Origin: Candidatus Moraniibacteriota bacterium
GTDB taxonomy: Bacteria; Patescibacteriota; Minisyncoccia; Moranbacterales; UBA1568
DNA: 64,000 nt
Direction of reading: 5' to 3'
Assembly: GCA_028688415.1 (NCBI GenBank)
Contig: JAQTYF010000001.1
Coordinates: 144,627-208,626 of the forward strand
Part shown: piece after piece, positions 1 to 64,000 of the stretch
Layout of the letters: each line of letters starts with the position of its first letter
How positions within the stretch are numbered: the first letter of the stretch is position 1
The notes under the pieces: generated by a model
What the model was told of the DNA's origin: nothing
The model's input: only the letters and a program-made list of their open reading frames with translations
Database searches by the model: none
Made by a program: the position numbers and the translations under genes

Positions 1-137
1 AGGAGTAAATAATGGTAAAAATCCGACGACTGCTCTTTGTGGGGAGGATCCTTCCTGTTTTAAGTAGTGGATTTCAAATTCAACCTATACGAGTTATTGG
101 TCTATAGATGAGATGTATATATCAAAAGATCTATCTA

Positions 138-1037
138 CTAAAGAAAAGTTACTCTTTCAATACAAAGACGAAAACATTTTTTCTTATGGAGGATGAACTC
201 TTTCATGTCTTTTTTTAGGAATGTAATTGCTGGGATTGTTTCTGGATTTCGGTCGAAAATGGTTACGAAGTTAGTGTGTGAATGTGCATACAGGATATCG
301 TTTTTGTCGCAGACAGTGTAAAACATTTTCTTTTTCTTTTCTATTTGAGCGCGCTTCTTTTTTGTTTCTGTAATATTTGTCACTTTTAGCGTGTTTAAAA
401 GAGTGAAAATAGATGTTGTCGCGATAGGATATTGAGGTAATGCCTCTCGTAGTATTTGTATTGTTTTTTTATTACTAATAATATAGCCAATTCGTTCAGT
501 TTCTAAAGAGAAGAACTTTGAAAATGTACGAAGGATAATGGTATTTTTTTTATGGAGAGCTTGTTGAATCAAGGATATTGGGACATAATCCCCGTATGAT
601 TCATCGATAATACAAAGGTTGCTCTTATTAACTATATGGATTAACTCATTCGAATTGAGATATAATCCGAGCTTATTGTCTGGATTGGTGATGTAGAGTA
701 TGTCGGTAGGATTAGACAGACCAGGCAGGAGAAACTTTCTAACGCCCGAACATACGTCCCAGAAAGTTTTCTGTTCTGTTGCAATTCTTGCATTTTCAGT
801 AATTAGCTGTGTAGCGTAGTGATAATTCAAATCAAGGTATGTAACATTTTTGTCTTTAAGGATTGTTCTTACAAGTGTATGTATAGCAGCATCAGCGCCA
901 TTCGTAAAAAGGATACATTCGTAAGGAATATCTTTTATACTAAAATATCGTGCCAGAGCACCTCTGATATATTGTGATACGGCATTATCCGAGTTAATGT
1001 CGACAAGCTCATTGCTGTTGAGAGATGGTAGATTCAT
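138..1037 (-). CDS. PLP-dependent aminotransferase, class I/II (HisC/CobD-like fold)
   Basis: 299-aa ORF with motif RTFSKFFSLETERIGYII matching the class I/II PLP-lysine region (xSKxxGLxGxRxGY); TNGADAAI resembles the TNGSxEAI segment. Shorter than typical (~350 aa). Confidence 0.55.
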   Translation of the reverse strand: MNLPSLNSNELVDINSDNAVSQYIRGALARYFSIKDIPYECILFTNGADAAIHTLVRTILKDKNVTYLDLNYHYATQLITENARIATEQKTFWDVCSGVRKFLLPGLSNPTDILYITNPDNKLGLYLNSNELIHIVNKSNLCIIDESYGDYVPISLIQQALHKKNTIILRTFSKFFSLETERIGYIISNKKTIQILREALPQYPIATTSIFTLLNTLKVTNITETKKKRAQIEKKKKMFYTVCDKNDILYAHSHTNFVTIFDRNPETIPAITFLKKDMKEFILHKKKCFRLCIERVTFL

Positions 1038-2068
1038 ATTGATTTATTCTGTATCATTGTATCAATCTTAATAAGATCACTAATAATTTTTTCTGCCGAT
1101 TTTGATCGACTAAAATTTGATCCAAATTGTCTTATTTCTATTCCTGGTATTTGATTATTTATCACTCTTGGGCGCATATTGAATGCACTCCATTTCTTGT
1201 AAGCAGTATCAATATCTTTCGTTTTAGCAGTTTTCAAGAGTCTTTTTGTAAACGTGGTAAAGTAGTTAATTGCATTCAATGAATTATTAGGAATTGAAAA
1301 ATTGGCGCCAATTTTTGAAGTATGTACAGAGAGAAACTTCTTTAGGAAGATATTTCGGATATTTTTCTTAAAATGCACCATCTTTCCGTTTCGAAAAAGT
1401 TTTTTGTTACCGCGGTCATATTTTTCGTATCTCGAGATGAGTGTTTGTGTTAGACGGAGTATTTTTATATAATCTTTGAATGAAAACTGGTTTGAATATG
1501 TTGGATGAAATGTGATATGAAATGAGTTGATATGATTGTAGGTCCCAATTACTTTTTCAGATATTCTATTGAAAGACCAGGTAATATCTTTATATTGTTT
1601 GATATATTTTTTATATTTTGGTAATACAATATTTCTCCCGTCTTTTTGATCTGATAAAATTGTAAGATCAGAGCATAAGTATTGGTTTGAAAATGAACTT
1701 CCTTCATCAGAGAGAGCAATCCTATAGTATCTTGCCAGTTTAGGATAGGTTTTCTTTACAAATTTTTGTAGTTTGTTCTCAACAAATAAGTGGAGCTGGT
1801 TGATTTTTTTTAGGCCATCAAATACTTCATTAATGTGGTAAGGTTTTGATATAATCTCAATAAGACACTGGCTATATTCCTCGACAATAATATGATTATG
1901 CGGGAGCTTGGTATTCATAAGAAAAAGAAGGAATTCCTGTGCGAGATTTAAATTATACACTCGATCATCTTTCTTTGAATGAGCTTGTAAGAGAAATTCT
2001 TTCTCAAAGCCAAATTCAATTGGTAGATTAAGCTTCGTTGTAGCCATTTTCAATTCATTAATGTCCAT
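1034..2068 (-). CDS. putative carboxylate-amine ligase (glutamate-cysteine ligase family 2-like)
   Basis: 344 aa; N-terminal LPIEFGFEKEF resembles the GCS2/YbdK xGxEEE start motif. 4-nt overlaps with both neighbours suggest an operon. Family assignment is tentative. Confidence 0.35.
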   Translation of the reverse strand: MDINELKMATTKLNLPIEFGFEKEFLLQAHSKKDDRVYNLNLAQEFLLFLMNTKLPHNHIIVEEYSQCLIEIISKPYHINEVFDGLKKINQLHLFVENKLQKFVKKTYPKLARYYRIALSDEGSSFSNQYLCSDLTILSDQKDGRNIVLPKYKKYIKQYKDITWSFNRISEKVIGTYNHINSFHITFHPTYSNQFSFKDYIKILRLTQTLISRYEKYDRGNKKLFRNGKMVHFKKNIRNIFLKKFLSVHTSKIGANFSIPNNSLNAINYFTTFTKRLLKTAKTKDIDTAYKKWSAFNMRPRVINNQIPGIEIRQFGSNFSRSKSAEKIISDLIKIDTMIQNKSI

Positions 2069-2867
2069 ATTTTTTTCTATATCTTATAAGTCTGCCTTCA
2101 GCTTGTTTTATTAAATTTGTATTATTTCTTATATGAGTAACTCGCCAGATCCAAAAGTCGATACCGGCAAATATAATCCAATCTTTCGCTTCTTTTCCCA
2201 GTGTAAGTGATGTTTGCCCGATTTTATTATATTCATGTATGAAGTGTTTGAGTCCAGTTAAAGTTTGAAGAGGTATTAGTCCAGACCAATAGAGTTTTGC
2301 GATATCAAAATAAGGAGAAGAATATGTTGCTTCATCGAAGTCAATCAGAAAGATTTCCCCTGAAACTTTGCGTAAATTGGAGAGGGTTATATCGCCATGC
2401 GTTAAAGAAGATGTACTTTTTGATTTTGTATAGCGACTGATACGTTTGATAAGTTGATGAATATCTATATCTATTATTTTTTTGATATCTGTGGCGTGTT
2501 GTTGTAAATGTCGAAATCTCTTTTCAATGAGTCTTCGAGGAGTCTGTTTTTTGATTTTGTGTAAACGAGAGAGCGTTTGAGCCAAAGATGTTACATCGTT
2601 TTTTGTGAAAGATCGGAGTCCTGTTCCTACAGATGTCATAATGATGTAGGGCCTTCCTTCTGTCGATCCATTTTTGATAAATTTTGGCATGTAATCAAAT
2701 CCAGAATTGAAAGCAGAAATTTCAGATTTATAGTAGGATTTTTCGGAATAAATTTTAAGGATAAGGCCATGTTTTTTGTCTTGATAGACATCGTTAGCGA
2801 AGCCACCTTTACGCACGGTGAAGCCCTCCGGTATGTGAGATATATTTGTTAGGTTATTTGCTTTCAT
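2058..2867 (-). CDS. aminoglycoside/choline-kinase-like phosphotransferase (APH family)
   Basis: HGDITLSNL catalytic loop (HGDxxxxN) and LIDFDEA (Mg-binding DxD-like) typical of APH/ChoK protein-kinase-like fold. Confidence 0.6.
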   Translation of the reverse strand: MKANNLTNISHIPEGFTVRKGGFANDVYQDKKHGLILKIYSEKSYYKSEISAFNSGFDYMPKFIKNGSTEGRPYIIMTSVGTGLRSFTKNDVTSLAQTLSRLHKIKKQTPRRLIEKRFRHLQQHATDIKKIIDIDIHQLIKRISRYTKSKSTSSLTHGDITLSNLRKVSGEIFLIDFDEATYSSPYFDIAKLYWSGLIPLQTLTGLKHFIHEYNKIGQTSLTLGKEAKDWIIFAGIDFWIWRVTHIRNNTNLIKQAEGRLIRYRKKYGH

Positions 2868-2917
2868 TGGTTTTTTATTATAGTATATACGTATTATTAT
2901 ATAATAAATACAGAATT

Positions 2918-3472
2918 ATGAATACGTCACTTTTTCATAGAATTCAGCAAGAAAAGGCTCCTGAGATCTTATTCCTCTTGGTTGAGATCAGTCAGGGTGA
3001 TTACAATAAATATGAGTATAACCATGATATTGGTGTCCTTGAAGTTGATCGTGTGCTCTATGGACCAATGTTTTACCCAATTAATTACTGCGATGTTCCA
3101 GGAACTTGGAACGATGGGGATAAAGACCCTCTTGATGCCCTTCTCTTTAGCAGCAAACCGATTGTTCCGGGCGCTATGGTTACAGGAAGAGTTATTGGTG
3201 CAATGGAGATGATCGATAATGGCGAAATTGATCATAAGATTGTTTGTGTAAATGCAAAAGATCCTCGCTTTGATCACGTGAAGAAGATTGAAGATCTGAC
3301 ACCGTATCAACGCAAAGATGTCGTAACCTTTTTTGAGCTTTACAAAATTCCTCAGACAGGTAAAGATACCACGACAGTTGGAAAGTTTATGGATTTTGAT
3401 GAGGCTGCTGTATTTATTCAGAAATGTATAGATGCATATAAAGAGAAATTCGGAAACATACAAGGTAATTAG
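2918..3472 (+). CDS. ppa: inorganic pyrophosphatase (family I)
   Basis: DYNKYEYNHDIG...YPINYCDVPGTWNDGDKDPLDALLF matches soluble PPase active-site signature (DGDPLDVLV region). Start chosen at ATG 2918, since the longer ORF overlaps the convergent kinase gene. Confidence 0.85.
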   Translation: MNTSLFHRIQQEKAPEILFLLVEISQGDYNKYEYNHDIGVLEVDRVLYGPMFYPINYCDVPGTWNDGDKDPLDALLFSSKPIVPGAMVTGRVIGAMEMIDNGEIDHKIVCVNAKDPRFDHVKKIEDLTPYQRKDVVTFFELYKIPQTGKDTTTVGKFMDFDEAAVFIQKCIDAYKEKFGNIQGN

Positions 3473-3480
3473 AATTCTTT

Positions 3481-4854
3481 ATGAACAGCGCTGACTTGCT
3501 TGATTTAGAGAAGAAGTATTGTTCTTACGGAGACACTGTTCATTACGCTGAAAATCCGAAGATTTTTTCACGATGTGAAGGATCATATCTTTTTGATGAA
3601 AAAGATATGAGATATTTTGATTTGCAAATGTGGTATTCCGCCGTTAACCTTGGTTATGCAAACAAGAATATAAACACCGCGGTGAAAAAACAGATTGATA
3701 CTTTACCCCAAATTGCATCACAATATCTTCATCAGGGAAAAATTGAACTCGCCGCACGCTTGTGTACGGAAACAGAAAAGCGATTTGGTGTGAAAGGACG
3801 GGTCCATTTTAACGTTGGTGGTGCGCAAGCTATTGAAGATGCTCTGAAACTTGTTCGAATGCGAACAAAAGCAAATGGAGTATTTGCTTTTATGGGAGGA
3901 TATCATGGGAGAACAATTGCAGCCTCCGCAATTACTTCTAGCTATCGATATCGAAGTCGTTTCGGTCACTTTGGTGATCGTGCATTTTTCGTTGAATTTC
4001 CTTACGCTTTTCGTTGTCCAGAAAAAGGTGTAGACATAACTGATTATTATATCAGCAAGTTCAAACGATTGTTTGAGACAGAATATCATGGCATTTATGA
4101 TAGCAGAGATGGCGCGTGTGAATATCGTGCATTTTTTGCTGAACCGATCCAGGGGACAGGTGGTTATATCATTCCTCCGAAAAATTTCTTTAAAGAATTA
4201 AAAAAAGTACTCGACCAATACGGCATTCTTCTTGTTGTTGATGAAATTCAGATGGGGTTTTATCGTACTGGAAAACTTTGGAGCATTGAACATTTTGACG
4301 TTGTTCCAGATATTATTGTTTTTGGTAAGGCACTTACAAATGGGTTAAATCCGCTCTCTGGGATTTGGGCAAAGGAAGGACTTATTGAACCAAGTGTATT
4401 TCCACCGGGTTCTACTCATTCAACTTTCGCTTCTAATCCTCTTGGTACTACAGCAGGATTAGCTACTCTTGAAGCTTTTGATAATTGGACTGATCGAGAG
4501 CGTGATATTGAAGGAAAGGGTAAATATTTTTTGAATAAGTTAAAACAACTGAAAGAGAAATTCCCACAGATTATTGGGGATGTAGATGGATTAGGACTTG
4601 CTCTTAGAATTGAGTTATGTGGAGATGATGGTCAGGTTCCGAGTAAAAAACGTGCTGATTTTATATTCAATGAGGGATTAAGGGGAGATCTTATATATGA
4701 CGGAAAACCAATTGGGCTTATTCTTGATATTGGTGGTTATTATAAGAATATAATAACTCTTGCACCGAACTTACTTATAACAGAAGACGAAATTGATATG
4801 GTGTCAGAGTTGCTTTCTCAATTGTTTGATAGAGTTAAAAAGAATGGGATATAA
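3481..4854 (+). CDS. class III PLP aminotransferase (acetylornithine/GABA aminotransferase family)
   Basis: VVDEIQMGFYRTGKLWSIEHFDVVPDIIVFGKALTNG matches class III signature (DEVQTGxGRTGxxxA...DIxxxxKxL) including the PLP-lysine. Confidence 0.8.
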   Translation: MNSADLLDLEKKYCSYGDTVHYAENPKIFSRCEGSYLFDEKDMRYFDLQMWYSAVNLGYANKNINTAVKKQIDTLPQIASQYLHQGKIELAARLCTETEKRFGVKGRVHFNVGGAQAIEDALKLVRMRTKANGVFAFMGGYHGRTIAASAITSSYRYRSRFGHFGDRAFFVEFPYAFRCPEKGVDITDYYISKFKRLFETEYHGIYDSRDGACEYRAFFAEPIQGTGGYIIPPKNFFKELKKVLDQYGILLVVDEIQMGFYRTGKLWSIEHFDVVPDIIVFGKALTNGLNPLSGIWAKEGLIEPSVFPPGSTHSTFASNPLGTTAGLATLEAFDNWTDRERDIEGKGKYFLNKLKQLKEKFPQIIGDVDGLGLALRIELCGDDGQVPSKKRADFIFNEGLRGDLIYDGKPIGLILDIGGYYKNIITLAPNLLITEDEIDMVSELLSQLFDRVKKNGI

Positions 4855-6151
4855 GTTAGTAGATTTTGAATCTTTCAATTCTTTAGCAAAGCAATCACGT
4901 ATTTTGCCAAAGCGATTATGTTTGCCAGGGCAAAATGTTTCTTGGCGCATTGGAAAAGAATCATACCAATTACCTTTTTCTAATAAAATAAGAGAAAGAC
5001 TTGCCTTACTTGGGATGCTCTGTAAGAAATATCATGATGCTGTTGAGGATCTTTTTTTTCATGATACAGAATTTAGGAAAAAAGTGAATATGTATCGAGA
5101 AAAATCATTTCTCGATAATTTTAATCGAGCTAAGGATTTATCATCTGGGAATATTTTTTATCGACCAGACTTGGTTATAACAGAAGATTCACAATTTAAA
5201 ATTGCTGAAATAGATGCTCTTCCTGGGGAGTTGGGTGTCCATAGTTTTTTATTGAATGCTTATGGGAGTTCTGTAAATAAGATTGTTCAATCTTTTGAAG
5301 ATGTATTGAAAAAATTTCAACTTTCACAGAGTATAGATTTTGTTATTGATTCTATAATTTCTGAAGATGAATATGTCGCTGAGTATACGTACCTTGCGAG
5401 CTGTTTGTCCAGATCAGATATTACAATGCGTATATATAATATTAACGAATATTCTGGTCCAGAAAGAGAAGGCGTCTTGGTTTATAGATTTTTTGATATG
5501 GTACGAAATAATCAGGTACAGATACACACTATTCTTGATCGAATTAAAGAAACTAAATCATATTTGTATCCACCAATAAAACATTATCTCGAGGAGAAGT
5601 TTTCATTAAGCTGTGTACACGATAAGAATGTAGAAACAATATTTTTGCGACATTTTACAAATGAAGAGCTGTCTCTTTTTAGAGATCTTCTGCCAAAAGT
5701 TCATTATCTCGATAAACAGAGTCGATTAATTTTTCCGCCGATTCAATATAATGGTAGTTCTGTAGTAAATTTTTCAGATCTGGCTTTGTTGGCGCCAAAT
5801 ATACCATATGTTCTTAAAACGAGTGCTTTCTCAGATCAATTTTCTACATCGAAAGGGGCTATTCTCTTAGAAGGGTTGTCAAAAGAACAGATAAATAGTT
5901 TACTCGAAGAACATATAAACAAGTTTGATGAACACTTTATATTGCAAGAAAAGATTACGCCACTCATTGTTGGCGTACAAGTGGTTGATTCGAATGGCAT
6001 AAACCAAGAAGTGAGGGGATTTTCGCGACTAACTCCTTTCTATTTTGTGCAAAAGAGAAAAATTGCACTTGTATCTTCTCATATAGTAATTCGAGAGAAG
6101 AATTTTGATGTTCATTTTGCTTCAGATTCTGTTGTTATACCGGCGTATTAA
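4844..6151 (+). CDS. hypothetical protein (435 aa), possibly an amide-forming ligase; unassigned
   Basis: Long ORF in frame with coding-like composition; ATG at 4844 overlaps the upstream stop (ATGGGATATAA). No motif recognised. Confidence 0.5.
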   Translation: MGYKLVDFESFNSLAKQSRILPKRLCLPGQNVSWRIGKESYQLPFSNKIRERLALLGMLCKKYHDAVEDLFFHDTEFRKKVNMYREKSFLDNFNRAKDLSSGNIFYRPDLVITEDSQFKIAEIDALPGELGVHSFLLNAYGSSVNKIVQSFEDVLKKFQLSQSIDFVIDSIISEDEYVAEYTYLASCLSRSDITMRIYNINEYSGPEREGVLVYRFFDMVRNNQVQIHTILDRIKETKSYLYPPIKHYLEEKFSLSCVHDKNVETIFLRHFTNEELSLFRDLLPKVHYLDKQSRLIFPPIQYNGSSVVNFSDLALLAPNIPYVLKTSAFSDQFSTSKGAILLEGLSKEQINSLLEEHINKFDEHFILQEKITPLIVGVQVVDSNGINQEVRGFSRLTPFYFVQKRKIALVSSHIVIREKNFDVHFASDSVVIPAY

Positions 6152-6156
6152 GAATT

Positions 6157-6828
6157 TCAAGATTTTTGAATGATTTGAAGTATTTCGTGGAAGTTTCTGA
6201 AAAGACAGGATTTTTTTTTCCTGTCGCGTAATAGTGTGAAAAGTTTCTCTTTTGCAAAAACGGTTGAACAGTGGCGAGCTCCTTCAATATCAGAAATTCC
6301 GTCGCCTATATAGATTGTATCGTTAGGATGAATAGGGATTGTTTTGATAATATGCTTGATAATTTGTGGTTTGCAATTTGCACAGACATTATTATGAATA
6401 CAAGGATATAAATCAGAAGAATCAGATAGTGGTATAAATTTTATCATTTTTTCGGACATAAATTTTATATCATTTGCGTAGATAGAAGTGAAATATATCT
6501 TGTGAATTGTGAGGAATTGTTCGATGAGTGTATTTATTCCATCGCTTATAATAAAGAGAGGGATGCCCTTGTCTTTACAAAATTGCGAGAATTCGATAAA
6601 ACCATTTTCTAGATGCAATTTACCCGCAAGATCAAAAATATCCGTAGCGTTCATTCTAATATTAGAGAATTGTTTTATAAGGCATTCTCTACTACCGATA
6701 GTGCCAGATGACCACTGCAGTTCAATATTTTTCCAGGTGTTGTCCACGCTGAACTGATTCAGTATTAAGTCTGTACTGTCTTCTTTTGCTATTGTCCCGT
6801 CAAAATCACAGAATATAGAATGTAACAT
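6157..6828 (-). CDS. HAD-superfamily phosphatase (subfamily IB, MtnX/phosphoserine-phosphatase-like)
   Basis: N-terminal FCDFDGTI (DxDGT motif I); IGDGISD near C-terminus (motif IV GDGxxD). Confidence 0.65.
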   Translation of the reverse strand: MLHSIFCDFDGTIAKEDSTDLILNQFSVDNTWKNIELQWSSGTIGSRECLIKQFSNIRMNATDIFDLAGKLHLENGFIEFSQFCKDKGIPLFIISDGINTLIEQFLTIHKIYFTSIYANDIKFMSEKMIKFIPLSDSSDLYPCIHNNVCANCKPQIIKHIIKTIPIHPNDTIYIGDGISDIEGARHCSTVFAKEKLFTLLRDRKKKSCLFRNFHEILQIIQKS

Positions 6829-7019
6829 ATACTTGTATTATATCAAAACTGCCCTAAGAAATGAAATAATAATAATTTGTACTGTATGTTAGGATTGATA
6901 TGAGTTTTTATAGTGGCATATTCTAAGGGTTGTTATGGTTCCATAGTATTTTTTGCAAAAAATGGGGATTTGGGGTAGAATATGAGTGTAAGAAGTGCCT
7001 TTTTGAGGTATTTTTTGTA

Positions 7020-7048
7020 TTGACAAATAGTAAAAAAAGTGATATAGT
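7020..7048 (+). promoter_or_regulatory. sigma70-like promoter TTGACA-17-TATAGT upstream of hss
   Basis: TTGACA at 7020-7025, 17-nt spacer, TATAGT at 7043-7048; 30 nt upstream of the 7079 start. Confidence 0.35.
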
Positions 7049-7078
7049 ATAAAATAAATTTATTTTTCGATAAACACT

Positions 7079-8506
7079 ATGATGACACAAGATTTCAAGA
7101 AAGACGTTCGATTCGATAAGAAAATGCTCATAATCGGTGGTGGATTTATCGGACAAGGAGTCTTGCCTCTCATACTGAAACATATCGATATCAAGCCAGA
7201 GCAGATATCAATCATCACTGCTGACGAACGAGGCAAAGAAACAGCTGCCTATTACGGTATACCGTTTTCTATCAATCCGATTTCCAAAGAAAATTATCGA
7301 GAAGTACTTGATCCACTTCTCTCTCCTGGAGATTTCTTGCTCAATCTCTCATCTGATATAGAGAGTACGCTTATCGTGGATTTCTGTAGCGAACGAGGGA
7401 TACTCTATCTCGATACTTGTATCGACTCATGGCTTGGAGAAAGTACCAACCCAGCACTTTCTGTTTCACAGCGATCTCTCTACAAATTGCGAGAACAAGC
7501 TATCAAGCTCAAAGAGAAATGGGGGAATACAAATGCTACTTCGGTACTCGCTCACGGAGCCAATCCTGGTATTGTATCGCACCTCGTGAAACAAGCACTT
7601 CTCAATATTGCAAAAGATGAAGGAAGAGATGTAGTCATCCCACAAACGAGAGAAGAATGGGCACGCCTCTCCCAATCACTCGGGATCCGGGCTATCCATG
7701 TCGCAGAGCGTGATACGCAGATTCCTACAGAACGAAAAAAAGTAGGTGAATTCATCAATACCTGGTCTATCGATGGATTGGTCGGTGAAGGACTCCAGCC
7801 AGCAGAGCTCGGATGGGGATCGCATGAGAAACATCTCCCTGTCGATGGGAGTAGACACACGTTTGGTGATCAGTCTGCTATCTATTTGAACAAACCAGGA
7901 GCATCAGTACGTGTCCGCACCTGGCTCCCTCTCGCTGGTCCACAGATCGGATATCTCATCACACACAATGAAGCTATTTCCCTCGCGAGTTATCTGACTC
8001 TCGGAACAGGGGAGAATCCAGAATATCGTCCGACAGTACACTATGCTTATCACCCTTGTGATGATGCGGTACTTTCGATTACAGAACTCGAAGAATCCAA
8101 TTGGAAAATTCAGGAACAAAAACGATCGATCACTGATGAAATTGTTTCGGGTATAGATGAACTCGGTGTTCTCTTGATCGGGAACAAACAGGGTGTGTAC
8201 TGGTTCGGATCACGACTCGATATCCATACTGCACGACAGCTCGCGCCATACAATTCTGCGACATCACTGCAGGTAGCTGCCGGTGTCGTAGCGGGGATGA
8301 TATGGGCGATGCGTCATCCAGAGAGTGGGATAGTCGAAGCAGAAGAAATGGATTTCAGAGAAGTGCTCGATATTGCTAGTCCATACTGGGGAGAGCTCGT
8401 CGGCGAATACAGTGATTGGGATCCGACGATAGGACGGAACACCCTTTTTCCCGAAGATATCGATACAGAAGATCCCTGGCAGTTCAAGAATTTCCGCGTA
8501 GTATAG
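7079..8506 (+). CDS. hss: homospermidine synthase (saccharopine-dehydrogenase-like NAD enzyme)
   Basis: 475 aa; N-terminal Rossmann motif MLIIGGGFIGQGVLPLILKH and overall length/organisation match bacterial homospermidine synthase. GC (~50%) clearly above neighbours. Confidence 0.65.
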   Translation: MMTQDFKKDVRFDKKMLIIGGGFIGQGVLPLILKHIDIKPEQISIITADERGKETAAYYGIPFSINPISKENYREVLDPLLSPGDFLLNLSSDIESTLIVDFCSERGILYLDTCIDSWLGESTNPALSVSQRSLYKLREQAIKLKEKWGNTNATSVLAHGANPGIVSHLVKQALLNIAKDEGRDVVIPQTREEWARLSQSLGIRAIHVAERDTQIPTERKKVGEFINTWSIDGLVGEGLQPAELGWGSHEKHLPVDGSRHTFGDQSAIYLNKPGASVRVRTWLPLAGPQIGYLITHNEAISLASYLTLGTGENPEYRPTVHYAYHPCDDAVLSITELEESNWKIQEQKRSITDEIVSGIDELGVLLIGNKQGVYWFGSRLDIHTARQLAPYNSATSLQVAAGVVAGMIWAMRHPESGIVEAEEMDFREVLDIASPYWGELVGEYSDWDPTIGRNTLFPEDIDTEDPWQFKNFRVV

Positions 8507-8534
8507 GCATTTATTGAGAATTTATAGAAAAGAA
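8484..8534. repeat. 51-bp perfect direct repeat, copy 1 (covers last 7 codons and stop of hss)
   Basis: ttcaagaatttccgcgtagtataggcatttattgagaatttatagaaaaga is identical at 8484-8534 and 10502-10552. Confidence 0.9.
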
Positions 8535-8586
8535 AAAAGAAGCAATGACGTAGCAATACTTCTTTAATTTCTTAAGTCAGTAGATA

Positions 8587-8865
8587 CTAACTTGAATAAA
8601 TGTGGTTCTTTCTATTGAACCTCGATTCGCTTCCGCAGATACGAACAGACCCATAGTTACCCTTGTTGCGATAATTCATCATTGAATCTGTTATCTCTGG
8701 AAGTTGTATTTTGAAATCAGCACTAAACTGAGTTTCAGCATTTGGTGCCGAAAGCATCATATACAGATTTCTTTCTGCGTAGTGTAAAGGAACGATATTT
8801 CTCATCAGTATTCTCCTGGTTAATTCAGAATTTCGGAAGGATGGCAACTTTCTTATAGCATGCAA
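8587..8865 (-). CDS. hypothetical small protein (92 aa) inside repeat-flanked cassette
   Basis: ORF only; no motif. Confidence 0.2.
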   Translation of the reverse strand: MHAIRKLPSFRNSELTRRILMRNIVPLHYAERNLYMMLSAPNAETQFSADFKIQLPEITDSMMNYRNKGNYGSVRICGSESRFNRKNHIYSS

Positions 8866-8986
8866 TAGTTATTTTGTACAATAGCTAGTAGGGGTATTTG
8901 TAATATTTTCACAGATTGACGAAAAACCGTTCTTATGATATTGTTTTCTTGCCATTATATCAATGGTGTTTTTAGGAGAATATCTC

Positions 8987-9106
8987 ATGAAGCAAGGCCT
9001 TTTCGGTGGTTCTGGTGGTCACGGCAATGGAAATGGTGGCTCTGGTGGCCAACGTGGTGGCGGTGGCGGTAGCACCGGTGGCGGTTCCGGGACTCGTGGC
9101 AAATAA
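8987..9106 (+). CDS. glycine-rich small peptide (39 aa), MKQGLFGGSGGHGNGNGGSGGQRGGGGGSTGGGSGTRGK
   Basis: Not in the ORF track (<60 aa). AGGAGA RBS at 8974-8979, 7 nt before ATG 8987; TAA stop at 9104-9106; lies 55 nt upstream of the M16 peptidase gene. Confidence 0.35.
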   Translation: MKQGLFGGSGGHGNGNGGSGGQRGGGGGSTGGGSGTRGK

Positions 9107-9161
9107 GTTCATCTGCCAAATCGCGTAATCTGCCAGTATGGCCTCGATCATCATTGTGTGA

Positions 9162-10460
9162 TTGAGGCCATTTTATTTTTTCGATAAATACTCTATACTT
9201 CAAACTATGCAAGTATCTCATTTCGAAAATATACTCGAAGGGAAGGGAGGGAAGTTCCTTTCCATACACTGTCCACATCTGCAGGTGTCGATTGCTTCTG
9301 TATGGTTCGAAGCTGGTTCGATATATGATCCTTTGGGCAAAGAAGGATTGGCACATTTTTTCGAACATTTGCTCTTGCAGAAAACAAAAAAAGAGCCTTC
9401 TCGAACACAGAGACTCTATACTCTCGAATCTCGTGGAATAGATTTTTACGCCTACACGAACAAAGACTCAGCTTACTATTACCATATTCAAGAACCAGAG
9501 AAAACAAAAGAAAGCCTCGGATTACTCGCGCTTGGTATTGCAGACTTCGTTTTCGATGAAACCGATATCGAGAAAGAGAGAAATGTGATTCTTTCAGAGA
9601 AAGACACGTATGATGGAAATCGGGATGAGAAAGTGTGGGATTTTCTCTTCGATGGTTTGTATCATGGAAGTGTTTTTGCTCATAATCCGTTCGGAGATGC
9701 CCATTCGATTAGTTCTATTACGAAAGAAGATATAGAAAAATTTTATCGAGAATACTATAATCTCGAGAACGCTGTGTGGGTCATTCTCTCTCCGCAAGTA
9801 TCTGGTGCAGATGAGAAAATACATCTTGAGGAAACCTTACGTCCTTTTGTTGATGCAAGCGAGAAAGTGTCAATCGATCATGATGCGAGAGAAACAATGG
9901 GAAGTGTCCATGATCAGAGGATAGTTGCCTCATCAGAAGATACATCATTTCTCGTAGCTGAAGCATTTCGTACGACGGATATTTTTGATCAAGAAAATAT
10001 TCTTCGTATCGATCTTCTCCGTTCTATCATCGCCTCTGGGTGGATTTCTTGGGCAAATAAAATACTACGTACCGAGAAAAGTCTCATCTATTGGGCACGC
10101 AGTGTTTTCAGTCAATTTCATGATAGGGGATATGTAGCTTTCCTCTTTGATGTGCAAAATTCTTCCAAGACTGAAGCCATCACCCTCTTCGACAGATTGA
10201 TAGAAGATTCGAAGGATATCGAAAAAATGAGTGAACATCTGGATGCACACAAGAACGCTTTTGCAACACGATTTCTCCGCGTGTATCATAACCCAGAAGA
10301 TCTCTTGTGGTGGTATGGATACCCTGCTTTATTTGGTATTGTCAAAGAGTCTCCCAAAGAATATTTGCATCAACTGAAACAATTGAAAGCAGAAGAGCTC
10401 GTTTCTGTCGCAGAAAAAACTTTTACGAAGGAAAAGAGGAGTGTCATAGAGATTAGTTAG
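9162..10460 (+). CDS. M16-family zinc peptidase (pitrilysin/insulinase-like), active-type subunit
   Basis: HFFEH inverted zinc-binding motif (HxxEH) near the N-terminus, plus downstream glutamate-containing region typical of M16. Alternative start at 9207 (MQVSHF). Confidence 0.75.
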   Translation: MRPFYFFDKYSILQTMQVSHFENILEGKGGKFLSIHCPHLQVSIASVWFEAGSIYDPLGKEGLAHFFEHLLLQKTKKEPSRTQRLYTLESRGIDFYAYTNKDSAYYYHIQEPEKTKESLGLLALGIADFVFDETDIEKERNVILSEKDTYDGNRDEKVWDFLFDGLYHGSVFAHNPFGDAHSISSITKEDIEKFYREYYNLENAVWVILSPQVSGADEKIHLEETLRPFVDASEKVSIDHDARETMGSVHDQRIVASSEDTSFLVAEAFRTTDIFDQENILRIDLLRSIIASGWISWANKILRTEKSLIYWARSVFSQFHDRGYVAFLFDVQNSSKTEAITLFDRLIEDSKDIEKMSEHLDAHKNAFATRFLRVYHNPEDLLWWYGYPALFGIVKESPKEYLHQLKQLKAEELVSVAEKTFTKEKRSVIEIS

Positions 10461-10501
10461 TATGTATGGTATTTCTGTGACATATAATCATTACTATGAA
10501 T

Positions 10502-10552
10502 TTCAAGAATTTCCGCGTAGTATAGGCATTTATTGAGAATTTATAGAAAAGA
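10502..10552. repeat. 51-bp perfect direct repeat, copy 2
   Basis: Identical to 8484-8534. Confidence 0.9.
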
Positions 10553-10585
10553 GCCATTGACAAGGCTCTTTTTTTAGTGTATAAT
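10549..10585 (+). promoter_or_regulatory. terminator-like hairpin (agagcc-attgacaa-ggctct + T7) overlapping a TTGACA-17-TATAAT promoter
   Basis: TTGACA at 10557-10562 in the hairpin loop, 17-nt spacer, TATAAT at 10580-10585; upstream of the membrane protein gene. Confidence 0.4.
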
Positions 10586-10643
10586 ATAAATTTGATAGTC
10601 AAATGGGTTGATTATTGAAAGTTTTTTGAAAAAGGAGTCGCAA

Positions 10644-11249
10644 ATGAAAGTAATGAAGAAATTTGTCGCTTTCATGGCGACACATAAAGAGCAGATTGCT
10701 CTCATTGCTACCGGACAAGGTGTGATGAGCGTGATCAATTGGCTCTATGATAATCCTCTTTACATAGGGGTTATCGCGTATTTCGGACCAGTGGTAGGCG
10801 GGGCAATGATGACAGCGGGTTCGCTTGTCATTTGTCTCGGCCTTATCCTCTTCTATAATAAGAAGGGTGTAGACTGGCTTGGAGTAGGAGCACTTGACGC
10901 GGTGAAGGAGATTTCTCTGGAATACGCCAAGAAGCTCGTTGAATGGAGGTCAGATTCGATTTTTGGTAAGATAGCATACTTCGTATTCTATCTTCCGATT
11001 CAGCTGATTTTCATTCTTGCACATCTTGTGAATCACAAGGTGTGGGGTGGTGTAGTAGCATTTGTGTTACTTTCCATCTTCACAGACCCATTCGTGACGA
11101 CTGCCTATTCTCGTCACGGAAATTACGGCCCGATGAAGGTTCGTGATTGGGTGGTATTTTTCGGAAGTGTCGTGCTCAGCAATGGGTACTGGATATTCCG
11201 GACCACAGTGGTCATCGAGGTAGCGAAGGCCATTTGGAAGTTTGTTTGA
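10644..11249 (+). CDS. hypothetical integral membrane protein
   Basis: Several hydrophobic segments; AAAGGAG RBS 7 nt before ATG 10644. Confidence 0.5.
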   Translation: MKVMKKFVAFMATHKEQIALIATGQGVMSVINWLYDNPLYIGVIAYFGPVVGGAMMTAGSLVICLGLILFYNKKGVDWLGVGALDAVKEISLEYAKKLVEWRSDSIFGKIAYFVFYLPIQLIFILAHLVNHKVWGGVVAFVLLSIFTDPFVTTAYSRHGNYGPMKVRDWVVFFGSVVLSNGYWIFRTTVVIEVAKAIWKFV

Positions 11250-11328
11250 GTGGAGGGTGAAACATCATTGATGTATCACCCTTTCATTTCATTTTACGAA
11301 AAACTTATTTTTTGCTAAAATACTTTCT

Positions 11329-12072
11329 ATGAAAGATGTTTTGAATACGAAAATATACACGAATTTGGATGAAGCGAAAGCAGAAATTCAAAGACGTTGG
11401 AAGGACGAAGAATTGAAGAAAAAAGTCTTAGAATATCTCGGGGATATTCCAGAGTTTTTTTGTGATGAACCGAGAGCTATTCTTCATAGACATATTACTT
11501 CTCCAAATATTGAATTTCAACAATTTATTGATCATTCAAGAGATTTCGGACTGAAACCGCTCGGTTTGGAATATACCAATGATATTTTTTTGACGAGAAA
11601 TCATGACAAGCTTGGATTAGGGAAGTTACCCTTTATCTCGGATAACAAAAAAAATGTACATTACAGGAAGGTGATCGATCTGATGGGGTCAGAGAAAAAA
11701 AAGTTTGCAGATATTCAAACATTATGGGGTGAAAATCTCATTGATTTTCATCATAATTTATTGAGAAATGCTTCATTTGACATAGAAACAGCAGATCTTT
11801 CATATTGGTACGGTAGACATGGAGATAATGCTCTCAATCGATATGAAAAATTATTAGCTTTTTTCGTCGCACATGGTGTTTTGTTTGAAAATTTCATTAC
11901 AGACGAGAAAGAATTAGCATTTGCGGAAACAGTTGTTTGTCCAGCTATTGAAAAAATTACTTCTCTTTTCGGAGTAAAACCTCTTATTGTTCCAGTTTTT
12001 GCTCTCGATCAAGAAATGGAGGATTCTTGGTGGTGCTATGAGCAAGAAAAAGAATCTTTCATGAGTCATTAG
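11329..12072 (+). CDS. hypothetical protein (247 aa)
   Basis: ORF with coding composition; no motif recognised. Confidence 0.45.
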   Translation: MKDVLNTKIYTNLDEAKAEIQRRWKDEELKKKVLEYLGDIPEFFCDEPRAILHRHITSPNIEFQQFIDHSRDFGLKPLGLEYTNDIFLTRNHDKLGLGKLPFISDNKKNVHYRKVIDLMGSEKKKFADIQTLWGENLIDFHHNLLRNASFDIETADLSYWYGRHGDNALNRYEKLLAFFVAHGVLFENFITDEKELAFAETVVCPAIEKITSLFGVKPLIVPVFALDQEMEDSWWCYEQEKESFMSH

Positions 12073-12099
12073 GAATAATTCATCATGTATTGTCATCTT

Positions 12100-12137
12100 A
12101 GTCCTGTCTGTTTCGATAACGGCAGGACTTTTTTTAT
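12100..12137 (+). terminator. rho-independent terminator
   Basis: Stem agtcctg/caggact with 16-nt loop, followed by TTTTTTTATTTTT. Confidence 0.6.
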
Positions 12138-12201
12138 TTTTGAAATGTGGTAGAATAAAAAATAGATTAAGAACATTTTGTAATAACATAAACATATTCC
12201 A

Positions 12202-12780
12202 ATGAATAATAAAGACGGATCAATTGATAATACAACTCTTTTTAAAAAATGTGATTTCTCAGATTTCAAGAAAGTACTTATTAGAATAAAACCGTCAGAA
12301 AGATTTGGAGGAATAGGCTTGTTTGCTATGAGGGATCTTGGAAAAGGGATGATGTTCGCAAAATGGGAACTTATGAATGAAGATCTTTTCTTTTCCTGGG
12401 ATGATTTTGAAAAAATTGATGAGGAATCCAAAGAAACTGTTCTGGATTTTTGTGCTGAGGCGGAAAATGGCTTCTATGCACCAACTGATATAAATTATAT
12501 ATCACTCCCTTGGCACATGAACCACTGTTGTGATGGAAACGTAGGATTTAATGAAAATGGTGATTTTATAACTATCAAAGACGTGAAAAAAGGAGAAGAA
12601 CTTTTCTATGATTATGGTTTGGTAATGTCGAATTCGAGATATAAGCTTGATTGTAAGTGCGGATCAGAAAATTGTCGAAAGATAATTACAGGTGATGATT
12701 GGAAAAATATCAATTTTCAGAAAGAAAATTATCAGTATATGTCTCCAGAAATAAAGGAGATGATAGATTCAATAAAATAA
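12202..12780 (+). CDS. SET-domain protein (putative protein-lysine methyltransferase)
   Basis: NHCCDGN (NHSCxPN motif), ELFYDYG (ELxxDY), and post-SET cysteines CKCGSENCRK. Confidence 0.7.
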   Translation: MNNKDGSIDNTTLFKKCDFSDFKKVLIRIKPSERFGGIGLFAMRDLGKGMMFAKWELMNEDLFFSWDDFEKIDEESKETVLDFCAEAENGFYAPTDINYISLPWHMNHCCDGNVGFNENGDFITIKDVKKGEELFYDYGLVMSNSRYKLDCKCGSENCRKIITGDDWKNINFQKENYQYMSPEIKEMIDSIK

Positions 12781-12787
12781 AAAAAAT

Positions 12788-14512
12788 ATGGATTTTAATA
12801 TAATTACGAACAGTGAGATTTGTATTGCGAATACACAACAATACTTAACAGGACTCGTCTATTATTCTCATTTTCCGATGATCATACTGTCTTTATTTTT
12901 TGGATTTTTTGTATTTTTAAAAAATAAAAGTTCGTTAGCGTCAAAATGTTTACTGGGTATTACGTTCTTCTTTTCTTTATGGCTTGTTTTTGATTTTATT
13001 TTGTGGAAAAGTAGCAATAGTAGTTTGCTTATGTTTTCTTGGGCTATACTAGGTGTATTTGAAGCACTCTTTTTCATTCTAGGTTTATATTTTATATATA
13101 CATTCATTGATAAAAAAGATGTTTCCAATAGTATAAAATTCATTTTTTTACTTCTTTCTTTGCCAGTTCTCTTTCTGACTCCAACGACATTTAACTTATC
13201 AAATTTTGATATCATAAATTGTGTTCCCGTTGAATCAGGGATATCTTTGGACTACGTTATTTCTTTGAAATTGATTATTTTATTGTGGATTTTTATTCTG
13301 TTGATAGTGAAATACCGGAAGCCTCCTGTAGACATATCAAGATTACAAATTTTTCTGTTAGGTTTAGGTATAATGTTGTTTCTATCTTCGTATTTTGTTT
13401 TGTCTTACGTTTCTGATTATTTGTACAATGCAGGTTATGAATGGGGGTATCAGGTTGAACAGGGTGGAATTCTCGCTATGGGTATTTTTCTTGGGTTTCT
13501 TAGTTATCTCATCGTTAAATTCAAGGCATTTGATATCAAACTGATCGGAGCACAAGCGTTGGTGTTAACACAATTTGCCCTTATTAGCTCAATGTTCTTT
13601 TTTGCCACGGTACTTATAAGTCGCGTCCTCATTGGAGTGACACTCTTTGGTACGACTATTGCTGGTTGGTATCTGATCCGATCAGTGAAGGCAGAAATCA
13701 AACGCAAGGAAGAGCTCGAAAAGATATCGCATACACTGATGGTGGCGAATGAACGATTGAAAGAGCTCGATGCCGCCAAATCAGAATTCATCTCTATTGC
13801 ATCACACCAGCTCCGTACACCGCTCACGGCTATCAAAGGTTACCTCTCACTCTTGCTCGAGGGCTCCTATGGGCCAGTCTCTCCTCAGGTACTCGATATT
13901 CTGAACAAACTCTACGGTGTGAACAATCGTCTCGTCCATCTCGTGGAGGATCTGCTCAATGTCTCTCGTATCGAAGCAGGGCGTATCCAATACAGTTTTG
14001 CTCCGACACAGATCGAGCCTATCCTCGTTGAACTCGTCGATATGTTCCTTTCTCCAGCTCAAGAAAAGAATCTGACTATTGATATCCATCTCTCCAAGCA
14101 TCCGCTCCCTCTCATCACGATGGATCCAAACAAAATCAAAGAAGTGGTGTCCAACCTCATCGACAATGCAGTGAAATACACCAAAGTAGGTGGTGTGACA
14201 GTCACACTCCAGAACACGCCTGAGGTCGCCCGTATCATCATCTCGGATACTGGTATCGGTATTCACGAAAGTGACAAGAAGAACCTCTTCCAGAAATTCC
14301 TTCGAAGCAAGGAAACAACGAAAATGGTAGTCTCTGGAGCGGGTCTCGGTCTCTACGTCGGCAAGAGTTTTATCGAAGCACACGGAGGCAAGATCTGGGC
14401 AGAATCCGATGGTCCAGATAGAGGCTCTCGCTTCATCATCGAACTCCCGATCAAAAACACTCATATTCAGATCGGTACGTCTGATGAACCTACTTCTGTC
14501 GAAAAAGAGTAA
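12788..14512 (+). CDS. membrane sensor histidine kinase (multi-TM N-terminus, HisKA + HATPase_c)
   Basis: H-box SHQLRTPLTAIKGYLSLL; N, G1 and G2 boxes (DNAVKYT, DTGIGI, GAGLGL). GC rises in the kinase-domain half. Confidence 0.85.
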   Translation: MDFNIITNSEICIANTQQYLTGLVYYSHFPMIILSLFFGFFVFLKNKSSLASKCLLGITFFFSLWLVFDFILWKSSNSSLLMFSWAILGVFEALFFILGLYFIYTFIDKKDVSNSIKFIFLLLSLPVLFLTPTTFNLSNFDIINCVPVESGISLDYVISLKLIILLWIFILLIVKYRKPPVDISRLQIFLLGLGIMLFLSSYFVLSYVSDYLYNAGYEWGYQVEQGGILAMGIFLGFLSYLIVKFKAFDIKLIGAQALVLTQFALISSMFFFATVLISRVLIGVTLFGTTIAGWYLIRSVKAEIKRKEELEKISHTLMVANERLKELDAAKSEFISIASHQLRTPLTAIKGYLSLLLEGSYGPVSPQVLDILNKLYGVNNRLVHLVEDLLNVSRIEAGRIQYSFAPTQIEPILVELVDMFLSPAQEKNLTIDIHLSKHPLPLITMDPNKIKEVVSNLIDNAVKYTKVGGVTVTLQNTPEVARIIISDTGIGIHESDKKNLFQKFLRSKETTKMVVSGAGLGLYVGKSFIEAHGGKIWAESDGPDRGSRFIIELPIKNTHIQIGTSDEPTSVEKE

Positions 14513-14575
14513 TCTATAGAATGAAATTATTGTTGATAGATAATATGAAATAAAGTTCTATATAATAGAAAATAT

Positions 14576-16603
14576 ATGAACATTTGTGATAATTTTGATA
14601 GGATTAGCACACTCTCTAATAGAGATTTAGTGTCGCGTGGAGCGCCGTATTTGTTCAGACTTTTTACTATTGCAATAAAAGAATTCTCAAGTTTGTTTTC
14701 TATTGCTGAAGACGATGAACAAAAATGTTTTTATTTTTATGTTAGTAAAGATAAAAACATAATATTTAAATCAAGTGCGGTTAGTTTTTCGTGCGATAGG
14801 TATATTATAAATGCAGATTCAAAACTTTTTGTTAGTGTAAAGAATGGTGCTTGGAGGACATTTAATTTTGATGATTTTAAGCACTTACTATTAATTATAA
14901 ATAAAAATTATAAAATAAATAAAGATTTTGACATTAATAATCAAATCAAAAAAGTTATCCAACAGACAAGATATTATATTTTTATAACGGAACGTGTCTT
15001 TGATACTAAAATAAACTTAAAGAGATATAGTCGAAATCATGATTTTTTTAGTGACTTACTTTTCAATTCACATAAACGGATTCTGGCTTTTTCATTGGTT
15101 GACGCTTTCGGTGTAACTTACGGACACTTAGATCACCCAACCCCATATCCGTATTCAAGTGGATTGAAACAAAGTCTATTGGGAGCTGATCCTTTTTTAT
15201 CATTTATTAGAGAGATGGATAAGATAATCAAATTGAATGATGACGAATTGAAGTCGATTATTAAAAAACCTGATGTCTTACAGAAGAAATTTGATGTATC
15301 ATCTAATGGAATTAGTCTGATTTTAGTGCCTAGATATTTCTTCGTGGAAGATGAACGCCTGCACCTAGAAGAAATCTCTTCAATCCTTAATTCTACAATT
15401 AAAAATCTTTACGGACGCGAGATTGATTATGATAAAAGTAAGAATTACTTGCTATTTATTCCTGAGATTGAGCGTGGTTTTGCATTATCGAGCAAGTCAC
15501 TTTTATTTCAGGAATGTAAAATATTATCAGAGAGTCTTTTTGGTATTTCCTCAAGTTCGGGAAGAAGCATGATTGTGCCTGTAGTTCTAGAAAATAATAA
15601 GAATAGTTTTCTATTCCTAAAAACATCATGGCCTGATATCATAAAGACAGCCTACAATAGAGGGTTGAGGATTAGTGTAGTTGAATGGTATTTGGTATGT
15701 TACGAAATCTTCAGCTCATTTTCGTCAAATGAGTTTGAATTTTTCTCGGAAGAAATCTTTAGTCCGATTTTAAAAGATCATGATGTAACAAAATATCTAA
15801 CTTTTATTTCAAGAAAACTTTTAATGTTAGAAAGAGATAAAAATGAATTCGTTTTGCCGCTAATAGGGTTGGTTGTTCCTAATCACGCATATCCTTTTGA
15901 TGAAACTCCTCTGGTTCATTTTATGAAGCTGAGTCAAAATCCAGAGCTATTCTTGAGATGTCTAGTAGACTGTATAACGAAAGCAATTATATCGCAGCTT
16001 CTCAGTAAGGGTGTTTATCATAGTTCACATCTTCAGAACTGTTGTATAATTTTCAAAAAAAATGGCAAAGACATCTTGCCAATAAAAGCCCTTTTAAGAG
16101 ATGGAGACATACGGGTTTGCGAAGATTATTCCTCATTACTTTCTATTGAGGAAATTAAGACAATTAGTAATTTGAGGAAAAAAAGAAATAAAATTTATCA
16201 TGAAAAAAAGTTTTATAAGCATCTTTTTCATAACATAATTAATGAAAACTTTGGTAATATTGAGCAGTGTTTATTGATAGATAACCAATTTTCATCAGAG
16301 TTTTTTTGGCGATTAGTCCGTTCTAGTTTTGAAGATGCAATCAAGAGGAATGTAAAAGTTTTGAAAACAAGGAATGAATATAGAAAAATTCACGGAGTTA
16401 TAGTAAAAAATTTTACGGAAACAGTTTTTAAGGGAAGCGGTTACTCAGTGAATTTTTTTCGAATGAGTTTTTTTGGAGTAAAGGAAAACTTTATTAAAGT
16501 ACACAATCCTTTTTTAGGAAGAAAATCTTTTGAATTATACACAGCCAGGAGTCAGAGTATTACGGATACAAAAACCAATGAAGAAGAGTCACTTCGTCTT
16601 TAA
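14576..16603 (+). CDS. hypothetical large protein (675 aa), very AT-rich
   Basis: Uninterrupted ORF at ~30% GC. C-terminal third contains SHLQN...LRDGDIRV, faintly reminiscent of IucA/IucC-type ligase motifs (unconfirmed). Confidence 0.5.
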   Translation: MNICDNFDRISTLSNRDLVSRGAPYLFRLFTIAIKEFSSLFSIAEDDEQKCFYFYVSKDKNIIFKSSAVSFSCDRYIINADSKLFVSVKNGAWRTFNFDDFKHLLLIINKNYKINKDFDINNQIKKVIQQTRYYIFITERVFDTKINLKRYSRNHDFFSDLLFNSHKRILAFSLVDAFGVTYGHLDHPTPYPYSSGLKQSLLGADPFLSFIREMDKIIKLNDDELKSIIKKPDVLQKKFDVSSNGISLILVPRYFFVEDERLHLEEISSILNSTIKNLYGREIDYDKSKNYLLFIPEIERGFALSSKSLLFQECKILSESLFGISSSSGRSMIVPVVLENNKNSFLFLKTSWPDIIKTAYNRGLRISVVEWYLVCYEIFSSFSSNEFEFFSEEIFSPILKDHDVTKYLTFISRKLLMLERDKNEFVLPLIGLVVPNHAYPFDETPLVHFMKLSQNPELFLRCLVDCITKAIISQLLSKGVYHSSHLQNCCIIFKKNGKDILPIKALLRDGDIRVCEDYSSLLSIEEIKTISNLRKKRNKIYHEKKFYKHLFHNIINENFGNIEQCLLIDNQFSSEFFWRLVRSSFEDAIKRNVKVLKTRNEYRKIHGVIVKNFTETVFKGSGYSVNFFRMSFFGVKENFIKVHNPFLGRKSFELYTARSQSITDTKTNEEESLRL

Positions 16604-16710
16604 TTTTTTGAGAATAAAGATAATTGATTAAAAAGCTAGATACGTAGAATTTTTTTTTGAGTTCCGGAAGGAGAAAGTAAGTTGTTAATATATTTTAATG
16701 AATCATTCCT

Positions 16711-17610
16711 ATGACCGAGCTAGAATCAATTAAAAAAATACGGTTTGTCCTTACGGATTTTTGTAATTATCAATGTAGATTTTGTCATAATGAAGGAACT
16801 CCAACAAAGAACACACGGTTTTTGGATAAGGAGAGTATTTTTTCGTTAACGAGTGTGGCTAAAGATTTAGGTATTAAAAAAATTACTCTAACAGGAGGCG
16901 AACCATTACTTCACCCAGAAATTGTAGCTATTGTAGACGGTATCAATGCTATATATCCAGAAGCTATCTTAGGGATGACAACTAATGGGATGTTATTTGA
17001 TAAAAATAAATTTGCTACGATTATTACTAATCTTAGTCGGTTACGTTTAAATTTTCAAAGTTTAGATGAAAAAGTTTTAAAATATATTTGTGGTAATGGC
17101 GCTAATATTAGTAAAGCGCTTTTGATGATTGATGACGTGAGGAAACTGAATCCTGATTTAAATATTTGTTTGAATTTTGTTTTAACAACTTATAACAAAG
17201 AATCACTTTCTGATGTTATAAAATTTGCAATTAAAAATAATCTAGATGTAAAATTGTTAGAGTATATGGCTCTCAATAAAGATCTTTATGTTGAAGTCAA
17301 ATATGCTAAAGATATATTAGAGTCTCTTCGACCTATTAAAAAGTATAAAGACTATCAGGACGATGATATTTATATGTTTACAGGATCTTCAAGTCGGATA
17401 CGTTTATGCTATTCATTTTGCAATGGTTTTAGATGTAAATCTTGTCGTGAATGTGGTGAAATTAGATTGGCACCAGGGTTAACCCTTAAGCACTGTTTTG
17501 ATGAGAGAATTGAAGAGGTTGATATTAGAAAAGAGTTGCTAGAACAGAATCTGGAATCAATAAAAAAGAAGATCATTTCAATTGATCAAATTAAGGGAAG
17601 ATTGCTCTGA
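16711..17610 (+). CDS. radical SAM enzyme, MoaA-like (GTP 3',8-cyclase family)
   Basis: CNYQCRFC (CX3CX2C) in TDFCNYQCRFC context like MoaA TDRCNLRCxYC; ITLTGGEPLL; MTTNGML; C-terminal CRECGEIRLAPGLTLKHC = CX2CX13C auxiliary-cluster motif characteristic of MoaA. Confidence 0.75.
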   Translation: MTELESIKKIRFVLTDFCNYQCRFCHNEGTPTKNTRFLDKESIFSLTSVAKDLGIKKITLTGGEPLLHPEIVAIVDGINAIYPEAILGMTTNGMLFDKNKFATIITNLSRLRLNFQSLDEKVLKYICGNGANISKALLMIDDVRKLNPDLNICLNFVLTTYNKESLSDVIKFAIKNNLDVKLLEYMALNKDLYVEVKYAKDILESLRPIKKYKDYQDDDIYMFTGSSSRIRLCYSFCNGFRCKSCRECGEIRLAPGLTLKHCFDERIEEVDIRKELLEQNLESIKKKIISIDQIKGRLL

Positions 17611-17664
17611 CACGTCTAGTTATTATATGATTTTAGAAATTTCTTTTCTAAAATAAAATTATTT

Positions 17665-18144
17665 ATGACCTCTGTATTTAAGAAGATATTTAACTATGAG
17701 GACGATCTCTCAGTATTCAAAGGAATAGATGCGAATAGAATTGCTTGTAATACGATAGTTTTGTGTGGTAATAAAATACTATTAGGTTGTCGGCGAAAGA
17801 AATATGCAAAAGGGATGTGGTGTTTGCCCGGTGGCCACTTAAACCTTGGGGAGAGTTTAGATAAATGTTTCTCTAGAGAACTTTACGAAGAAGTTGGTGT
17901 CGTCGGTAGTGGACAAGTTCCATTTTTGATAGTAGAAGAAGTTTCTGAAAAATATATATTTTATCACTTTTTTGCGTATTTAAGAATTAAAAGAAAACGA
18001 GCAGGTTGGTTTGTAAATAAAGAACCAAAAAATTTTTCTTGTTGGCTCCTTTTTGATTATAAAGATATTCCTGATGAAATGATTACATCTCATAGATTGG
18101 CTGCTGATTATCTTTTTTCGAAGAATCGTGTTATAAGAATATGA
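17665..18144 (+). CDS. Nudix hydrolase
   Basis: Nudix box GGHLNLGESLDKCFSRELYEEVGV (Gx5Ex7REUxEExGU). Confidence 0.75.
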   Translation: MTSVFKKIFNYEDDLSVFKGIDANRIACNTIVLCGNKILLGCRRKKYAKGMWCLPGGHLNLGESLDKCFSRELYEEVGVVGSGQVPFLIVEEVSEKYIFYHFFAYLRIKRKRAGWFVNKEPKNFSCWLLFDYKDIPDEMITSHRLAADYLFSKNRVIRI

Positions 18145-18216
18145 TGATTAGTTGGAAGGAAATTGTGTAGCCGATTGCTATCGTATAGAGTGATTGTCGC
18201 TTGTTATGTTGAAGAG

Positions 18217-19887
18217 TTATATTAATAAAGATAGTCTGGAGAGAACCCTGTCTTTCCCCATCGTTTGCATAATGGAATACAAGTCAGGGGTCTGTATTTT
18301 TCCTGTTAATAAAACTCGGAAGATCCTTGCTATATCCGTGATATTTCCTTTATATCTTTCTGGATTTTCCTTAAATATCTTCATATTTTCCGCATAATCA
18401 TGGGTTTTGGAAATTTTTTTTATTTTTTCAAACCACTCTTCTTTTGAGTCTTTTTCATTGTAGGATTTAATGAATGAATCTACTACTGTTTTGATGGTGG
18501 CAGAATCAATATTTGAAAGAAGGTGCACTGCAGTATCTTTTGTAATATTAAAATTTTGATCAAAGAAATACTCAATTTCTGTTCTTACATCAAACCATTT
18601 AGCAATATCTTTTCTACCACCTGTTCCACTATTTCTTTCTATGTTTAATATCTTTTTTGTATAATCAGCATCTTTTTTCATTGTTTTAGCAAGCTCTGGA
18701 TCATATTTGTTGGTCCAGCTTAAAGCTTTTTCATAAACTTCTTCAGCTGAATACCTTGCAATAATCCCTTTGCTCGTGTCATTTAGTTTATCAAAATCAA
18801 ATAGGGGACCGCTTGAGCCTGATAGTTTTTTTTGTGTCAGAAGGAATTCACGATTATTTTTATCTGGATTGGCCTTTCGCCAGTTTTCGAAATTTGAATT
18901 CGCTAAATTCAATAAGTATTCTATAACGGCATCTTCAGGGTATCCCTGTTCGGTGTAATATGCAACATTTGCTTCAGGGTCTTTCCTTTTGCTTAATTTT
19001 CTTTTTGAAGAATTCTCGATTTTCTGAATTGGAAATATATGTCCATATTTTGGAGCCTGCCATCCCATAGTTCTAAATAATTGTAAGTGTAATGGTAGCG
19101 AAGAAAACCATTCGTTTCCACGGATTACATGGGTAGTTCTCATTAAATGATCGTCAATGATATGAGCCATGTGGTAGGTTGGTAGACCATCAGATTTTAT
19201 TATTACCATATCTTGGTCATTTTCGGGTAACTCTCTGCCTCCCAATACAATGTCATTAACGAAAATTTTATTATTAATATTGCCACAAGATTTAAATCTA
19301 ATGACAAATTCTCTTTTTCCATCTAATGCTATTAGAATCTCTTGATCAGATTTATCGCGCCATTTCGCCCATTGTTGATAGTATCCAGGCTTAATGCCAC
19401 GAACCGCCTGTATTTTATGTATTTCCTCAAGTTCTTCGTTAGAGCTAAAGCATGGGTAGGCTAATCCTTTTTCTACTAGTAATTTCGCATAGGCCTGATA
19501 TATTTCTGTGCGTTTGCTTTGTTTGTATGGTCCGTAAGAGCCGATTTCTGTCCCTGAGGTTGTTTGTCCTTCGTCTGTGTTAATGTTGTAACTTTTGAGA
19601 GCGGAAGCAATCAGATTTGAAGCACCTTCGACTTCCCTCTTTTTGTCAGTATCTTCGATACGAAGATAAAAAACACCATCTGTCTGATGTGCCAATCTTT
19701 CAGATATTAGAGCAGTGTAGATACCGCCTATATGCATGAATCCCGTTGGACTAGGGGCAATTCGTGTCACCATTGCACCCTCCTTGAGTTTTCTAGGTGG
19801 ATATCGTTTTTCAATAGCCTCTATAGTTGGTAGTTGTTTAGGAAACAACTTCTCAAGAATCGTCCTTTTGTTTTTTTGATTGTTCAT
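18217..19887 (-). CDS. gltX: glutamyl-tRNA synthetase
   Basis: RIAPSPTGFMHIGG (HIGH), FYLRIEDTD, KLSKRK (KMSKS); 556 aa. Confidence 0.9.
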   Translation of the reverse strand: MNNQKNKRTILEKLFPKQLPTIEAIEKRYPPRKLKEGAMVTRIAPSPTGFMHIGGIYTALISERLAHQTDGVFYLRIEDTDKKREVEGASNLIASALKSYNINTDEGQTTSGTEIGSYGPYKQSKRTEIYQAYAKLLVEKGLAYPCFSSNEELEEIHKIQAVRGIKPGYYQQWAKWRDKSDQEILIALDGKREFVIRFKSCGNINNKIFVNDIVLGGRELPENDQDMVIIKSDGLPTYHMAHIIDDHLMRTTHVIRGNEWFSSLPLHLQLFRTMGWQAPKYGHIFPIQKIENSSKRKLSKRKDPEANVAYYTEQGYPEDAVIEYLLNLANSNFENWRKANPDKNNREFLLTQKKLSGSSGPLFDFDKLNDTSKGIIARYSAEEVYEKALSWTNKYDPELAKTMKKDADYTKKILNIERNSGTGGRKDIAKWFDVRTEIEYFFDQNFNITKDTAVHLLSNIDSATIKTVVDSFIKSYNEKDSKEEWFEKIKKISKTHDYAENMKIFKENPERYKGNITDIARIFRVLLTGKIQTPDLYSIMQTMGKDRVLSRLSLLI

Positions 19888-20010
19888 ATTTTATGCTATA
19901 ATTACTTGTCGAGGAATGTTGCAATGATAAGTTGTGTTTATTTTAGATTACATTAAATCCTTGAAAAGTAAAGCTTTGTTCTCGTAGAAGTAGAAATTAG
20001 TCTTATATGA

Positions 20011-20180
20011 GCAAGAGTTTCATCGAAGCACACGGAGGCAAGATCTGGGCAGAATCCGATGGTCCAGACAAAGGATCGCGATTTATCATCGAACTCCCGA
20101 TCAAAAACACTCATATTCAGATCGGTACCTCTGATCAACTAGCAGAAGCGAATGGCAGAGAAGTTGAAAAAGAAAAGTAA
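20011..20180 (+). pseudogene. remnant of a histidine-kinase 3' end (last ~45 codons), homologous to 14361-14488
   Basis: 128 bp ~92% identical to the 3' end of the HK gene; encodes SFIEAHGGKIWAESDGPDKGSRFIIELPIKNTHIQIGTSD with no upstream ORF (stops in frame). Confidence 0.7.
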
Positions 20181-20259
20181 CAGAAGTGAATTTGAAAGGG
20201 ATGTTTTGTTTTTTTCTTTTTTCTGGTAGTATATAGGTAAAGATATGTAATAAAAAAAT

Positions 20260-21090
20260 ATGCCAAAGATTCTTTTCGTCGAAGATGATCCATTTATTGC
20301 TGAAATTTATAAGAAAAAATTTGCGAGCTCTGGTTTTGATGTGCTCAATGTCATAACTGGGAAATCAGCACTCAAGGAAGCTCTCGAACAGAAATTCGAT
20401 TTGATATTGCTTGATCTCGTGATCCCAGAACTGAGCGGTACAGAAGTGCTTCGTGAATTACGTCACAATCCTGAATACGATCCGAATATGAAAATTGTTG
20501 TGTTCAGTAACCTGAGCTCACAAGAAGATCGTGATGAGTGTCTTGGTCTCGGTGCCAATGGATTTATCTCCAAGACAGAATTTTCTCCATCGGAAGTTGT
20601 CGTCGAAGTCAATCGCTTCCTGAGTCAATTCAGTGAACAGGCCAAGAATTCTGCTCGTTTCGAAAAACAAGGTACAGCAGAACATGAAGATGCTCCGGTA
20701 GTAGAGGGAAAAAAGATTCTCTTTGTTGAAGATGAGGCAGTGTTTATCGATATGTTTGGCAAGCGACTCCGAGATGAAGGATATGTCGTGACGACATGTC
20801 GTGACGGTGTCTCTGGACTACAGGCAGCACTTGATGGGACATTTGATCTCGTGATTTCAGATGTGATGATGCCAGGAATGGATGGTCGCGAACTCGTGAT
20901 GAAGTTGAAAGAAGCAGAATCAGAAAACAATACTCCGATATTTCTGTTCTCCGCATCACTCGACGATAGAGATGTTCAGGCACTTATTGATTCCAAGATT
21001 GCCGAGGGAGTATTTCTCAAGACACAAATCACTCCTAGTGAACTCACTTATGCCGTCAATGATTTTTTCAAGGAGCAATCAGAGAAATAA
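20260..21090 (+). CDS. response regulator with tandem receiver domains (REC-REC), no output domain
   Basis: Two CheY-like modules (ILFVEDD...LILLDLVIP and ILFVEDE...LVISDVMMPGMDG) with conserved Asp/Lys positions. Confidence 0.8.
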   Translation: MPKILFVEDDPFIAEIYKKKFASSGFDVLNVITGKSALKEALEQKFDLILLDLVIPELSGTEVLRELRHNPEYDPNMKIVVFSNLSSQEDRDECLGLGANGFISKTEFSPSEVVVEVNRFLSQFSEQAKNSARFEKQGTAEHEDAPVVEGKKILFVEDEAVFIDMFGKRLRDEGYVVTTCRDGVSGLQAALDGTFDLVISDVMMPGMDGRELVMKLKEAESENNTPIFLFSASLDDRDVQALIDSKIAEGVFLKTQITPSELTYAVNDFFKEQSEK

Positions 21091-21164
21091 ATAACGATGT
21101 ACGTATATATTGCGTAGTTATAGTTCCTTATAAATTTTCCACTTTTCAGATACGGAGGTTAAGA

Positions 21165-21835
21165 ATGTATAATCCCGAGTCATTATATGATGTTAGCGAA
21201 GAGTACATCCGAGAGAGTCAGATACTTGATTCAAAAAACAGGCCAATCTGTTTGGTTTGGGTGAACGGTCAACAATTCAATTTTTATGTTGGACCAGACG
21301 CGCATGGATTTATTTTTGAGGATGAGGAGGGCGAGTACATCAACGTTGGGAATGAGAAGAGGTGGTGGCGCGGAACATTAGAGCCAATTCCTAATATTCT
21401 GAGACCCGACAGATTGAATGAGTTTGGGTTTTGTTCTATCAAGCCGGATGCCTTTGAAAGAGGCTTGGCTGAATTCATCAGGGCAGAAATTGAGTCGATG
21501 GGACTTGAAATTATTGGAAAAAAAGCGGTGTTAATTGAAAAGTCAGAATTATTTCGGCTTTACCCGTACTTTTTTGAATCCGAGTGGGAATCAGTTTTGA
21601 TAAAGTACTTTTGCTCGGCACCAACATTGTTTATGATTCTCAGAGGCAATCAGTGACAGAAAATCTTCTCAAGCTGAGAAAAGCAATGAGACTGAAATTT
21701 AGGAAGTCTGAAGAACACCCGATTCGAAACATGTTCCATTGCTCAGATTCACAACTGGAGGCTATTCGCGAAGCGAGTATATTTTTTGGAGCAGAGGAAT
21801 TACTTAAATTGGTCGGTTGTTCCGAAGACCTGTAG
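21165..21835 (+). pseudogene. nucleoside-diphosphate-kinase-like gene with ~90-aa N-terminal extension, interrupted by a -1 frameshift near 21645-21656
   Basis: Frame A has FCSIKPDAFERGL...GLEIIGKK...YFCSAPTLFMILRG (NDK IIKPD, SGP..V.EG). Frame B has PIRNMFHCSDSQLEAIREASIFF (NDK N.IHGSDS...AxREIxxFF). The two frames overlap 21584-21656. Confidence 0.5.
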
Positions 21836-21887
21836 ATAACGTTTAGCTGAAGCAGCTAGACGTTATTTTTAAAATAATATCTTATAT

Positions 21888-23249
21888 ATGGAGAATTTAT
21901 TTTTTCTAATAGGAGGTAGTTTTTTAATTATATCAATATTTTGGCTCTTAAAAATTTTAAAGAGTTTTTTTTGGATTAAAAATAGCGCTGTTAATAATAT
22001 TATTTTTAACAGCGTTGATAATAACATCCGATTCTTTATTTTAATACCCGTACTTGATGAAACAGCCATATTGGAGGATACAGTTAAATATTTTTTAAAG
22101 ATTTCTCGGGTTTTTAAAGGTTCTAAAATAATTATTATTACTACAGAAAAGGAGTATCGATTTAATCACTCTGGAAGTAAGAATGATACTGTTGCTTTAT
22201 CAAAATCATTAGAGGGGCAATTTAAGGATGTAGTACATGTGCATTATCCGGATGTTGATGGCAAAATGGCACATCAGGTAAATTACGCTGTTAATTTCGT
22301 AAAAAATAACTTAGATAAAAAGGACTTTTTTGCTCTTTATAATGCAGACTCTAGGCCTGATATTAGAACATTTAGCTGGATTAATAATTTCCAACTCAAT
22401 AAACGGCATGGCAATTCTTCAGAAGTATTTCAACAGTATGGGAATTACCTTGGAAACTATTTAAAAATTGTGTCTATGCCCAATTTTTTTGAGAAAGCAA
22501 TTTTAGTCTCTGCATCATTGTGGCAAAATAGATGGAGCATTGGTTTTGAAATACCACATTCCTTGAATCAACTCAAAAAAAGAGAGAGGGGCAATTTTTT
22601 CTCCTTTCCAATGAATTATTGTATTGGGCACGGACTCTTTTTCTCGTGCAGAATTTACGATAAGGTTAGGGGTTTTTCTGAGAATATGCACAATGAAGAT
22701 GCTATTTTTGGTCTGAAGTTAAGTTATTATCAAGATACCATTGTCCCAATTCCATTTTTTGATGAAGCCTTCTCCCCGGAGAGTGTAAAGAGTTTATTTT
22801 TCCAAAAAGTCAACTGGTTTTTTGGACCACTGCAATCTTTTGAATACTATTCCCAAATAATAAAAGATGATCATTCGGTGAGAAAGAGTCGTTTGTTAGT
22901 GCTTACTTTAAAACTATTTAGCCATGCTGTTTATTGGATTTTCGGGCCGCTTATGATGATGTTTCTTTTTATCTATGCATTATTGTCAGAAACAGCGGCA
23001 ATTTGGCTTTTCTTTAATTTAACTTTTATTTCCTTTTTTATAATTCCAAATTTCTTTTCTTGGTTAATTACGCGGAATAGAATAATTGCCAGTGAGATAC
23101 CAGCAATTATTTTTTATTTATTTGTGGGGAGCCTTTTTTTCTATGCGTTGCACGGTCTCGCCGGATGTTTATCCCTATGGCGCTATCTCGGTCACATAAT
23201 GTTTGGGCAACCACTTATTCAAAAGAATAAAACTGCGTTGTACAAGTAA
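21888..23249 (+). CDS. membrane-embedded family-2 glycosyltransferase (processive, QxxRW type)
   Basis: N-terminal TM, LIPVLDE, NADSRPD (DxD), QNRW (QxxRW), several C-terminal TM helices. Confidence 0.7.
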   Translation: MENLFFLIGGSFLIISIFWLLKILKSFFWIKNSAVNNIIFNSVDNNIRFFILIPVLDETAILEDTVKYFLKISRVFKGSKIIIITTEKEYRFNHSGSKNDTVALSKSLEGQFKDVVHVHYPDVDGKMAHQVNYAVNFVKNNLDKKDFFALYNADSRPDIRTFSWINNFQLNKRHGNSSEVFQQYGNYLGNYLKIVSMPNFFEKAILVSASLWQNRWSIGFEIPHSLNQLKKRERGNFFSFPMNYCIGHGLFFSCRIYDKVRGFSENMHNEDAIFGLKLSYYQDTIVPIPFFDEAFSPESVKSLFFQKVNWFFGPLQSFEYYSQIIKDDHSVRKSRLLVLTLKLFSHAVYWIFGPLMMMFLFIYALLSETAAIWLFFNLTFISFFIIPNFFSWLITRNRIIASEIPAIIFYLFVGSLFFYALHGLAGCLSLWRYLGHIMFGQPLIQKNKTALYK

Positions 23250-23687
23250 TTATTTTTGGCTGTAACCTACTAAATGGTGACTATTTTTTTTGAGGATAGC
23301 GAAAAGGCTAGGAAGATATTCAACAGTTTTTATGTTGATAGGTATTTTATCTATAGATACCCATTGATGCTGGTCGTGATCTTCTTTATTTAAGAGTATA
23401 TTAGTCTCATTGCATACGCCAATAAATATAAGACGAATAAATTGTTTGTTCTTTTTTCTATCGATATTTGATGTGTAATGAAACAGGCTAAGGTTTTGAA
23501 TATCAATCCCTGTTTCTTCTTTGGTTTCTCGAATAGCTCCTTCTTCTGGATCTTCCCCGTCGTCAAGTGTTCCTCCTGGGATATCCCAAAGACCAGGTAG
23601 AGTGTCCTCGCTAAGTGATCTCCGAATAAGGAGCACCTCTCGGTTCCCATTGAAGAGAACAGCATGTACAATTATTCCTTTGTCCAT
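23250..23687 (-). CDS. Nudix hydrolase
   Basis: Nudix box GGTLDDGEDPEEGAIRETKEETGI. Confidence 0.75.
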   Translation of the reverse strand: MDKGIIVHAVLFNGNREVLLIRRSLSEDTLPGLWDIPGGTLDDGEDPEEGAIRETKEETGIDIQNLSLFHYTSNIDRKKNKQFIRLIFIGVCNETNILLNKEDHDQHQWVSIDKIPINIKTVEYLPSLFAILKKNSHHLVGYSQK

Positions 23688-23776
23688 ATTAGTTAAAATT
23701 ATTTTTATTACACTATTAATTCATTGACTTTATTCATAAACTATAGCATAGTGTAGAGTATCCTGGAATAAACCAA

Positions 23777-24130
23777 ATGGATATTGATTTAGCAAGAAAT
23801 TTTTGTAAGGAGGCATTTATAAAATTTGAATTGTGGGGCTTTTTCGACAGAAGTGGTAATGTCAAAAAGTTTTCAAATGATGTACACAAAGAAGTTGTCT
23901 ATGGATGTGAACAGCGACGGCCCTTAGAAAGGATGCATATAAATTTTAAGGGAGATGTTATTTTGTGCTGTATGGATTGGAAATGGCAGCATAAATTAGG
24001 AAATGTGAACGAGAGGTCTTTAGAAGAAATATGGAATTCTGAGATTTATAATGAATATCGTAAGTCTATTTACAATAATGGATCAGGAACACGAACAGGT
24101 CTATGTAAGAAATGCAAGTTATCGTTATGA
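23777..24130 (+). CDS. SPASM-domain-only fragment (C-terminal part of a radical-SAM maturase); possible gene remnant
   Basis: CEQRRPLERMHINFKGDVILCCMDWKWQHKLGNVNERSLEEIWNSEIY...GLCKKCK matches the SPASM pattern (C..G.v.pC...lGNi...sl.eIW...C..C). No radical-SAM core upstream. Confidence 0.45.
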   Translation: MDIDLARNFCKEAFIKFELWGFFDRSGNVKKFSNDVHKEVVYGCEQRRPLERMHINFKGDVILCCMDWKWQHKLGNVNERSLEEIWNSEIYNEYRKSIYNNGSGTRTGLCKKCKLSL

Positions 24131-24768
24131 TGATTTCATTTGATGGCAATGTTTATGTGGGAAAAACGACTTTAATTAAGTCATTATCTCAGAGATATGG
24201 TTTTTCTACCATTGATGAACACTCTTTTTTTATTAATGATATTCAACAGAAAGATTATTATGAGAATGAGTATGTTAACACGCAGGCACGATATCTTGAT
24301 GTAGATATCCAGAGAGGAAAACTTCTTAGAAATGGCATCAATCTTTTAGACAGGAGTTTTGTTTCTGTAAGTGCCCATGTTTATGCTATTTATAAATTGG
24401 GGTTGGTTGATATAAGAAGTTCATATCTTGAACTCTTGGTATCTAAGGTGGGGGAAATATTAATACCAGACATATTCGTTTTTGTAAGTTGTGAGTATGA
24501 GACTTCGCGTGCAAGATGTTTTGAGAGTGGTAATAGAAAACAAACGGGGGATTTATATCTTTCCGAACAATATTTCAGGTTCGTGAAAATATTTAATGTT
24601 AATTTTATCTCGATGGTTAATGGCCATGTTATTGATACAGAGAGCATCTTTACGGATACATCGTGTGTTGATATGTACAATCGAATTGTTCTCAATTCAA
24701 GAAATAAAAAAATAACAAAAGACACAGTAGCGATGATTGATAACATTCGAAACTGTCTTGATCTATAA
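24112..24768 (+). CDS. P-loop kinase, deoxynucleoside/nucleotide-kinase-like
   Basis: Walker A FDGNVYVGKTTLIKSL; LLDRSFVS resembles the dNK/dGK ERS motif. Confidence 0.5.
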   Translation: MQVIVMMISFDGNVYVGKTTLIKSLSQRYGFSTIDEHSFFINDIQQKDYYENEYVNTQARYLDVDIQRGKLLRNGINLLDRSFVSVSAHVYAIYKLGLVDIRSSYLELLVSKVGEILIPDIFVFVSCEYETSRARCFESGNRKQTGDLYLSEQYFRFVKIFNVNFISMVNGHVIDTESIFTDTSCVDMYNRIVLNSRNKKITKDTVAMIDNIRNCLDL

Positions 24769-24861
24769 GGATTTATAATAGAAACTGTTGCTATTATAAT
24801 GCTTTTGTGATATAAATGTATGTTACCAAGTTTGAAGTAACAATTGAACTTTACCAATTGA

Positions 24862-26145
24862 ATGAAGGAGAAAATCATGAGTATAACCTTTGGACTTGAT
24901 TTTGGAACTACGAACTCTGTTTTGGCAATTTTGCAAAATGGCCAAGTAAAAGTTGCGAGTATTGATCCGAGCGGGGCTGTAGAAGAAACCCTGAAATCAG
25001 TTCTTTTCTTCGACGAAGAAAATTATGTGGCCGTTGGTCAAGAGGCTATCAACCAATACGTTGGTTACGGTGGTGTGTACGGTCGCTTCATGCAGTCGAT
25101 TAAGGCGTTTTTGCCAAACAAAAGTTTCACTGAGACATATGTTTTTGGTAAGCGTTACGAGATTGAAGATCTGATAGCCTTAATTTTGAAAGCTATCAAA
25201 CATCATGGTGAGCTTTATGTCGGTCACGTTGTGGACACAGTAATGATGGGACGTCCTGTTATTTTTTCGGAGGACAAGGAGTTAGATCTTTTGGCCGAAG
25301 AAAGATTGCGAGCCGCCGCCCTGCGTTCTGGGTTTACGAATATCCATTTCGTATATGAGCCTATTGCTGCTACGCTTGCTTACGAATCACAACTCAAGTC
25401 AGGTGAGGAAAAACTTGTTCTTATGGGTGATTTTGGTGGTGGCACCTCGGATTTTGTTGTTATGCGTCTTTGCGGCCGTGACACGCCGAAAAACAATCGG
25501 AAGGATGATATTCTCTCCATTGGGGGGGTGTATATTGCTGGTGATGCTTTCGATGCTTCTATCATGTGGCACAAAATAGCTAAACACTTCGGCAAAGGGG
25601 CAAAAGTCTATGGTGCCTCGAATCGTCAAATTCTTGATATGCCGATTTGGATTCCGCAGACACTTTGTCGGTGGCATATGATTCCGCAGCTTCGTAGCAA
25701 GAAAACACTTCAGATTATCCAATCTCTTCATGGTGTATCTGACGAAGATCGGAAGGCTTTGGAGAATCTGCGTACGCTCATTATGGAAAATCTTGGGTAC
25801 TTGCTGTTTAGGGCCATTGAAAAAGCGAAGCGGGAGTTGTCTGATAACGAATCTGCCATTATTGAATTTTCCGAGAAGGGGGTTGTAATTCACGAGGAAA
25901 TTACAAGGGAGGAATTTGAAATCATGGCTGACGATAACTTTCAGAAGATTAACGCTTGTGTAGATGAAACATTGGTTCGCGCAGGCGTGTCTTTGTCAGA
26001 TATCGATACCGTCCTGTTGACCGGCGGGTCATCGTTTATTCCAAGAATCCGAAGAATTTTTTCGAGTAAATTCGGAGAGGAAAAAATAATATCGATTGAT
26101 GCGTTTATGAGCGTAGCCTATGGGCTCGGCCTCTGCGCATCATAG
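24862..26145 (+). CDS. Hsp70-family ATPase, nucleotide-binding domain only (YegD-like)
   Basis: FGLDFGTTNS (phosphate 1), GDFGGGTSDF (phosphate 2), LLTGGSSFIPRIRR (adenosine motif); no substrate-binding domain. Confidence 0.65.
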   Translation: MKEKIMSITFGLDFGTTNSVLAILQNGQVKVASIDPSGAVEETLKSVLFFDEENYVAVGQEAINQYVGYGGVYGRFMQSIKAFLPNKSFTETYVFGKRYEIEDLIALILKAIKHHGELYVGHVVDTVMMGRPVIFSEDKELDLLAEERLRAAALRSGFTNIHFVYEPIAATLAYESQLKSGEEKLVLMGDFGGGTSDFVVMRLCGRDTPKNNRKDDILSIGGVYIAGDAFDASIMWHKIAKHFGKGAKVYGASNRQILDMPIWIPQTLCRWHMIPQLRSKKTLQIIQSLHGVSDEDRKALENLRTLIMENLGYLLFRAIEKAKRELSDNESAIIEFSEKGVVIHEEITREEFEIMADDNFQKINACVDETLVRAGVSLSDIDTVLLTGGSSFIPRIRRIFSSKFGEEKIISIDAFMSVAYGLGLCAS

Positions 26146-26161
26146 TGCTGATTTCTGTTTG

Positions 26162-26199
26162 AGTCTTGGTTGTTGTAATAATGACCAAGACTTTTTTTA
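26162..26199 (+). terminator. rho-independent terminator
   Basis: agtcttggt...accaagact hairpin followed by TTTTTTT. Confidence 0.6.
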
Positions 26200-26263
26200 T
26201 GATTTGAGTTATGGTAGAATGATATATTATTGATTCGTTGTTTTTAATTTAATCGTATGAAAG

Positions 26264-26389
26264 ATGGATCGTATCATCGTCATCGAAGATGGAAAAATTG
26301 TCGAGTCTGGTTCACACAAAGAACTCATTGCCAAACAAGGAAGTTATTGTCATTTCTGGCAACAGCAAACTGACGGATTTATTGAATAA
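26264..26389 (+). pseudogene. remnant encoding the last 41 aa of an ABC exporter ATPase (MsbA-like C-terminus)
   Basis: [41 protein letters not shown] matches the characteristic ABC exporter tail (DRIxVxxxGxIxExGTHxELLxxxGxYxxLxxxQ). In-frame stop immediately upstream; no NBD or TMD present. Confidence 0.55.
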
Positions 26390-26461
26390 AAATAGGATGC
26401 TTGTTTTTCGGAAGCCTTTTTGTTATGATAAAGTTATATTTAAGCCATTGTCATAACATCT

Positions 26462-27871
26462 ATGGAAGCCAAGAAACGTGTTCTCATCGCTGAAGCATCA
26501 AAATATATTGGAAAAGAGGTGAAACTGTCTGGTTGGATAGATGTACGCCGTGATCATGGTAAACTCATCTTTCTCGATTTGCGCGATATGAGCGGTAAAG
26601 TGCAGATGGTAGTCCTCCCGAATCATCCAGAGGCCATAGCAGTCGCACAGACCCTCCGTTCTGAGTGGGTGGTGGAAATAGTAGGGAGTGTGAATCCTCG
26701 CCCAGAGAAACTTGTGAATAGCGAGCAGGAGAATGGTGCTATCGAAATAGAAGTGCTCTCGGTGACTGTTCTCAATACTGCCGAGACACCAGCATTCGAT
26801 GTGTCTTCTGATGGCAAAGAAATCAGTGAAGAACTCCGTCTCAAATATCGCTATCTCGATTTGCGTCGTGATCGGATGCAGAAGAATATGCGGAACCGTC
26901 ATCTCGTGACGAATTTCGTCCGCAATTTCTATACCCAAGAAGGATTCGTAGAAATCGAAACGCCCAATATGACCAAGTCGACTCCGGAAGGATCACGTGA
27001 CTATATCGTTCCTTCTCGTATTGATAAAGGAAAATTCTATGCCTTGCCACAATCCCCACAACAGTACAAGCAACTGCTGATGGCCGCTGGTTTCGAGAGA
27101 TATTTCCAAGTGGCTCGCTGTTTCCGTGATGAAGATACCCGCGGTGATCGTCAGCCAGAGTTCACGCAGATTGATATGGAAATGAGTTTCGTCACGCAGG
27201 AGGATGTGATGCAGATCAACGAAAAACTCATCACAGAATTGGTACAAAAAATCTATCCCGAGAAAAAAATCCAGGAACTTCCTTTTCCACGTTTGACATA
27301 CCAAGAAGCAATGGAGAAATATGGCTCAGACAAACCAGATATCCGTACCGATAAGAATGATCCAAATCTTCTTGCTTTTTGTTGGGTGATAGACTTTCCT
27401 TTTTTTGAGAAAGATGATAAAGGTGGCTGGACATTTACACACAATCCATTCTCCGCTCCGAAACCTGAGTTTATGAATGACTTGATGGAGAAGAAAAACA
27501 TCGAAAGTATCGGAGCAGCACAATATGATATGGTACTCAATGGCTACGAAATCGGTGGTGGAGGAATACGAAATCATAACCCGGAAGCTCTCAAAAAAGT
27601 GTTTGAAGTGATGGGATATTCCGCCGAAAGAATTGAGAAAAATTTTCATCATATGCTCGAGGCTCTCGCTTCGGGGACACCACCGCACGGAGGACTGGCA
27701 TTCGGATTTGATCGATTGATGATGCTCCTTCAGAATGAACCGAACATTCGTGAAGTTATTCCTTTTGCAAAAACTGGTGAAGGACGTGATCCAATGATGG
27801 AATCACCATCCGAAGTCTCTCTTGACCAGCTCATCGAACTCGGCCTCCGTATCACGAAAGAAGAGAAGTAG
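26462..27871 (+). CDS. aspS: aspartyl-tRNA synthetase, bacterial type lacking the GAD insertion domain
   Basis: Class II motifs: FVEIETP, QSPQQYKQLLM, FRDEDTRGDRQPEFTQIDMEMSF, GGGGIRNHN; 469 aa. Confidence 0.9.
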   Translation: MEAKKRVLIAEASKYIGKEVKLSGWIDVRRDHGKLIFLDLRDMSGKVQMVVLPNHPEAIAVAQTLRSEWVVEIVGSVNPRPEKLVNSEQENGAIEIEVLSVTVLNTAETPAFDVSSDGKEISEELRLKYRYLDLRRDRMQKNMRNRHLVTNFVRNFYTQEGFVEIETPNMTKSTPEGSRDYIVPSRIDKGKFYALPQSPQQYKQLLMAAGFERYFQVARCFRDEDTRGDRQPEFTQIDMEMSFVTQEDVMQINEKLITELVQKIYPEKKIQELPFPRLTYQEAMEKYGSDKPDIRTDKNDPNLLAFCWVIDFPFFEKDDKGGWTFTHNPFSAPKPEFMNDLMEKKNIESIGAAQYDMVLNGYEIGGGGIRNHNPEALKKVFEVMGYSAERIEKNFHHMLEALASGTPPHGGLAFGFDRLMMLLQNEPNIREVIPFAKTGEGRDPMMESPSEVSLDQLIELGLRITKEEK

Positions 27872-27895
27872 TTTCGGCTCTTAAAGAGAATCTTT

Positions 27896-28633
27896 ATGAA
27901 GACTATCGTCGCTATTGGAGGAGGGGAAATAGGAGAATTGGAAACTCTCTCTATTGATCGTGCGATTGTGAAACTTACAAAAAAGGATCATCCGAATGTG
28001 CTTTTCATCCCAACGGCGAGTAGCGATTCTACTGGATATGCAGAAACTTTTCAGAAAGTGTACGGGAAGAAACTCGGTTGCGATATCGATGTCCTCTATC
28101 TTTTGAAAGAAAAACTTTCTAAAAAAGAAATTGAGAAGAAAATTCTCTCAGCTGATATTATTTATGTCGGCGGTGGAAACACGCTCCGGATGATGAAAGC
28201 TTGGCGAAAAAATGGTGTGGATGGATTGCTCAGAAAAGCTCATAAAAAAGGGATAATTTTGGCAGGTCTCAGTGCAGGATCCATTTGTTGGTTCCGTTAT
28301 GGATCGAGCGATGCTCGGAGATTTGCAAATCCGAAAGATACTTCTTTTATGCGGGTACGTGGTCTTGGTATCATTCCACTGACTGTCAGCCCACACCATA
28401 TTCGCGAGAAAAAACTCCGAGATGCTGGATTGGTAAAATTGATAAAGAGAACTCCTGGTATCGGACTTGCTCTTGATGATTATACAGCGATTCTTATTCA
28501 AGATGATCGATACGAGATATTGAAATCAAAAAAAGATGTTGGAATCGTCAAAGTGTTCCGGAATAAGGGAAAGATAGAACAGATTCCTCTCAAATCATCA
28601 GGAACACTCGTGGAATTATTGGAGAAGAAATAA
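27896..28633 (+). CDS. peptidase E / S51 family (cyanophycinase-like dipeptidase)
   Basis: VGGGNT...ILAGLSAGSICW (Ser nucleophile context) and overall ~240-aa organisation. Confidence 0.65.
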   Translation: MKTIVAIGGGEIGELETLSIDRAIVKLTKKDHPNVLFIPTASSDSTGYAETFQKVYGKKLGCDIDVLYLLKEKLSKKEIEKKILSADIIYVGGGNTLRMMKAWRKNGVDGLLRKAHKKGIILAGLSAGSICWFRYGSSDARRFANPKDTSFMRVRGLGIIPLTVSPHHIREKKLRDAGLVKLIKRTPGIGLALDDYTAILIQDDRYEILKSKKDVGIVKVFRNKGKIEQIPLKSSGTLVELLEKK

Positions 28634-28637
28634 ATAT

Positions 28638-29213
28638 ATGAATATCGAATATGAAGCGACGTTTCCTGATATTGAGAAGGAAGAGATGCGTCTTATATTA
28701 GAAAAATCAGGGGCGACGCTGATACGACCAGAGTTTCTTCAGAAGCGAGTCGTATTTGCTCTCCCGACAGGACATGAAATCACAGGTGGGTGGGCGCGTG
28801 TACGTAATGAGGGAAACAAAATAACGATGAGTCTCAAAATAGTCGATGGAGACAAGATCGAGAATCAACGAGAGATCTGTCTGACTGTCGATAGTTTCGA
28901 GCAAGCAGAACTGTTTCTCACCACTATCGGATGCAGGAAGAAGTCATACCAAGAAACCAAGAGAGAATTGTGGATGATGGGTGACACCGAAATCACTATC
29001 GATGAATGGCCTTTTCTCCGACCGTTTCTGGAAATTGAAGGGAAGTCTGAGGAGGTTGTGAAACAAGTGACAGAGAAACTTGGTTTGGATTATAGAGAGG
29101 CGCTTTTTGGCGCAGTCGATATCATCTACATACATCAGTATCCCCATCTCACTTTTGATCGTATCAACAAGACGCCTCGTATCGTATTTGAAGGTGAGAA
29201 TCCTTTTTTATGA
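28638..29213 (+). CDS. CYTH-domain protein (triphosphate tunnel metalloenzyme / class IV adenylate-cyclase-like)
   Basis: N-terminal IEYEATF (ExExK-type start), REICLTVD, LEIEG acidic beta-strand pattern. Confidence 0.5.
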   Translation: MNIEYEATFPDIEKEEMRLILEKSGATLIRPEFLQKRVVFALPTGHEITGGWARVRNEGNKITMSLKIVDGDKIENQREICLTVDSFEQAELFLTTIGCRKKSYQETKRELWMMGDTEITIDEWPFLRPFLEIEGKSEEVVKQVTEKLGLDYREALFGAVDIIYIHQYPHLTFDRINKTPRIVFEGENPFL

Positions 29214-29557
29214 AAAACTATGCGACGAAATTCATCGGGAGTATAGTTGATATACAAATCGACAGACCTCTGGGTTCGAAACATCCAAAACACGGATTTG
29301 TGTACGAAGTGAATTACGGATTTGTTCCTGATACTCTGGCACCAGATGGAGAAGAAATCGACGCGTATTTCCTCGGAATAAACGAACCCGTAGAGAAACA
29401 GAAGGGGAAATGTATCGCTGTTATCCATCGGACCAATGATGACGATGATAAACTCGTCATGATCCCTCAGTCGATGAATGATATGAGTGATGAAGATATC
29501 GAAAAGCTCACCCATTTCCAAGAGCAGTTTTTCACATCAGAAATAGTGAGGAAATAA
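29210..29557 (+). CDS. inorganic-pyrophosphatase-like mini protein (N-terminally truncated family I PPase fold)
   Basis: EVNYGFVPDTLAPDGEEIDAYFLG aligns to PPase NYGFIPQTLxxDGDPLDVLV; TNDDDDKLV aligns to TDEAGEDAKL. Lacks the first ~50 aa that carry several catalytic residues. Confidence 0.45.
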   Translation: MKNYATKFIGSIVDIQIDRPLGSKHPKHGFVYEVNYGFVPDTLAPDGEEIDAYFLGINEPVEKQKGKCIAVIHRTNDDDDKLVMIPQSMNDMSDEDIEKLTHFQEQFFTSEIVRK

Positions 29558-29563
29558 ATCTCA

Positions 29564-30499
29564 GTGAATCTATCGATAATTATGAATAATTCAGATTTTC
29601 AGACAAGACTGTGTGGTCGTATTGAAGAGAAACTTAAAATACGAATTGTCGATATGCACATTCCTCCACAAGGAATGTCGAGCAAAGTATTTTTTGTGAA
29701 ATCTGATACAGAGAAGAAATACGCTATTAAATACGGCAATGACGTAACGAAAGATGTTTCTGCTTTGAAATTGATTATGAAGGAGGGTATTGATATCCCT
29801 GTTCCACGATTGTATGCGTCATTCCTTTTTGAAGAAACTCCCATAATTATTCTAGAAAAAATAAACTTTCCTTTGCTAGAATCGGTCTCAAAAGATCAAA
29901 TGCCAAAGTACATTCCATCGATGATTGGAAACTTGAGGAAATTGCATTCAATAAAATTTGATAGATCAGGGTCGCTCATTGATTCAAAAAGTGAAAAATC
30001 GTGGAAGGAGATGTTGTCCGCGATATTTGATGGTGATGAATTTGATTGGAATGAAATTGCCAAGCGAGAAGGGCTCGATACGGAGTTGGTCCTGTCATCA
30101 GTGGAAAAAATAAGAGAAAAAATAAACAACACGGTTTTTGAAGAAGGAAATTATTCTCTTCTTCATACGGATTTTAATCAGAGAAATTTATTTGTTGATC
30201 CGAAAAGTGATGAAATAACAGGAATTATTGATTGGGAGGAGGCTTTATTTGGTGACCCTCTCTATGATTTTGCTCGAGTACGTATGTTTATGTGGCATTT
30301 TGGCTTTGATAACTCGTCTATTCAAGCCTACTATGATTTGATGAACTATACAGATGAACAGAAAGCGCTCGAAAATCTATATCGGCTTGTCCTGGTTATT
30401 CAGTATCTCGCATGGTATTCTGAAGATCTAAGTGAGTTTGCTCGAGGAAGAATCAAATTGCATCAGGATTATTTGCGGACGTATAATTGGGAAAAATAG
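29564..30499 (+). CDS. aminoglycoside-phosphotransferase-like kinase (APH/ChoK fold)
   Basis: LLHTDFNQRNLFVD (HxDxxxxN) and GIIDWEEALFGDPLYD (DWE). Confidence 0.6.
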   Translation: MNLSIIMNNSDFQTRLCGRIEEKLKIRIVDMHIPPQGMSSKVFFVKSDTEKKYAIKYGNDVTKDVSALKLIMKEGIDIPVPRLYASFLFEETPIIILEKINFPLLESVSKDQMPKYIPSMIGNLRKLHSIKFDRSGSLIDSKSEKSWKEMLSAIFDGDEFDWNEIAKREGLDTELVLSSVEKIREKINNTVFEEGNYSLLHTDFNQRNLFVDPKSDEITGIIDWEEALFGDPLYDFARVRMFMWHFGFDNSSIQAYYDLMNYTDEQKALENLYRLVLVIQYLAWYSEDLSEFARGRIKLHQDYLRTYNWEK

Positions 30500-30990
30500 A
30501 AATGGAAAATATGATTATTTTTGTAAATGGATCAATAAATTCTGGGAAAAGTACGGTGGCAAAGTTACTTGCTTTGAAATTGCCTAGAACAGCTTTGCTC
30601 GAGATTGATGCATTATGTGAATGTATCGCATGGATGCCTCTTGCAGAGGCGATTCCTATCAATTTAGAAAATGCCATTTCTGTGATTAAAAATTTTGTAA
30701 AAAGGGATATAAATGTTGTTGTTCCTTATCCTCTTTCACAAAAGAATTATGATTTTCTTATTCAGGAATTGAAATTATTGAATCAAGATATTTTTGTTTT
30801 TACTCTGAATCCGCCACTAGAAATAGCTTTAACGAACAGAGGAGAACGAGAACTGACCGTAGAAGAGCAAGAAAGAATCAAATATCATTATGAAATCGGA
30901 ATCAATAAGCCAAACTTTGGTACAATTATTGATAACTCCAAACAAACACCAGAAGAAACAGTTGGAATAATTATGAAATCTATTGTATGA
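30487..30990 (+). CDS. small P-loop kinase (chloramphenicol-phosphotransferase-like / AAA_33-type)
   Basis: Walker A VNGSINSGKSTVAKLL; ~165 aa. Confidence 0.5.
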   Translation: MGKIEMENMIIFVNGSINSGKSTVAKLLALKLPRTALLEIDALCECIAWMPLAEAIPINLENAISVIKNFVKRDINVVVPYPLSQKNYDFLIQELKLLNQDIFVFTLNPPLEIALTNRGERELTVEEQERIKYHYEIGINKPNFGTIIDNSKQTPEETVGIIMKSIV

Positions 30991-31694
30991 AAAAGTATCC
31001 AGAAGTGACACTTGTGATTGATGTAGAAAAAGATATTGAGAACGCTACTTATTTTCTGAAGTATGAAAAGAATCAATTCTTTCGAGACTGCTTTTTTCGT
31101 GGCGATTTGAATTTTATTTTGAGTGAAAAGTTTTCGAAGAAGGAACAGGGAAAAGTTATCGAAGCATACGTACGAAATTTCTTCAAAGAACATAAGAAAG
31201 AAATCGAAAAAGGACTACTTCTCGTAAAGCGAGACTGGAAAAAGAAAGAAAAGAAATATCTCGCGCTTATCGAGAAGATGTTCCGTGGACGTAAATGGCT
31301 AGAAGGGGAATATAGAGGTATTGTAAGTATTTTCAGGATGTATCCCAGGTGGATAGAACAAAAAACATTTTTCTTTCCTTATGCCCACCAGAAACCAGGA
31401 TTTGCAAACGGTGTCATCGCGCACGAGATGCTTCATTTTTTCTTCTTTGATTATATCTTTGAGAAGTATGGCCTCAAAGAGGGTTCAAAAATAAAAGGAA
31501 AAGAATCAGACTATATCTGGAAAGTTTCAGAAGTATTCAATGTTGTGATGGAAAATTGGAAGCCGTATACGGATATCATCGGACGTGCAGGGAAGCCGTA
31601 TCCTGGACAAGAGAAAATGTATAAAAAAATGCAGAAGCAATGGTTTAAAAATCAGGATATTGATTGGTTACTCGATCAGTGGCTTCAGAAATAG
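30987..31694 (+). CDS. hypothetical protein with HExxH motif (possible zinc metallohydrolase)
   Basis: VIAHEMLHFFF contains HEMLH. Confidence 0.4.
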   Translation: MKKYPEVTLVIDVEKDIENATYFLKYEKNQFFRDCFFRGDLNFILSEKFSKKEQGKVIEAYVRNFFKEHKKEIEKGLLLVKRDWKKKEKKYLALIEKMFRGRKWLEGEYRGIVSIFRMYPRWIEQKTFFFPYAHQKPGFANGVIAHEMLHFFFFDYIFEKYGLKEGSKIKGKESDYIWKVSEVFNVVMENWKPYTDIIGRAGKPYPGQEKMYKKMQKQWFKNQDIDWLLDQWLQK

Positions 31695-31756
31695 AAAAAA
31701 ATCCCTCGGTACAGTTTTGTACACGAGGGATGTTTCTTGATGGAGGTGAAACGAGA

Positions 31757-32359
31757 TCAATGGCTCAGATGTATCTGAACGGGAATGAATTGATCAGCCC
31801 CTTTACGCTTGATCGTTGTTGCGGTGAGCCTCTCGAAATATTCTTTTCCAAATATCTTGTCGAGCCGTTCTTCCAGGTAGACCTTGCGAATGGTCGCAAA
31901 TACCTTTCGGAACCCACCCGTTTTGGCGTAGGTGTATACGGCCAAGTGAAGGGCGAAGAACACGAGCTTACTCCCAGATGTATTGATCATCCGAGAAATT
32001 TCGATGGCATCCCGAGGGATGGCTATCTGCTCAAATTGACTCAATCCTTCTTCCATAGGGAGGGGATTGCCGAGCAAGAGTTTTTTGTGGATGATACGAC
32101 ATCCAGCCACCGCTCGATCACCCTTCATCACAACAATGAAGATTGATGCGAGGTCGTAGCGATCCCGCTCCTCACCCCGTGGTTCTTCCCAATGATGCTT
32201 CTTGGCGAAGACATCATCACGAAGCTCATAAAAGAGCTTTGCTAGTTTCCGATCCCTTGGTGCGACCGGATTGACACGGATGATCCTCATTCCCAAAAGG
32301 ACGAGAATCATAGCCAGTATCTTGCTGATAGTCACAAATGACCCAATGAAGAATTTCAC
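31757..32359 (-). CDS. LuxI-family acyltransferase (autoinducer-synthase / N-acyl amino acid synthase-like GNAT)
   Basis: LRDDVFAKKHHWEEPRGEERDRYD fits LuxI block RxxVFxxxxGWxx(n)ExDxYD; AGCRII and EISR also conserved. Likely start at MRIIRV (32290). ~50% GC. Confidence 0.5.
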   Translation of the reverse strand: MKFFIGSFVTISKILAMILVLLGMRIIRVNPVAPRDRKLAKLFYELRDDVFAKKHHWEEPRGEERDRYDLASIFIVVMKGDRAVAGCRIIHKKLLLGNPLPMEEGLSQFEQIAIPRDAIEISRMINTSGSKLVFFALHLAVYTYAKTGGFRKVFATIRKVYLEERLDKIFGKEYFERLTATTIKRKGADQFIPVQIHLSH

Positions 32360-32562
32360 GATTTCACCTCCAGGTTGTTAAAGTACTAAACCATACATTA
32401 TACACCAAAAACGCATAAAAGTCAAGTCTTTTTTCATGCGGAAAGAAGGGAAAATATGACACATAAACGTTCTTTTTCTGTAGGGGGTTGCTTAAATATC
32501 GTGTTTGAGATAAGATAATTCAAGTACCGAAGAGGCATATAATAGATTAGAAGATTAGCGTT

Positions 32563-33003
32563 ATGAAAGTGATACTTTTGCAGGATGTAGAAAAATTGGG
32601 AAAAGCAGGGGAAATCAAAGAAGTGCGTAGTGGATACGGATTCAATTTCTTGTTGCCTGAGGGACTGGCAGAGTTTGCTACCCCAACAGCTATCAAAGAA
32701 ACGGAAAAAATGGTCGCAAGACAGAAGAAAGAGACTGAATCAATGCTCGCAGTGTCCAAAGAAACTGCGGGAGCATTGGCAGGCAAGAAAATAACTATCA
32801 AGACCAAGGCAGAAAATGGAAAACTGTTTGGTTCTATTGGTCGTGAAGAAATCGCTTTGGCACTGGAAGCAGCTGGTACAAAGATCGATGCCAAGCACAT
32901 CGTTCTCGAAAAAGGTTTCAAGGAAGTTGGTGTATTTACTGTCGAAGCTCATTTCGGACATGGAGTGAAAGCTTCTTTTGAAGTGACGATCAAGTCAGAA
33001 TAG
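32563..33003 (+). CDS. rplI: 50S ribosomal protein L9
   Basis: MKVILLQDVEKLGKAGEIKEVRSGYGFNFLLPEG, the classic L9 N-terminus. Confidence 0.9.
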   Translation: MKVILLQDVEKLGKAGEIKEVRSGYGFNFLLPEGLAEFATPTAIKETEKMVARQKKETESMLAVSKETAGALAGKKITIKTKAENGKLFGSIGREEIALALEAAGTKIDAKHIVLEKGFKEVGVFTVEAHFGHGVKASFEVTIKSE

Positions 33004-33096
33004 AACATCCCCGTGTTACTTCACAAGAGCCGCTCCCAGTTCATCACCGGTAGCGGCTCTTTCTCTATAAAATAATTTTTTCCTTTCTCTTTTATT

Positions 33097-34749
33097 ATGG
33101 CAAAACAAACAAAGAAGACGAAGTATATTTTTGTGGTAGGTGGAGTGATGAGTGGTGTCGGAAAAGGTATTACCACTTCTTCTATCGGAAAAATCTTGCA
33201 GTCGCGTGGTCTCTCTGTAACAGCATTCAAGATCGATCCGTATATCAATGTCGATGCTGGAACGATGAATCCAACAGAGCACGGTGAAGTGTTCGTCCTC
33301 AAAGATGGCTATGAAACGGATCAGGATATGGGGAATTATGAGCGTTTCCTCAATATTGAGCTGAACCGAGACCACTATATGACGACAGGAATGGTCTACA
33401 AGTCAGTGATCGAACGTGAACGCAATCTCGAATACGCTGGCAAATGTGTCCAGGTCGTGCCTCATATCCCTCTCGAAGTCATATCTCGTATCAAGAAAAC
33501 CGCCAAGAAAGACAATGCTGATGTGGCTATCATCGAAATCGGAGGGACAGTTGGAGAATACGAAAACATTCTATTTTTAGAGGCAATTCGGATGATGAAA
33601 ATCGCCAGTCCGAAAGATGTTGCAACAGTGATGGTGAGTTTCATACCGACTCCATCGACGATTGGTGAAATGAAGACCAAGCCGACACAGCACGCCGTTC
33701 GGACGCTCAACGGTGCTGGTGTACAGGCAGATATCATCGTGGCTCGTGCCAGTCGACCGCTCGATGAGAAGCGCAAAGAAAAAATCGCTGTTTTCTGCAG
33801 TGTCCGGAAGGAGGATGTCATCAGTGCTCCAGATATAGAGAGTATTTATGACGTGCCACTCAATTTTGAAAAAGACCATCTCGGTATTATTCTTCTCGCA
33901 AAACTCGGACTGAAAACGAAGAAGCGAACACAAGATTTGAAAGAATGGGAGAAGGTGGTAGAGCGTATCCATCATGCGACTGACGCAGTCCATATTGGTG
34001 TCGTAGGGAAATATTTCAAGACAGGGGACTATGTACTGAGTGATGCCTATATCAGCGTCATCGAATCACTGAAACATGCTGCCTGCCAGATCGGCAAGAA
34101 AGCAGTACTTACGTGGATCGACAGTACCGATTTCGAAGAAAATGCTGGGGCTTTGTCAGGACTGAAACAGTATGATGGCATTATCATCCCGGGAGGTTTT
34201 GGTACACGTGGTGTCGAAGGAAAAATCGCGGTAGTAGAATATTGTCGCGAAAACAAAATCCCATATTTTGGGTTGTGTTATGGTATGCAACTCCTCGTGG
34301 TGGAATATGCTCGTCATATCCTCGATCTTGCAGATGCACACACGACCGAAGTCGCACCACAGACCAAGAATCCTGTTGTCGACATCATGCCCGAGCAGAA
34401 AGAGAATATGCGAAAGAAAAACTATGGTGCGACGATGCGTCTCGGACAGTATCTGGCGCATATCGTTCCGAAAACTATTGCGAGAGAGTCCTACGGTACC
34501 GATATGATACTTGAGCGTCATCGTCATCGCTATGAGGTCAATCCTGCTTATGTGGCGTCACTTCAAGAAGCAGGGCTCATCTTCTCTGCGACGTCTCCAG
34601 ACGGTGTGCTGATGGAAATAGCAGAACTTCCCAAGAAGCAACATCCATTTTTCCTCGCCACGCAGTTTCATCCAGAGTTCCAGTCTTCTCTCCTCCATCC
34701 TCATCCTTTGTTTGTTGCTTTTCTCAAAGCATGTATCAAGAAGAAATAA
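33097..34749 (+). CDS. pyrG: CTP synthase
   Basis: KYIFVVGGVMSGVGKGITTSSIG...DPYINVDAGTMNP...GNYERFL; glutaminase domain GLCYGMQ; 550 aa. Confidence 0.95.
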   Translation: MAKQTKKTKYIFVVGGVMSGVGKGITTSSIGKILQSRGLSVTAFKIDPYINVDAGTMNPTEHGEVFVLKDGYETDQDMGNYERFLNIELNRDHYMTTGMVYKSVIERERNLEYAGKCVQVVPHIPLEVISRIKKTAKKDNADVAIIEIGGTVGEYENILFLEAIRMMKIASPKDVATVMVSFIPTPSTIGEMKTKPTQHAVRTLNGAGVQADIIVARASRPLDEKRKEKIAVFCSVRKEDVISAPDIESIYDVPLNFEKDHLGIILLAKLGLKTKKRTQDLKEWEKVVERIHHATDAVHIGVVGKYFKTGDYVLSDAYISVIESLKHAACQIGKKAVLTWIDSTDFEENAGALSGLKQYDGIIIPGGFGTRGVEGKIAVVEYCRENKIPYFGLCYGMQLLVVEYARHILDLADAHTTEVAPQTKNPVVDIMPEQKENMRKKNYGATMRLGQYLAHIVPKTIARESYGTDMILERHRHRYEVNPAYVASLQEAGLIFSATSPDGVLMEIAELPKKQHPFFLATQFHPEFQSSLLHPHPLFVAFLKACIKKK

Positions 34750-34768
34750 AAAAATATACAATCCATAT

Positions 34769-36487
34769 ATGTCAAAAAACATACGGAATTTTATCGGAGT
34801 ATTGTTCCTGAGTTTTTTCATCTTCTCGCCGTCAGTACAGGCACGAGAGAATGTGACGGATTGGTATGTGAAAGATTTTCGGGAAGAATTTGTCCTTTCG
34901 ACTGATTCTACAATGACGGTGACAGAATGGATTACGGCAGATTGTGGTCAGGCAATCGGAAAACATGGTATTTTTCGTGTGGTTCCGACGAAAACAACAC
35001 TCGTTTCAGGAGAGATCATCGATCATCCTGTGACACTTATCGGTATCACGGATTTCCAGGGACATCCTTACAAATTTGAGACCACAAACGATCGAAGCAA
35101 CGGAACGGTTACCTGGAAGATTGGTGACAAAGAAAGAACGGTTACTGGAGAGAATACATACAAAATTGTTTATACAGTAGAAAATATCATTCGATTTTCG
35201 AATCAGGCATTCGACGAATTCTACTGGAATGTTGTCGGAAATTTCTGGGTCATGGATATCGATGCTTTCGAGGCAACGATCATTTTTCCTGAAACAATCA
35301 AACAAGATGTTATTAATCTCTCATATTATACCGGAATGCGTGGATCCAAAGATTCTCGTCTCGTACGGTCTTCTTGGAAAAATGACCACTCACTTTCTCT
35401 GATAGCGAACCAATCATTTGCCCCGGGCAACGGTGTCACTCTCTCTGCGAGCGTACCAAAGAATCTTTTTGTTCCGTACCAGTTTGGTTTCTGGAAATTG
35501 TACGGTGAATATTTCTGGCTTTTCCTCCCTCTTTCTGTTTTTCTTTTCTGTTACCGTCTTTGGAGAAAGTATGGCGATGATCCGACGTGGAATAAGGTTG
35601 TCATACCGGAATATGAAATGCCAGAAAATTTGGGCGTGTTTGAGATGGGGATGCTTATGGATAATGGCATTTTCGATAATAAGTTCGTAACAGCAAGTAT
35701 CATCGAACTTGCAGTGAAGGGGGCTCTCAAAATACAAGAACAAGAGAATAAGATTCTTTTCTTTACAATAAAAGAGTTCGTGTTGGAGAAACAACCAACA
35801 GCAGGAATCACTCTTCATTCGTATCAAAAAATTCTTTTTGATACACTCTTCAAATCTGGTGATCAAGTGAAGCTTTCATCGCTCAAAAATACATTTTATC
35901 AAGCACTGGATATTCTGCAAAAAACAGTGATTCATTCACTGACAACAAAAGGACTTATCGAGAAGAAAGGACTTTCATATCGGACATGGTTCGTGATGGG
36001 AGGAGCATTTCTTTTTGTAATTTTTTATGGAGCGTTTTCTGGTCTAGCTCTTTTTTCTGGAATTGCAAGTGGTGTTCTTTTGATTTTTTTTGCAAGAATT
36101 ATGCCGAAGCGAACAGAAAAAGGAGTGGAAGTAAACTGGAGGATCCAAGGTCTGAAATTGTACATGAACACAGCAGAGAAACATCGACAACAATTTTACG
36201 AAAAAGAAAATATCTTTGAAACACTGCTTCCATGTGCCATCGCTTTCGGTATGACCAAAGAGTGGGTCAAAAAAATGCAAGATATCTATGGTGAAACATA
36301 TTTCTCAGAGTATCATCCGGCATGGTTTGTTTCGAGTACTATCGGAAATTTTGATGTAGAGAGTTTTCATTCCTCTCTCGCAACACTCTCATCGAGTATC
36401 GCTTCGAATACAGGCGGTTCTTCGGGATCAGGGGGATCGGGTTCTTCAGGCGGAGGAAGTGGTGGTGGAGGCGGTGGAGGATGGTAA
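34769..36487 (+). CDS. DUF2207-like membrane protein with signal peptide and C-terminal Gly/Ser-rich tail
   Basis: Signal-like MSKNIRNFIGVLFLSFFIFSPSVQA; TM segments mid-protein; tail GGSSGSGGSGSSGGGSGGGGGGGW. Confidence 0.55.
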   Translation: MSKNIRNFIGVLFLSFFIFSPSVQARENVTDWYVKDFREEFVLSTDSTMTVTEWITADCGQAIGKHGIFRVVPTKTTLVSGEIIDHPVTLIGITDFQGHPYKFETTNDRSNGTVTWKIGDKERTVTGENTYKIVYTVENIIRFSNQAFDEFYWNVVGNFWVMDIDAFEATIIFPETIKQDVINLSYYTGMRGSKDSRLVRSSWKNDHSLSLIANQSFAPGNGVTLSASVPKNLFVPYQFGFWKLYGEYFWLFLPLSVFLFCYRLWRKYGDDPTWNKVVIPEYEMPENLGVFEMGMLMDNGIFDNKFVTASIIELAVKGALKIQEQENKILFFTIKEFVLEKQPTAGITLHSYQKILFDTLFKSGDQVKLSSLKNTFYQALDILQKTVIHSLTTKGLIEKKGLSYRTWFVMGGAFLFVIFYGAFSGLALFSGIASGVLLIFFARIMPKRTEKGVEVNWRIQGLKLYMNTAEKHRQQFYEKENIFETLLPCAIAFGMTKEWVKKMQDIYGETYFSEYHPAWFVSSTIGNFDVESFHSSLATLSSSIASNTGGSSGSGGSGSSGGGSGGGGGGGW

Positions 36488-36529
36488 GAATCTGAACCCC
36501 CTTTCTCTTTTTTCTTTTGAACAATATCA

Positions 36530-36560
36530 AAAAACTCTCCTTTCGGAGAGTTTTTATTCT
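36530..36560. terminator. bidirectional terminator between convergent genes
   Basis: actctcc-tttc-ggagagt hairpin flanked by A-run and T-run. Confidence 0.6.
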
Positions 36561-36580
36561 TTTTCAGATCGAAATGATAT

Positions 36581-36889
36581 CTATTTCTTGGCCGCTTCTT
36601 TCTTTACAGTCTTTGTCGGAAGTACATGAACGAATGTGCGGGCGACAAGTTTTCCAGTGAAATCCTTCACTTTTTTGGCTTGGAATTCGACAACTCCGCT
36701 GATCAGAGCGAAAAGAGTATCGTCTTCACCTTGCGCAACATTTTTCCCTGCATGGAATTTGGTACCACGTTGACGGATGATGATATTTGCTGTTTCGACC
36801 ATCTGACCACCAAAAATCTTGACGCCGAGGCGTTTGGAAATCGAATCACGACCGAGGGCGGTAGTCCCGCCTGCTTTTTTATGTGCCAT
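36581..36889 (-). CDS. rpmA: 50S ribosomal protein L27
   Basis: [10 protein letters not shown]...KIFGGQ...[23 protein letters not shown]. Confidence 0.9.
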
Positions 36890-36942
36890 ACAAGAAGAGC
36901 TTACAAATTATTTGATGATTTGATATACTGCATATCATAGCA

Positions 36943-37380
36943 ATGATAACTGTCTTTGTCAACCGAATCGATACTCTTATGCTCGATACTCTCCGCCAAT
37001 GGTTCGTGAATCATAAGCAGAATATTGCCCTTTTTGGAGGGATTTTGCTTGTGGGCGTACTCAGTTTTGAGGGAGGGTTCCTCCGTGGTCAGATTTCTCA
37101 ATCAGCACCGATGATCATCTCTCTTCCTGCAAATGTCGAATCAGCAATTCCTGTTGTTTCCGCGGGTACAGATGATGCTACACGTCAGACGATATCTGAT
37201 GGAACAATATCTACCAAGGAAATCGAGGGGAATTGTCCGTTGGTAGGGAGTCGGAATTCTGATAAATACCATCTCTTTACGTGTGCGGTGGTCAAGAGAA
37301 TCAAGACAGAGAACAGAGTTTGTTTCTTGTCAAAAGAAGATGCAGAGAAACGGGGCTATGTAGCTGGTTGTACGAAATAA
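36943..37380 (+). CDS. hypothetical membrane-anchored protein with C-terminal Ada-like Cys4 metal-binding motif
   Basis: N-terminal TM; C-terminus CPLVGSRNSDKYHLFTCAVVKRIKTENRVCFLSKEDAEKRGYVAGC resembles the Ada N-terminal Zn-binding domain pattern. Confidence 0.35.
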   Translation: MITVFVNRIDTLMLDTLRQWFVNHKQNIALFGGILLVGVLSFEGGFLRGQISQSAPMIISLPANVESAIPVVSAGTDDATRQTISDGTISTKEIEGNCPLVGSRNSDKYHLFTCAVVKRIKTENRVCFLSKEDAEKRGYVAGCTK

Positions 37381-37408
37381 CAGAATAGTACTCGTCAAAA
37401 GAAAGTAA

Positions 37409-38617
37409 ATGTGGCATACTAAAAGAAAAATGCACAAAGAAAATTTCAATCCCAAAAAAATATTCTATCTCAGCCTCGTTTCGTTTGTGCTTGGTTTTGT
37501 CGACGCTTTCTGGATCTATACTATCTCGACCTATTTTGCAGAAATATCTGGGACGAATAATGTCGGTATTTTTTATCTTGTAGCCTTTACCAGCGTACTC
37601 ATTTCTCTTTTTTACGTACAGTCAATCGTGAGTCGTATAGGGAGATCGAGATTGCTTTATTTCTCACTCGGACTTTCTATCCTTCTCCTGACCTTATTGA
37701 CACATGTTTCTCCTTCTTGGTTTTCTATCGGTCTCTTTCTGCTTTTTATGGTGATGAATAGTATCGTCTGGGTAGCTCTCGATATCCTTATTGAGGGTTT
37801 CTCATCTGATACGATGGCTGGGAGGATTCGAGGATTACATCTCACTATTATGAATAGCGGTGTTCTTGTAGCGCCTTTCTTGGCTTCCAAGGTACTCGAT
37901 CTCTTTCATTTCGAAGGGATATTTTTTATCCTCGGTATCGGATATATGATTGTTTTCCTTATAGCACTTCTAGCCTTTCGTAATGACAATGCTACTTTTC
38001 ACGAGCATCTAAAACCCTGGCAGACCATACGAAGAATGATACACGAGAAGAACATCTTTTTTATTTATGTGATATCGTTCGCATTGGACTTTTTTTATGC
38101 CATGATGATCGTCTATACTTCGCTCTATCTCTTGAGTATAGGGTTTTTGTGGACTGAAATCGGTATTATTTTTACTGTCATGCTTGTTCCTTTTGTATTG
38201 TTGCAATATCCTCTCGGTATCATCGCTGACAAGAGACTTGGAGAAAAAGAACTGCTCATCGTGAGTATTATGATCATTATTTTTTCTACAGGGAGTCTGC
38301 CGTTCATTCATACACACAGTATATGGGTCTGGAGTGCCATACTTTTTCTGACACGTGTCGGAGCAGCTGGTATCGAAGTACTGCGTGATGCCTATTTCTA
38401 TAAACAAATTGATGGAAACAACCCTGATCTCATCGCTTTTTTCCGAACATCGCGACCAATCGGAAATATCTTTGGAGCTGGTATCGCGAGTCTTTTACTT
38501 ATTTTTTTGCCTCTCCAGAGTGTTTTCTTCGCTGTTGTCCTAGTGATGGTGATAGCTCTTATTGCTACCCTCTTTCTTGAAGATACCAAGGGTGAATCCG
38601 AAGAATGCTCTGCCTAG
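37409..38617 (+). CDS. MFS transporter
   Basis: ~12 predicted TM helices with a two-halves organisation. Confidence 0.65.
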   Translation: MWHTKRKMHKENFNPKKIFYLSLVSFVLGFVDAFWIYTISTYFAEISGTNNVGIFYLVAFTSVLISLFYVQSIVSRIGRSRLLYFSLGLSILLLTLLTHVSPSWFSIGLFLLFMVMNSIVWVALDILIEGFSSDTMAGRIRGLHLTIMNSGVLVAPFLASKVLDLFHFEGIFFILGIGYMIVFLIALLAFRNDNATFHEHLKPWQTIRRMIHEKNIFFIYVISFALDFFYAMMIVYTSLYLLSIGFLWTEIGIIFTVMLVPFVLLQYPLGIIADKRLGEKELLIVSIMIIIFSTGSLPFIHTHSIWVWSAILFLTRVGAAGIEVLRDAYFYKQIDGNNPDLIAFFRTSRPIGNIFGAGIASLLLIFLPLQSVFFAVVLVMVIALIATLFLEDTKGESEECSA

Positions 38618-38746
38618 GTATTACAAAGAGGTTGTTTGGAAGATTTCTCGAAAAATGGTACACTAATGAGGAAAAGAAGGCCTTTTTTCCTTGTGTTATT
38701 TGTGGAAAAAGACAATGGCTGGAGATTGATTATTTTCGTGAAAAAA

Positions 38747-39454
38747 ATGGCGTATCAGATACATCTTGATCAATTCGAAGGTCCGCTCGACCTTTTGCTT
38801 TCTCTCATCGAGAAAGAAAAACTTGATATTACTATAGTAAGTCTTTCTCGCGTGACCGATCAGTATCTCGAATATCTCAAGAGTGAAGAATCTGTCTCGC
38901 TCGCGGACCTTTCTTCTTTCCTTTCTGTTGCTGTGAGACTTCTCCTTATTAAATCGCGTGCACTTTTACCTGTTCTCGAATTTACCGAAGAGGAAGAAGA
39001 GTCGATGGACGATCTCGAAATACGACTCAAAGAATACAAGCGATTTCGTGAAGGAGCTGTTCGACTCGGGACGTTGATCGATCAAGGAAAGAGCATCTCT
39101 ATACGTGAGAGTTTTCTCGGGACACGTATCGTGTTCTATCCACCGAGCGGACTCACTGTCGACGACATACAGCTTCATTTTTCCAATGTCCTAGGTGAGA
39201 TCCCTCTTGTCGAAGTATTGCCGGAGAAAGAACTTTTGGCCGTCATTACATTGGAAGAGAAAATAAATGAGCTCAAGCGTACGCTTCGAGAACGAGCGGA
39301 ATCTTCTTTCACTGATCTTGTGCAGTCCGGATCTTCACGTGTCGAAATCATTGTTTCTTTCTTGGCTCTGCTCGAAATGGTCAAACAGCGTATTGTCTCT
39401 GTTGATCAAGAAAAGTTTTTTAGTAATATTCGTATCAATCGTATTGCTCCATAA
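38747..39454 (+). CDS. scpA: segregation and condensation protein A
   Basis: MAYQIHLDQFEGPLDLLLSLIEKEKLDI, the canonical ScpA N-terminus. Confidence 0.8.
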   Translation: MAYQIHLDQFEGPLDLLLSLIEKEKLDITIVSLSRVTDQYLEYLKSEESVSLADLSSFLSVAVRLLLIKSRALLPVLEFTEEEEESMDDLEIRLKEYKRFREGAVRLGTLIDQGKSISIRESFLGTRIVFYPPSGLTVDDIQLHFSNVLGEIPLVEVLPEKELLAVITLEEKINELKRTLRERAESSFTDLVQSGSSRVEIIVSFLALLEMVKQRIVSVDQEKFFSNIRINRIAP

Positions 39455-39465
39455 TATATCGTTCT

Positions 39466-40071
39466 ATGTCATCACTTCATATTCTCTCATCACTAGAATC
39501 CCTCCTTTTTATCAGTGGAGAACCTATTTCGTTTGCTCGTCTTGCCAAAATACTCGAAGTTGATGAAGAAACTATCAAACAATCCCTCGAGACACTCGCT
39601 TTGAAATATTCAGAAGATGCTTCGAGCGGACTCATGCTCGTGATGAAGGAAAAAGAAGTTGTCATGGGTACGAAACCAGAAAATGCGACACTGGTCGAAT
39701 TGTTGACCAAGAGTTCTATGCAGGAAAATCTCAGTCGAGTCGCACTTGAAGTACTTTCTATTGTTGCGTATCGGGCGCCGATTTCTCGAGTAGCTATAGA
39801 AGCGATTCGCGGTGTGAATTGTAGTTTTACTTTGCGTAATCTCCTTCTCCGTGATTTGATCGAGAGACAAACCAATCCGACAGATACTCGTGAATATGTT
39901 TATTCCCCGACGTTTCGTTTTCTGCAGTTACTCGGACTACATAGTGTGCAAGAACTCCCTGATTACGAGACGATGTCTGTCGATGGACGATTGAAAACGC
40001 TTATTGATTTTCCTCTCGAACAAGAAACACCAGATCCATCTGATATCAATACACAAAAAACGTCTGAATAA
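39466..40071 (+). CDS. scpB: segregation and condensation protein B
   Basis: LESLLFISGEPISFARLAKIL and winged-helix repeats typical of ScpB; immediately downstream of scpA. Confidence 0.8.
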   Translation: MSSLHILSSLESLLFISGEPISFARLAKILEVDEETIKQSLETLALKYSEDASSGLMLVMKEKEVVMGTKPENATLVELLTKSSMQENLSRVALEVLSIVAYRAPISRVAIEAIRGVNCSFTLRNLLLRDLIERQTNPTDTREYVYSPTFRFLQLLGLHSVQELPDYETMSVDGRLKTLIDFPLEQETPDPSDINTQKTSE

Positions 40072-40074
40072 AAT

Positions 40075-41103
40075 ATGCACAAAGCTATCGTCTTTCTCAC
40101 TTCTGTAATCATTATTCTCTTCCTCACCATTTCTGATGGAGAACATTTCTTGGCTCGAGGAGAGAGCTTTCTTGGTTTGTTTCGTATGGAAGATACACGT
40201 TTTTCTGATACTTCTTTCGAATCGCGTCAAATAGCCGATACTGTTTATGTGACAGAGGATCGAAGTTTTGCGTGTGGCTTTGTCCCTGAACTCAAGACGT
40301 ATGCACCGAACCTGAGTATTGTTTCTGCTCATGCCTCAGTCATTCTCGACGTCGATTCTGGAAATGTATTGTATGAGAAAAATGCAAATGAAGAACGGCA
40401 AATAGCATCACTTACGAAACTTTTTACAGCGACAATAGTAATGGAACGGGTGAAGAATCTCGATGAACTCGTAACTATCGACGAAGAAGCGGTCTATGCT
40501 GAAGGGACTCGTATCGGTTGCCCTCGTTCGGGTTTCTGTAATAGTGTACGTCTCAAAGTGGGGGAGAAAATTTCTGTCAAAAATCTTTTGAAAGCAGCGC
40601 TCATGAATAGTGCCAATGATTCTGCCATCGCACTCGGAAAACATATCGGAAAAACACAAGCAGGATTTGCGAATATCATGAATGCACGAGCCAAAGAACT
40701 CGGGTTGGAACATTCTCATTTTTGCACACCATCCGGTCTCGAACTCGATGGACGTGAGGCTGAGTGTTATTCTTCTGCTCTTGATATGGCCAAAATTACT
40801 GTACACGCTCTTTCTTTTCCAGAGATTTGGGAGATAATGCGTATAGAAAAGGATTTCATTGCCTCTTCTGATGGAGTGTATGAACACGAGATTTTCAACA
40901 CCAATAAGTTACTTGGTCAATTGCCAAATCTGGTTGGAACAAAGACTGGATTTACTCCGCTCGCAGGATATTCTTTGTTGGCAGTTGCTACTGATGAGAG
41001 TCGATCACATAGAGTAGTAGCAGTACTTCTCGATGATCCTAATCGTTGGCAAAGTATTCGATCGATGTTTGATTGGAGTTTCCAATCGGTGAGCTGGAGA
41101 TAA
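40075..41103 (+). CDS. D-alanyl-D-alanine carboxypeptidase (S11, PBP5/6-like)
   Basis: SLTKL (SxxK), SANDSA (SxN), KTGFT (KTG). Confidence 0.8.
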   Translation: MHKAIVFLTSVIIILFLTISDGEHFLARGESFLGLFRMEDTRFSDTSFESRQIADTVYVTEDRSFACGFVPELKTYAPNLSIVSAHASVILDVDSGNVLYEKNANEERQIASLTKLFTATIVMERVKNLDELVTIDEEAVYAEGTRIGCPRSGFCNSVRLKVGEKISVKNLLKAALMNSANDSAIALGKHIGKTQAGFANIMNARAKELGLEHSHFCTPSGLELDGREAECYSSALDMAKITVHALSFPEIWEIMRIEKDFIASSDGVYEHEIFNTNKLLGQLPNLVGTKTGFTPLAGYSLLAVATDESRSHRVVAVLLDDPNRWQSIRSMFDWSFQSVSWR

Positions 41104-41121
41104 TAATTATGTAATTTTTCT

Positions 41122-42237
41122 ATGGATATCCAAATTGCTCAAGTGCAGAATATTCCGATGGTGATCAATGTGCTCAAAGTTCTTTTTACCGGATTTTTAG
41201 CATTTCTTTTGGCATTTTTTCTCACACCGATCTGGACACATATCCTCTATAAATATAAAATTGGTATCAAAATAAAATCGAAATCAGTCGACGGGGAAAC
41301 ATTGACATTTGTCGGTAAACTCCATGCCAAAAAACAGGGGACACCAACCATGGGTGGAGTGATTATTTGGGTAACGGTATTGATGTTGGCGTATCTTTCG
41401 CATTATCTGTTTCCACTTATTGCAGAATGGCTCGGTATCAATTTCATCGCTCGATTGGATTTTCTCAGTCATTCACAGGTATGGTTGCCTCTTTTTGTAC
41501 TGGTAACTGCTGGTATACTCGGATTGTTTGATGATTATATGAGTATCCGTGGATGTGGCACAAACAAGGGTGGAGGAATGCGATTTGCTTTACGTTTTTG
41601 GTGGCTTTTCACTATTGCAGGCATAGGTGCTTGGTGGTTTTATTCCAAACTCGGATGGGATGAGATACATATCCCTGCTCTGGGTGATTTTTCGATGGGG
41701 CTTTGGTATATCCCACTTTTTATCTTTGTCATTCTTTTTTCGGCTATTTCATCCAATGAAACAGATGGTCTCGATGGTCTGAATGGAGGAGTGCTCCTTA
41801 TCGCTTTCAGTTCTTTCACGCTCATTGCTTTTATGCAAAACAGTTTGGACCTCGCATCTTTTTGTGCAGCCCTCTCAGGAGCCCTCCTTGCTTTTTTGTG
41901 GTTCAATATTCCTCCCGCGAGATTTTTTATGGGTGATACTGGTGCTATTTCACTCGGTACGACACTCGGCGTCGTAGCGATGCTCACGAATTCGTCTTTG
42001 ATTCTTTTCTTTATTGTTTTTATCTATATCTTGGAATCAGGAAGTGCTGCTCTCCAACTGTTGAGTAAACGATTTTTGAAACGAAAAATATTTTTGTCAG
42101 CACCGCTCCATCATCATTTTGAAGCCAAAGGTTGGGAAGAACCAAAAATAGTGATGCGAGCATGGATATTTACTGCACTCACGGCGCTTATTGGTCTCAT
42201 GATCGGTATTCTCGGCATGGGAAAAATACATTTGTAA
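41122..42237 (+). CDS. mraY: phospho-N-acetylmuramoyl-pentapeptide transferase
   Basis: NETDGLDGL, multi-TM, PPARFFMGDTG. Confidence 0.9.
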   Translation: MDIQIAQVQNIPMVINVLKVLFTGFLAFLLAFFLTPIWTHILYKYKIGIKIKSKSVDGETLTFVGKLHAKKQGTPTMGGVIIWVTVLMLAYLSHYLFPLIAEWLGINFIARLDFLSHSQVWLPLFVLVTAGILGLFDDYMSIRGCGTNKGGGMRFALRFWWLFTIAGIGAWWFYSKLGWDEIHIPALGDFSMGLWYIPLFIFVILFSAISSNETDGLDGLNGGVLLIAFSSFTLIAFMQNSLDLASFCAALSGALLAFLWFNIPPARFFMGDTGAISLGTTLGVVAMLTNSSLILFFIVFIYILESGSAALQLLSKRFLKRKIFLSAPLHHHFEAKGWEEPKIVMRAWIFTALTALIGLMIGILGMGKIHL

Positions 42238-42258
42238 ATCACTAAGAGGAAATGATAT

Positions 42259-43311
42259 ATGATTTTAAAAAGTATCGAAGAAGCATCGCTGGAGAACGCT
42301 CGAGTGCTCGTACGAGTGGATTTTAATGTCGAATTCAAGAACGTGTCTGAAGTGGCAGAACATTTCCGTTTTGATATCGTGAAAAAAACCATTGATTTTC
42401 TTGCGCAATTTCCTGGTGTGAAAATAGCTTTGCTCACTCATCTGGGTCGTCCCGAAGCTCAGGATAAGATGTTTTCTACAGAACGCATCATCTCTGCTGT
42501 AGAGCAATCTCTCAAGCGTAAAGTAGTATTTGTCCCAGACTGTATCGGAGACAAGGTGTCTCAGGCTCTTGATACGTTACCATCGGATGCGGTACTCCTT
42601 TTGGAGAATGTCCGGTTCTATGCTGAGGAAGAATCCAATGATATACTCTTCACACAGAAATTGGCAGAACCATTCAGTGTCTTTGTCAATGAGGCGTTTA
42701 GTGCATGTCACCGGGAACACGCTTCTATTGTCGGTATTCCACAACTGCTTCCTGCGTATGCCGGTTTCCGACTGATCGAAGAAGTGGAAACGCTCGATCG
42801 AGTGAAATATGAACCGAAACATCCAGCTATTGCCGTGATTGGTGGTGCCAAAATAGAGACCAAGTTGCCTCTTATTCATGCATTTGAAGAAAATTACGAT
42901 GCTATTTTGGTGGGAGGGAAGATCGCCAATGAAGCTCTTGATCAGAACATCGTTTTTTCTGAAAAAGTATTGCTTCCACAAGATTTCGGCTCTCCTGATC
43001 GATTCGATATCGGACCAAAAACGATTGCATTTTTTATACAAATGATCAAATTAGCCAAGACTGTAATATGGAATGGGCCAATGGGAAAGTTTGAAGAAAA
43101 ACCATACGATATGGGAACGGACGCTATCCTCCATGCTCTTCTCGAGAGTTCCGCGTACGTCGTTATTGGAGGAGGAGAATCACTCTCTGTATTGGAGAAA
43201 GCGGATGCGATGAACAAAATCGGATTTGTTTCTTCGGGTGGCGGAGCGATGCTCGAGTTTCTCGGTGGAAACACTTTGCCAGGACTCGAAGTGCTCAAAA
43301 GCGAAGAATGA
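42259..43311 (+). CDS. pgk: phosphoglycerate kinase (compact 350-aa form)
   Basis: RVDFNV, THLGRP, LLENVRFY, NEAFSACHREHAS, GGAKIETK, GGGAMLEFL. Confidence 0.85.
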   Translation: MILKSIEEASLENARVLVRVDFNVEFKNVSEVAEHFRFDIVKKTIDFLAQFPGVKIALLTHLGRPEAQDKMFSTERIISAVEQSLKRKVVFVPDCIGDKVSQALDTLPSDAVLLLENVRFYAEEESNDILFTQKLAEPFSVFVNEAFSACHREHASIVGIPQLLPAYAGFRLIEEVETLDRVKYEPKHPAIAVIGGAKIETKLPLIHAFEENYDAILVGGKIANEALDQNIVFSEKVLLPQDFGSPDRFDIGPKTIAFFIQMIKLAKTVIWNGPMGKFEEKPYDMGTDAILHALLESSAYVVIGGGESLSVLEKADAMNKIGFVSSGGGAMLEFLGGNTLPGLEVLKSEE

Positions 43312-43410
43312 GAGAGTGTGGTATAATAAACCAGAAGATGATTGTGTATCAATCAAAGAAAAGTGACTTTGAAAAAAAGAAAATATCAAAAAATAATTTT
43401 CCTGGAACGT

Positions 43411-44439
43411 ATGTTTTTCACTACTCCATCGTATAAAGTTATCTGTGTTGGTTCGACCTCCAAAGATGTTTTTTTCCCTACCGACGAAGGAATTATTATC
43501 GAAACACCGGAGGATATTCTCTCGAAAGAGAAGATTGCTTTTGAATTGGGTGGAAAAATCCGTGTCGAGAATCGTTTTGAAGCTGTCGGAGGTGTCGCTG
43601 CCAATGTCGCACACGGATTGACTCGTCTCGGGCATCGTGTCGGTTGTTATAGTAAGATAGGCAAGGACGAAACTGGAGACTGGATTTTAGATGAATTTCG
43701 GAGCGAGTCTGTACCGACCGATCTTTTGTCTATTGATGCAACCGCCAAGACAGATCTCTCTGCTATTATCGTGATGATGCAAAACGGAGAACGGACTATT
43801 TTTCATAATCGAGATGCCAATGAAAAATTGGAGATCAAAACTGAAAAACTGAAAAACACTGAATGGATTTTTGTCAGTGCTCTCAATGGTGATTGGGAGA
43901 ACAATCTCAGTATCCTCACTGATTTCAAAGAAAAGAAGGGTCTTTCTCTGGCACTCAATCCAGGTCAACACAATATCAAAAGTAACGTCTCAGCTGTTCT
44001 CAAGGCCGTAGCGGTCAGTGATGTCTTGATGCTTAACAAAGATGAAGCGATCGAACTTGTGATACAAATCAAAAAAGATATACCTCGGGAAAAACTCGAT
44101 GATGAATTTTTCCTTCTCGAAGCATTGCACCTTTTTGGCGCAAAAATTATCAGTATGACAGACGGAAAACGAGGTGCTTGGAGTTTTGATGGCACAGCGT
44201 ATTGGTTTTGTCCGATACATACGAAATCAAGCGTGGTAGATAGTACTGGATGTGGTGATGCGTTTGCATCAGGCTTCTTTGGAGCTATTCTCGAAGGACA
44301 TTCTATAGAAAAAGCCCTTTGTTATGGTACAGCGAATAGCGGAAGTGTGATTGGTGAGTATGGGGCAATCAGTGGTCTCTTGCACAAGGATATAATGGAA
44401 CAGTCTCTCGGAGATATTCTCCCAGAACGTTTAAACTAA
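43411..44439 (+). CDS. PfkB-family carbohydrate/nucleoside kinase
   Basis: DSTGCGDAFASGFFGAI (anion hole DTxGAGD) and GG dipeptide region. Confidence 0.75.
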   Translation: MFFTTPSYKVICVGSTSKDVFFPTDEGIIIETPEDILSKEKIAFELGGKIRVENRFEAVGGVAANVAHGLTRLGHRVGCYSKIGKDETGDWILDEFRSESVPTDLLSIDATAKTDLSAIIVMMQNGERTIFHNRDANEKLEIKTEKLKNTEWIFVSALNGDWENNLSILTDFKEKKGLSLALNPGQHNIKSNVSAVLKAVAVSDVLMLNKDEAIELVIQIKKDIPREKLDDEFFLLEALHLFGAKIISMTDGKRGAWSFDGTAYWFCPIHTKSSVVDSTGCGDAFASGFFGAILEGHSIEKALCYGTANSGSVIGEYGAISGLLHKDIMEQSLGDILPERLN

Positions 44440-44457
44440 AAGCATCATTTATACAGT

Positions 44458-45729
44458 ATGGGTATTTTTTCGAAACTTCCATGGGGCGGTGATTCAGATC
44501 TTTTTCTGGCACTGGATATAGGGACAGAAGTGGTAAAAGCCCTTATTTTTCGTATTGATAAACAAAAAAATCAGGGTATTATTATTGGGGTTGGTAGAGC
44601 ACCTCAGAAAATCGGTAATATGCAAAGTGGTGCAGTATCGGATATTAGTCGCGTGATCGAGTCTTGTCGAGAGGCTATTGTTCTTGCCAAGGAGCAGGCT
44701 CATATCAAACATATCAAAAAAAGCATCATCGGTATCGCAGGAGAACTCGTGAAAGGCACAACAACGACGGTACATTATGAACGAGTCAATCCTGAAATGC
44801 ATATCGGTGTTGCGGAATTGAAAACAATTATTCAGAAAGTACAGGATAAAGCATATCAGCGTATCAAAAAACAATTGGAATGGGAAACGGGACAAAGTGA
44901 TATCGATGTCAAACTCATCAACGCAGCTATAGTCGATGTGCGCATCGATGGATACCATATTGCTACCCCTGTGAATTTTCAGGGAAGAGATGTTTCTATG
45001 AGTGTATTCAATGCTTACGCACCAATGATTCATCTCGGAGCTATCGAGACTATTGCGGACGAACTTGATCTCGATCTTCTTTCGGTTGCTGCTGAACCGT
45101 ATGCTGTAGCACGTTCTGTCGAAGTGAAAGACATGATGGATTTCAACGCAATCTTTATTGATATCGGTGGTGGTACAACGGATATTGCCGTTGTCCGTAA
45201 TGGTGGATTGGAGGGAACAAAGATGTTTGCTCTTGGTGGACGAGCTTTCACGAAACATCTGGCCCAAGAGTTCAATCTGAGTTTTGAGGTTGCAGAAAAA
45301 ATGAAAATTGATTATACCAATGGACAAATACGGAAAGAAGATGCCGAGCGCCTTTCACTTTTGTTCGCCGATGACTGTCGTGTGTGGCTTGGTGGTGTAG
45401 AGTTATCACTCCTCGAATTTGCAGAAACAGATATCTTGCCATCGCGTATATTTCTTTGTGGTGGTGGATCGGCTTTGCCAGGAATTCAGAAGGCGTTACT
45501 CTCTCCAGATTGGTGGAAACAAAGTCTCCCATTTGCCAAACAGCCCCAAGTCGGATTTTTGCAACCGCGTGACATTGTGCACATTGTTGATGCAACCGGC
45601 GAATTGAACAATCCGCAAGACATCACTCCTATCGGATTGGCCAATCTCGCTCTCCTCAGTCATTTGGATGAAGAGAAAATGCTCTCCAGTATTTTACAGA
45701 GAAGTGTCGAAACTATAGAGAGACGATAA
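44458..45729 (+). CDS. ftsA: actin-like ATPase, FtsA-like
   Basis: LALDIGTEVVKA, IFIDIGGGTTDIAV, LCGGGSALPGI; downstream of mraY/dac genes. Not followed by ftsZ in this window. Confidence 0.6.
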   Translation: MGIFSKLPWGGDSDLFLALDIGTEVVKALIFRIDKQKNQGIIIGVGRAPQKIGNMQSGAVSDISRVIESCREAIVLAKEQAHIKHIKKSIIGIAGELVKGTTTTVHYERVNPEMHIGVAELKTIIQKVQDKAYQRIKKQLEWETGQSDIDVKLINAAIVDVRIDGYHIATPVNFQGRDVSMSVFNAYAPMIHLGAIETIADELDLDLLSVAAEPYAVARSVEVKDMMDFNAIFIDIGGGTTDIAVVRNGGLEGTKMFALGGRAFTKHLAQEFNLSFEVAEKMKIDYTNGQIRKEDAERLSLLFADDCRVWLGGVELSLLEFAETDILPSRIFLCGGGSALPGIQKALLSPDWWKQSLPFAKQPQVGFLQPRDIVHIVDATGELNNPQDITPIGLANLALLSHLDEEKMLSSILQRSVETIERR

Positions 45730-45766
45730 ATCACAATACGTTCGATTTTTTACACACATTTTATTA

Positions 45767-47734
45767 TTGCTTATGGCACAAACTTTTTATATCGAGTCAG
45801 ACGAAGAAATTATTTCCGTGATCAGTCACTTACGGAAGTCTCTCGATGAAGAGAATATTTTTGTGTTTCCCAAACGTGCACTCGTACTACAAAGTATCAT
45901 CAATTTGCGTCTTTTGGAACGAGAAGCGATAAAATGCAATAAAAAAATTATCATTGTGACACAAGATGAAGCAGGGAAGATGCTTGCTGAGAAGGCGGGT
46001 ATCGAGACACAAGACTATCTGGAAGAGTCTCTGAAAAAAGAGACGCATATCGAGTTTTCATCGCGTAATTCTGAAGCAGCCGATATTTCCAGAGAACAAT
46101 ATGGTACATCATTCTCTGATGACGAAGAAGAATCTCATTCTCTTATTTCTGCTGATACCATAGGAAGTACTGCATTTAATATGAAAAAAGAACCGAACCT
46201 TGCTTCAAAAAATATTGCCGTTGCACCATTTTCTTCTTTTGCTTCCAATACTTCATCTCCTGTAGAGAAGAAAATATCTATACGCAACGCTTCCCCAGAG
46301 AAATTGACTTCCCTCAACTCAAAGCGTACAGATATGAGTGCTCCGAGAGTCTCTGTCCGTCCTACTTTACTGCAACCAATGCGTACCGCTCTTGTCGACA
46401 ATACAAAAAAACCACTCTCACCGACTATGAGAACAACACAAGAGGAACAATTTCCTGCTCAGACACGAGAATATGGTGAACGATTGAAAAATTTTTATAC
46501 ACATACGGATACGAATCCACAGCCACAAAGAAAACAAGATACAAAGGAAAAAATACAATCTGCTACCGTCAATAAAAACGCCCGCGTTTTCTTTTTCGCG
46601 TTAGGAGGTATCTCCCTTCTTTCTGTCGTTTTTGTTGGCCTCTTCTTTCTTTTTCCGAAAGCGGATGTTCATGTGACGCCATTCAAAGATCTCCAATCTT
46701 TTGAGAAAGAATTCAACGGCAAGCTGGGTGATGATGCTCGTAATGACATAGCAATTCGTATGATCGAGAATGAGCAAGAAGTATCAGTGACCGTTGCGAC
46801 GACTGGAAAATCAGGAGGAACAGACCAGAAGTCTCATGGCACAGTCACTCTCTATAATGCTTTCAGTACAGAGCCACAATCTCTTGTTGCTACGACGAGA
46901 CTGGAAACTCCAGATGGGAAAATATTTCGATTGGAGAGTGGCATCACCCTTCCAGGGATGAAAGAAATAGATGGAAAACAAGTGCCAGGAGAAATAACCG
47001 TAGAGGTGACCGCTGATCGGGCCGGTGAAGAATATAATATTGAAGCCTCTCGTTTTTCCGTTCCTGGTTTCAAAGGAAGTCCAAAATATGAGAAATTTTC
47101 TGCTCAGTCTTCCAAAGCAATGACGGGAGGTGGAAAAAGTGGTATTTCTGATGTCTCTGTCGTGACCAAACTCGATCAGGATACTGCTTTGCGTGAGGCA
47201 AGTACGAAAGCGAAAGAAATGTTTTTAAATGACACCCGTGGAGAAATCGATGCTTCAGAAAAGATACTCCAAGAACAGATTGAGACAACTCCAACATTCA
47301 CCCCCGTATTTCCTTCTGTCGGCACGGTCGCAAATATGATCGAATACAAAGGGGTTTTCAAAGTGAAAGCTATCGTATTTTCAGAAAAGACTGTACAGCA
47401 AAAAATAGAGGATATAGTCGTACAAAATAATGAAAACGTGAAATATCGAGTCGCATCATCCAATATCACGTATGATGACTCTCTTGTGGACTTTACCATT
47501 GGGACAGTGCGTATCAAAGCGAGTGCTCGTGTGACCAAAGAATCGGTTATTGATATCGAGAAATTGCGTTCGATGCTTGCTGGCAAAGATATGCCAAGTA
47601 TCGAACAGTCACTGAAAGATTTTCCTGAACTGAAGAGTATTCGCATCACGTTTTATCCGAAATGGTTTGTCAGTCACATACCAAAATCTGAAGAAAAAAT
47701 ATCCCTTACTGTCGATCCAGCAGAAAATCGGTAG
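45767..47734 (+). CDS. hypothetical membrane-anchored protein (655 aa): cytoplasmic N-domain, S/T/P-rich linker, one TM, large C-terminal domain
   Basis: TM ARVFFFALGGISLLSVVFVGLFFLF at ~aa 275; low-complexity linker aa 110-270. Confidence 0.5.
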   Translation: MLMAQTFYIESDEEIISVISHLRKSLDEENIFVFPKRALVLQSIINLRLLEREAIKCNKKIIIVTQDEAGKMLAEKAGIETQDYLEESLKKETHIEFSSRNSEAADISREQYGTSFSDDEEESHSLISADTIGSTAFNMKKEPNLASKNIAVAPFSSFASNTSSPVEKKISIRNASPEKLTSLNSKRTDMSAPRVSVRPTLLQPMRTALVDNTKKPLSPTMRTTQEEQFPAQTREYGERLKNFYTHTDTNPQPQRKQDTKEKIQSATVNKNARVFFFALGGISLLSVVFVGLFFLFPKADVHVTPFKDLQSFEKEFNGKLGDDARNDIAIRMIENEQEVSVTVATTGKSGGTDQKSHGTVTLYNAFSTEPQSLVATTRLETPDGKIFRLESGITLPGMKEIDGKQVPGEITVEVTADRAGEEYNIEASRFSVPGFKGSPKYEKFSAQSSKAMTGGGKSGISDVSVVTKLDQDTALREASTKAKEMFLNDTRGEIDASEKILQEQIETTPTFTPVFPSVGTVANMIEYKGVFKVKAIVFSEKTVQQKIEDIVVQNNENVKYRVASSNITYDDSLVDFTIGTVRIKASARVTKESVIDIEKLRSMLAGKDMPSIEQSLKDFPELKSIRITFYPKWFVSHIPKSEEKISLTVDPAENR

Positions 47735-47787
47735 ACTTGTCGGAAAGAAACATTTTTGTTAGAATACTTTTTTGATGAAGATACCCT

Positions 47788-48057
47788 ATGTCCAATGATA
47801 TAATGGCAGATAAATCCGATCGAGTACGAGCAGTGCGTGAAGCTCAGTTTAATCTTTTTGATCTGCAATCCAGCGAGAAGAAATTTGAACGATCATGTGC
47901 TGATTTGGAACAAGAAATACACAGAATAGAGATTCAGATGTCTCGACTCAAAGCAGAGCTCGAACACAAGCAGTCTCTTCTTAAATCAGCGAAACAGAAA
48001 CTGCAGTCAGCCCAAGAAGCATCGGCGCAAGCGAAGAAAAAAATGAATAGTTTGTAA
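47788..48057 (+). CDS. small coiled-coil protein (ZapB-like, speculative)
   Basis: 89 aa, heptad-rich (EQEIHRIEIQMSRLKAELEHKQSLLKSAKQKLQSAQE). Confidence 0.35.
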   Translation: MSNDIMADKSDRVRAVREAQFNLFDLQSSEKKFERSCADLEQEIHRIEIQMSRLKAELEHKQSLLKSAKQKLQSAQEASAQAKKKMNSL

Positions 48058-48098
48058 CTGAGAGTATCAGAGAAATACCGTAATCAGAAAAAAAGGCT

Positions 48099-49982
48099 AT
48101 GAAAGATATCCGTACAATTTATTTGGAATTTTTTGAATCGAAAAACCATAAACAAGTTCCTTCGTCACCACTCGTTCCAGAGAACGATCCGACGACACTT
48201 TTCACGGGTTCTGGTATGCAACCGATTCTCCCATATCTCCTCGGAGCAAAGCATCCGATGGGTTCTCGTATTACTGATGCTCAAAAATGTTTTCGTGCTC
48301 AGGATATTGAAGAAGCGGGGGATAATCGTCACACGACTTTTTTTGAAATGCTCGGAAATTGGTCATTTGGTGATCCGACTGCAACCGATGCTATTGGTGA
48401 ACAGGGTTATTTCAAACAGGAGCAGATTACCTGGATGTGGCAATTTCTGACAGAAGGCATTGGTCTCGATCCGAAAAATCTCTACTTTACATGTTTTCGA
48501 GGAAACGAAGATCTCAATATTCCCAGGGATATAGAATCGGCTCTCCTCTGGCAGAAACTCTTTCGAGAAAAGGGTATTGAGGCAATGATAGGGGAAGATC
48601 CGGAAAAAAACGGAATACGAACAGGTGAAAAAATATTTTATTATTCTGAAAAGAAAAACTGGTGGAGTCGTGCGGGTGTACCAGGAAATATGCCGGTCGG
48701 TGAACCAGGAGGACCAGACACGGAAATGTTCTGGGATTTTGGTGAATCACAAGGGCTCCACGAACAATCCATTTGGAAAGATGAACCGTGTCATGTGAAT
48801 TGCGATTGTGGTCGATTTATGGAAATCGGCAACAATGTGTTTATGGAGTACAAAAAAACGACGACTGGTTTCGAAAAACTCGCTCAGAAAAATGTCGATT
48901 TTGGTGGAGGTCTCGAACGGCTTGTCGCAGCGCAGGGGAATAATCCAGATATGTTTCTCGGATATATCTTTGATACGCTTCGTCAGACTATCGAAGAACT
49001 TTCTTCGAAGAAATATGGTGAAAATAAAGAATACACGTATGCTTTCCGCGTCGTGATGGATCATATTCGTGCTTCGATATTTCTCATTGCAGACGGAGTA
49101 GTGCCCTCCAACACTGATCAGGGATATGTTCTTCGCAGACTCTTGCGACGAGCGGTGCGGTATGCTGATATACTCGGAATTTCTCCTCAATCACTGTCAC
49201 GATGTGTCCCGGCTATTATCAAAGAATATGCACAAGCATATGGATATCTGGAAGAGAAGAAAGGGTATATTGTTACCATCATAGATGGAGAAGAATCAAA
49301 ATTTCGAGAAACGCTGACACGTGGTATGAGAGAGCTCGAAAAACGTCTCGAAAAAAAGAGTCTGACAGGAAAAGATGCTTTTGAACTTTTTTCAACATAC
49401 GGATTCCCTCTCGAAATGACAGAAGAAATGGTGAATGAAAAAGGTGTGACTCTTAATCGAGAAGAATTCAAAAAAGAATTTACGAAACATCAAGAACTCT
49501 CACGTTCTGCAAGTGCCGGGAAGTTCAAGGGTGGACTTGCCGATCACAGTGAAATGTCAGTGAAATACCATACGGCGACACATCTCCTTCAGCAAGCATT
49601 GAGAACTGTCCTCGGCAATCATGTTACTCAGAAAGGAAGCAATATTACATCAGAACGTATGCGATTCGACTTTTCTCATCCTGAAAAAATGACTGATGAA
49701 CAAAAAAAAGAAGTGGAGAATATTGTGAATGAAAAAATCGCCGAGAAACTTCTAGTGAGTTATGAAGATTTGCCAAAAGAAGAGGCAGAAAAACTCGGTG
49801 CCATCGGACTTTTTGAGGAGAAATATGGTGATAAAGTGCGTGTGTATAAAATAGGAGCATTCAGTCTTGAGTTTTGTGGTGGCCCTCACGTAGCCAATAC
49901 GGGTGATTTGGGGCATTTCAAGATTATGAAAGAAGAGGCTTGCTCAGCTGGAGTACGTCGTATCAAAGCCATTCTTGAATAA
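48099..49982 (+). CDS. alaS: alanyl-tRNA synthetase, short form (catalytic + editing domains, no C-Ala domain)
   Basis: TGSGMQP, FEMLGNWSFGD, editing HTATHLLQQAL...C at aa ~600. Confidence 0.9.
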   Translation: MKDIRTIYLEFFESKNHKQVPSSPLVPENDPTTLFTGSGMQPILPYLLGAKHPMGSRITDAQKCFRAQDIEEAGDNRHTTFFEMLGNWSFGDPTATDAIGEQGYFKQEQITWMWQFLTEGIGLDPKNLYFTCFRGNEDLNIPRDIESALLWQKLFREKGIEAMIGEDPEKNGIRTGEKIFYYSEKKNWWSRAGVPGNMPVGEPGGPDTEMFWDFGESQGLHEQSIWKDEPCHVNCDCGRFMEIGNNVFMEYKKTTTGFEKLAQKNVDFGGGLERLVAAQGNNPDMFLGYIFDTLRQTIEELSSKKYGENKEYTYAFRVVMDHIRASIFLIADGVVPSNTDQGYVLRRLLRRAVRYADILGISPQSLSRCVPAIIKEYAQAYGYLEEKKGYIVTIIDGEESKFRETLTRGMRELEKRLEKKSLTGKDAFELFSTYGFPLEMTEEMVNEKGVTLNREEFKKEFTKHQELSRSASAGKFKGGLADHSEMSVKYHTATHLLQQALRTVLGNHVTQKGSNITSERMRFDFSHPEKMTDEQKKEVENIVNEKIAEKLLVSYEDLPKEEAEKLGAIGLFEEKYGDKVRVYKIGAFSLEFCGGPHVANTGDLGHFKIMKEEACSAGVRRIKAILE

Positions 49983-50061
49983 GGAATATAACTTATCTGA
50001 AAAAGAAAAAACCCTACGATGCAGTTGCATAATAGGGTCTTGTTGTCTTAGGCCTTAGACC

Positions 50062-50811
50062 TTAGGCACACGAGTGAGAAAGGATACTGAACGCTTGTTG
50101 ATATCCTTTGACTCCAATCCAAACGGGGAGAAAATATTCTTTATTCCCTGTCCGACTTGTTTTCTCGAGAGCCTTTCCAGGGAGTGTCTCATAGCAATCG
50201 AAACCGCTATGCCGATATCGCTCCAATAGACGTCGCCGTATGGTGACGTAAAAGCCTGTCACTCCTCGTTCATGAAGATACGTGAGGAGATGGCCGAGGA
50301 ACTCGAGAGAATGCTTTGCAGACTCGGGAGTCCCTGTGATTCTGGAGATCTCGACGGAACCGAGTGGTACCGATTGAGAATTATCCAGGAGTTTGCTGAT
50401 GGGCAAATCGAGTGTGGGTGTGCTCCAAATGAGACGACACCCAGCACCTACTTGCCCTAGAGCATTGGCGAGGAGAACATAATCGCATCGACCGAAACGG
50501 TCGTAGCCATCCTGTTCCATGCCATCAGCACGTACTTCTTCCCACCCGTATTTGATGGCGAATTGTTCGTGTCGACGCCGGTAGTGGTCCTCTACCAAAC
50601 ATGTTTCCCGATCGGTTTTGAGACCCGATCGGATGATGAATGGTGTATAGTGTGTTGCCACTATAGAAGGACCCTCGTTTTTTTCGTTTGTTTCTTTGAA
50701 ACAATGCATGATATGACTCCAATGTAAGCTGTATGCCTTCCCCGGGTAAGGGGATACGAAAAAATATGGCTCACCGGGAGCAGTTTTGTTAAGAAACTGA
50801 CTATACATCAT
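50062..50811 (-). CDS. LuxI-family acyltransferase paralogue (autoinducer-synthase / N-acyl amino acid synthase-like)
   Basis: RRRHEQFAIKYGWEEVRADGMEQDGYD (RxxxFxxxxGW...ExDxYD), AGCRLI, EISR; start taken at MMYSQ (50811). ~52% GC. Confidence 0.5.
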   Translation of the reverse strand: MMYSQFLNKTAPGEPYFFVSPYPGKAYSLHWSHIMHCFKETNEKNEGPSIVATHYTPFIIRSGLKTDRETCLVEDHYRRRHEQFAIKYGWEEVRADGMEQDGYDRFGRCDYVLLANALGQVGAGCRLIWSTPTLDLPISKLLDNSQSVPLGSVEISRITGTPESAKHSLEFLGHLLTYLHERGVTGFYVTIRRRLLERYRHSGFDCYETLPGKALEKTSRTGNKEYFLPVWIGVKGYQQAFSILSHSCA

Positions 50812-50918
50812 ACTCCTTTTATAGCGTTTTGTCAATAGGACAATACAAATATAACACATTTTTTGCCTTTTATAAAGGGAAATAATACGTATGATGTACA
50901 GTACTGTTCCAATGCTGG

Positions 50919-50947
50919 TTGACAGTTTTCGAGGAATAGCGTATAGT
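50919..50947 (+). promoter_or_regulatory. sigma70-like promoter TTGACA-17-TATAGT upstream of rplU
   Basis: TTGACA 50919-50924, 17-nt spacer, TATAGT 50942-50947. Confidence 0.4.
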
Positions 50948-50992
50948 GGACAAGTAAACAAATGGCTTGTTAATAGTATTTATTTTTGGCAT

Positions 50993-51301
50993 ATGCTCGC
51001 GATTATCAGAACTGGCGGAAAGCAGTACAAAGTTTCCGAAGGACAGAAAGTGAAAATTGAAAAATTGGAAAAAGAAATCGGTGATACGATTGCTTTTGAA
51101 GTATTGTTTGTTGGTGATGAGAAGTCCGTACAGGTTGGTACTCCAGTTTTGGAAAAGGCTGTTGTCGAAGGAAAAGTGATCGATCAAGATCGTCATGACA
51201 AAGTAAAAGGTATCAAACACAAGGCCAAGAAGCGTTATCTCGTACGTTTTGGTCATCGTCAACCATATACCGAAGTAGAAATTACCAAGATTACTGCATA
51301 A
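50993..51301 (+). CDS. rplU: 50S ribosomal protein L21
   Basis: MLAIIRTGGKQYKVSEGQKVKIEKL...RFGHRQPYT. Confidence 0.9.
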   Translation: MLAIIRTGGKQYKVSEGQKVKIEKLEKEIGDTIAFEVLFVGDEKSVQVGTPVLEKAVVEGKVIDQDRHDKVKGIKHKAKKRYLVRFGHRQPYTEVEITKITA

Positions 51302-51323
51302 AAGTTTCTCCTATAAAATTTCA

Positions 51324-51360
51324 AAGCCCGTCTGGATGTTACCTGACGGGCTTTTTTTTG
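51324..51360. terminator. rho-independent terminator after rplU
   Basis: aagcccgtc...gacgggctt hairpin followed by TTTTTTTT. Confidence 0.7.
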
Positions 51361-51365
51361 AGTTT

Positions 51366-51518
51366 TCACTCACTATTTTTTTGTTCCTGTGAAGAATCAC
51401 CTTGTGTAGGCTGTTGTTGCTGGTCATCATCACTGATGACAACCAGACCTTCTTCCACGGCTTCGTAGGGGACAAAGTGCCCCTCCATGCCTGGTTCAAA
51501 CGGCACAAAAGCTGTCAT
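51366..51518 (-). CDS. possible small acidic protein (50 aa) MTAFVPFEPGMEGHFVPYEAVEEGLVVISDDDQQQQPTQGDSSQEQKNSE
   Basis: GGAG 8 nt upstream of ATG. Alternative to the 65-aa track ORF 51311..51508 in another frame; neither is certain. Confidence 0.25.
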   Translation of the reverse strand: MTAFVPFEPGMEGHFVPYEAVEEGLVVISDDDQQQQPTQGDSSQEQKNSE

Positions 51519-51598
51519 TTTCTTGCTCCTCGGTTGGTTGAAAAAAAGAAAAACGGGTGATATTACTCGTTTTGAAAGTGCTCCTACTCACAATGATA

Positions 51599-52195
51599 TT
51601 ATACCAGTTCCTTGCGATTTGTCAAGGAGGCAGTAAGGGTCATTTCATCGGCATATTCGATATCGCCACCGGTCGCCATACCACGAGCGATACGGGTCAC
51701 TTTGATATGGAGGGGCTCGAGCTTCTTCTTGAGGTAGAGAGCAGTCATATCGCCTTCGGTGGTAGGATTGGTAGCAAGGATCACTTCTGTGATGTGTTCG
51801 TCTGCGACACGATGGAGGAGTTCGCTGATACGGAGGTTGTTGCTGTTATCATTCTTCCCGCTTTCGATAAGTCCACCGAGTACGTGATAAAGACCGTTGT
51901 AGGTGCCGGTACGTTCGATGGCGATGACATCGAGTGGTTCTTCCACGAGACAGAGAACATCTGAGATACGCTTGGTATCAGCACAGATCATACAGAGATC
52001 GCTTTCGGCGATATGAAAACAACGAGTACAACTTTTCAGATGATGGAGTGCTTCGAGACTCTCTGCAAAACCCTGCAGCCGTTCCTCATCCTGTTTGAAC
52101 AGATAGAGTACGATACGTTCGGCCATTTTCGGTCCCACGGAAGGAAGGGAAGAGAAGTGTGCGATGAGTGACTGAAAAACTTTTGGATAATGCAT
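51599..52195 (-). CDS. recR: recombination protein RecR
   Basis: LPSVGPKMAERI (HhH), C4 zinc finger CTRCFHIAESDLCMIC, Toprim region. Confidence 0.9.
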   Translation of the reverse strand: MHYPKVFQSLIAHFSSLPSVGPKMAERIVLYLFKQDEERLQGFAESLEALHHLKSCTRCFHIAESDLCMICADTKRISDVLCLVEEPLDVIAIERTGTYNGLYHVLGGLIESGKNDNSNNLRISELLHRVADEHITEVILATNPTTEGDMTALYLKKKLEPLHIKVTRIARGMATGGDIEYADEMTLTASLTNRKELV

Positions 52196-52291
52196 AAAAA
52201 CAAGATGCTAGATAAGAGATAATGGATGTAAGATAAAAAAGAAAAGGGGAAAATAAGAATTTGACATCACTTATCAATTATCCCTCATCAT

Positions 52292-53653
52292 TTATCTATC
52301 ATCGTGTAGTTTCTCGAGTGATCGGAACGCAGCAGAATTGTCATCGAAGAAAAGTTGCACTTTACCGACTGGTCCATTACGGTGTTTGGCGATGATGATA
52401 TCAGCAATATTTTTGTTTGGTGTATCTGGTTTCACGCGGTCTTCACGATAGAGGAAAAGTACGACGTCAGCATCCTGTTCGATAGAACCAGACTCACGCA
52501 AGTCAGACAGTTTTGGTATCTGATCAGGACGGGATTCGACCGCACGAGACAGCTGTGAGAGAGCGATGACCGGAATATTGAGTTCGCGTGCGAGTTGCTT
52601 GAGTCCGCGAGATATTTCTGAGATTTCTTGGACACGATTGTCGCCTTTGCTACTTCGTCCTTCCATCAGCTGGAGGTAGTCGATGATGATGAGTCCGAGA
52701 TTGTGTTCTGCTTGGAGGCGTCTGGCCATTGTTCTCATTTCCATAATGTTGAGTGATCCAGAGTCATCGATGAAAATAGAGGCTTCAGAAAGCACTCCCA
52801 TAGCATCCGAGATACGCTCGAAATCATTGTCAGGACCTTCGCTTGAGAGCTTGCCCGTACGGAGTTTCCAGAGATCGACACCGGCCTGTGAAGCGATCAT
52901 ACGATCGACGAGCTGGTCAGAACCCATTTCAAGAGAGAATATACCGACAGGAACTTTGGAGTGAATACCGACTTGACGGGCGATATCGAGCGCGAGAGAT
53001 GTTTTTCCGACAGATGGACGGGCGGCGAGAATGATGAGATCGGATTTCTGGAGTCCTGCCAAAATATTATCGAGATCAGGGAAATGTGTCTGTACGCCAC
53101 GAAAGGTATTGTCGCTTTTATGGAGTTCATCGATACGATTGAAAGCTACTTCAAGAATGGATTTGATTGGTATGAAATCCTGCTTGATATAATTCTGAGA
53201 GATGGCAAATATTTTTTGTTCAGCTTGATCGAGGAGTTTCTGAATATCTTCTGATTCATCATAACCGAGTTCCACGATGTCGTTTGCCGAACTGATGAGT
53301 CTACGAAGGAGAACCTTTTTCTGCACTACTTTGGCATAATGAACGACATTTGAAGACGAAGGAACAGAATTGACGAGACTGGCGAGATAGTTCGATCCAC
53401 CAATTTCTTCGAGTTTGCTTTTTTCTTCGAGTTTGTTGGCAAGAGAGAGAACATCAATCGGCTCACGTTCTTCGTAGAGAGTGAGCATAGTCTCGTAGAT
53501 GAGATTGTGAGCGTCCTTGTAGAAATCTCCGACCTTGAGAAGGTCTGCGATTTTGATCACAGCATCTTTGTCGAGCATAAGAGAACCGAGGACAGATGTC
53601 TCAGCTTCGAGGTTGTGAGGGGGAACTCGGAGATGTTCGGTCGTTTTTGCCAT
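52292..53653 (-). CDS. dnaB: replicative DNA helicase
   Basis: Walker A ARPSVGKTSLALDIA; DnaB N-domain; RecA-like core. Confidence 0.9.
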   Translation of the reverse strand: MAKTTEHLRVPPHNLEAETSVLGSLMLDKDAVIKIADLLKVGDFYKDAHNLIYETMLTLYEEREPIDVLSLANKLEEKSKLEEIGGSNYLASLVNSVPSSSNVVHYAKVVQKKVLLRRLISSANDIVELGYDESEDIQKLLDQAEQKIFAISQNYIKQDFIPIKSILEVAFNRIDELHKSDNTFRGVQTHFPDLDNILAGLQKSDLIILAARPSVGKTSLALDIARQVGIHSKVPVGIFSLEMGSDQLVDRMIASQAGVDLWKLRTGKLSSEGPDNDFERISDAMGVLSEASIFIDDSGSLNIMEMRTMARRLQAEHNLGLIIIDYLQLMEGRSSKGDNRVQEISEISRGLKQLARELNIPVIALSQLSRAVESRPDQIPKLSDLRESGSIEQDADVVLFLYREDRVKPDTPNKNIADIIIAKHRNGPVGKVQLFFDDNSAAFRSLEKLHDDR

Positions 53654-53791
53654 GAAAGTGAAGTATGTATTTAGAGCAGTTGTTTTAGTATACTCGAGTA
53701 TTAGAGAGAATTCAACTTGACGAAAGTGATATTTTAGTATATATGTAAAGTGTGATGAAATGGTGTTTGTATTGTTCTTTAGGAGGTTTCA

Positions 53792-53989
53792 ATGAGTAGT
53801 ATAACGCTGAAGGGAACGGTGACTTCTGTCCAATTTGAATTCGCTCGTTGGATGGAAAAGGAGACAGAAGGATATGAGAAAGAAATCACAAATAGTCGAT
53901 TGACTATTTTGTCAGGTGATACCATATCACTAGAAATTTTTTTTGAAACAAAGGAAAAGGAGAAGAAAAAAGTGTGTGAAGCAGAATAA
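53792..53989 (+). CDS. hypothetical small protein (65 aa)
   Basis: Strong AGGAGG RBS 6 nt upstream of ATG. Confidence 0.35.
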   Translation: MSSITLKGTVTSVQFEFARWMEKETEGYEKEITNSRLTILSGDTISLEIFFETKEKEKKKVCEAE

Positions 53990-54030
53990 AGGGGTGGTCG
54001 TGTGAATATACGACTACCCCTTTTCATTTT

Positions 54031-55443
54031 TTAGATTTTTTTGATCTGGTAGTTATCAGCGATATCTTCTATTTTGTATCCGTGAGCGAGGATGGTATCA
54101 CGGAGACGATCGGATTCAGCAAAGTTTTTCTCTTTTCGTGCGTGCTTGCGTGCCTCGGCAAGAATAGTGACTTCTTCTGGTATAACGGTTATTTCCTGTT
54201 TCAGGCCGAAAAAGAAAAATATTTTTTCAAAAACGAGTAGAAGCGCAGACTGATTTACAGGTTCATTCCGATCCAGAATCGTATTTATTTGTTTGGTGAG
54301 TTCGAGTGCGAGAGAGAGTGCTTCTGGAGAATTGAGATCATCTTGCATGGAAAAACGTATGCGTTCGATCAGGTCTTGTCCATCAAATGCTGTGTCGATA
54401 TTTTTTTCTTTTGGAAGAGCAGAGAGACGATCAAATGTCGTGAAGAGCGTTTCTCTATTTTTCTTGGCTTGTTCGAGGGATTCCCAGGTGAAGTTCATCT
54501 GACTGCGATAATGAGCACTGAGAAGAAGAATGCGAAAATCCATCGGAGAAAATCCTTTTTCAACGACATCTTCGAGCGTGTAGAAATTACCCTTGGATTT
54601 GGACATTTTCTCGCCACTTACGAGTATGTGACGCGTGTGCATCCAGTATCGTACGAAAGGTTGTTCGGTCACACCTTCTGATTGGACGATTTCTGCTTCG
54701 TGATGAGGGAAGATATTGTCTTCTCCGCCAGTGTGAATATCGATTGTATTACCGAGATATTCCATGCTCATCGCACTACACTCGATGTGCCATCCAGGAT
54801 ACCCTTCACTCCAAGGAGAGGTCCAGTGCATGAGATGTCCCTCTGGTGCTTTGAGCCAGAGAGCGAAATCCCATGGATTTTTCTTGTCAGGATGTTCTTC
54901 GAGACGTGCGCCGACTTTCAGATTGACCAGTGTGTTACCAGACAATTTACCGTAATCAGGGAATGTCGTCACATCGAGAAAAACATTACCATTTTTTTCA
55001 TAGGCATGACCTTTTTTTATGAGTTCTTCGATGAGGTGAACCATCTGCTTTACATGAGCTGTCGCTCGAGGAAAATAGTGAGCAGGGAGGATATTCATTA
55101 CATCTTCTGTTTGGTGAAAATATGCTTCGTAGAAAAGAGCTATTTCTCCAGGTGTTTTCTTTTCTGCGCGAGCTTTCTTCTCGATTTTGTCTTCACCACT
55201 GTCACCCTGAGCGACATCATCGGAAGTGAGGTGTCCGACGTCGGTGATGTTTTTGATCATTCGTACTTCATAGCCCGCATCTTCGAGCACACGACGCAGA
55301 GTATCTGAGAACGTATAAGCACGAATATTGCCAATATGAATATATCCGTAGACGGTTGGTCCACAGATGTACATCCCGACCTTTCCGGGATTGAGAGGTT
55401 CGAATTCTTCTTTGGATTTTGTGAGAGTATTGTAGAAACGCAT
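54031..55443 (-). CDS. cysS: cysteinyl-tRNA synthetase
   Basis: CGPTVYGYIHIGN (HIGH), KMSKSKGN, zinc-binding Cys/His context. Confidence 0.9.
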   Translation of the reverse strand: MRFYNTLTKSKEEFEPLNPGKVGMYICGPTVYGYIHIGNIRAYTFSDTLRRVLEDAGYEVRMIKNITDVGHLTSDDVAQGDSGEDKIEKKARAEKKTPGEIALFYEAYFHQTEDVMNILPAHYFPRATAHVKQMVHLIEELIKKGHAYEKNGNVFLDVTTFPDYGKLSGNTLVNLKVGARLEEHPDKKNPWDFALWLKAPEGHLMHWTSPWSEGYPGWHIECSAMSMEYLGNTIDIHTGGEDNIFPHHEAEIVQSEGVTEQPFVRYWMHTRHILVSGEKMSKSKGNFYTLEDVVEKGFSPMDFRILLLSAHYRSQMNFTWESLEQAKKNRETLFTTFDRLSALPKEKNIDTAFDGQDLIERIRFSMQDDLNSPEALSLALELTKQINTILDRNEPVNQSALLLVFEKIFFFFGLKQEITVIPEEVTILAEARKHARKEKNFAESDRLRDTILAHGYKIEDIADNYQIKKI

Positions 55444-55520
55444 AGCGATAGATTATCAACAAAAAGCCATTCCACAATAACACAAAAACAAACTCCGAGA
55501 CAAATGAGCTGTTTTTTACT

Positions 55521-56429
55521 TTAGAGCCATTTTTTGAATTTGAAAATGGCGATAGTGATGACAGAGAGGAGTGCCATAAATCCTGAATGAATCCAAAAGG
55601 CAAAAGGACTGTGTCCGAATGGGATTTGCGCACTCATCGCGAGCATATTGGAATAGACGCTCATCGGCAGAAGAACAGCAGAAAAAATAGTGAGCACTTT
55701 CATCGTTAGATCGAGCTTGTTGGACAGAAGAGAATTATTGGTTGCTTCGAGTGCCTCGATAGTTTCTTTCTGACTTTCGAGAATGTTCCAGAGACGGATG
55801 TTCGTACCGATGAGATCTTGGAAATAAATTTTTATCTCAGTCGGTATGAAAGGATGATTTTTCTGAATCATTGATTCGAGAATAGAGCGTTGTGGTTTGA
55901 GTGTTCGACGAAAATTGAGAATATCTCGTTTGAGGACAGAAATTTCAAATACCATTTCTTTTTCTTGACCCGCAAAAACCTGTGTTTCGACAGAATCGAG
56001 TTTTTTCCCGATATGATTGAGTCGAGGAAAACAGGAATCGAGCAAGATCTCTATGAGATTATGAAGAAGATAGGTAGGGGTTTTTCCGAGAGAGATTCGT
56101 TTCTTCCCCTCATGTTGTTCGAGGTCTTCGAAAAATTTGTTGATTTGATAGATGCTTTGTTTGTGACTGGTGATGAGGTGATGTTCGGTAAGGATAATAT
56201 CGAGTTCTCCTGGATATGTGGTCCGATGTTCTACGTCGAAGAGAGGAATATGAATAGACAAAAAGAGACAACTGTCATATTGGACGACTTTTGGTTGATA
56301 GGTTGGTGTGATGAGTTCTTCTATTGCAAGGGGATGAATGTTGAAATTTTCTTGCAAGTAAGTGATATCATCCGTTCCTGGATCTTCGAAATCTATCCAG
56401 GTTATTTCTTTGTATTTGAGAGTTTTCAT
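55521..56429 (-). CDS. CorA-like divalent cation transporter (degenerate GMN motif)
   Basis: Two C-terminal TM helices with LLPMSVYSNML in place of the canonical YGMNF; ~300 aa soluble N-domain. Confidence 0.55.
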   Translation of the reverse strand: MKTLKYKEITWIDFEDPGTDDITYLQENFNIHPLAIEELITPTYQPKVVQYDSCLFLSIHIPLFDVEHRTTYPGELDIILTEHHLITSHKQSIYQINKFFEDLEQHEGKKRISLGKTPTYLLHNLIEILLDSCFPRLNHIGKKLDSVETQVFAGQEKEMVFEISVLKRDILNFRRTLKPQRSILESMIQKNHPFIPTEIKIYFQDLIGTNIRLWNILESQKETIEALEATNNSLLSNKLDLTMKVLTIFSAVLLPMSVYSNMLAMSAQIPFGHSPFAFWIHSGFMALLSVITIAIFKFKKWL

Positions 56430-56434
56430 TTTTT

Positions 56435-56490
56435 TGTCATCGTCGCTTGCTTGTCATATCGTTTCGCGAACGACAATGATGAGCAATAGG
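56435..56490. repeat. imperfect palindromic element centred on TTCGCGAA (copy A; inverted relative to copy B)
   Basis: tgtcatcgtcgcttgcttgtcatatcgtttcgcgaacgacaatgatgagc is ~80% identical to the reverse complement of 58148-58206. Confidence 0.5.
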
Positions 56491-56574
56491 ATGTTTCTAT
56501 TTATTTTCTTTCCCTCAGTATACCAAGCAAAAAGAAAATTGACAAAGTTGTTCTCCTGATACTATGCTGTCGAT

Positions 56575-56850
56575 ATGATAAAAAAAATATTACTAGCATC
56601 GATTCGACTCTATCAGAAAACCCTTTCGCTCGAACATGGGTTTATGGGGAGGGTATTTGGTGAACGGTTTTGTCGATTTTATCCGACGTGTAGTGCTTAT
56701 ACGTACGAAGCCATAGAACGATATGGTGTTCCGCGTGGAGGTTTTATGGGACTGAAACGTATCCTTCGTTGTCATCCGTGGAACGATGGAGGATATGACC
56801 CTGTGAGAAAGAAGTCGTCACAAGCGACTGAAGTCGTGCCAAAGGCGTGA
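56575..56850 (+). CDS. yidD: membrane protein insertion efficiency factor YidD
   Basis: YQKTLS...[17 protein letters not shown]...G..R..RC. Confidence 0.85.
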
Positions 56851-56917
56851 TGTTCTTGTCCTATAGAAGAGAGTGAGTAAGGGTAGTTTGTTTAACAACG
56901 GAAAAGGAGATTGAAAA

Positions 56918-57130
56918 ATGACAGCTAAGAAAAAGCCTGATGGGAAACAGCTAAAGGTTGTTCCATCCAAGCCATCGACACACATCGTGTGTCACATCTT
57001 TTTATCGACTCTCGGTTTGAATCCTGAAGAGGGAAAAAACCGGACTATTCCCGTCCTTTGGGCGAGACGTGATCACTTCTGCAAAGGGAATCGTGTCTGT
57101 GAACAGAATTGTCGCAATCAGTGTCAATGA
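56918..57130 (+). CDS. hypothetical small protein (70 aa)
   Basis: AAAAGGAG RBS upstream; no motif. Confidence 0.3.
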   Translation: MTAKKKPDGKQLKVVPSKPSTHIVCHIFLSTLGLNPEEGKNRTIPVLWARRDHFCKGNRVCEQNCRNQCQ

Positions 57131-57226
57131 AGAATTTATAAAGCGCGTTCAGGTGAACGCTTGTGGTATTGCCACACAAGAATAGGAGGTCTGAAATAAG
57201 CCTCCTTTTTCATTGTCTTTTTTGAA

Positions 57227-57267
57227 TTGGCACTCTACTTGACAGAGTGCCAATTCGTATTTATAAT
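57227..57267 (+). promoter_or_regulatory. CIRCE-like HrcA operator (TTGGCACTC-N9-GAGTGCCAA) overlapping a TTGACA-17-TATAAT promoter
   Basis: Inverted repeat 57227-57253 matches CIRCE consensus TTAGCACTC-N9-GAGTGCTAA at 16/18. TTGACA 57239-57244, TATAAT 57262-57267; immediately upstream of hrcA. Confidence 0.7.
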
Positions 57268-57318
57268 GTATATAAGAGTTATTTATCTCTTATCAATTAT
57301 CACTTATCTTTTTCTGAA

Positions 57319-58113
57319 ATGAACAATCGTCAAGAAAAAATTCTCTCAGCTATCGTCGATATCTATACGAGGACAGCATTGCCAGTAGGATCGCAAGCTC
57401 TCCTTGAAGAATATGATTTTGGTGTGAGCTCTGCGACACTGCGAAGTGATATGGTAATCCTCGAGGAAGAAGGATATCTCTATCAACCACATGTCTCTGC
57501 TGGACGTATCCCGACCGATGTAGGGTATCGGAAATATGTCGAAGAGATGATGGGGGAAAAAACGCTCTCACATAAAGATCAAGAACGGTTACAAACAGAA
57601 CTCCTCATGCTCAAGGCCAAACATCTTCGTCTCGGTCGTACGACAGCCAAACTTCTTTCGGCACTCTCTGGCAATCTCGCCGTTTCGGGTGTGTGGAAAA
57701 AGCCTGCCCGCCACACTTCTGATTCCGCTGAAACGGGAGAGGATGTGGGAGGGGATGAATTCTATGATTTCGGGATGAAGGAGATGATCGAGAAACCGGA
57801 ATTCAAAGAAATCGATGAACTCTGTCGTCTCGTAGAAACACTCGATTCGCTCGACGAGAAACTCGATGGCATTATGCTCAAACTGAAAGACGGAGAGACA
57901 CAGATATTTATCGGCAATGAAAATCCGATTCGTGGTATAGACAACTGTTCGATGGTCGTCGCCCCGTATCAGAACAAAGAAGGGGAACGAGGAATGCTCG
58001 CTATCATCGGTCCGAAACGAATGGATTATGCGAAGAATAAATCCCTCATCGAATATATGAAAAAATTGTTGTCTTCCTCGCTCGTCGTCATCGTCTTTAT
58101 TTCTCTCTCATAA
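57319..58113 (+). CDS. hrcA: heat-inducible transcription repressor HrcA
   Basis: MNNRQEKILSAIVDIYTRTALPVGSQALLEEY, winged-helix N-terminus typical of HrcA; followed by grpE-dnaK. Confidence 0.85.
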   Translation: MNNRQEKILSAIVDIYTRTALPVGSQALLEEYDFGVSSATLRSDMVILEEEGYLYQPHVSAGRIPTDVGYRKYVEEMMGEKTLSHKDQERLQTELLMLKAKHLRLGRTTAKLLSALSGNLAVSGVWKKPARHTSDSAETGEDVGGDEFYDFGMKEMIEKPEFKEIDELCRLVETLDSLDEKLDGIMLKLKDGETQIFIGNENPIRGIDNCSMVVAPYQNKEGERGMLAIIGPKRMDYAKNKSLIEYMKKLLSSSLVVIVFISLS

Positions 58114-58125
58114 ACGAAACAAATA

Positions 58126-58302
58126 TGACGATGGAAAAGAATTCATCACCGTCGCTCGCCACCGTCGTTTCGCGAACGACGTGGCAAGCGAGCGACGTGA
58201 CAAGAGAAAAAGAAGAAGAGAGAAAGAATAAGGAACTCTCAGAAGCAGAAAAACAAGAACAATTCGAACTCGCAAAAAATAGACTAACCCGTTCATCGTA
58301 AT
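58126..58302 (+). pseudogene. grpE 5'-end pseudo-start: near-duplicate of grpE codons 1-25 interrupted by a ~30-bp palindromic insert
   Basis: atgacgatggaaaagaattcatcaccgtcgctcgcc...gagcgacgtgacaagagaa parallels the grpE start atgacgaataaaaaaaagaattcatcaccatcgctcgcgagcgacgtgacaagagaa; encodes MTMEKNSSPSLA...DVTRE. Confidence 0.45.
58148..58206. repeat. imperfect palindromic element centred on TTCGCGAA (copy B)
   Basis: accgtcgctcgccaccgtcgtttcg|cgaacgacgtggcaagcgagcgacgt; the arms are near-perfect reverse complements of each other. Confidence 0.55.
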
Positions 58303-58308
58303 AAAAAT

Positions 58309-58896
58309 ATGACGAATAAAAAAAAGAATTCATCACCATCGCTCGCGAGCGACGTGACAAGAGAACAGGAAGAAATAAACAAGGATCAAGAACCAACAGA
58401 GATCACTGAAGAAATGGAAGAGAAATCAGAATGGCAAGTGAAGGCAGAGGAATACCTCGAAGACCTGAAAAGAACGCAAGCAGACTTCGAAAACTACAAG
58501 AAACGACAGGTAGAATCACAGAAGGAGTTGCGCGGGATGCTCATAGAAAAACTGGTACTCGATATTGTCCCTGTTCTCGATAATTTCCGTTCTGCGACAT
58601 CTCATGTACCACCTGAACAGTCGAGTAGTCCGTGGGTCGTCGGTATCCAATATATCGAGAAACAACTCGAAACAGTACTGACCGATAATGGAATGCAAGT
58701 GATGGAAACGAAAGAAGGAGATGTATTTGATCCGAGTATCCACGAAGCGATTGATACAGAAAAAAATACTGAAGAAAATGTAGAAAGCGATGAGGCAAAG
58801 AAGAATGATGAACAGCACACGGTAGCCAAAGTTATTCAGAAAGGATACAAGTTTGGAGAAAGAGTCGTGAGGCCAGCGAAGGTAATCGTTAAATAA
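58309..58896 (+). CDS. grpE: nucleotide exchange factor GrpE
   Basis: LEDLKRTQADFENYKKR, VLDNFRSA, and C-terminal beta-domain signature. Confidence 0.85.
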   Translation: MTNKKKNSSPSLASDVTREQEEINKDQEPTEITEEMEEKSEWQVKAEEYLEDLKRTQADFENYKKRQVESQKELRGMLIEKLVLDIVPVLDNFRSATSHVPPEQSSSPWVVGIQYIEKQLETVLTDNGMQVMETKEGDVFDPSIHEAIDTEKNTEENVESDEAKKNDEQHTVAKVIQKGYKFGERVVRPAKVIVK

Positions 58897-59022
58897 GAAG
58901 ATGTATTATGTATTAAGTATAACGTATACTGTATGGAAATACATGATACAGAATACGTGATACGGTATACGACCAGTTAAATTAATTAAGTAAATATATT
59001 GTAACAAATTAACATTAATATT

Positions 59023-60963
59023 ATGAGCAAGATATTAGGTATCGATCTCGGAACAACCAATTCAGCAATGGCATTTGTCGAAGGTGGTACTCCGTCGATC
59101 ATCGAAAATAAAGAAGGGAATCGTACGACACCATCGATGGTAGCCGTATCAAAGACAGGAGAACGCCTCGTCGGACTCCTCGCCAAGCGTCAGGGAGTGA
59201 CCAATCCGGAAAATACACTCTACTCAGTGAAGCGTCTCATCGGACGACATTTCAACGATGACGAAGTGAAGCGTGATATGAAAACGCTTCCGTACAAAGT
59301 CATTCAGTCAGGTGAAGGTGTGAAAATTGTGATGAGTGGCAAAGAATACACGCCACAAGAAGTGAGTGCAATGATCCTCTCCAAGCTCAAGGCTGATGCC
59401 GAAGAAAAACTTGGTGAGAAAATTACCGATGCAGTCATCACAGTGCCTGCGTACTTCGATGATTCTCAACGCAAAGCGACCAAAGAAGCTGGAGAAATCG
59501 CTGGATTCAATGTTCGTCGTATTATCAACGAACCAACAGCAGCCGCTCTCGCCTACGGATTCAATAAAAAGAAAGATGAGAAAATCGCTGTCTATGACCT
59601 TGGTGGTGGAACATTCGATATTTCCATTCTCGAAGTTGCAGAAGATACTGTCGAAGTGAAATCAACGAATGGTGATACACACCTCGGAGGTGATGATTTT
59701 GATCAACGCATCATCCACTGGATTTTGGATGAATTCAAGAAACAAGAAGGCATCGATCTTTCCAAAGATCCTCTCTCACTCCAGCGTATCAAAGAAGCTG
59801 CTGAGAAGGCCAAGATTGAGCTCTCAACTGCCAACGAAACAGAAATCAATCAACCGTTCATCACGGCTGATGCGTCTGGACCAAAACACATGCTCATCAA
59901 GCTTTCTCGATCCAAGCTCGAAGAACTCGTCGGCGATCTTGTGACCGCATCATTCGAACCAGTCAAGAAAGCTCTCGCTGATGCAAAACTTGATGTGAAA
60001 GACATCAGTGAGGTCGTGCTTGTTGGTGGTATGACTCGTATGCCACTCGTCCTCGCTGAAGTAGAGAAATTCTTCGGTAAGAAACCAAACATTACGGTGA
60101 ACCCTGATGAAGTAGTAGCACTCGGTGCTGCTATCCAGGGAGGTGTGCTCGAAGGATCAGTGAAAGACGTGCTTCTCCTCGATGTCACTCCACTGACATT
60201 CGGTATTGAAACAATGGGAGGTGTCCGTACGCCACTTATTGATCGCAATACGACCGTTCCAGTTTCTCGATCACAAGTGTTCTCGACCGCTGCTGACAAT
60301 CAGCCATCTGTCCAGATTCATGTCCTCCAAGGGGAGCGTGAAATGGCCGGAGATAACAAATCACTCGGACAGTTTATTCTCGATGGTATTATGCCGGCAC
60401 CACGTGGTATCCCACAGATCGAAGTGACTTTTGATATCGATGCCTCTGGTATTCTCACGGTATCTGCCAAGGACAAGGCGACGGGCAAGAGTCAGAATAT
60501 CCGTATCGAATCATCGACAGGACTTTCCAAAGATGAAATCGAACGTATGAAGAAAGATGCTGAGATGCATGCCGATGAAGACAAACGAAAGAAAGAACTC
60601 ATCGAGGCACGCAATATGGCAGACAGTCTTTCTTACACGACTGAAAAGTCGATGAAAGATGCAGGGGACAAACTCACCGCTGAAGAGAAGAAACCAGTTG
60701 AAGAAGCCATCACTGAACTCAACAAAGTGAAGAACGGTGATGACCTCGAAGCCATCAAGAAAGCAACTGAAACACTTTCTCAGTCAGCTCAAAAGATTGG
60801 TGAGAAACTCTACAAGGCCGCACAAGAGGCTGAAGCAGCTAAGGCGAGTGCTACAGGCGCACAGCCAGGTGCTGAAGGCGCTACTGGTACGACCGAAGCT
60901 CCAAAAGAAGCCGAGACCGAACCTGTTTCAGAAGAAACCAAGCCTGAAGAAGAAAAGAAGTAA
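59023..60963 (+). CDS. dnaK: molecular chaperone DnaK
   Basis: [29 protein letters not shown], acidic C-terminal tail; 646 aa. Confidence 0.95.
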
Positions 60964-61033
60964 GGAAAAATGTAGTATAATAAAAGCGGGACAGAATGTC
61001 CCGCTTTTATGGTAAATACGCATTGAAAATTCT

Positions 61034-61642
61034 ATGGAAAAATTTTTTGAACAAGAGAGACCGAAGATTATTGATACACTCGAGATCGCTTCTGGGAATA
61101 TTTCTTTGATACATGAAATGGATAGGGTAGCTACTTTGGAGGGAAAAGAAATAAACTGGGGTGATGCTGTCGTCATTTCCGATATCTCACAGAGAGACCT
61201 CGTTGATGAAAAAACCGCTTTATCTCGAGAAGCTGTCCGTGAAGGAAAGACTCCTTCAAAAGAAATGTACGTTGCTTTTGACAATATCTCGATGCCATTT
61301 TCTGATAATTCTGTAAAGAGAATCATTTGTCGAAATTTCTTTAGCTCCTTCTCTGATATGAGTACGAACGATGGGAGTCAGATAGATACTGAAAAAGTAA
61401 AGAAATATAGAGATGAAATATACAGAGTGCTTGTACCAGGCGGATATCTTTTTATCCACGATACCCTGAGTCCCAAAGTGTCAGATCAGATTTTCGATGA
61501 AAAACTTTTTAATGATCGATTTGATGAAGTTTCCGTCGATGCTACGAATGATCTCAATATTTCTGTTGATTTTGTTTCAAAGATAGAGAATAAATTTGGA
61601 GAAAAAGGTGATCGTGGCATGAGAATCTTTAGGAAGAGGTAG
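61034..61642 (+). CDS. putative class I SAM-dependent methyltransferase (degenerate motif I)
   Basis: DNSVKRIIC (motif II-like) and LVPGGYLFI (motif III LxPGG); motif I glycine loop is degenerate (IIDTLEIASGNIS). Confidence 0.35.
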   Translation: MEKFFEQERPKIIDTLEIASGNISLIHEMDRVATLEGKEINWGDAVVISDISQRDLVDEKTALSREAVREGKTPSKEMYVAFDNISMPFSDNSVKRIICRNFFSSFSDMSTNDGSQIDTEKVKKYRDEIYRVLVPGGYLFIHDTLSPKVSDQIFDEKLFNDRFDEVSVDATNDLNISVDFVSKIENKFGEKGDRGMRIFRKR

Positions 61643-61769
61643 CTATAAAATCCTTACAGATCAGAGTGAATTTCTCTGTTGGATTTTTCATTAAAAATAT
61701 CAATAACTTCTATTTGGAAGCAAGGTTTCTAAGTATTTTCGAAGAATATATTTGATCAAATTATTTATT

Positions 61770-62585
61770 ATGAAAGTAACTATTATTGGGACTGGATTTC
61801 TCGGAGAGGCTATCTATCAAGTTCTGAAGAAACAAGATATTGATATTGTCACGACATATCATACGCACAAGAAATTTGATACTTCTCTCGAGTATGATTT
61901 TTTGAATGATGATCCAGAGAAAGTATTTTCAGAGAACAAAGGAGATGTGGTTATTATGACCGCTATGGTTGAATTCACTGATGACTCAGCACTGCTTCAG
62001 AAATCGATGGAGCGTTTCGTGCAGTTCTTCCATCATTCGAGAATCATCTATATATCGAGTGATGGTATTTTTGATGGAGAACGTGGGGAATATACAGAGA
62101 ATGATATCCCTCACCCAGTCACTTTGTATGGAAAGAATCTGCGCATTTGTGAAGAAGCGGTACGAAAGTATTCAAAAGATTATTGTATCGTCCGTCCCAG
62201 TTATATGTATGGTTTCGTGAATAACGTTCTTGATAATCGACTCAAAACAGCAAAAGAACTGCTCGAGAGAGGTGAAACCGTATCTCGATTTACTGATATG
62301 TATAAGTCGCCACTCAGTTATGCTGAGGCTGCTCAGGTCATCGATGTATTGATATCTTCTGGCTATATTGGAATTGTACATATTTCTGGAGAAAGGATGA
62401 GCGTGTATGATTTCACGAAAAATGGTATGAAATCGCTCGGTATATCAACAAGCACTCTCATAGGTGAACCTATGCCGATACCCAGACCAGTTGGACTTCT
62501 TCCAGACACTTCGCTTCGTTATGATTTGATGGAGCAATTGACACACATAAAACCAAAAAGCATACAGGATGAATTGCAGGTATAA
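61770..62585 (+). CDS. dTDP-4-dehydrorhamnose-reductase-like (RmlD substrate-binding family) NAD(P)-dependent sugar-nucleotide reductase/epimerase
   Basis: MKVTIIGTGFLGEAI Rossmann start; YxxxK-type region LYGKNLRICEEAV; IVRPSYMYG resembles RmlD RTSWVYG. Confidence 0.55.
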   Translation: MKVTIIGTGFLGEAIYQVLKKQDIDIVTTYHTHKKFDTSLEYDFLNDDPEKVFSENKGDVVIMTAMVEFTDDSALLQKSMERFVQFFHHSRIIYISSDGIFDGERGEYTENDIPHPVTLYGKNLRICEEAVRKYSKDYCIVRPSYMYGFVNNVLDNRLKTAKELLERGETVSRFTDMYKSPLSYAEAAQVIDVLISSGYIGIVHISGERMSVYDFTKNGMKSLGISTSTLIGEPMPIPRPVGLLPDTSLRYDLMEQLTHIKPKSIQDELQV

Positions 62586-62617
62586 AATTTCAAATTTTGA
62601 AATATATCGACAAAAAG

Positions 62618-62653
62618 AAAAAAGCCCGACGAATGTTATCGTGCGGGCTTTCT
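62618..62653. terminator. bidirectional terminator hairpin (copy 1 of a repeated terminator element)
   Basis: A-run, agcccgac-gaatgttatc-gtgcgggct, T-rich; sits between convergent genes. Confidence 0.55.
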
Positions 62654-62669
62654 GCATATCAAGGGAGAG

Positions 62670-62975
62670 TCATATTCCATAGGACGTATTCATCAATTCA
62701 TTGAAGCTCTTTTGCCCAACGATAGGAATGTTACTCGGCGCAAAGAGATATTCCTGGCGACATGTTTCGCAGTATGGGACGCTATAAATGTAGTCAAAGG
62801 ATGTTGCTCCACGAATCCGTTTGACGATATGTCCATTGCATCCTTCCTTTATGCATTTCCCGTCTTTCCCGGATCTTTCGAGTAAATATCTTGCAATGAA
62901 TGCTTTCTTCTCAGGGTTTTCAGTGAAAGCTTTTACTCGAGCAATCAAGTCTTCTAACGGCAGTTGACTCGCCAT
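62670..62975 (-). CDS. hypothetical protein with Cys/His zinc-ribbon-like motif
   Basis: CIKEGCNGH...CETC pattern; 101 aa. Confidence 0.3.
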   Translation of the reverse strand: MASQLPLEDLIARVKAFTENPEKKAFIARYLLERSGKDGKCIKEGCNGHIVKRIRGATSFDYIYSVPYCETCRQEYLFAPSNIPIVGQKSFNELMNTSYGI

Positions 62976-63077
62976 GATGTTTACCTCAGTTGTTAAAGAT
63001 ACTCAAAGAGTATAAGATATAGAATTTTTGGTCAAGAATCAGTGATCTTCTTCGTATATTGCATTGAAAGGAAAGAA

Positions 63078-63113
63078 AAAGCCCAGACGAATGTTATCGT
63101 GTGGGCTTTTTTT
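63078..63113. terminator. terminator hairpin (copy 2; ~90% identical to 62618-62653)
   Basis: aaaaagcccagacgaatgttatcgtgtgggcttttttt. Confidence 0.55.
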
Positions 63114-63155
63114 GTAGAGGGGAGCAGTGGCTCATTTGTGTGGTGGCGACTGGTG

Positions 63156-63650
63156 TTACACTGTTATGGCAATGTATTGCCACGAAGGAATGAGATAACT
63201 CCATGGTTTGAGAGACCATATCTGAAGCAATTTCTCGCCACTCACCGCCCGATTGCCGACAGGAAGTGTCGTATCTGAATCAGCGAGCACACTCGGATCA
63301 TAGAGACAATACATATCCTTGTTTCGGCCACACAGTACTACCCAATGTGGGAAGAGTCGACCTCTCACAAAGAGCACTACTGGTCTATGGGTTTTCAAGA
63401 GAAGATTGACTCCGCGCAATAGCTGAACCTTGTCCCCGTACATTTGTATGAAACGGGGAGAAAAACCGTGAGCTACGAAAATTTTGAGCATCGAAGATGG
63501 AGATACTGATTTGTGCTCCAATCCGTCATCTTCCTTATACGTAAGACCGATGGCGTTGATCGCCCATCGGGCACTATGCGGACCACACGCCTTTCTTGGC
63601 ATACGTGAAAAGTTTGTTGGATTTTTCACCAGATATCCCTCCTGTAGCAA
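63156..63650 (-). CDS. stand-alone papain-like cysteine peptidase, C39-like (bacteriocin-leader-peptidase fold)
   Basis: ACGPHSARWAINAIG (Q/xCGxxSxxM...G Cys context) and FPHWVVLCG (HxVVL His context) resemble C39 catalytic motifs; no fused ABC transporter. Confidence 0.45.
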   Translation of the reverse strand: MLQEGYLVKNPTNFSRMPRKACGPHSARWAINAIGLTYKEDDGLEHKSVSPSSMLKIFVAHGFSPRFIQMYGDKVQLLRGVNLLLKTHRPVVLFVRGRLFPHWVVLCGRNKDMYCLYDPSVLADSDTTLPVGNRAVSGEKLLQIWSLKPWSYLIPSWQYIAITV

Positions 63651-63652
63651 TT

Positions 63653-63988
63653 TCAGTAGTAACTGAGGCAGTTGTGAAACTCTATTTTTTGGTGGTTAGT
63701 ACGATCACCAGAAACAGGCTTCGTTTCAAAAGGGACTGAAGCGTCTTCCTCATCCCGTAGGCGCTGATTTTCTTTCTTCAGCACCAGGTAGTACTTGTTG
63801 TACGCCTGAGCCACGCGCTCCTGATGATTCACGCTGGAACCACCGAAACGACGAAGGAATTCCTCCCAGTGCATCTGGTGAGAAGATTCGGCGTATTTCA
63901 GAAACTCGCTACCTGGATCTTTCAAAACGAGCTTTTTCGCTTCATCAAAAGCCAGATTTTTGGTCACAATAATTTGTGGATCATGCAT
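63653..63988 (-). CDS. hypothetical protein (111 aa)
   Basis: ORF only. Confidence 0.3.
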   Translation of the reverse strand: MHDPQIIVTKNLAFDEAKKLVLKDPGSEFLKYAESSHQMHWEEFLRRFGGSSVNHQERVAQAYNKYYLVLKKENQRLRDEEDASVPFETKPVSGDRTNHQKIEFHNCLSYY

Positions 63989-64000
63989 GTCATACTCCTG

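What the first reader, a model, noticed from the sequence alone, without database searches (positions are those of the whole stretch)
14361..20180. Histidine-kinase 3' end duplicated 5.5 kb downstream as a remnant directly upstream of the orphan REC-REC regulator
128 bp at the 3' end of the HK gene (14361-14488) recur at 20011-20138 with about 10 differences, most of them synonymous (GAT/GAC, GGC/GGA, TCT/TCG, CGC/CGA, TTC/TTT, ACG/ACC). The remnant has no upstream ORF. It sits where an HK gene would normally precede its response regulator. The synonymous pattern implies the remnant derives from a homologous but divergent HK allele under purifying selection, not from a decaying in-situ copy. 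This is consistent with a recombination that replaced or inserted the segment now holding the intact HK, the AT-rich island and gltX.
Basis: seen in the sequence. Interest (0 to 1): 0.65.

Follow-up and report, generated by a model that had tools for sequence, protein, structure and literature searches.

The report
Kinase-gene stub left by an insertion
A 5.5-kb block of four genes was inserted between a sensor kinase gene and its partner regulator in an uncultured Moranbacteria genome, leaving a duplicated stub of the kinase's 3' end; relatives show this gap is a recurrent insertion site, so the stub is a real but fairly ordinary recombination scar.

Summary
Window 14361-14489 recurs at 20011-20139 (129 nt, 9 mismatches), and homology continues with in-frame indels to both stop codons. 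A second MAG has the same layout, and k=31 contigs from two sequencing runs carry the island|stub junction. An assembly artefact is therefore unlikely.

The stub is the displaced 3' end of the histidine kinase (HK) gene. In two relatives the HK sits 68-99 nt upstream of the same REC-REC regulator. In the window a 5.5-kb block separates them: a ligase with a siderophore-synthetase fold, a MoaA/viperin-like radical-SAM enzyme, a NUDIX hydrolase and reverse-strand gltX.

Seven of the 9 differences are synonymous (dN/dS 0.06). Six cluster in 16 nt between identical tracts, which points to allelic, mosaic sequence rather than in-situ decay.

Of 10 related lineages, 8 carry cargo in the HK-RR gap. 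Five of these hold 7 HK-3' stubs, some frameshifted or in tandem. No island encodes an integrase, and the stubs start at four different places.

The best reading is a homology-anchored, Campbell-type insertion at a hotspot. The anatomy resembles e14/icd-icdC, but no element-encoded integrase was found. I rate it a new member of a known kind, of moderate interest.

The parts
12788..14512 (+). Intact sensor histidine kinase gene: 574 aa, multi-pass membrane N-terminus, HisKA and HATPase_c domains
   Evidence: The ORF appears, and Pfam gives HisKA 3.9e-17 and HATPase_c 6.2e-25. Homologs of 560-580 aa cover 96-100% of it, so the 363-aa public gene call is a truncated start. Upstream SET-HK synteny is shared with L089.
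14361..14512 (+). Copy A: the 3' end of the intact HK. The ungapped repeat is 14361-14489, followed by tail A to the stop codon.
   Evidence: Tail A (EPTSVEKE) matches the family consensus tail.
14419..14434 (+). 16-nt patch holding 6 of the 9 differences (the counterpart in copy B is 20069-20084), flanked by identical 47-nt and 44-nt tracts
   Evidence: clustering P = 0.004 if any site may vary, and P = 0.0005 if only third codon positions vary.
14513..20010 (.). Inserted 5.5-kb cargo block with low GC3 (0.22-0.29). No recombinase, tRNA gene, terminal inverted repeats, or phage/plasmid match.
   Evidence: The block is absent from the HK-RR gap of L006 and L086, and different cargo occupies that gap in other relatives.
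14576..16603 (+). ORF675: predicted ATP-dependent ligase with the NIS (IucA/IucC-type) siderophore-synthetase fold
   Evidence: No hit in NCBIfam, PHROGs, PADLOC or PDB sequences; Pfam gave only a sub-threshold FhuF match (E 0.0024, 18.8 bits against a cut-off of 25.2). Only 8 homologs exist among 5.8e9 proteins. The AF2 model has pLDDT 78 and pTM 0.83. Top Foldseek PDB hits are SbnC, IucA, DesD and AcsD at E 1e-14 to 1e-10.
16711..17610 (+). Radical-SAM enzyme, MoaA/viperin-like (below family cut-offs)
17665..18144 (+). NUDIX hydrolase
18217..19887 (-). gltX (glutamate-tRNA ligase), the only copy in the window
   Evidence: TIGR00464 scores 304.5 bits, above its cut-off. tblastn finds no second copy in the window.
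20011..20180 (+). Copy B: the displaced HK 3' stub. The ungapped repeat is 20011-20139, followed by tail B to the stop codon. It reads as a 57-aa ORF from an ATG at 20007 created at the junction.
   Evidence: The ORF is annotated 'hypothetical protein' in both MAGs.
20181..20259 (+). Native HK-RR spacer carrying a motif conserved upstream of the regulator in relatives (GATATGTAAYAAAAAAAT-ATG). Inferred to be the regulator's own promoter/5' region.
   Evidence: the same motif is present in the window, L087, L213 and L089. The promoter function is an inference.
20260..21090 (+). REC-REC response regulator, the conserved partner of the HK
   Evidence: Pfam Response_reg in two stretches, 2.3e-41. 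The regulator lies downstream of the HK in all 10 lineages, and the HK and RR identity matrices are broadly congruent.

Best explanation
The stub at 20011-20180 is the displaced 3' end of the histidine kinase gene. It is a scar of a 5.5-kb insertion into the kinase-regulator operon.

Ancestrally the HK stop codon lay about 70-100 nt upstream of the REC-REC gene. Incoming DNA carried its own allelic copy of the last ~150 nt of an HK gene plus cargo (NIS-synthetase-like ligase, radical-SAM enzyme, NUDIX hydrolase, gltX). It recombined with the resident HK 3' end. The most likely route is a single homologous (Campbell-type) crossover by a circular intermediate, or a related homology-anchored event after DNA uptake.

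That reaction duplicates the homologous segment. One copy keeps the HK ORF intact. The other copy stays attached to the native spacer and the regulator, which appears to have its own promoter region and so tolerates the separation.

The crossover or heteroduplex lay inside the repeat. This explains why the two copies are identical over 47-nt and 44-nt tracts and strongly but synonymously diverged in a 16-nt patch and in the tail.

The HK 3' end/HK-RR gap is a recurrent insertion hotspot in this Moranbacteria group, where successive insertions can stack up stubs.

What is shown: the duplication, the ancestral adjacency, the hotspot, the synonymous mosaic pattern, and the lack of a recombinase in the island. 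What is inferred: the circular intermediate, RecA-type recombination, the direction of transfer, and the regulator's promoter.
For: - Repeat and frame-preserving tails.
- Same layout in two MAGs, and both junctions present in raw-read k-mer contigs from two runs.
- Ancestral adjacency: the HK-RR gap is 68 nt in L006 and 99 nt in L086.
- Hotspot: 8 of 10 lineages carry unrelated cargo in the gap. The cargo is PNP in L089; radical SAM plus methyltransferase in L217; an AbiEii module in L219; MNT-HepT in L222-226 and L227; radical SAM plus Bro-N in L087; and an 8-kb block in L213.
- Seven HK-3' stubs occur in 5 lineages. They always lie between cargo and the regulator, or between two cargo units. 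Two loci have tandem stubs, and some stubs are frameshifted or carry a stop codon.
- dN/dS is 0.064 (P = 5e-4 under neutrality, P = 0.012 under in-situ decay), and the differences are clustered.
- Stubs from foreign allele types: L087 rem1 and the L222 stub carry a PMEGDG-type insertion. Only 2 of 120 intact HKs have such an insertion, and their own HKs do not.
- No integrase, transposase, tRNA gene or terminal inverted repeats in the window island. ORF675 is a ligase fold, not a recombinase.
- Pfam domain lists for the gap genes of relatives show only one rve-domain (IS-type) gene, in L213, and no tyrosine or serine recombinase.
- Stub 5' boundaries fall at four places: G70/K71, F73, D88-K89 and F92. 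The related Bro-N-like cassette in L087 and L213 has the same boundary, and each stub resembles its own genome's HK. This fits a boundary set by the cassette.
- Published precedent: single crossover of a circular molecule with the chromosome gave duplications of 109-950 bp flanking the insert (PMC3240628).
Against: - No circular form, donor genome or empty-site allele was found. The nearest HK homologs are only ~61-73% identical in protein.
- A simple reciprocal crossover predicts differences along the whole repeat. The identical tracts therefore need heteroduplex repair or later gene conversion, which is an additional assumption.
- Three insert-bearing relatives (L089, L217, L219) have no detectable stub or flanking repeat. 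Either not every insertion uses this route, or stubs get deleted.
- The stub boundaries cluster at two spots with a loosely similar purine-rich motif (GGCAAGAG, GAYAARGG). That could instead indicate a sequence-specific enzyme acting in trans.
- gltX is normally essential and single-copy, which makes it odd cargo.
- I did not inspect read-level support.
Confidence: 0.6

Rival explanations
1. Site-specific integration of e14/phage-21-into-icd type. A recombinase, encoded elsewhere in the genome or on a lost part of the element, inserts elements into a defined site in the HK 3' end. Each element carries a replacement 3' end, and the native end is displaced to the far side.
For: The anatomy is the same as icd/e14/icdC: an intact target gene running into the insert, a C-terminal pseudogene fragment at the other end, and mostly synonymous differences. 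The site is reused in many lineages, with tandem stubs. Two boundary clusters occur. G70/K71 is shared by the window and L222. D88-K89 is shared by L087 rem2, L213 and L227 remA.
Against: No tyrosine or serine recombinase was found in the window island (direct family searches). None appears in the gap genes of the 7 insert-bearing relatives, judged from their precomputed Pfam lists. The only rve gene is an IS-like gene inside the L213 island. ORF675 is a ligase fold. The stubs start at four different positions, and there is no identical core at the junctions. The island has no phage or plasmid relatives, and no HK-3' fragment of this family was found in viral contigs (best match 40% identity).
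Confidence: 0.17
2. Homology-facilitated illegitimate recombination, or another illegitimate or replication-template-switch event, after uptake of linear DNA. The conserved HK 3' half served as the one-sided homology anchor, and the other end of the incoming DNA joined illegitimately inside the resident HK 3' end.
For: The boundaries are variable. There is possible short, decayed similarity just 5' of the junction: GTCT-TA in both the window stub and L087 rem1, against GGTCTCTAC in the HK. The mosaic of donor-like and resident-like tracts resembles transformation outcomes (abstract of PMC13344027, listed). A second insertion in the window is also flanked by a duplicated gene 3' end, without a recombinase.
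Against: The outcome predicted for HFIR is a deletion of recipient DNA. In the one study read, the flanking duplications were attributed to single crossover by circular molecules (PMC3240628). Microhomology at the window junction is not clear-cut. All stubs are 170 nt or shorter, which random illegitimate joints would not predict unless longer repeats are lost secondarily.
Confidence: 0.13
3. The stub is a functional element retained by selection: a translated 57-aa peptide, a leader/regulatory RNA for the regulator, or a silent donor cassette for gene conversion of the HK tail.
For: The ORF is intact, with an ATG at the junction. Substitutions are synonymous-biased. Each RR-proximal stub stays 87-93% identical to its own genome's HK 3' end, whereas the L087 and L213 stubs at the same junction are only 73% identical to each other. 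That is compatible with ongoing gene conversion.
Against: Stubs in relatives are frameshifted (L222), carry an in-frame stop (L227 remA), lack start codons, or are absent altogether. There is no Rfam match and no excess RNA structure. A fragment covering HATPase_c positions 80-110 is unlikely to fold on its own (inference).
Confidence: 0.05
4. Assembly artefact or strain chimera. The true state would be a plain HK-RR operon, with the 5.65-kb segment located elsewhere or circular.
For: A k=31 graph cannot distinguish the integrated state from 'empty site plus 5.65-kb circle', and the Logan contigs break inside the repeat.
Against: The island|stub junction and the tail A|island junction are both present in read-derived contigs from two runs. 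Two MAG assemblies give the same phasing. The longest exact shared tract is 47 nt, which is well within read length. Analogous stubs occur in unrelated assemblies from ENA, JGI and Logan.
Confidence: 0.03

Closest known systems
e14 / phage 21 integration into icd of E. coli K-12, leaving the icdC pseudogene (Hill, Gray & Brody 1989, PMC210168; described in PMC13626634)
   Same: In both cases an insert sits in the 3' end of a protein-coding gene. The gene stays intact because its end is duplicated, and the displaced C-terminal fragment lies at the far end of the insert. The two copies differ mainly by synonymous or conservative changes. Recombination between the two copies can regenerate a chimeric gene.
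   Different: e14 is a prophage with its own site-specific recombination system and a fixed attachment site. Here no recombinase is encoded in any of the islands examined, stub boundaries vary, and the cargo is metabolic and housekeeping genes, including gltX.
Campbell-type single-crossover integration of a circular DNA carrying a short homologous segment (for example the 109-950 bp lacZ duplications in PMC3240628)
   Same: Both give a direct duplication of the homologous segment on either side of the insert, with no dedicated recombinase. The duplication length is set by the homologous fragment on the circle.
   Different: That example is a laboratory plasmid case. Here it is a natural event in an uncultured CPR bacterium. 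The circular intermediate is hypothetical, and the mosaic of identical and diverged tracts needs extra repair or conversion.
Homology-facilitated illegitimate recombination in naturally transformable bacteria
   Same: Both use a one-sided homology anchor next to foreign DNA, and both acquire DNA without mobile-element genes.
   Different: HFIR is expected to delete recipient sequence, not duplicate it (PMC3240628). No clear junction microhomology was seen here. Competence of these Moranbacteria was not tested.
Genomic islands accreting in tandem at tRNA/tmRNA gene 3' ends (my own knowledge, not tested here)
   Same: Both involve repeated use of one gene's 3' end. Each insertion displaces the previous 3' fragment, which produces arrays of cargo separated by gene-end fragments. 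L087 and L227 show this pattern.
   Different: The target here is a protein-coding histidine kinase, and no integrase accompanies the islands.

Membership tests
Two-component system operon (HK with its cognate response regulator) | HisKA plus HATPase_c kinase, and a REC-domain partner | tested here: met
   Pfam hits.
Two-component system operon (HK with its cognate response regulator) | Conserved adjacency or co-occurrence of the two genes in relatives | tested here: met
   The HK is followed by the orthologous REC-REC gene in all 10 lineages. The two genes are directly adjacent in L006 and L086. The identity matrices are broadly congruent.
Integrase-mediated island/prophage integration into a gene 3' end (e14/icd type) | The target gene's 3' end is duplicated on both sides of the insert, and the target ORF is kept intact | tested here: met
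Integrase-mediated island/prophage integration into a gene 3' end (e14/icd type) | The element encodes a tyrosine or serine recombinase next to an att site | tested here: not met
   Pfam, NCBIfam, PHROGs and PADLOC searches of the window island ORFs found none. The ORF675 fold is an NIS synthetase. For relatives, only precomputed Pfam lists were read, and they show none.
Integrase-mediated island/prophage integration into a gene 3' end (e14/icd type) | One fixed crossover point or identical core in independent insertions | tested here: not met
   Stub 5' boundaries fall at G70/K71, F73, D88-K89 and F92. The partial clustering at two of these spots leaves some doubt.
Campbell-type (single homologous crossover) integration | Direct repeats flanking the insert that equal the homologous segment and are long enough for homologous recombination | tested here: met
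   129 nt ungapped, and about 150-170 nt including the tails. The published range is 109-950 bp.
Campbell-type (single homologous crossover) integration | A circular intermediate carrying one repeat copy plus the cargo | not testable with these tools
   This needs read-level or outward-PCR evidence. The k=31 contigs are compatible with it but not diagnostic.
Homology-facilitated illegitimate recombination | Short microhomology at the illegitimate joint, and loss of recipient sequence | tested here: inconclusive
   Only a weak GTCT..TA similarity lies 5' of the joint. The outcome here is a duplication, not a deletion.
Transposon / insertion sequence | Transposase, terminal inverted repeats and a short target-site duplication | tested here: not met
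   The block has no transposase. No terminal inverted repeats were found. The duplication is 129 nt or more.
Integron-like cassette array | An integron integrase and attC-type imperfect inverted repeats ending each cassette | tested here: not met
   No integrase was found. The repeated unit is a coding-sequence fragment without excess secondary structure.
cis-regulatory RNA / leader of the regulator | Conserved sequence and structure upstream of the gene in relatives | tested here: not met
   No Rfam hit reaches threshold. The folding z-score is -0.02. The stub is absent from L006, L086, L089, L217 and L219.

The most novel reading that the evidence does not exclude
The conserved 3' end of this histidine kinase gene may act as a portable attachment site for integrase-less gene cassettes in Moranbacteria. 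In this reading, units made of cargo plus an HK-3' fragment excise as circles by recombination between the HK end and a stub. They then re-insert into the HK end of other lineages, either by homologous recombination or through an unrecognised trans-acting enzyme that recognises the GGCAAGAG/GAYAARGG region. Cassettes would stack up in tandem like an integron without an integrase. The stubs could also feed back on the HK tail by gene conversion.
Probability: 0.15. Interest if true: 0.7.

Novelty: new member of a known kind. Interest (0 to 1): 0.38.

Why it matters
For this genome, the result corrects three points of annotation. The 57-aa 'hypothetical protein' is a pseudogene fragment. The 'orphan' REC-REC regulator has a partner 5.7 kb upstream. 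The kinase is 574 aa, not 363.

More generally, it shows how a streamlined, uncultured CPR bacterium acquires genes, here including an aminoacyl-tRNA synthetase, without any visible mobile-element machinery. The insertion goes into a conserved two-component operon that relatives reuse as an insertion site. The stubs are datable markers of successive insertions and of allele exchange between lineages. If the cassette-by-homology idea holds, it would be a simple route for gene flow in organisms thought to be poor in mobile elements.

Tried and rejected
- Exact look-up of the 574-aa HK found nothing, because the public gene call is the 363-aa version.
- The genome-contig scan with the regulator gave only one true relative (L006). 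The other 79 loci were generic REC proteins.
- The metagenome contigs and viral-contig scans with an HK C-terminal alignment used patterns that were too generic. They returned only distant kinases (55% identity or less) and no phage-borne HK fragment.
- I tested whether the kinase's AT-rich N-half and GC-rich C-half mark a chimera. I rejected this as specific evidence, because the same GC3 asymmetry occurs in relatives.
- I looked for inverted repeats, tRNA genes, promoter or terminator excess, and phage or plasmid similarity in the island. Nothing was informative.
- I looked for flanking repeats or degenerate stubs in L089, L217 and L219 and found none.
- I tested whether ORF675 could be a novel recombinase. 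I rejected this, because its fold is that of an NIS synthetase.
- I could not fetch the 9756-bp Logan contig that probably holds both an ORF675 homolog and a gltX homolog, because the look-ups were exhausted.
- A literature search for CPR genomic islands or integration hotspots found nothing on this locus.

Full report
**1. Observation**

Window 14361-14489 and 20011-20139 form an ungapped direct repeat of 129 nt with 9 mismatches, 5650 nt apart. It is the longest repeat in the window.

Copy A is the end of an intact histidine kinase (HK) ORF at 12788-14512. The ORF is 574 aa with HisKA and HATPase_c domains. Homologs of 560-580 aa align over 96-100% of it, so the 363-aa public gene call uses a truncated start.

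Copy B reads as a 57-aa ORF (20007-20180) that matches only the last 30 positions of the HATPase_c profile.

The homology does not stop at 14489/20139. Both copies continue in frame to a stop codon through a diverged tail. Tail A is GTSDEPTSVEKE* and tail B is GTSDQLAEANGREVEKEK*. The net length difference is 18 nt. Both look like the variable tails seen across the HK family.

Upstream of copy B there is only the non-coding region in front of reverse-strand gltX. The REC-REC gene starts 79 nt downstream of copy B's stop codon.

**2. Is it an assembly artefact?**

The window comes from a Candidatus Moranbacteria MAG. The 57-aa, HK and regulator proteins are on record on a 939-kb contig, and also on a second assembly, GCA_028699965.1.

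That second contig has the same gene order and differs from the window at one base in 20 kb, at position 21007 inside the regulator gene.

Logan k=31 contigs from two runs stop exactly 30 nt from the nearest copy-specific base:
- L001 starts at 20099.
- L003 covers 14449-20051.
- L004 covers 17708-20051.

These contigs contain both unique junctions, tail A to ORF675 and gltX-upstream to copy B.

A k=31 graph cannot by itself tell the integrated layout from an empty site plus a 5.65-kb circle. However, the longest exact tract shared by the copies is 47 nt, so ordinary reads and larger k values can phase them. Two assemblies agree on the phasing. I could not look at the reads themselves.

**3. 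What the surroundings are**

Between the copies lie four genes:
- ORF675 (14576-16603).
- A MoaA/viperin-like radical-SAM gene (16711-17610).
- A NUDIX gene (17665-18144).
- gltX on the reverse strand (18217-19887).

The block has GC3 of 0.22-0.29, against 0.52 for the HK C-terminal half and 0.37 for the regulator.

ORF675 had no hit in NCBIfam, PHROGs, PADLOC or PDB sequences. Pfam gave only a sub-threshold FhuF-like match (E 0.0024, below the curated cut-off). It has only eight homologs in the 5.8-billion-protein collection. Its AlphaFold model (pLDDT 78, pTM 0.83) matches NRPS-independent siderophore synthetases such as SbnC, IucA, DesD and AcsD at E 1e-14 to 1e-10. It is therefore a ligase, not a recombinase.

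The block has no integrase, transposase, tRNA gene or terminal inverted repeats, and no similarity to known phages or plasmids beyond conserved parts of gltX.

**4. Relatives**

HK orthologs are at most about 61-73% identical in protein. Ten distinct lineages could be read.

| Lineage | Content of the HK-RR gap | HK-3' stubs |
|---|---|---|
| L006 | none (68 nt) | none |
| L086 | none (99 nt) | none |
| L089 | nucleoside phosphorylase, reverse strand | none detected |
| L217 | radical SAM + methyltransferase | none detected |
| L219 | 88-aa ORF + AbiEii | none detected |
| L222-226 | MNT-HepT | 1 |
| L227 | MNT-HepT, a 114-aa ORF, an extra REC gene | 2 (remA, remB) |
| L087/L088 | radical SAM + 244-aa ORF, then a Bro-N protein | 2 (rem1, rem2) |
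| L213 | 8 kb, including an IS-type rve gene and a radical-SAM/peptidase set | 1 |
| window | ORF675, radical SAM, NUDIX, gltX | 1 |

L089 shares the upstream Sacchrp_dh...SET-HK synteny with the window. The HK is therefore in its ancestral place, and only what follows it is new.

**5. Stubs elsewhere**

A tblastn scan of all fetched loci with HK C-termini found seven HK-3' fragments in five insert-bearing lineages:
- Window: one stub.
- L087: rem1 at 14289-14447 and rem2 at 15467-15556.
- L213: one stub at 19040-19132.
- L222-226: one stub at 12526-12663.
- L227: remA at 12484-12573 and remB at 13029-13109.

Each stub lies either directly upstream of the regulator's spacer or between two cargo units.

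Some stubs are clearly dead. The L222 stub is frameshifted, and L227 remA has an in-frame stop codon.

The 5' boundaries differ:
- G70/K71 (GGCAAGA...) in the window and L222.
- F73 in L087 rem1.
- D88-K89 in L087 rem2, L213 and L227 remA.
- F92 in L227 remB.

L087 rem1 and the L222 stub carry a PMEGDG-type insertion. Only 2 of 120 intact HKs have such an insertion, and their own HKs do not. These stubs therefore come from a different HK allele lineage.

L087 rem2 and the L213 stub follow a homologous Bro-N-like gene end at the same boundary. That cassette is 86% identical between the two loci, whereas their core genes are 73-78% identical. Each stub is 87-92% identical to its own genome's HK end, but the two stubs are only 73% identical to each other. 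This pattern fits either independent insertion of related cassettes or concerted evolution by gene conversion.

**6. Nature of the differences in the window**

Over 42 codons there are 7 synonymous and 2 conservative changes, giving dS 0.32, dN 0.02 and dN/dS 0.064. The probability of 7 or more synonymous changes out of 9 is 5e-4 if both copies evolved neutrally. It is 0.012 if the intact gene took only synonymous changes while the stub decayed freely.

The frame-preserving tail indels point the same way. Most of the divergence therefore arose while both sequences were parts of working kinase genes.

The divergence is not uniform, however. Six differences sit within 16 nt (14419-14434), between identical tracts of 47 and 44 nt. 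The clustering gives P = 0.004, or P = 0.0005 if only third codon positions may vary. Locally saturated synonymous change next to perfect identity indicates mosaic ancestry. Either the recombination joint or heteroduplex lay inside the repeat, or the copies have been partly homogenised since.

**7. Mechanism**

What is shown:
- Ancestral HK-RR adjacency.
- Insertion of a compositionally distinct block.
- Duplication of the last ~150 nt of the HK, so that the ORF survives.
- Recurrence of the same anatomy in relatives, with different cargo.
- Absence of a recombinase gene in the window island (direct family searches), and none in the precomputed Pfam lists of the relatives' gap genes.

A direct duplication of a homologous segment on both sides of an insert is the expected product when a circular DNA carrying that segment integrates by a single crossover. 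Duplications of 109-950 bp arose this way in a plasmid-chromosome system (PMC3240628). I consider this homology-anchored route the most likely. It needs no element-encoded enzyme, it makes the stub boundary a property of the cassette, and the HK catalytic end is highly conserved among lineages.

The integrase model (e14 into icd, leaving icdC; PMC13626634) has the same anatomy. It fails two tests here: no integrase was found, and there is no single crossover point. A trans-acting enzyme is still not excluded, because the boundaries cluster at two purine-rich spots.

One-sided homology with an illegitimate joint is a further possibility, but in the study read its predicted product was a deletion, and the flanking duplications there came from single crossovers of circles.

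The regulator keeps a conserved upstream motif (GATATGTAAYAAAAAAAT-ATG) in the window, L087, L213 and L089. I infer that it has its own promoter, which would explain why splitting the operon is tolerated.

A function for the stub itself is unlikely. There is no Rfam hit and no excess RNA structure, and the stub is dead or absent in relatives.

**8. Comparison and novelty**

The finding works like the icd/e14/icdC arrangement and like tandem island accretion at tRNA genes. It cannot be filed as an integrase-borne element.

It is a new natural example of a known kind of scar, a target-gene-end duplication flanking an insertion. Three features are worth noting:
- The host is a CPR bacterium.
- The target is a two-component operon that 8 of 10 lineages have used as an insertion site.
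- The cargo in this genome includes gltX.

I found no paper describing this locus.

**9. Verdict**

Interest is moderate (0.38). The scar itself is ordinary. The integrase-less hotspot with stacked stubs deserves a systematic survey.

Noticed in passing
window 8483-8533 and 10502-10552: A perfect 51-nt direct repeat. It consists of the last 24 nt of the Sacchrp_dh-like ORF 7079-8506 (..FKNFRVV*) plus 27 nt downstream. It recurs on the far side of a ~1.97-kb block that holds a 92-aa reverse-strand ORF, a Gly-rich 39-aa ORF and the M16 peptidase gene (9162-10460). In relative L089 the Sacchrp_dh gene is followed directly by the membrane-protein homolog, so this is a second insertion flanked by a duplicated gene 3' end. 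It too has no recombinase, and the perfect identity suggests it is recent.
   Followed up: partly
window 14576-16603: ORF675 belongs to a very rare family: 8 homologs in 5.8e9 proteins, with no curated-family hit. Its predicted fold matches NRPS-independent siderophore synthetases (IucA/IucC, SbnC, DesD). Such a ligase is unexpected in a CPR genome. It sits next to a MoaA/viperin-like radical-SAM gene and a NUDIX gene.
   Followed up: partly
window 18217-19887 (gltX) and 14576-16603: A gltX homolog (P0143, 67% identity) and an ORF675 homolog (P0250, 42% identity) are each recorded on a Logan contig of exactly 9756 bp. They are probably on the same contig, so the ORF675..gltX linkage may pre-date the insertion. 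The closest named gltX relatives are labelled Pacebacteria (68-69% identity), not Moranbacteria (62%).
   Followed up: no
window 12788-14512, and the HK genes of L087, L213, L217, L219: The HK C-terminal half has much higher GC3 than the N-terminal half: 0.52 against 0.31 in the window, 0.59 against 0.33 in L087, and 0.63 against 0.38 in L219. It is also higher than the locus average. The asymmetry is family-wide. It may reflect frequent recombination of the catalytic half, but it remains unexplained.
   Followed up: partly
window 12788-13420: The public annotation starts the HK at an internal codon (363 aa) and calls a 115-aa ORF on the opposite strand. The full 574-aa ORF, with a multi-pass membrane sensor region, is supported by full-length homologs.
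   Followed up: yes
window 20181-20259; L087 15560-15724; L213 19136-19263; L089 ~13130-13202: A conserved motif lies just upstream of the REC-REC start codon (..GATATGTAAYAAAAAAAT-ATG, preceded by a T-rich tract). It is likely the regulator's own promoter/5' UTR.
   Followed up: partly
HK-RR gaps of L219, L222-226, L227, L087, L213, L217: The cargo at the hotspot is dominated by toxin-antitoxin modules (AbiEii; MNT-HepT twice), radical-SAM enzymes (three relatives plus the window), a Bro-N protein, and a peptidase/aminotransferase set. The gap therefore behaves like a small accessory or defence island.
   Followed up: partly
window 21007: This is the only difference between the two MAG assemblies over 20 kb (G in the window, A in the other). 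It falls inside the response regulator gene, and the two assemblies record regulator proteins that differ in sequence.
   Followed up: partly
L222 compared with L217, L219 and L227: The HK core of L222 is closest to L217/L219 (85% identity), but its regulator is closest to L227 (82%). This mild incongruence is consistent with recombination breakpoints falling in the HK-RR gap.
   Followed up: no

Follow-up and report, generated by a model that had tools for sequence, protein, structure and literature searches.

Several described systems resemble parts of the locus analyzed here. MoaA, the GTP 3',8-cyclase of molybdenum cofactor (Moco) synthesis, has a GTP site with three conserved arginines (Arg17, Arg266, and Arg268); its R266A variant is inactive, lysine is the only working substitute at this position, and the free carboxylate of its C-terminal GG extends into the active site (PMC12625886). 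The NIS synthetases (AsbB, IucA, IucC, SbnC, AcsD, and NcdF) are three-domain enzymes with conserved nucleotide-site motifs, and prokaryotic viperins (pVips) are radical SAM enzymes that act on NTPs. Finally, the three-gene thmABC cluster of Photorhabdus, linked to 4'-thiothymidine, combines a radical SAM enzyme with a nucleoside kinase and with an NTPase that confers self-resistance (PMC12691670).

Our analysis of a 64-kb window (the whole stretch of DNA under study) concerned three ORFs located on the plus strand between a histidine kinase gene and gltX, which encode a 675 amino acid protein, a radical SAM protein, and a Nudix hydrolase (Table 1). A preliminary description of this DNA had reported these genes as co-directional and low in GC, and the ORFs, their strand, and their composition were all reproduced: GC content is 30.6% in the ligase gene, 30.6% in the radical SAM gene, and 32.9% in the Nudix gene (window, 39.5%), with GC3 values of 22-26%, and the former two are among the three lowest-GC genes of the 42 measured in the window. 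The same description had placed the end of the block of odd composition at position 18216; we found that it extends past this point, through gltX, to about position 20010 (31.9% GC), gltX itself having 35.4% GC versus 39.6% and 42.2% in flanking genes. The trio and gltX form a 5.65-kb low-GC block flanked by a duplicated histidine kinase 3' end, the two copies of this direct repeat being 129 nt long and 93% identical; a tblastn match to the kinase at 20004-20174 overlaps the second copy. The genes of the trio are separated by gaps of 54-107 nt, in which no conserved small ORF was found, and promoter and terminator scans gave results at chance level.

Table 1. Coordinates of the trio, its sequence motifs, and its neighbors in the window.
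Feature	Position	Strand	Remark
Histidine kinase gene	12788-14512		Upstream neighbor of the trio
Direct repeat, copy 1	14361..14489	.	3' end of the histidine kinase gene
Predicted ATP-dependent ligase of NIS-synthetase fold (IucA/IucC-like), 675 aa	14576..16603	+	Founding member of a tiny family
Ligase motif GHxxHP (G183-P188)	15122..15139	+	Invariant when aligned with bona fide IucA/IucC
Ligase motif S328-x-R330	15557..15565	+	Invariant in the family and IucA/IucC
Ligase motifs H485-x-Q-N488 and R508-D-G510	16028..16105	+	Invariant in the family and IucA/IucC
Twin-cluster radical SAM enzyme, 299 aa	16711..17610	+	Predicted to be MoaA-derived, not MoaA
CX3CX2C radical SAM cluster motif (C18, C22, C25)	16762..16785	+	Cys invariant in the clade
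C-terminal Cys-rich region of the radical SAM protein	17407..17496	+	CX2CX13C, three extra Cys, E250
Nudix pyrophosphohydrolase, 159 aa	17665..18144	+	Putative cluster-specific orthologue; Pfam NUDIX 48 bits
Intact Nudix box (G57-V79)	17833..17901	+	Read from the translation
gltX (glutamate--tRNA ligase)	18217..19887	-	Constant neighbor; within the same low-GC block
Direct repeat, copy 2	20011..20139	.	Remnant kinase 3' end, a short way upstream of the response regulator gene
Response regulator gene	starts 20260		Shortly after direct repeat copy 2

The radical SAM protein had been credited with every MoaA hallmark, and each of the motifs quoted in support was found in its translation. These include the cluster motif T15-D-F-C18-N-Y-Q-C22-R-F-C25, TGGEPLL (residues 61-67), MTTNG (residues 89-93), and the auxiliary cluster motif C245-x2-C248-x13-C262, which aligns with the MoaA cysteines. 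In addition, the equivalents of MoaA Arg17 and Arg268 (R11 and R252) are kept, the Pfam Radical_SAM domain scores 86 bits, and the best fold match in the PDB is S. aureus MoaA (1TV7/2FB3; TM 0.80). Nevertheless, the broader claim did not hold. The protein scores far below the cut-offs of three MoaA equivalog models (TIGR02666, 135.3 versus 284 bits; TIGR02668, 133.8 versus 325; NF001199, 117.5 versus 231), and its Mob_synth_C match (16.7 bits) is below the 37.4 cut-off of that domain. Unlike in MoaA, Arg266 is replaced by a glutamate (E250) that is invariant across 12 aligned clade members; by alignment, R71 is replaced by Thr, K163 by Cys, and N124/S126/D128 by R/N/Q; about 35 residues preceding the C-terminal tail are deleted; and the terminal GG, with which all aligned MoaAs end, is absent, as members of the clade end in IDKIKG plus 3-8 more residues. 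Three extra cysteines (C233, C237, and C242) upstream of the auxiliary cluster motif bring the C-terminal domain to six. The clade comprises about 14 sequences set apart from MoaA, with at most 30% identity to it. Judged by its sequence, this protein is a MoaA descendant that is not itself a MoaA and has probably lost the GTP-specific features of its ancestor.

The matches ranked after MoaA include viperins, AbmM, BlsE, and DesII, together with the peptide maturases SuiB and SkfB, AbmM (8WM2) being the second-best PDB sequence match. Viperins, AbmM, BlsE, and DesII act on nucleotide substrates, and by analogy a nucleotide substrate is plausible for the present enzyme; we infer this specificity from its relatives and from the neighboring genes.

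The 675 amino acid protein, initially listed as unknown, has the three-domain fold of NIS synthetases, a homology seen only via profile search (E-values of 1e-6 to 6e-4) and hhalign (97.5%). When five family members are aligned with three IucA_IucC proteins, the nucleotide-site motifs GHxxHP, SxR, K, TxxxR, HxQN, and RDxG are invariant throughout; going by the AcsD and IucA structures, we take these residues to bind ATP and Mg. The protein differs from solved NIS synthetases in that it shares only 10-13% identity with them, is about 80-130 residues longer, has no match to Pfam IucA_IucC (PF04183), and reaches only 18.8 bits, below the threshold of 25.2, with Pfam FhuF (PF06276). Furthermore, no siderophore partner or transport genes accompany its gene, which in CPR bacteria is linked to those of nucleotide-type enzymes instead. 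The fold, the profile matches, and the conserved motifs identify it as a very divergent predicted ligase of the NIS-synthetase fold.

The third protein harbors an intact Nudix box (G57-x5-E-x7-REUxEExGU, residues 57-79) and matches Pfam NUDIX (PF00293) with 48.1 bits against a threshold of 21.1. It shares 54% and 42% identity with the Nudix proteins of two related clusters (L008 and L001, respectively) versus 33% with the other Nudix protein of the window, which identifies it as a putative orthologue of the cluster Nudix genes.

Conservation of the neighborhood in other genomes had been put forward as a check on the trio, and it bore the grouping out: about 10 CPR metagenome loci again contain both the radical SAM gene and the ligase gene, in most cases along with the Nudix gene. 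One further locus (L021) represents a natural deletion, in which the 3' part of the radical SAM gene, the ligase gene, and the Nudix gene are missing together and gltX is retained. The gene order is radical SAM-ligase-Nudix-gltX in L001 and L013; radical SAM-AsnRS-like-ligase-B12 radical SAM-methyltransferase-Nudix-gltX in L008, L009, L014, and L016; and ligase-radical SAM-AsnRS-like-methyltransferase-HAD-gltX in L004. Often, the related loci also carry accessory genes for an AsnRS-core-like ligase, a SAM methyltransferase, a B12-radical SAM methylase, or a HAD nucleotidase that is closest to the pyrimidine nucleotidase YjjG, and in L007 the radical SAM gene adjoins a CYTH-uridine kinase fusion. 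No transporter or regulator is consistently linked across the related loci. The genes are patchily distributed and accessory in character, and some of the loci lie close to a transposase or recombinase. It should be noted that conservation may partly reflect shared ancestry, since the family is tiny (9-15 sequences) and all its members come from related CPR lineages. The family is annotated in none of Pfam, NCBIfam, PADLOC, and PHROGs and, with about 10-15 sequences among billions of proteins, would be missed by standard genome mining.

Taken together, these data suggest that the trio represents the minimal core of a rare, putative operon of CPR (Moranbacteria-type) bacteria with an accessory biosynthetic role, whose product would be a nucleotide-derived, amide- or ester-linked small molecule; we give this reading a probability of about 0.5. 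By means of a 5'-deoxyadenosyl radical, the radical SAM enzyme would rearrange or modify a nucleotide at its sugar or base, and it would handle this nucleotide unlike MoaA handles GTP, given the Glu in place of Arg266, the Thr and Cys at phosphate-binding positions, and the replaced GG gating tail; a weak hint that the nucleotide is a pyrimidine one comes from the genes next to the related loci. The Nudix protein may convert either the substrate or the product from NTP to NMP by removing pyrophosphate, as a step of the pathway or to shield the producer from a toxic triphosphate. Finally, the ligase would adenylate a carboxylic acid and join it to an amine or hydroxyl, yielding an amide or ester conjugate. 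The larger relative clusters would add a second adenylating ligase, built on an AsnRS catalytic core, as well as the B12-radical SAM methylase, the SAM methyltransferase, and the HAD nucleotidase. The fallback suggestion of the preliminary description, a modified-nucleotide or cofactor unit, comes closer to the evidence, and the additional genes of the relatives, for ligases, methylases, and phosphatases, are of a kind typical of biosynthetic clusters.

The proposed pathway follows the compact logic of nucleoside-antibiotic systems such as thmABC and albomycin (AbmM), with a radical SAM enzyme predicted to act on a nucleotide beside a nucleotide (tri)phosphatase. Unlike in those systems, the radical SAM enzyme is non-orthologous, there is no kinase, and an NIS-type ligase is present. 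CPR bacteria are usually thought to lack secondary metabolism. The pathway appears to be rare and undescribed and, if our reading is correct, these ultra-small bacteria would have gained a dedicated, possibly mobile small-molecule pathway, in which a MoaA scaffold so far tied to Moco would have been repurposed through replacement of its GTP-selecting arginine and its C-terminal gating tail, and the NIS-synthetase fold would have been extended beyond siderophore synthesis.

Other functions have to be weighed against this one. MoaA being the best-scoring family and fold, with both clusters, the TTNG and GGEP motifs, and two of the three GTP-site arginines retained, the radical SAM protein could be a working GTP 3',8-cyclase in Moco or salvage-type pterin synthesis, with a Nudix partner like neopterin-triphosphate pyrophosphatase; indeed, the L008 Nudix protein weakly matches dihydroneopterin triphosphate diphosphatase (23.9 bits, cut-off 103). 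We consider this highly improbable, in view of the low equivalog scores, the invariant Glu at a position where MoaA accepts only Lys as a replacement, the missing GG, and the deletion. Moreover, the linked partners of the clade are ligase and Nudix genes, not Moco genes: as initially reported for the vicinity of the trio, Pfam scans of 27 proteins between about 1 and 35 kb of the window revealed no Moco genes, tblastn with E. coli MoaC, MoaD, MoaE, and MogA probes gave no match in the whole window, and none were found in the searched flanks of related loci. The idea first proposed for the trio, an antiviral module whose radical SAM member produces a chain-terminating nucleotide as prokaryotic viperins do, draws on matches of the radical SAM core to PADLOC pVip models (76.7 and 64.7 bits), a PADLOC candidate-system Nudix model that matches the Nudix box, and the patchy distribution with a transposase or recombinase close to some loci. 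The PADLOC hits are generic domain matches, and we regard a defense role as very unlikely: the NCBIfam prokaryotic viperin model NF038283 reaches 73.5 bits against a cut-off of 180, far lower than the score with MoaA models, and the fold is nearer to MoaA than to viperins (TM 0.63-0.69). The protein carries an auxiliary cluster, which viperins are not known to have. Furthermore, the ligase has no PADLOC or PHROG match, no viral contig carrying it was found, the flanks of the window trio and of related loci consist of housekeeping genes with no defense genes, and the extra genes of the relatives encode biosynthetic tailoring enzymes.

Since the NIS synthetases described to date belong to siderophore pathways, as does every characterized structural relative of the ligase, a metal chelator also has to be considered as the product: the ligase would condense an amine with citrate or 2-oxoglutarate, and a building block would be supplied or tailored by the radical SAM and Nudix enzymes. 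The weak FhuF match points in the same direction, and the AsnRS-like second ligase would suit a poly-amide chelator. The divergence of the ligase from siderophore synthetases, the absence of hydroxylase, decarboxylase, acyltransferase, exporter, and uptake genes from all loci examined, and the linked Nudix, HAD nucleotidase, and MoaA-like radical SAM genes, which indicate nucleotides, make such a metallophore quite unlikely. A twitch/SPASM-type radical SAM enzyme that matures a ribosomal peptide (RiPP), on which the ligases would act, is extremely unlikely. The structural matches include maturases of the SuiB, SkfB, and CteB type (TM about 0.65) and six cysteines are present in the C-terminal domain, but MoaA is clearly the better match in both sequence models and fold, the protein has no N-terminal peptide-recognition domain, because CX3CX2C begins at residue 18, and no conserved precursor peptide gene was found in the loci examined, intergenic gaps of the trio included.

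Returning to the biosynthetic reading, the association with gltX offers a concrete, testable target hypothesis. gltX adjoins the cluster in all seven informative loci (those in which the cluster end is visible), in both orientations; the linked gltX genes are of two sequence types, only 31-35% identical to each other, and the other flanks vary. In close relatives that lack the cluster, gltX lies in unrelated gene contexts. Gene clusters for aminoacyl-tRNA synthetase (aaRS) inhibitors commonly include a resistant aaRS, as for albomycin (serS) and mupirocin (ileS). The trio might thus yield an aminoacyl-adenylate-like nucleoside conjugate that inhibits GluRS, the adjacent gltX being an insensitive copy, or use Glu-tRNA made by the gltX product; this idea is a special case of nucleotide-metabolite biosynthesis. 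The common low-GC block and its bracketing by kinase 3' ends, which recurs in L021, are consistent with it. We nonetheless hold it to be rather unlikely, as the window gltX is of an ordinary CPR type (55-72% identity to more than a hundred others), no closer to cluster-linked than to unlinked copies, gltX is kept upon cluster deletion in L021, as expected of a housekeeping gene, and a single ancestral insertion beside gltX may underlie all loci. An extended version, in which the trio and gltX form a mobile CPR cassette that recombines into histidine kinase genes, makes a nucleoside-amino acid (aminoacyl-adenylate-like) antimetabolite against GluRS, and carries its own tolerant gltX, is in our estimate unlikely. 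If true, the Candidate Phyla Radiation would have its first aaRS-inhibitor pathway, and this would be the first case of an NIS-synthetase-family enzyme acting on a nucleotide scaffold with a MoaA-derived radical SAM partner. A further observation in keeping with a GluRS-directed product is the presence, in L018, of two tandem gltX copies within another Nudix and methyltransferase cluster.

Our analysis recovered the three co-directional, low-GC genes that the preliminary description had placed between a histidine kinase gene and gltX, with GC contents of 30.6, 30.6 and 32.9% in gene order against 39.5% for the whole window; among the 42 genes measured, the first two have two of the three lowest values. 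They encode a 675 amino acid protein, a 299 amino acid radical SAM (rSAM) protein in whose translation every radical SAM motif named earlier was found, and a 159 amino acid Nudix hydrolase. Promoter and terminator scans gave signals no better than chance, an Rfam scan of the 11-22 kb region of the window detected no riboswitch and no RNA, and no tRNA genes were found in the window.

Features of the window around the three-gene cluster (trio), and gene orders in related loci from other genomes (L numbers)
Feature	Position	Strand	Remarks
675-aa ORF (ligase)	14576-16603	+	co-directional with the other two trio ORFs; locus tag PHH40_00710
299-aa ORF (rSAM)	16711-17610	+
159-aa ORF (Nudix)	17665-18144	+	Nudix box intact
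7TM histidine kinase gene	12788-14512		one flank of the trio
gltX	18217-19887		other flank, convergent to the trio
Direct repeat, copy 1	14361-14489		3' end of the histidine kinase gene
Direct repeat, copy 2	20011-20139		remnant of a kinase 3' end that has a stop codon of its own; lies directly upstream of the response regulator (20260)
Second Nudix gene	23250-23687	-
Deoxynucleoside-kinase-like gene	24112-24768
CYTH gene	28638-29213
APH-family kinase genes (two)	2058-2867 and 29564-30499
CTP synthase gene	33097-34749
L001, L013			rSAM (seen in L001), ligase, Nudix, gltX(+)
L008, L009, L014, L016			rSAM, AsnRS-like, ligase, B12-rSAM, MTase, Nudix, gltX (+ or -)
L004 (L017 related)			ligase, rSAM, AsnRS-like, MTase, HAD, gltX(-)
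L010			Nudix, rSAM, AsnRS-like, then contig end
L011			ligase (probable pseudogene), gltX
L007	10001-12787		rSAM gene of the same clade beside a 580-aa CYTH-uridine kinase-CYTH fusion

The top family matches of the radical SAM protein are MoaA models, all scoring well under their cut-offs (135 vs 284, 134 vs 325 and 117 vs 231). Together with its close homologues it forms a clade of about 14 sequences that are 54-75% identical (one at 34%), and a gap divides this clade from ordinary MoaAs, which are at most 30% identical to it. Its AlphaFold model (pLDDT 87) is closest in fold to S. aureus MoaA (TM 0.80), followed by SuiB, viperins, AbmM (PDB entry 8WM2 in the fold search), BlsE and DesII. According to a 2025 study, the critical features of MoaA are Arg17, Arg266, Arg268 and a GG at the extreme C-terminus, with its free carboxylate docked on Arg268; the coordination of GTP to the auxiliary cluster is determined chiefly by Arg266, the R266A variant being dead and Lys the sole substitute (PMC12625886). 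Our alignment with MoaA showed that the clade retains the equivalents of Arg17 and Arg268, carries an invariant Glu at position 266, and ends in IKG plus 3-8 more residues, with about 35 residues deleted ahead of IKG; three additional Cys lie upstream of the CX2CX13C motif of the rSAM protein. MoaA residues R71, K163, N124, S126 and D128, which are GTP contacts in the 2006 MoaA-GTP structure, are replaced in the clade by T, C, R, N and Q. Given the Glu at 266, the altered C-terminus and the changed GTP-site positions, the protein is a descendant of MoaA whose substrate site has been rebuilt and, by the defining features of that enzyme, is predicted not to be a GTP 3',8-cyclase. The MoaA character assigned to it in the preliminary description holds for its best family and fold matches and for the motifs quoted there, but not for the model cut-offs, Arg266 or the GG tail.

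The 675 amino acid protein, previously described as a large unknown protein, keeps that status in the family libraries, as its only Pfam match was FhuF below threshold (18.8 vs 25.2) and there was none in NCBIfam, PADLOC or PHROGs, but profile search and hhalign identify it as a ligase of the NIS-synthetase (IucA/IucC-type siderophore synthetase) kind. A word-indexed search of 5.8 billion clusters yielded a family of nine members, and an exhaustive profile search of 1.84 billion representatives returned three full-length representatives, fragments, and five further weak matches (E 1e-6 to 6e-4), all five being IucA_IucC-FhuF proteins, to which hhalign aligned the family with 97.5% probability. 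Invariant in the joint alignment are GHxxHP, SxR, K349, T358..R362, R413, HxQN, RDxG and a C-terminal NP, which correspond to ATP/Mg-site residues in the AcsD and IucA structures. Because of this homology and these motifs, the protein most likely belongs to the NIS-synthetase superfamily and is active as an adenylating ligase. Family models miss it because it has diverged too far, the homology being visible solely in the fold search and the exhaustive profile search; a PDB sequence profile search with the family gave no match, and scans of GTDB genomes (with the alignment) and of viral contigs found no relative.

The trio is very rare. Its neighbourhood is conserved in other genomes, a point that the preliminary description had left for checking: the rSAM and ligase genes, mostly with the Nudix gene, recur together (L014 and L016 are short contigs that each display just part of the seven-gene order). 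The Nudix genes of the clusters are orthologous to one another (42-54% identical) and specific to the clusters. Genes added in the relatives encode an AsnRS catalytic core that lacks the anticodon domain, a YjjG-like HAD nucleotidase and two methyltransferases, one a B12-radical SAM enzyme of the PhpK family and the other of class I; none of these accompanies the trio in the window. In L007 neither the ligase gene nor gltX lies within 10 kb, and the position of its rSAM gene beside a uridine kinase fusion is a hint of chemistry on pyrimidine nucleotides. The nearest homologue of the ligase (71% identical; L011, 3-1847) is degraded at its N-terminus, contains an in-frame stop and adjoins gltX directly, with neither an rSAM nor a Nudix gene in between; it is probably a pseudogene, although its contig has a coverage of only 3x. 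Scanning GTDB genomes with the rSAM clade returned a single true member, L021 (JBDRHN010000037.1), the other 79 matches being ordinary MoaA or radical SAM genes. Relative to L001, a 3.1-kb segment in L021 comprising the 3' two-thirds of the rSAM gene, the ligase gene and the Nudix gene is replaced by about 100 bp, leaving a 108 amino acid radical SAM stub beside an intact gltX. This clean deletion shows that the trio genes were lost as one unit and are dispensable.

In all seven loci with a visible cluster end, gltX is the immediate neighbour, in both orientations and as two sequence types just 31-35% identical, while the other flanks vary. The window gltX is of the common CPR type (more than 100 homologues at 55-72% identity among the best 120 matches, all at least 55% identical), and in close relatives without the cluster gltX stands in unrelated contexts. 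A 5.65-kb block of 31.9% GC, holding the trio and gltX, is bracketed in the window by two direct copies of the kinase 3' end (129 nt, 93% identical), which suggests that it was inserted into a former kinase-regulator operon. Similar bracketing occurs in another lineage: in L021 (1066-6198), the C-terminal 225 amino acids of a 739 amino acid kinase are 77% identical to a 302 amino acid ORF downstream of gltX, with the radical SAM stub and gltX between them. Such bracketing would be expected if a circle with a fragment of a kinase gene had integrated by a single crossover. Another locus, L018 (1295-10244), carries a tandem pair of gltX paralogues (69 and 48% identity to the window gltX) among two methyltransferases, a Nudix gene, a 194 amino acid unknown, a weak GlutR_N-like protein and a 330 amino acid protein with an SGGxDS PP-loop-like (ATPase-like) motif. 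The locus resembles an accessory cluster of another kind that is likewise linked to gltX, so such clusters may be a broader CPR theme.

Neither the family libraries (Pfam, NCBIfam, PADLOC, PHROGs) nor the literature that we found on this gene combination, MoaA-like nucleoside enzymes and CPR gene clusters describes the trio system. Its parts come from known superfamilies; what is new is the combination of two strongly diverged enzyme families in a putative biosynthetic gene cluster, which is relevant to radical SAM enzymology, NIS-synthetase enzymology and CPR biology. Over the loci, the clusters encode a radical enzyme whose lineage has viperins and AbmM among its other close relatives, along with two adenylating ligases, methylases of two kinds, and a phosphatase or pyrophosphatase. 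This content looks like that of a compact cluster for the biosynthesis of a tailored nucleoside or nucleotide conjugate. A three-gene precedent for a compact nucleoside cluster with a radical SAM enzyme is thmABC (radical SAM enzyme, nucleoside kinase and NTPase), which produces 4'-thiothymidine, the NTPase serving in self-resistance (PMC12691670). On the basis of this gene content and precedent, we favour a nucleotide-derived, amide- or ester-linked metabolite as the product, with a probability of about 0.5.

The gltX linkage would also suit a narrower version, in which the chemistry targets glutamyl-tRNA synthetase (GluRS) or uses Glu-tRNA; we regard this as rather unlikely, as the window gltX is ordinary in sequence and gltX is retained after cluster loss. 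Four other readings each fail specific tests. Metallophore synthesis is less probable again. The rSAM protein scores 73.5 against a viperin cut-off of 180, below its scores with the MoaA models, and a viperin-like defence role is quite improbable. Synthesis of molybdenum cofactor (Moco) or a pterin is more doubtful still in view of the sub-cut-off MoaA scores, the Glu at position 266, the lack of a terminal GG and the lack of Moco genes in the window. The preliminary description had already stated that none lies nearby; Pfam scans of 27 window proteins (about 1 to 35 kb) found none, nor did E. coli MoaC, MoaD, MoaE and MogA probes, adequate for homologue detection, when run by tblastn against the entire window. 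RiPP maturation is the remotest of all and was rejected, as were the viperin and Moco readings.

Genes for nucleotide and small-molecule kinases are numerous around the trio locus (2058-2867 and 23250-34749). A 163 amino acid ORF matching only the first half of the NDK domain (residues 89-162) is overlapped in a different frame by an 83 amino acid ORF, and this region (21165-21835) may hold a nucleoside diphosphate kinase gene broken by a split or a frameshift. The 427 amino acid protein encoded at 24862-26145 has a partial HSP70/MreB fold match, covering Hsp70 profile positions 256-370 alone, and is a predicted atypical actin/Hsp70-like ATPase. Finally, the region just upstream of the kinase gene (11329-12780) encodes a 247 amino acid orphan without a family match (GC 34%) and a 192 amino acid protein (GC 32%) with a SET domain, a domain uncommon in bacteria.

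Follow-up and report, generated by a model that had tools for sequence, protein, structure and literature searches.

The window, a stretch of 64,000 nucleotides of DNA from Candidatus Moraniibacteriota bacterium, carries a gene that resembles those for nucleoside diphosphate kinase (NDK) and is divided between two overlapping reading frames of the forward strand. According to the sequence and the list of open reading frames, the first frame, ORF1, spans positions 21165-21656, encodes 163 aa and ends at a TGA stop codon at 21654-21656. The second, ORF2, lies in the -1 frame and runs from a GTG codon at 21584 to 21835 (83 aa; stop codon at 21833-21835), overlapping ORF1 by 73 nt. These two frames, as well as the motifs IKPD, SAP and HCSDS, agree with the initial annotation, which had described an NDK core split by a -1 change of frame. 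The NDK profile of Pfam (PF00334; gathering cut-off, 27 bits) matches residues 89-162 of ORF1 over profile positions 4-77 with 33.8 bits, and ORF2 over profile positions 99-134 with 20.5 bits, which is under the cut-off. When ORF1 and ORF2 are joined at the stop codon, a single continuous match over profile positions 4-134/135 is obtained with 54.8 bits. The first 86-88 residues have no match in Pfam, so that the earlier description of a divergent NDK core behind an N-terminal domain of unknown type holds. The same annotation had seen no other ndk gene nearby, and tblastn with the Ndk sequences of E. coli and B. subtilis as probes likewise found none in the 64 kb.

Translation of ORF1 is taken to start at the ATG at 21165, a choice that is supported by alignment to the N-termini of homologous proteins. 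A Shine-Dalgarno-like GGAGG, read directly from the forward strand at 21155-21159, lies 5 nt ahead of this codon; such motifs precede three of the 34 long open reading frames in the window, which is about the background rate of 0.11. The NCBI annotation begins instead at a GTG at 21261, which results in a 131-aa product. Residues 1-86 (21165-21422, forward strand) form the N-terminal domain, hereafter the N-domain, for which an AF2 model predicts a short helix followed by a five-strand beta meander. The first NDK-like half (residues 87-163; 21423-21653, forward strand), which corresponds to beta1-beta3 and to PF00334 positions 4-77, is in the same frame as the N-domain and carries K93 (of IKPD), Y133 and W141. 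The second NDK-like half (residues 164-224 of the repaired protein; 21653-21835, forward strand) is in the -1 frame, corresponds to PF00334 positions 99-134 and carries R173, R177, N190, the catalytic H193 (of HCSDS), D196 and E204. A 60-aa gene was called over this second half by the gene caller used for the Logan assemblies.

The two halves meet at 21643-21656 of the forward strand, at the junction of ggcaatca and gtgaca. In alignment A1, frame 0 of the window tracks the homologous proteins up to ...FMILRGN and the -1 frame tracks them from VTENLL... onward, while the homologues themselves read G-x-S/Q-V-T through the junction within one frame. A tblastn search with the intact homologue from locus L005, one of the homologous loci considered below, places the frame break at 21647. 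Since relatives of 196-251 aa are encoded intact in a single frame, the split is a 1-nt deletion at about 21647-21652. The stop codon follows immediately because the Val-Thr codons GTG ACA hide a TGA; this TGA (21654-21656) overlaps the GTG at 21653-21655 of the downstream frame.

Several further genes of what proves to be a conserved cluster follow the NDK-like gene. A membrane GT2-like synthase of 453 aa (21888-23249, forward strand; Pfam PF13632, 29.9 bits) is encoded directly downstream, and beyond it lies a gene on the reverse strand (23250-23687) for a NUDIX hydrolase of 145 aa (PF00293, 89.9 bits) that is 59% identical to the L005 orthologue over 144/145 residues. The forward strand at 23753-24130 holds a stub that matches only the SPASM domain in Pfam and is the remnant of a radical-SAM/SPASM gene for a protein of ~286-305 aa, as it aligns by tblastn with residues 181-305 of the L005 protein only, and with residues 175-289 and 176-286 of the L019 and L015 proteins, respectively. 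It is followed on the same strand by genes for a dNK-like P-loop kinase of 218 aa (24112-24768; Pfam dNK, 27.6 bits), which is orthologous to the kinases of L005, L015 and L019, and for an Hsp70/actin-like ATPase of 427 aa (24862-26145; Pfam HSP70, 117 bits; NCBIfam, PRK11678-like), which is 70% identical to the L005 protein over 421/424 residues. Of the cluster genes in the window, those for the GT-like, NUDIX, dNK-like and Hsp70-like proteins are intact. A B12-type radical-SAM gene gave no tblastn match anywhere in the window when the 566-aa L005 protein was used as the query, and a deletion of ~2.2 kb has taken this gene together with most of the SPASM radical-SAM gene. With the frameshift and the ~2.2-kb deletion, the cluster carries two independent lesions in the window.

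A family of N-domain and NDK-like proteins

Only 14 relatives of the window protein were recovered from 5.8 billion protein clusters. In twelve of them, which are 213-226 aa long and encoded intact in a single frame, the N-terminal extension is followed by an NDK domain. These show 47-71% identity to the window protein, and the intact homologues match it at E = 1e-100 to 1e-58, well beyond what chance would give. Of the remaining two, P0005 is the truncated product of the window gene itself, which is listed by NCBI as 'nucleoside-diphosphate kinase [Candidatus Moranbacteria bacterium]', and P0014 is another truncated copy. Homologues of the extension, which the initial annotation had proposed to look for, are therefore present in protein collections and are mostly intact. 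The annotation had also judged the N-domain to be unusual for ndk. The extra domain is real, but it is not peculiar to this gene and is instead the hallmark of a small and mostly intact family.

A profile built from the N-domain (A2) gave 31 matches at E <= 1e-3 among 1.84 billion representative proteins. About 25 of these are proteins of 196-251 aa in which the domain is N-terminal, an NDK domain lies behind it in all six matches that were scanned, and no partner other than NDK was seen among the profile matches. The architecture of N-domain plus NDK-like domain defines a rare family. When 34 intact members were aligned, they showed 27-69% identity to the window protein, which is 66-69% identical to P0001-P0004 and at least 27% identical to the remaining members. 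Six residues of the N-domain are invariant in this alignment (D22, R26, G43, G48, R66 and W68), and all six are found in the window protein. The NDK part has K93, F136, R177, N190 and H193 in 34/34 members, together with the near-invariant Y133 (33/34), an R or K at position 173 (34/34), an aromatic residue at 141 (32/34), D196 (31/34) and E204 (29/34). The N-x-x-H motif formed by N190 and H193 is therefore universal among the aligned members, and both of its residues are encoded in the -1 frame of the window. Because K93, Y133, R177, N190 and H193 are conserved, the intact members most likely still act as nucleotide phosphotransferases that are phosphorylated on histidine.

The AF2 model of the protein, based on alignment A1, has two domains (pLDDT 89.2, pTM 0.80), with the meander at residues 27-68 and an NDK fold at residues 88-218. 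The strands of the N-domain are predicted at residues 27-33, 36-42, 47-53, 56-61 and 64-68 with pLDDT values of 85-91 within the whole protein, and the N-domain modelled alone has a pLDDT of 68.5. Foldseek searches with the NDK part returned NDKs only, at probability 1.0 and 23-32% identity, the best E-values being those for the NDK of P. horikoshii (32% identity). Searches with the N-domain returned nothing from Pfam at E<=10 and nothing significant by Foldseek from the PDB (best E, 0.86) or from the viral structures of BFVD (best E, 0.31).

The taxonomic labels carried by the homologous loci are Moranbacteria and, for one metagenome-assembled genome (MAG), Bdellovibrionales. The latter provides the only locus, L010, that was found in the GTDB representative genomes; that search used two peptide patterns that detect close relatives only and is not a census. 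Three additional proteins, P0016, P0020 and P0029, also seem to be truncated or frameshifted members, each of which comes from a single assembly and could reflect an error. Literature on NDK in CPR, Patescibacteria and Parcubacteria yielded no description of a family that combines the N-domain with an NDK-like domain. As far as Pfam, NCBIfam, the PDB, BFVD, PADLOC and the literature show, both the N-domain and the fixed pairing of the NDK-like gene with the GT2-like gene are undescribed.

Conservation and erosion of the gene cluster

The GT2-like membrane synthase gene is located directly downstream of the NDK-like gene in every sufficiently sequenced locus except the decayed locus L004. This adjacency is seen in seven lineages (the window and L002, L005, L008, L015, L018 and L019) and extends down to 28% identity between the NDK-like proteins. 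The linkage is unlikely to be a mere consequence of recent shared ancestry, as the GC content of the cluster loci spans 29-48%. The fullest form of the cluster occurs in L005-L009, L015 and L016, which hold genes for the NDK-like protein, the GT2-like synthase (~450 aa), a NUDIX hydrolase (on the opposite strand), a B12-type radical-SAM protein (466-566 aa), a radical-SAM/SPASM protein (286-305 aa), the dNK-like kinase and the Hsp70/actin-like ATPase. L019, whose NDK-like protein is the one with 28% identity, keeps the core of the cluster in a different order and adds two genes; its genes encode a carbamoyltransferase, the NDK-like and GT-like proteins, two radical-SAM proteins, dNK, a methyltransferase and NUDIX. 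At L018 a GT-like gene is likewise found directly downstream of the NDK-like gene.

Other loci have lost parts of the cluster. L002 and L003 retain intact NDK-like, GT2-like and NUDIX genes, but they lack the two radical-SAM genes as well as the dNK-like gene and have only a 75-aa tail of the Hsp70-like gene. The NDK-like gene of the L002 lineage thus remains intact despite the loss of the radical-SAM genes, which indicates that loss of the one and loss of the other are not obligatorily linked. L004 has lost the GT-like gene, and its NDK-like gene is truncated after residue 136. Recurrence of such erosion (in the window, L002 and L004) suggests that the function of the cluster is accessory rather than essential.

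The GT-like proteins share the invariant residues D154, E270-D271 and Q306..W310, the last of which is reminiscent of the QxxRW motif in processive GT2 synthases. No relative of the GT2-like protein was found in the PDB by sequence search. Judging by their adjacency, the NDK-like protein most likely works with the adjoining GT2-like synthase. An intact NDK-like protein could re-phosphorylate the NDP released by the synthase, or it could supply NTP for the activation of sugars. Two other roles for the cluster were considered and rejected. As a known anti-phage defence system it gave only weak and generic matches in PADLOC, and these were to different candidate systems (the NUDIX protein to PDC-S07 and the dNK-like kinase to VakA, the latter at 4.4e-5), while the NDK-like and GT-like proteins had no PADLOC match. 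As a RiPP locus it would be expected to have related precursor-sized genes, and the small open reading frames upstream of the cluster are mutually non-homologous between loci and are missing from the window.

Nature of the frame break

The gene lacks the single reading frame expected of a functional NDK gene in this genome, since it is interrupted by the stop codon at 21654-21656 and its remainder is in the -1 frame. The best explanation of the locus as a whole, and a probable one, is that it is a recently inactivated copy of a gene for a rare two-domain NDK-like protein within an eroding cluster; the window gene itself is most likely a recent pseudogene. One base was lost between the codons for G159-N160 and those for V-T-E, and translation from 21165 consequently ends after 163 residues at the stop codon. 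The resulting product lacks helix alpha3, the strand that bears the catalytic His193 and the C-terminal helices, and the frameshift would be one step in the functional loss of the cluster. Bacteria can tolerate the loss of an NDK-type enzyme, since adenylate kinase is able to compensate for it (Lu & Inouye 1996, as cited in PMC4508563). Damage 3' of the frameshift is absent, the -1 frame being open through all 60 codons. The second half keeps every residue that is conserved in the family, and it is 62-66% identical to the closest relatives, compared with 60-66% for the N-domain. As there is no decay 3' of the shift, either the decay began only very recently or selection continues to act on the second half.

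The latter option leads to the main rival of the pseudogene reading, in which the locus is a functional split gene whose 163-aa product and a 60-aa product, translated from the GTG at 21653 through termination and reinitiation at GTGA, reassemble into an active domain. The arrangement at the junction would permit reinitiation, as the TGA at 21654-56 overlaps the GTG at 21653-55 and an AGAGG lies 6 nt upstream, and in the AF2 model the break lies in the loop of residues 161-164 that joins strand 154-160 to helix 165-180. The absence of degenerative changes from the downstream part and the calling of the 60-aa frame in the Logan assemblies are also in keeping with a split gene. The GTG, the hidden TGA and the AGAGG, however, all follow from the ancestral codons for R-G...V-T, and the AGAGG carries little weight as evidence of coupling because Shine-Dalgarno-like motifs are no more common in the window than expected from background (3/34 versus 0.11). 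Moreover, no family member has been seen broken at this position, the other truncated members ending elsewhere; a 60-aa piece containing the strand of the catalytic His is unlikely to fold alone; and the neighbouring deletion shows that the cluster is being lost. A functional split gene is accordingly considered improbable.

A third explanation holds that the frame break is a sequencing or assembly artefact and that the genome has an intact gene for a protein of 224 aa. The break amounts to one base, the genome was assembled from a metagenome, and all of the assemblies that contain the break apparently derive from one run series (SRR223155xx), all of which would be compatible with an error. 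The same frameshift is nevertheless present in six assemblies from at least four runs and on two haplotypes; two of the assemblies are MAGs of Candidatus Moranbacteria, and the other four were each assembled from one run. Contig JAQVTP010000002.1 (GCA_028699965.1; L001) shares the frameshift and, over 6,396 nt, differs from the window by a single SNP (21007 G/A), which marks the two haplotypes; the 131-aa product is also encoded on another NCBI contig, which is 939,379 bp long. The exact 163-aa product of ORF1 is also encoded on contigs from SRR22315503, 07, 08 and 09, which were assembled separately in Logan; one of these contigs has the G allele at 21007 and three have the A allele, and they are identical in the 36 nt around the frameshift. 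Loci L001 and L011-L014 agree with the window in the sequence of the frameshift site. The shift sits in ggcaatcagtgaca, where the longest run of a single base is 2 nt. Other long genes of the window that were checked (those for CTP synthase, a class-III aminotransferase, a histidine kinase and tRNA synthetases) are intact, so the assembly does not appear to be prone to indels, and no intact allele closer than 71% identity was found among ~15 billion proteins. Given the agreement of six assemblies and two haplotypes, the integrity of the other genes and the lack of a closer intact allele, an artefact is very unlikely, and the deletion is treated as a real mutation that is fixed in this Candidatus Moranbacteria population. 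The initial annotation had left the choice between a decaying gene and a homopolymer error; the first alternative is the better reading, while the second is contradicted by the short base runs and by the number of assemblies.

A programmed -1 ribosomal frameshift, or transcriptional slippage, that restores the full-length protein is the least credible of the explanations and can scarcely be entertained. The overlapping frames and the AGAGG ahead of the stop codon give the site a superficial likeness to the recoding site of RF2 (prfB), but recoding of the prfB type is a +1 frameshift, whereas the change needed here is -1, and the translation of the +1 frame bears no relation to NDK. The stretch from ILRG to VTEN (21630-21656) contains neither an X XXY YYZ heptamer nor an A/T run on which slippage could occur, and a shift is not conserved, since the protein is read from a single frame in all 34 aligned homologues. 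An alternative genetic code in which UGA specifies Gly was also rejected, as readthrough in frame 0 yields a non-NDK sequence with several more TGAs and the other genes of the window read normally under table 11.

If the window gene is a recent pseudogene, as is favored here, the locus itself is an ordinary and well-documented case of gene loss, and its value lies in the family to which it points, the cluster of that family and a correction of annotation. MDD2766275.1 and MDD3964840.1, two 131-aa entries named 'nucleoside-diphosphate kinase', correspond to the truncated product without the catalytic His, and metabolic reconstructions that grant the organism NDK activity from this gene are wrong. 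The family is small and conserved, and it combines an NDK-type phosphotransferase with a new N-domain and a fixed membrane-glycosyltransferase partner. It is conceivable, though doubtful, that the NDK-like and GT2-like proteins are the core of an undescribed pathway which serves an envelope glycopolymer by making or recycling a modified nucleotide or nucleotide-sugar, that the N-domain specialises the substrate or docks the synthase, and that the pathway is being lost in the window. Such a pathway would span Moranbacteria and other metagenomic lineages, its usual companions would be the B12-type and SPASM radical-SAM enzymes, the dNK-like kinase, the NUDIX hydrolase and the Hsp70-like ATPase, and in L019 it would include a carbamoyltransferase and a methyltransferase as well. 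Organisms of this kind have a minimal nucleotide metabolism, and a dedicated NDK-like module could show how nucleotide recycling is coupled to envelope synthesis.

Comparison with known NDKs and related proteins

Canonical Ndk (PF00334, EC 2.7.4.6) and the family share the ferredoxin-like NDK fold, and the P. horikoshii NDK (2cwk) is the best sequence match (E 5e-17). The active-site residues of NDK are Lys10, Tyr50, Arg86, Thr92, Arg104, Asn and His117 in the numbering of the M. tuberculosis enzyme (PMC7554756). Alignment to 2cwk and 3vvt equates Lys10, Tyr50, Arg104, Asn and His117 with K93, Y133, R177, N190 and H193 of the family, and the base-stacking Phe of the canonical enzymes is replaced by W141 in the window protein. 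The family differs from canonical Ndk in its N-domain of 86 aa, which the latter lacks, and in its Kpn loop, which is 6-10 residues shorter. The Thr92 of GxTxP has no counterpart, as both HMM alignments place deletions of 6-10 residues opposite 'GATNPxxAxPG'; R173 may stand in for Arg86, the alignment there being ambiguous. A full-length Kpn loop with both Arg86 and Thr92 is therefore missing from the family. The intact homologue from L005 has NF001908 as its best NCBIfam match, with 55.2 bits against a cut-off of 155, and the cut-offs of the ndk equivalogs range from 155 to 287. By these sequence comparisons the family is NDK-like and yet distinct from the housekeeping ndk.

The faint resemblance of the N-domain to NHL repeats in the profile search is the only lead on its identity. 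The weakest matches in that search (E 2e-5 to 4e-4) are large proteins with multiple NHL repeats (PF01436), which positions 19-56 of the N-domain profile match repeatedly. The Pfam NHL profile, however, does not match the N-domain at E<=10, there is no structural match, and one meander of five strands does not make a propeller.

The NDK of mimivirus (2b8q and 3b6b) gives the best target-normalised fit to the model (TMt 0.83-0.84; rmsd, 2.0 A over 131 columns), and work by Jeudy et al. from 2009 is said to have found a shortened Kpn loop in this enzyme as well. Unlike the family, the mimivirus NDK is a viral, stand-alone protein without the N-domain, and the two share 24% identity. The mimivirus enzyme prefers deoxypyrimidines, a preference that cannot simply be assumed for the family. 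Fusion of NDK to accessory domains is known from the eukaryotic proteins NME5, 7, 8 and 9, in which the partner is a Dpy-30, DM10 or thioredoxin domain, and ciliary NDK7-type chains (8g2z and 7ung) are among the PDB matches. The accessory domains of the NME proteins are unrelated to the N-domain, and these proteins belong to the eukaryotic cilium and have no known link to a glycosyltransferase; they nonetheless provide a precedent for the fusion of an NDK with an accessory domain.

Loss of genes from the cluster and its relatives

The only part of the radical-SAM/SPASM gene that remains in the window is a SPASM-only stub (23753-24130; ORF at 23777-24130), and its neighbor in related loci, a B12-type radical-SAM gene of 466-566 codons, is absent across the whole window. 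The stub together with the missing gene points to a deletion that removed about 2.2 kb between the genes for the NUDIX hydrolase and the dNK-like kinase.

Other lineages have also lost parts of the cluster. The lineage of the NDK-like protein P0013 (L002 10655-10882; L003) retains intact NDK-like, GT-like and NUDIX genes but has neither a dNK-like gene nor either of the radical-SAM genes, and keeps of the Hsp70-like gene only a 75-residue tail, which matches residues 355-427 of the window's Hsp70-like protein at 68% identity. A second decayed member of the NDK-like family is found in locus L004 (542-952), where the gene stops after residue 136 and no trace of it is present beyond that point. 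The GT-like gene is also absent from L004, and a NUDIX gene comes after the cut-off NDK-like gene in its place.

Three additional proteins of the family, P0016, P0020 and P0029, are truncated, which could reflect either real decay or errors in single assemblies. The tail of P0020 corresponds to the conserved FEDENGEYIKVGNEKRWW region read in an alternative frame, and P0020 is therefore taken to be a frameshifted copy of a P0002-like family member.

The core cluster is retained in the divergent locus L019 (2524-10390), with its gene order changed and with 28% identity in the NDK-like protein. This locus has in addition a carbamoyltransferase gene (NodU/CmcH-type) upstream and a methyltransferase gene within the cluster, a gene set that looks like a pathway for sugar or nucleotide tailoring.

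The region upstream of the NDK-like gene

An ORF of 57 codons (20007-20180) appears to be another gene remnant. It encodes the C-terminal end, and no other part, of the ATPase domain of a histidine kinase (positions 80-110 of the HATPase_c profile), and a gene for a two-receiver response regulator (20260-21090) lies just downstream. Four independent per-run Logan contigs (L011-L014) all have one end, their position 1, at the same base, window position 20099, which falls within the histidine kinase remnant. This shared end suggests a repeat or structural variant in the population at this site. A G/A polymorphism at 21007, within the response regulator gene, distinguishes two haplotypes of the population, with G in the window and L012, and A in the NCBI contig L001 and in L011, L013 and L014.

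Translation signals and other genes of the window

Among 34 long ORFs of the window, only three carry a Shine-Dalgarno-like motif in the 20 nt before the start (background, 0.11), and many have TATAAT-like boxes no more than about 20 nt from the start codon, which together suggest that this organism has short-leader or leaderless mRNAs. The NDK-like gene is among the few window genes preceded by a perfect GGAGG.

Elsewhere in the window, a SET (lysine methyltransferase) domain (Pfam, 35.3 bits) is encoded by an ORF (12202-12780) that adjoins an intact histidine kinase gene (12788-14512).

VakA is the viperin-associated kinase. The dNK-like kinase of locus L005 (13204-13854; window counterpart, 24112-24768) gave a weak PADLOC match to VakA (E-value of 4.4e-5), which probably reflects generic P-loop similarity.
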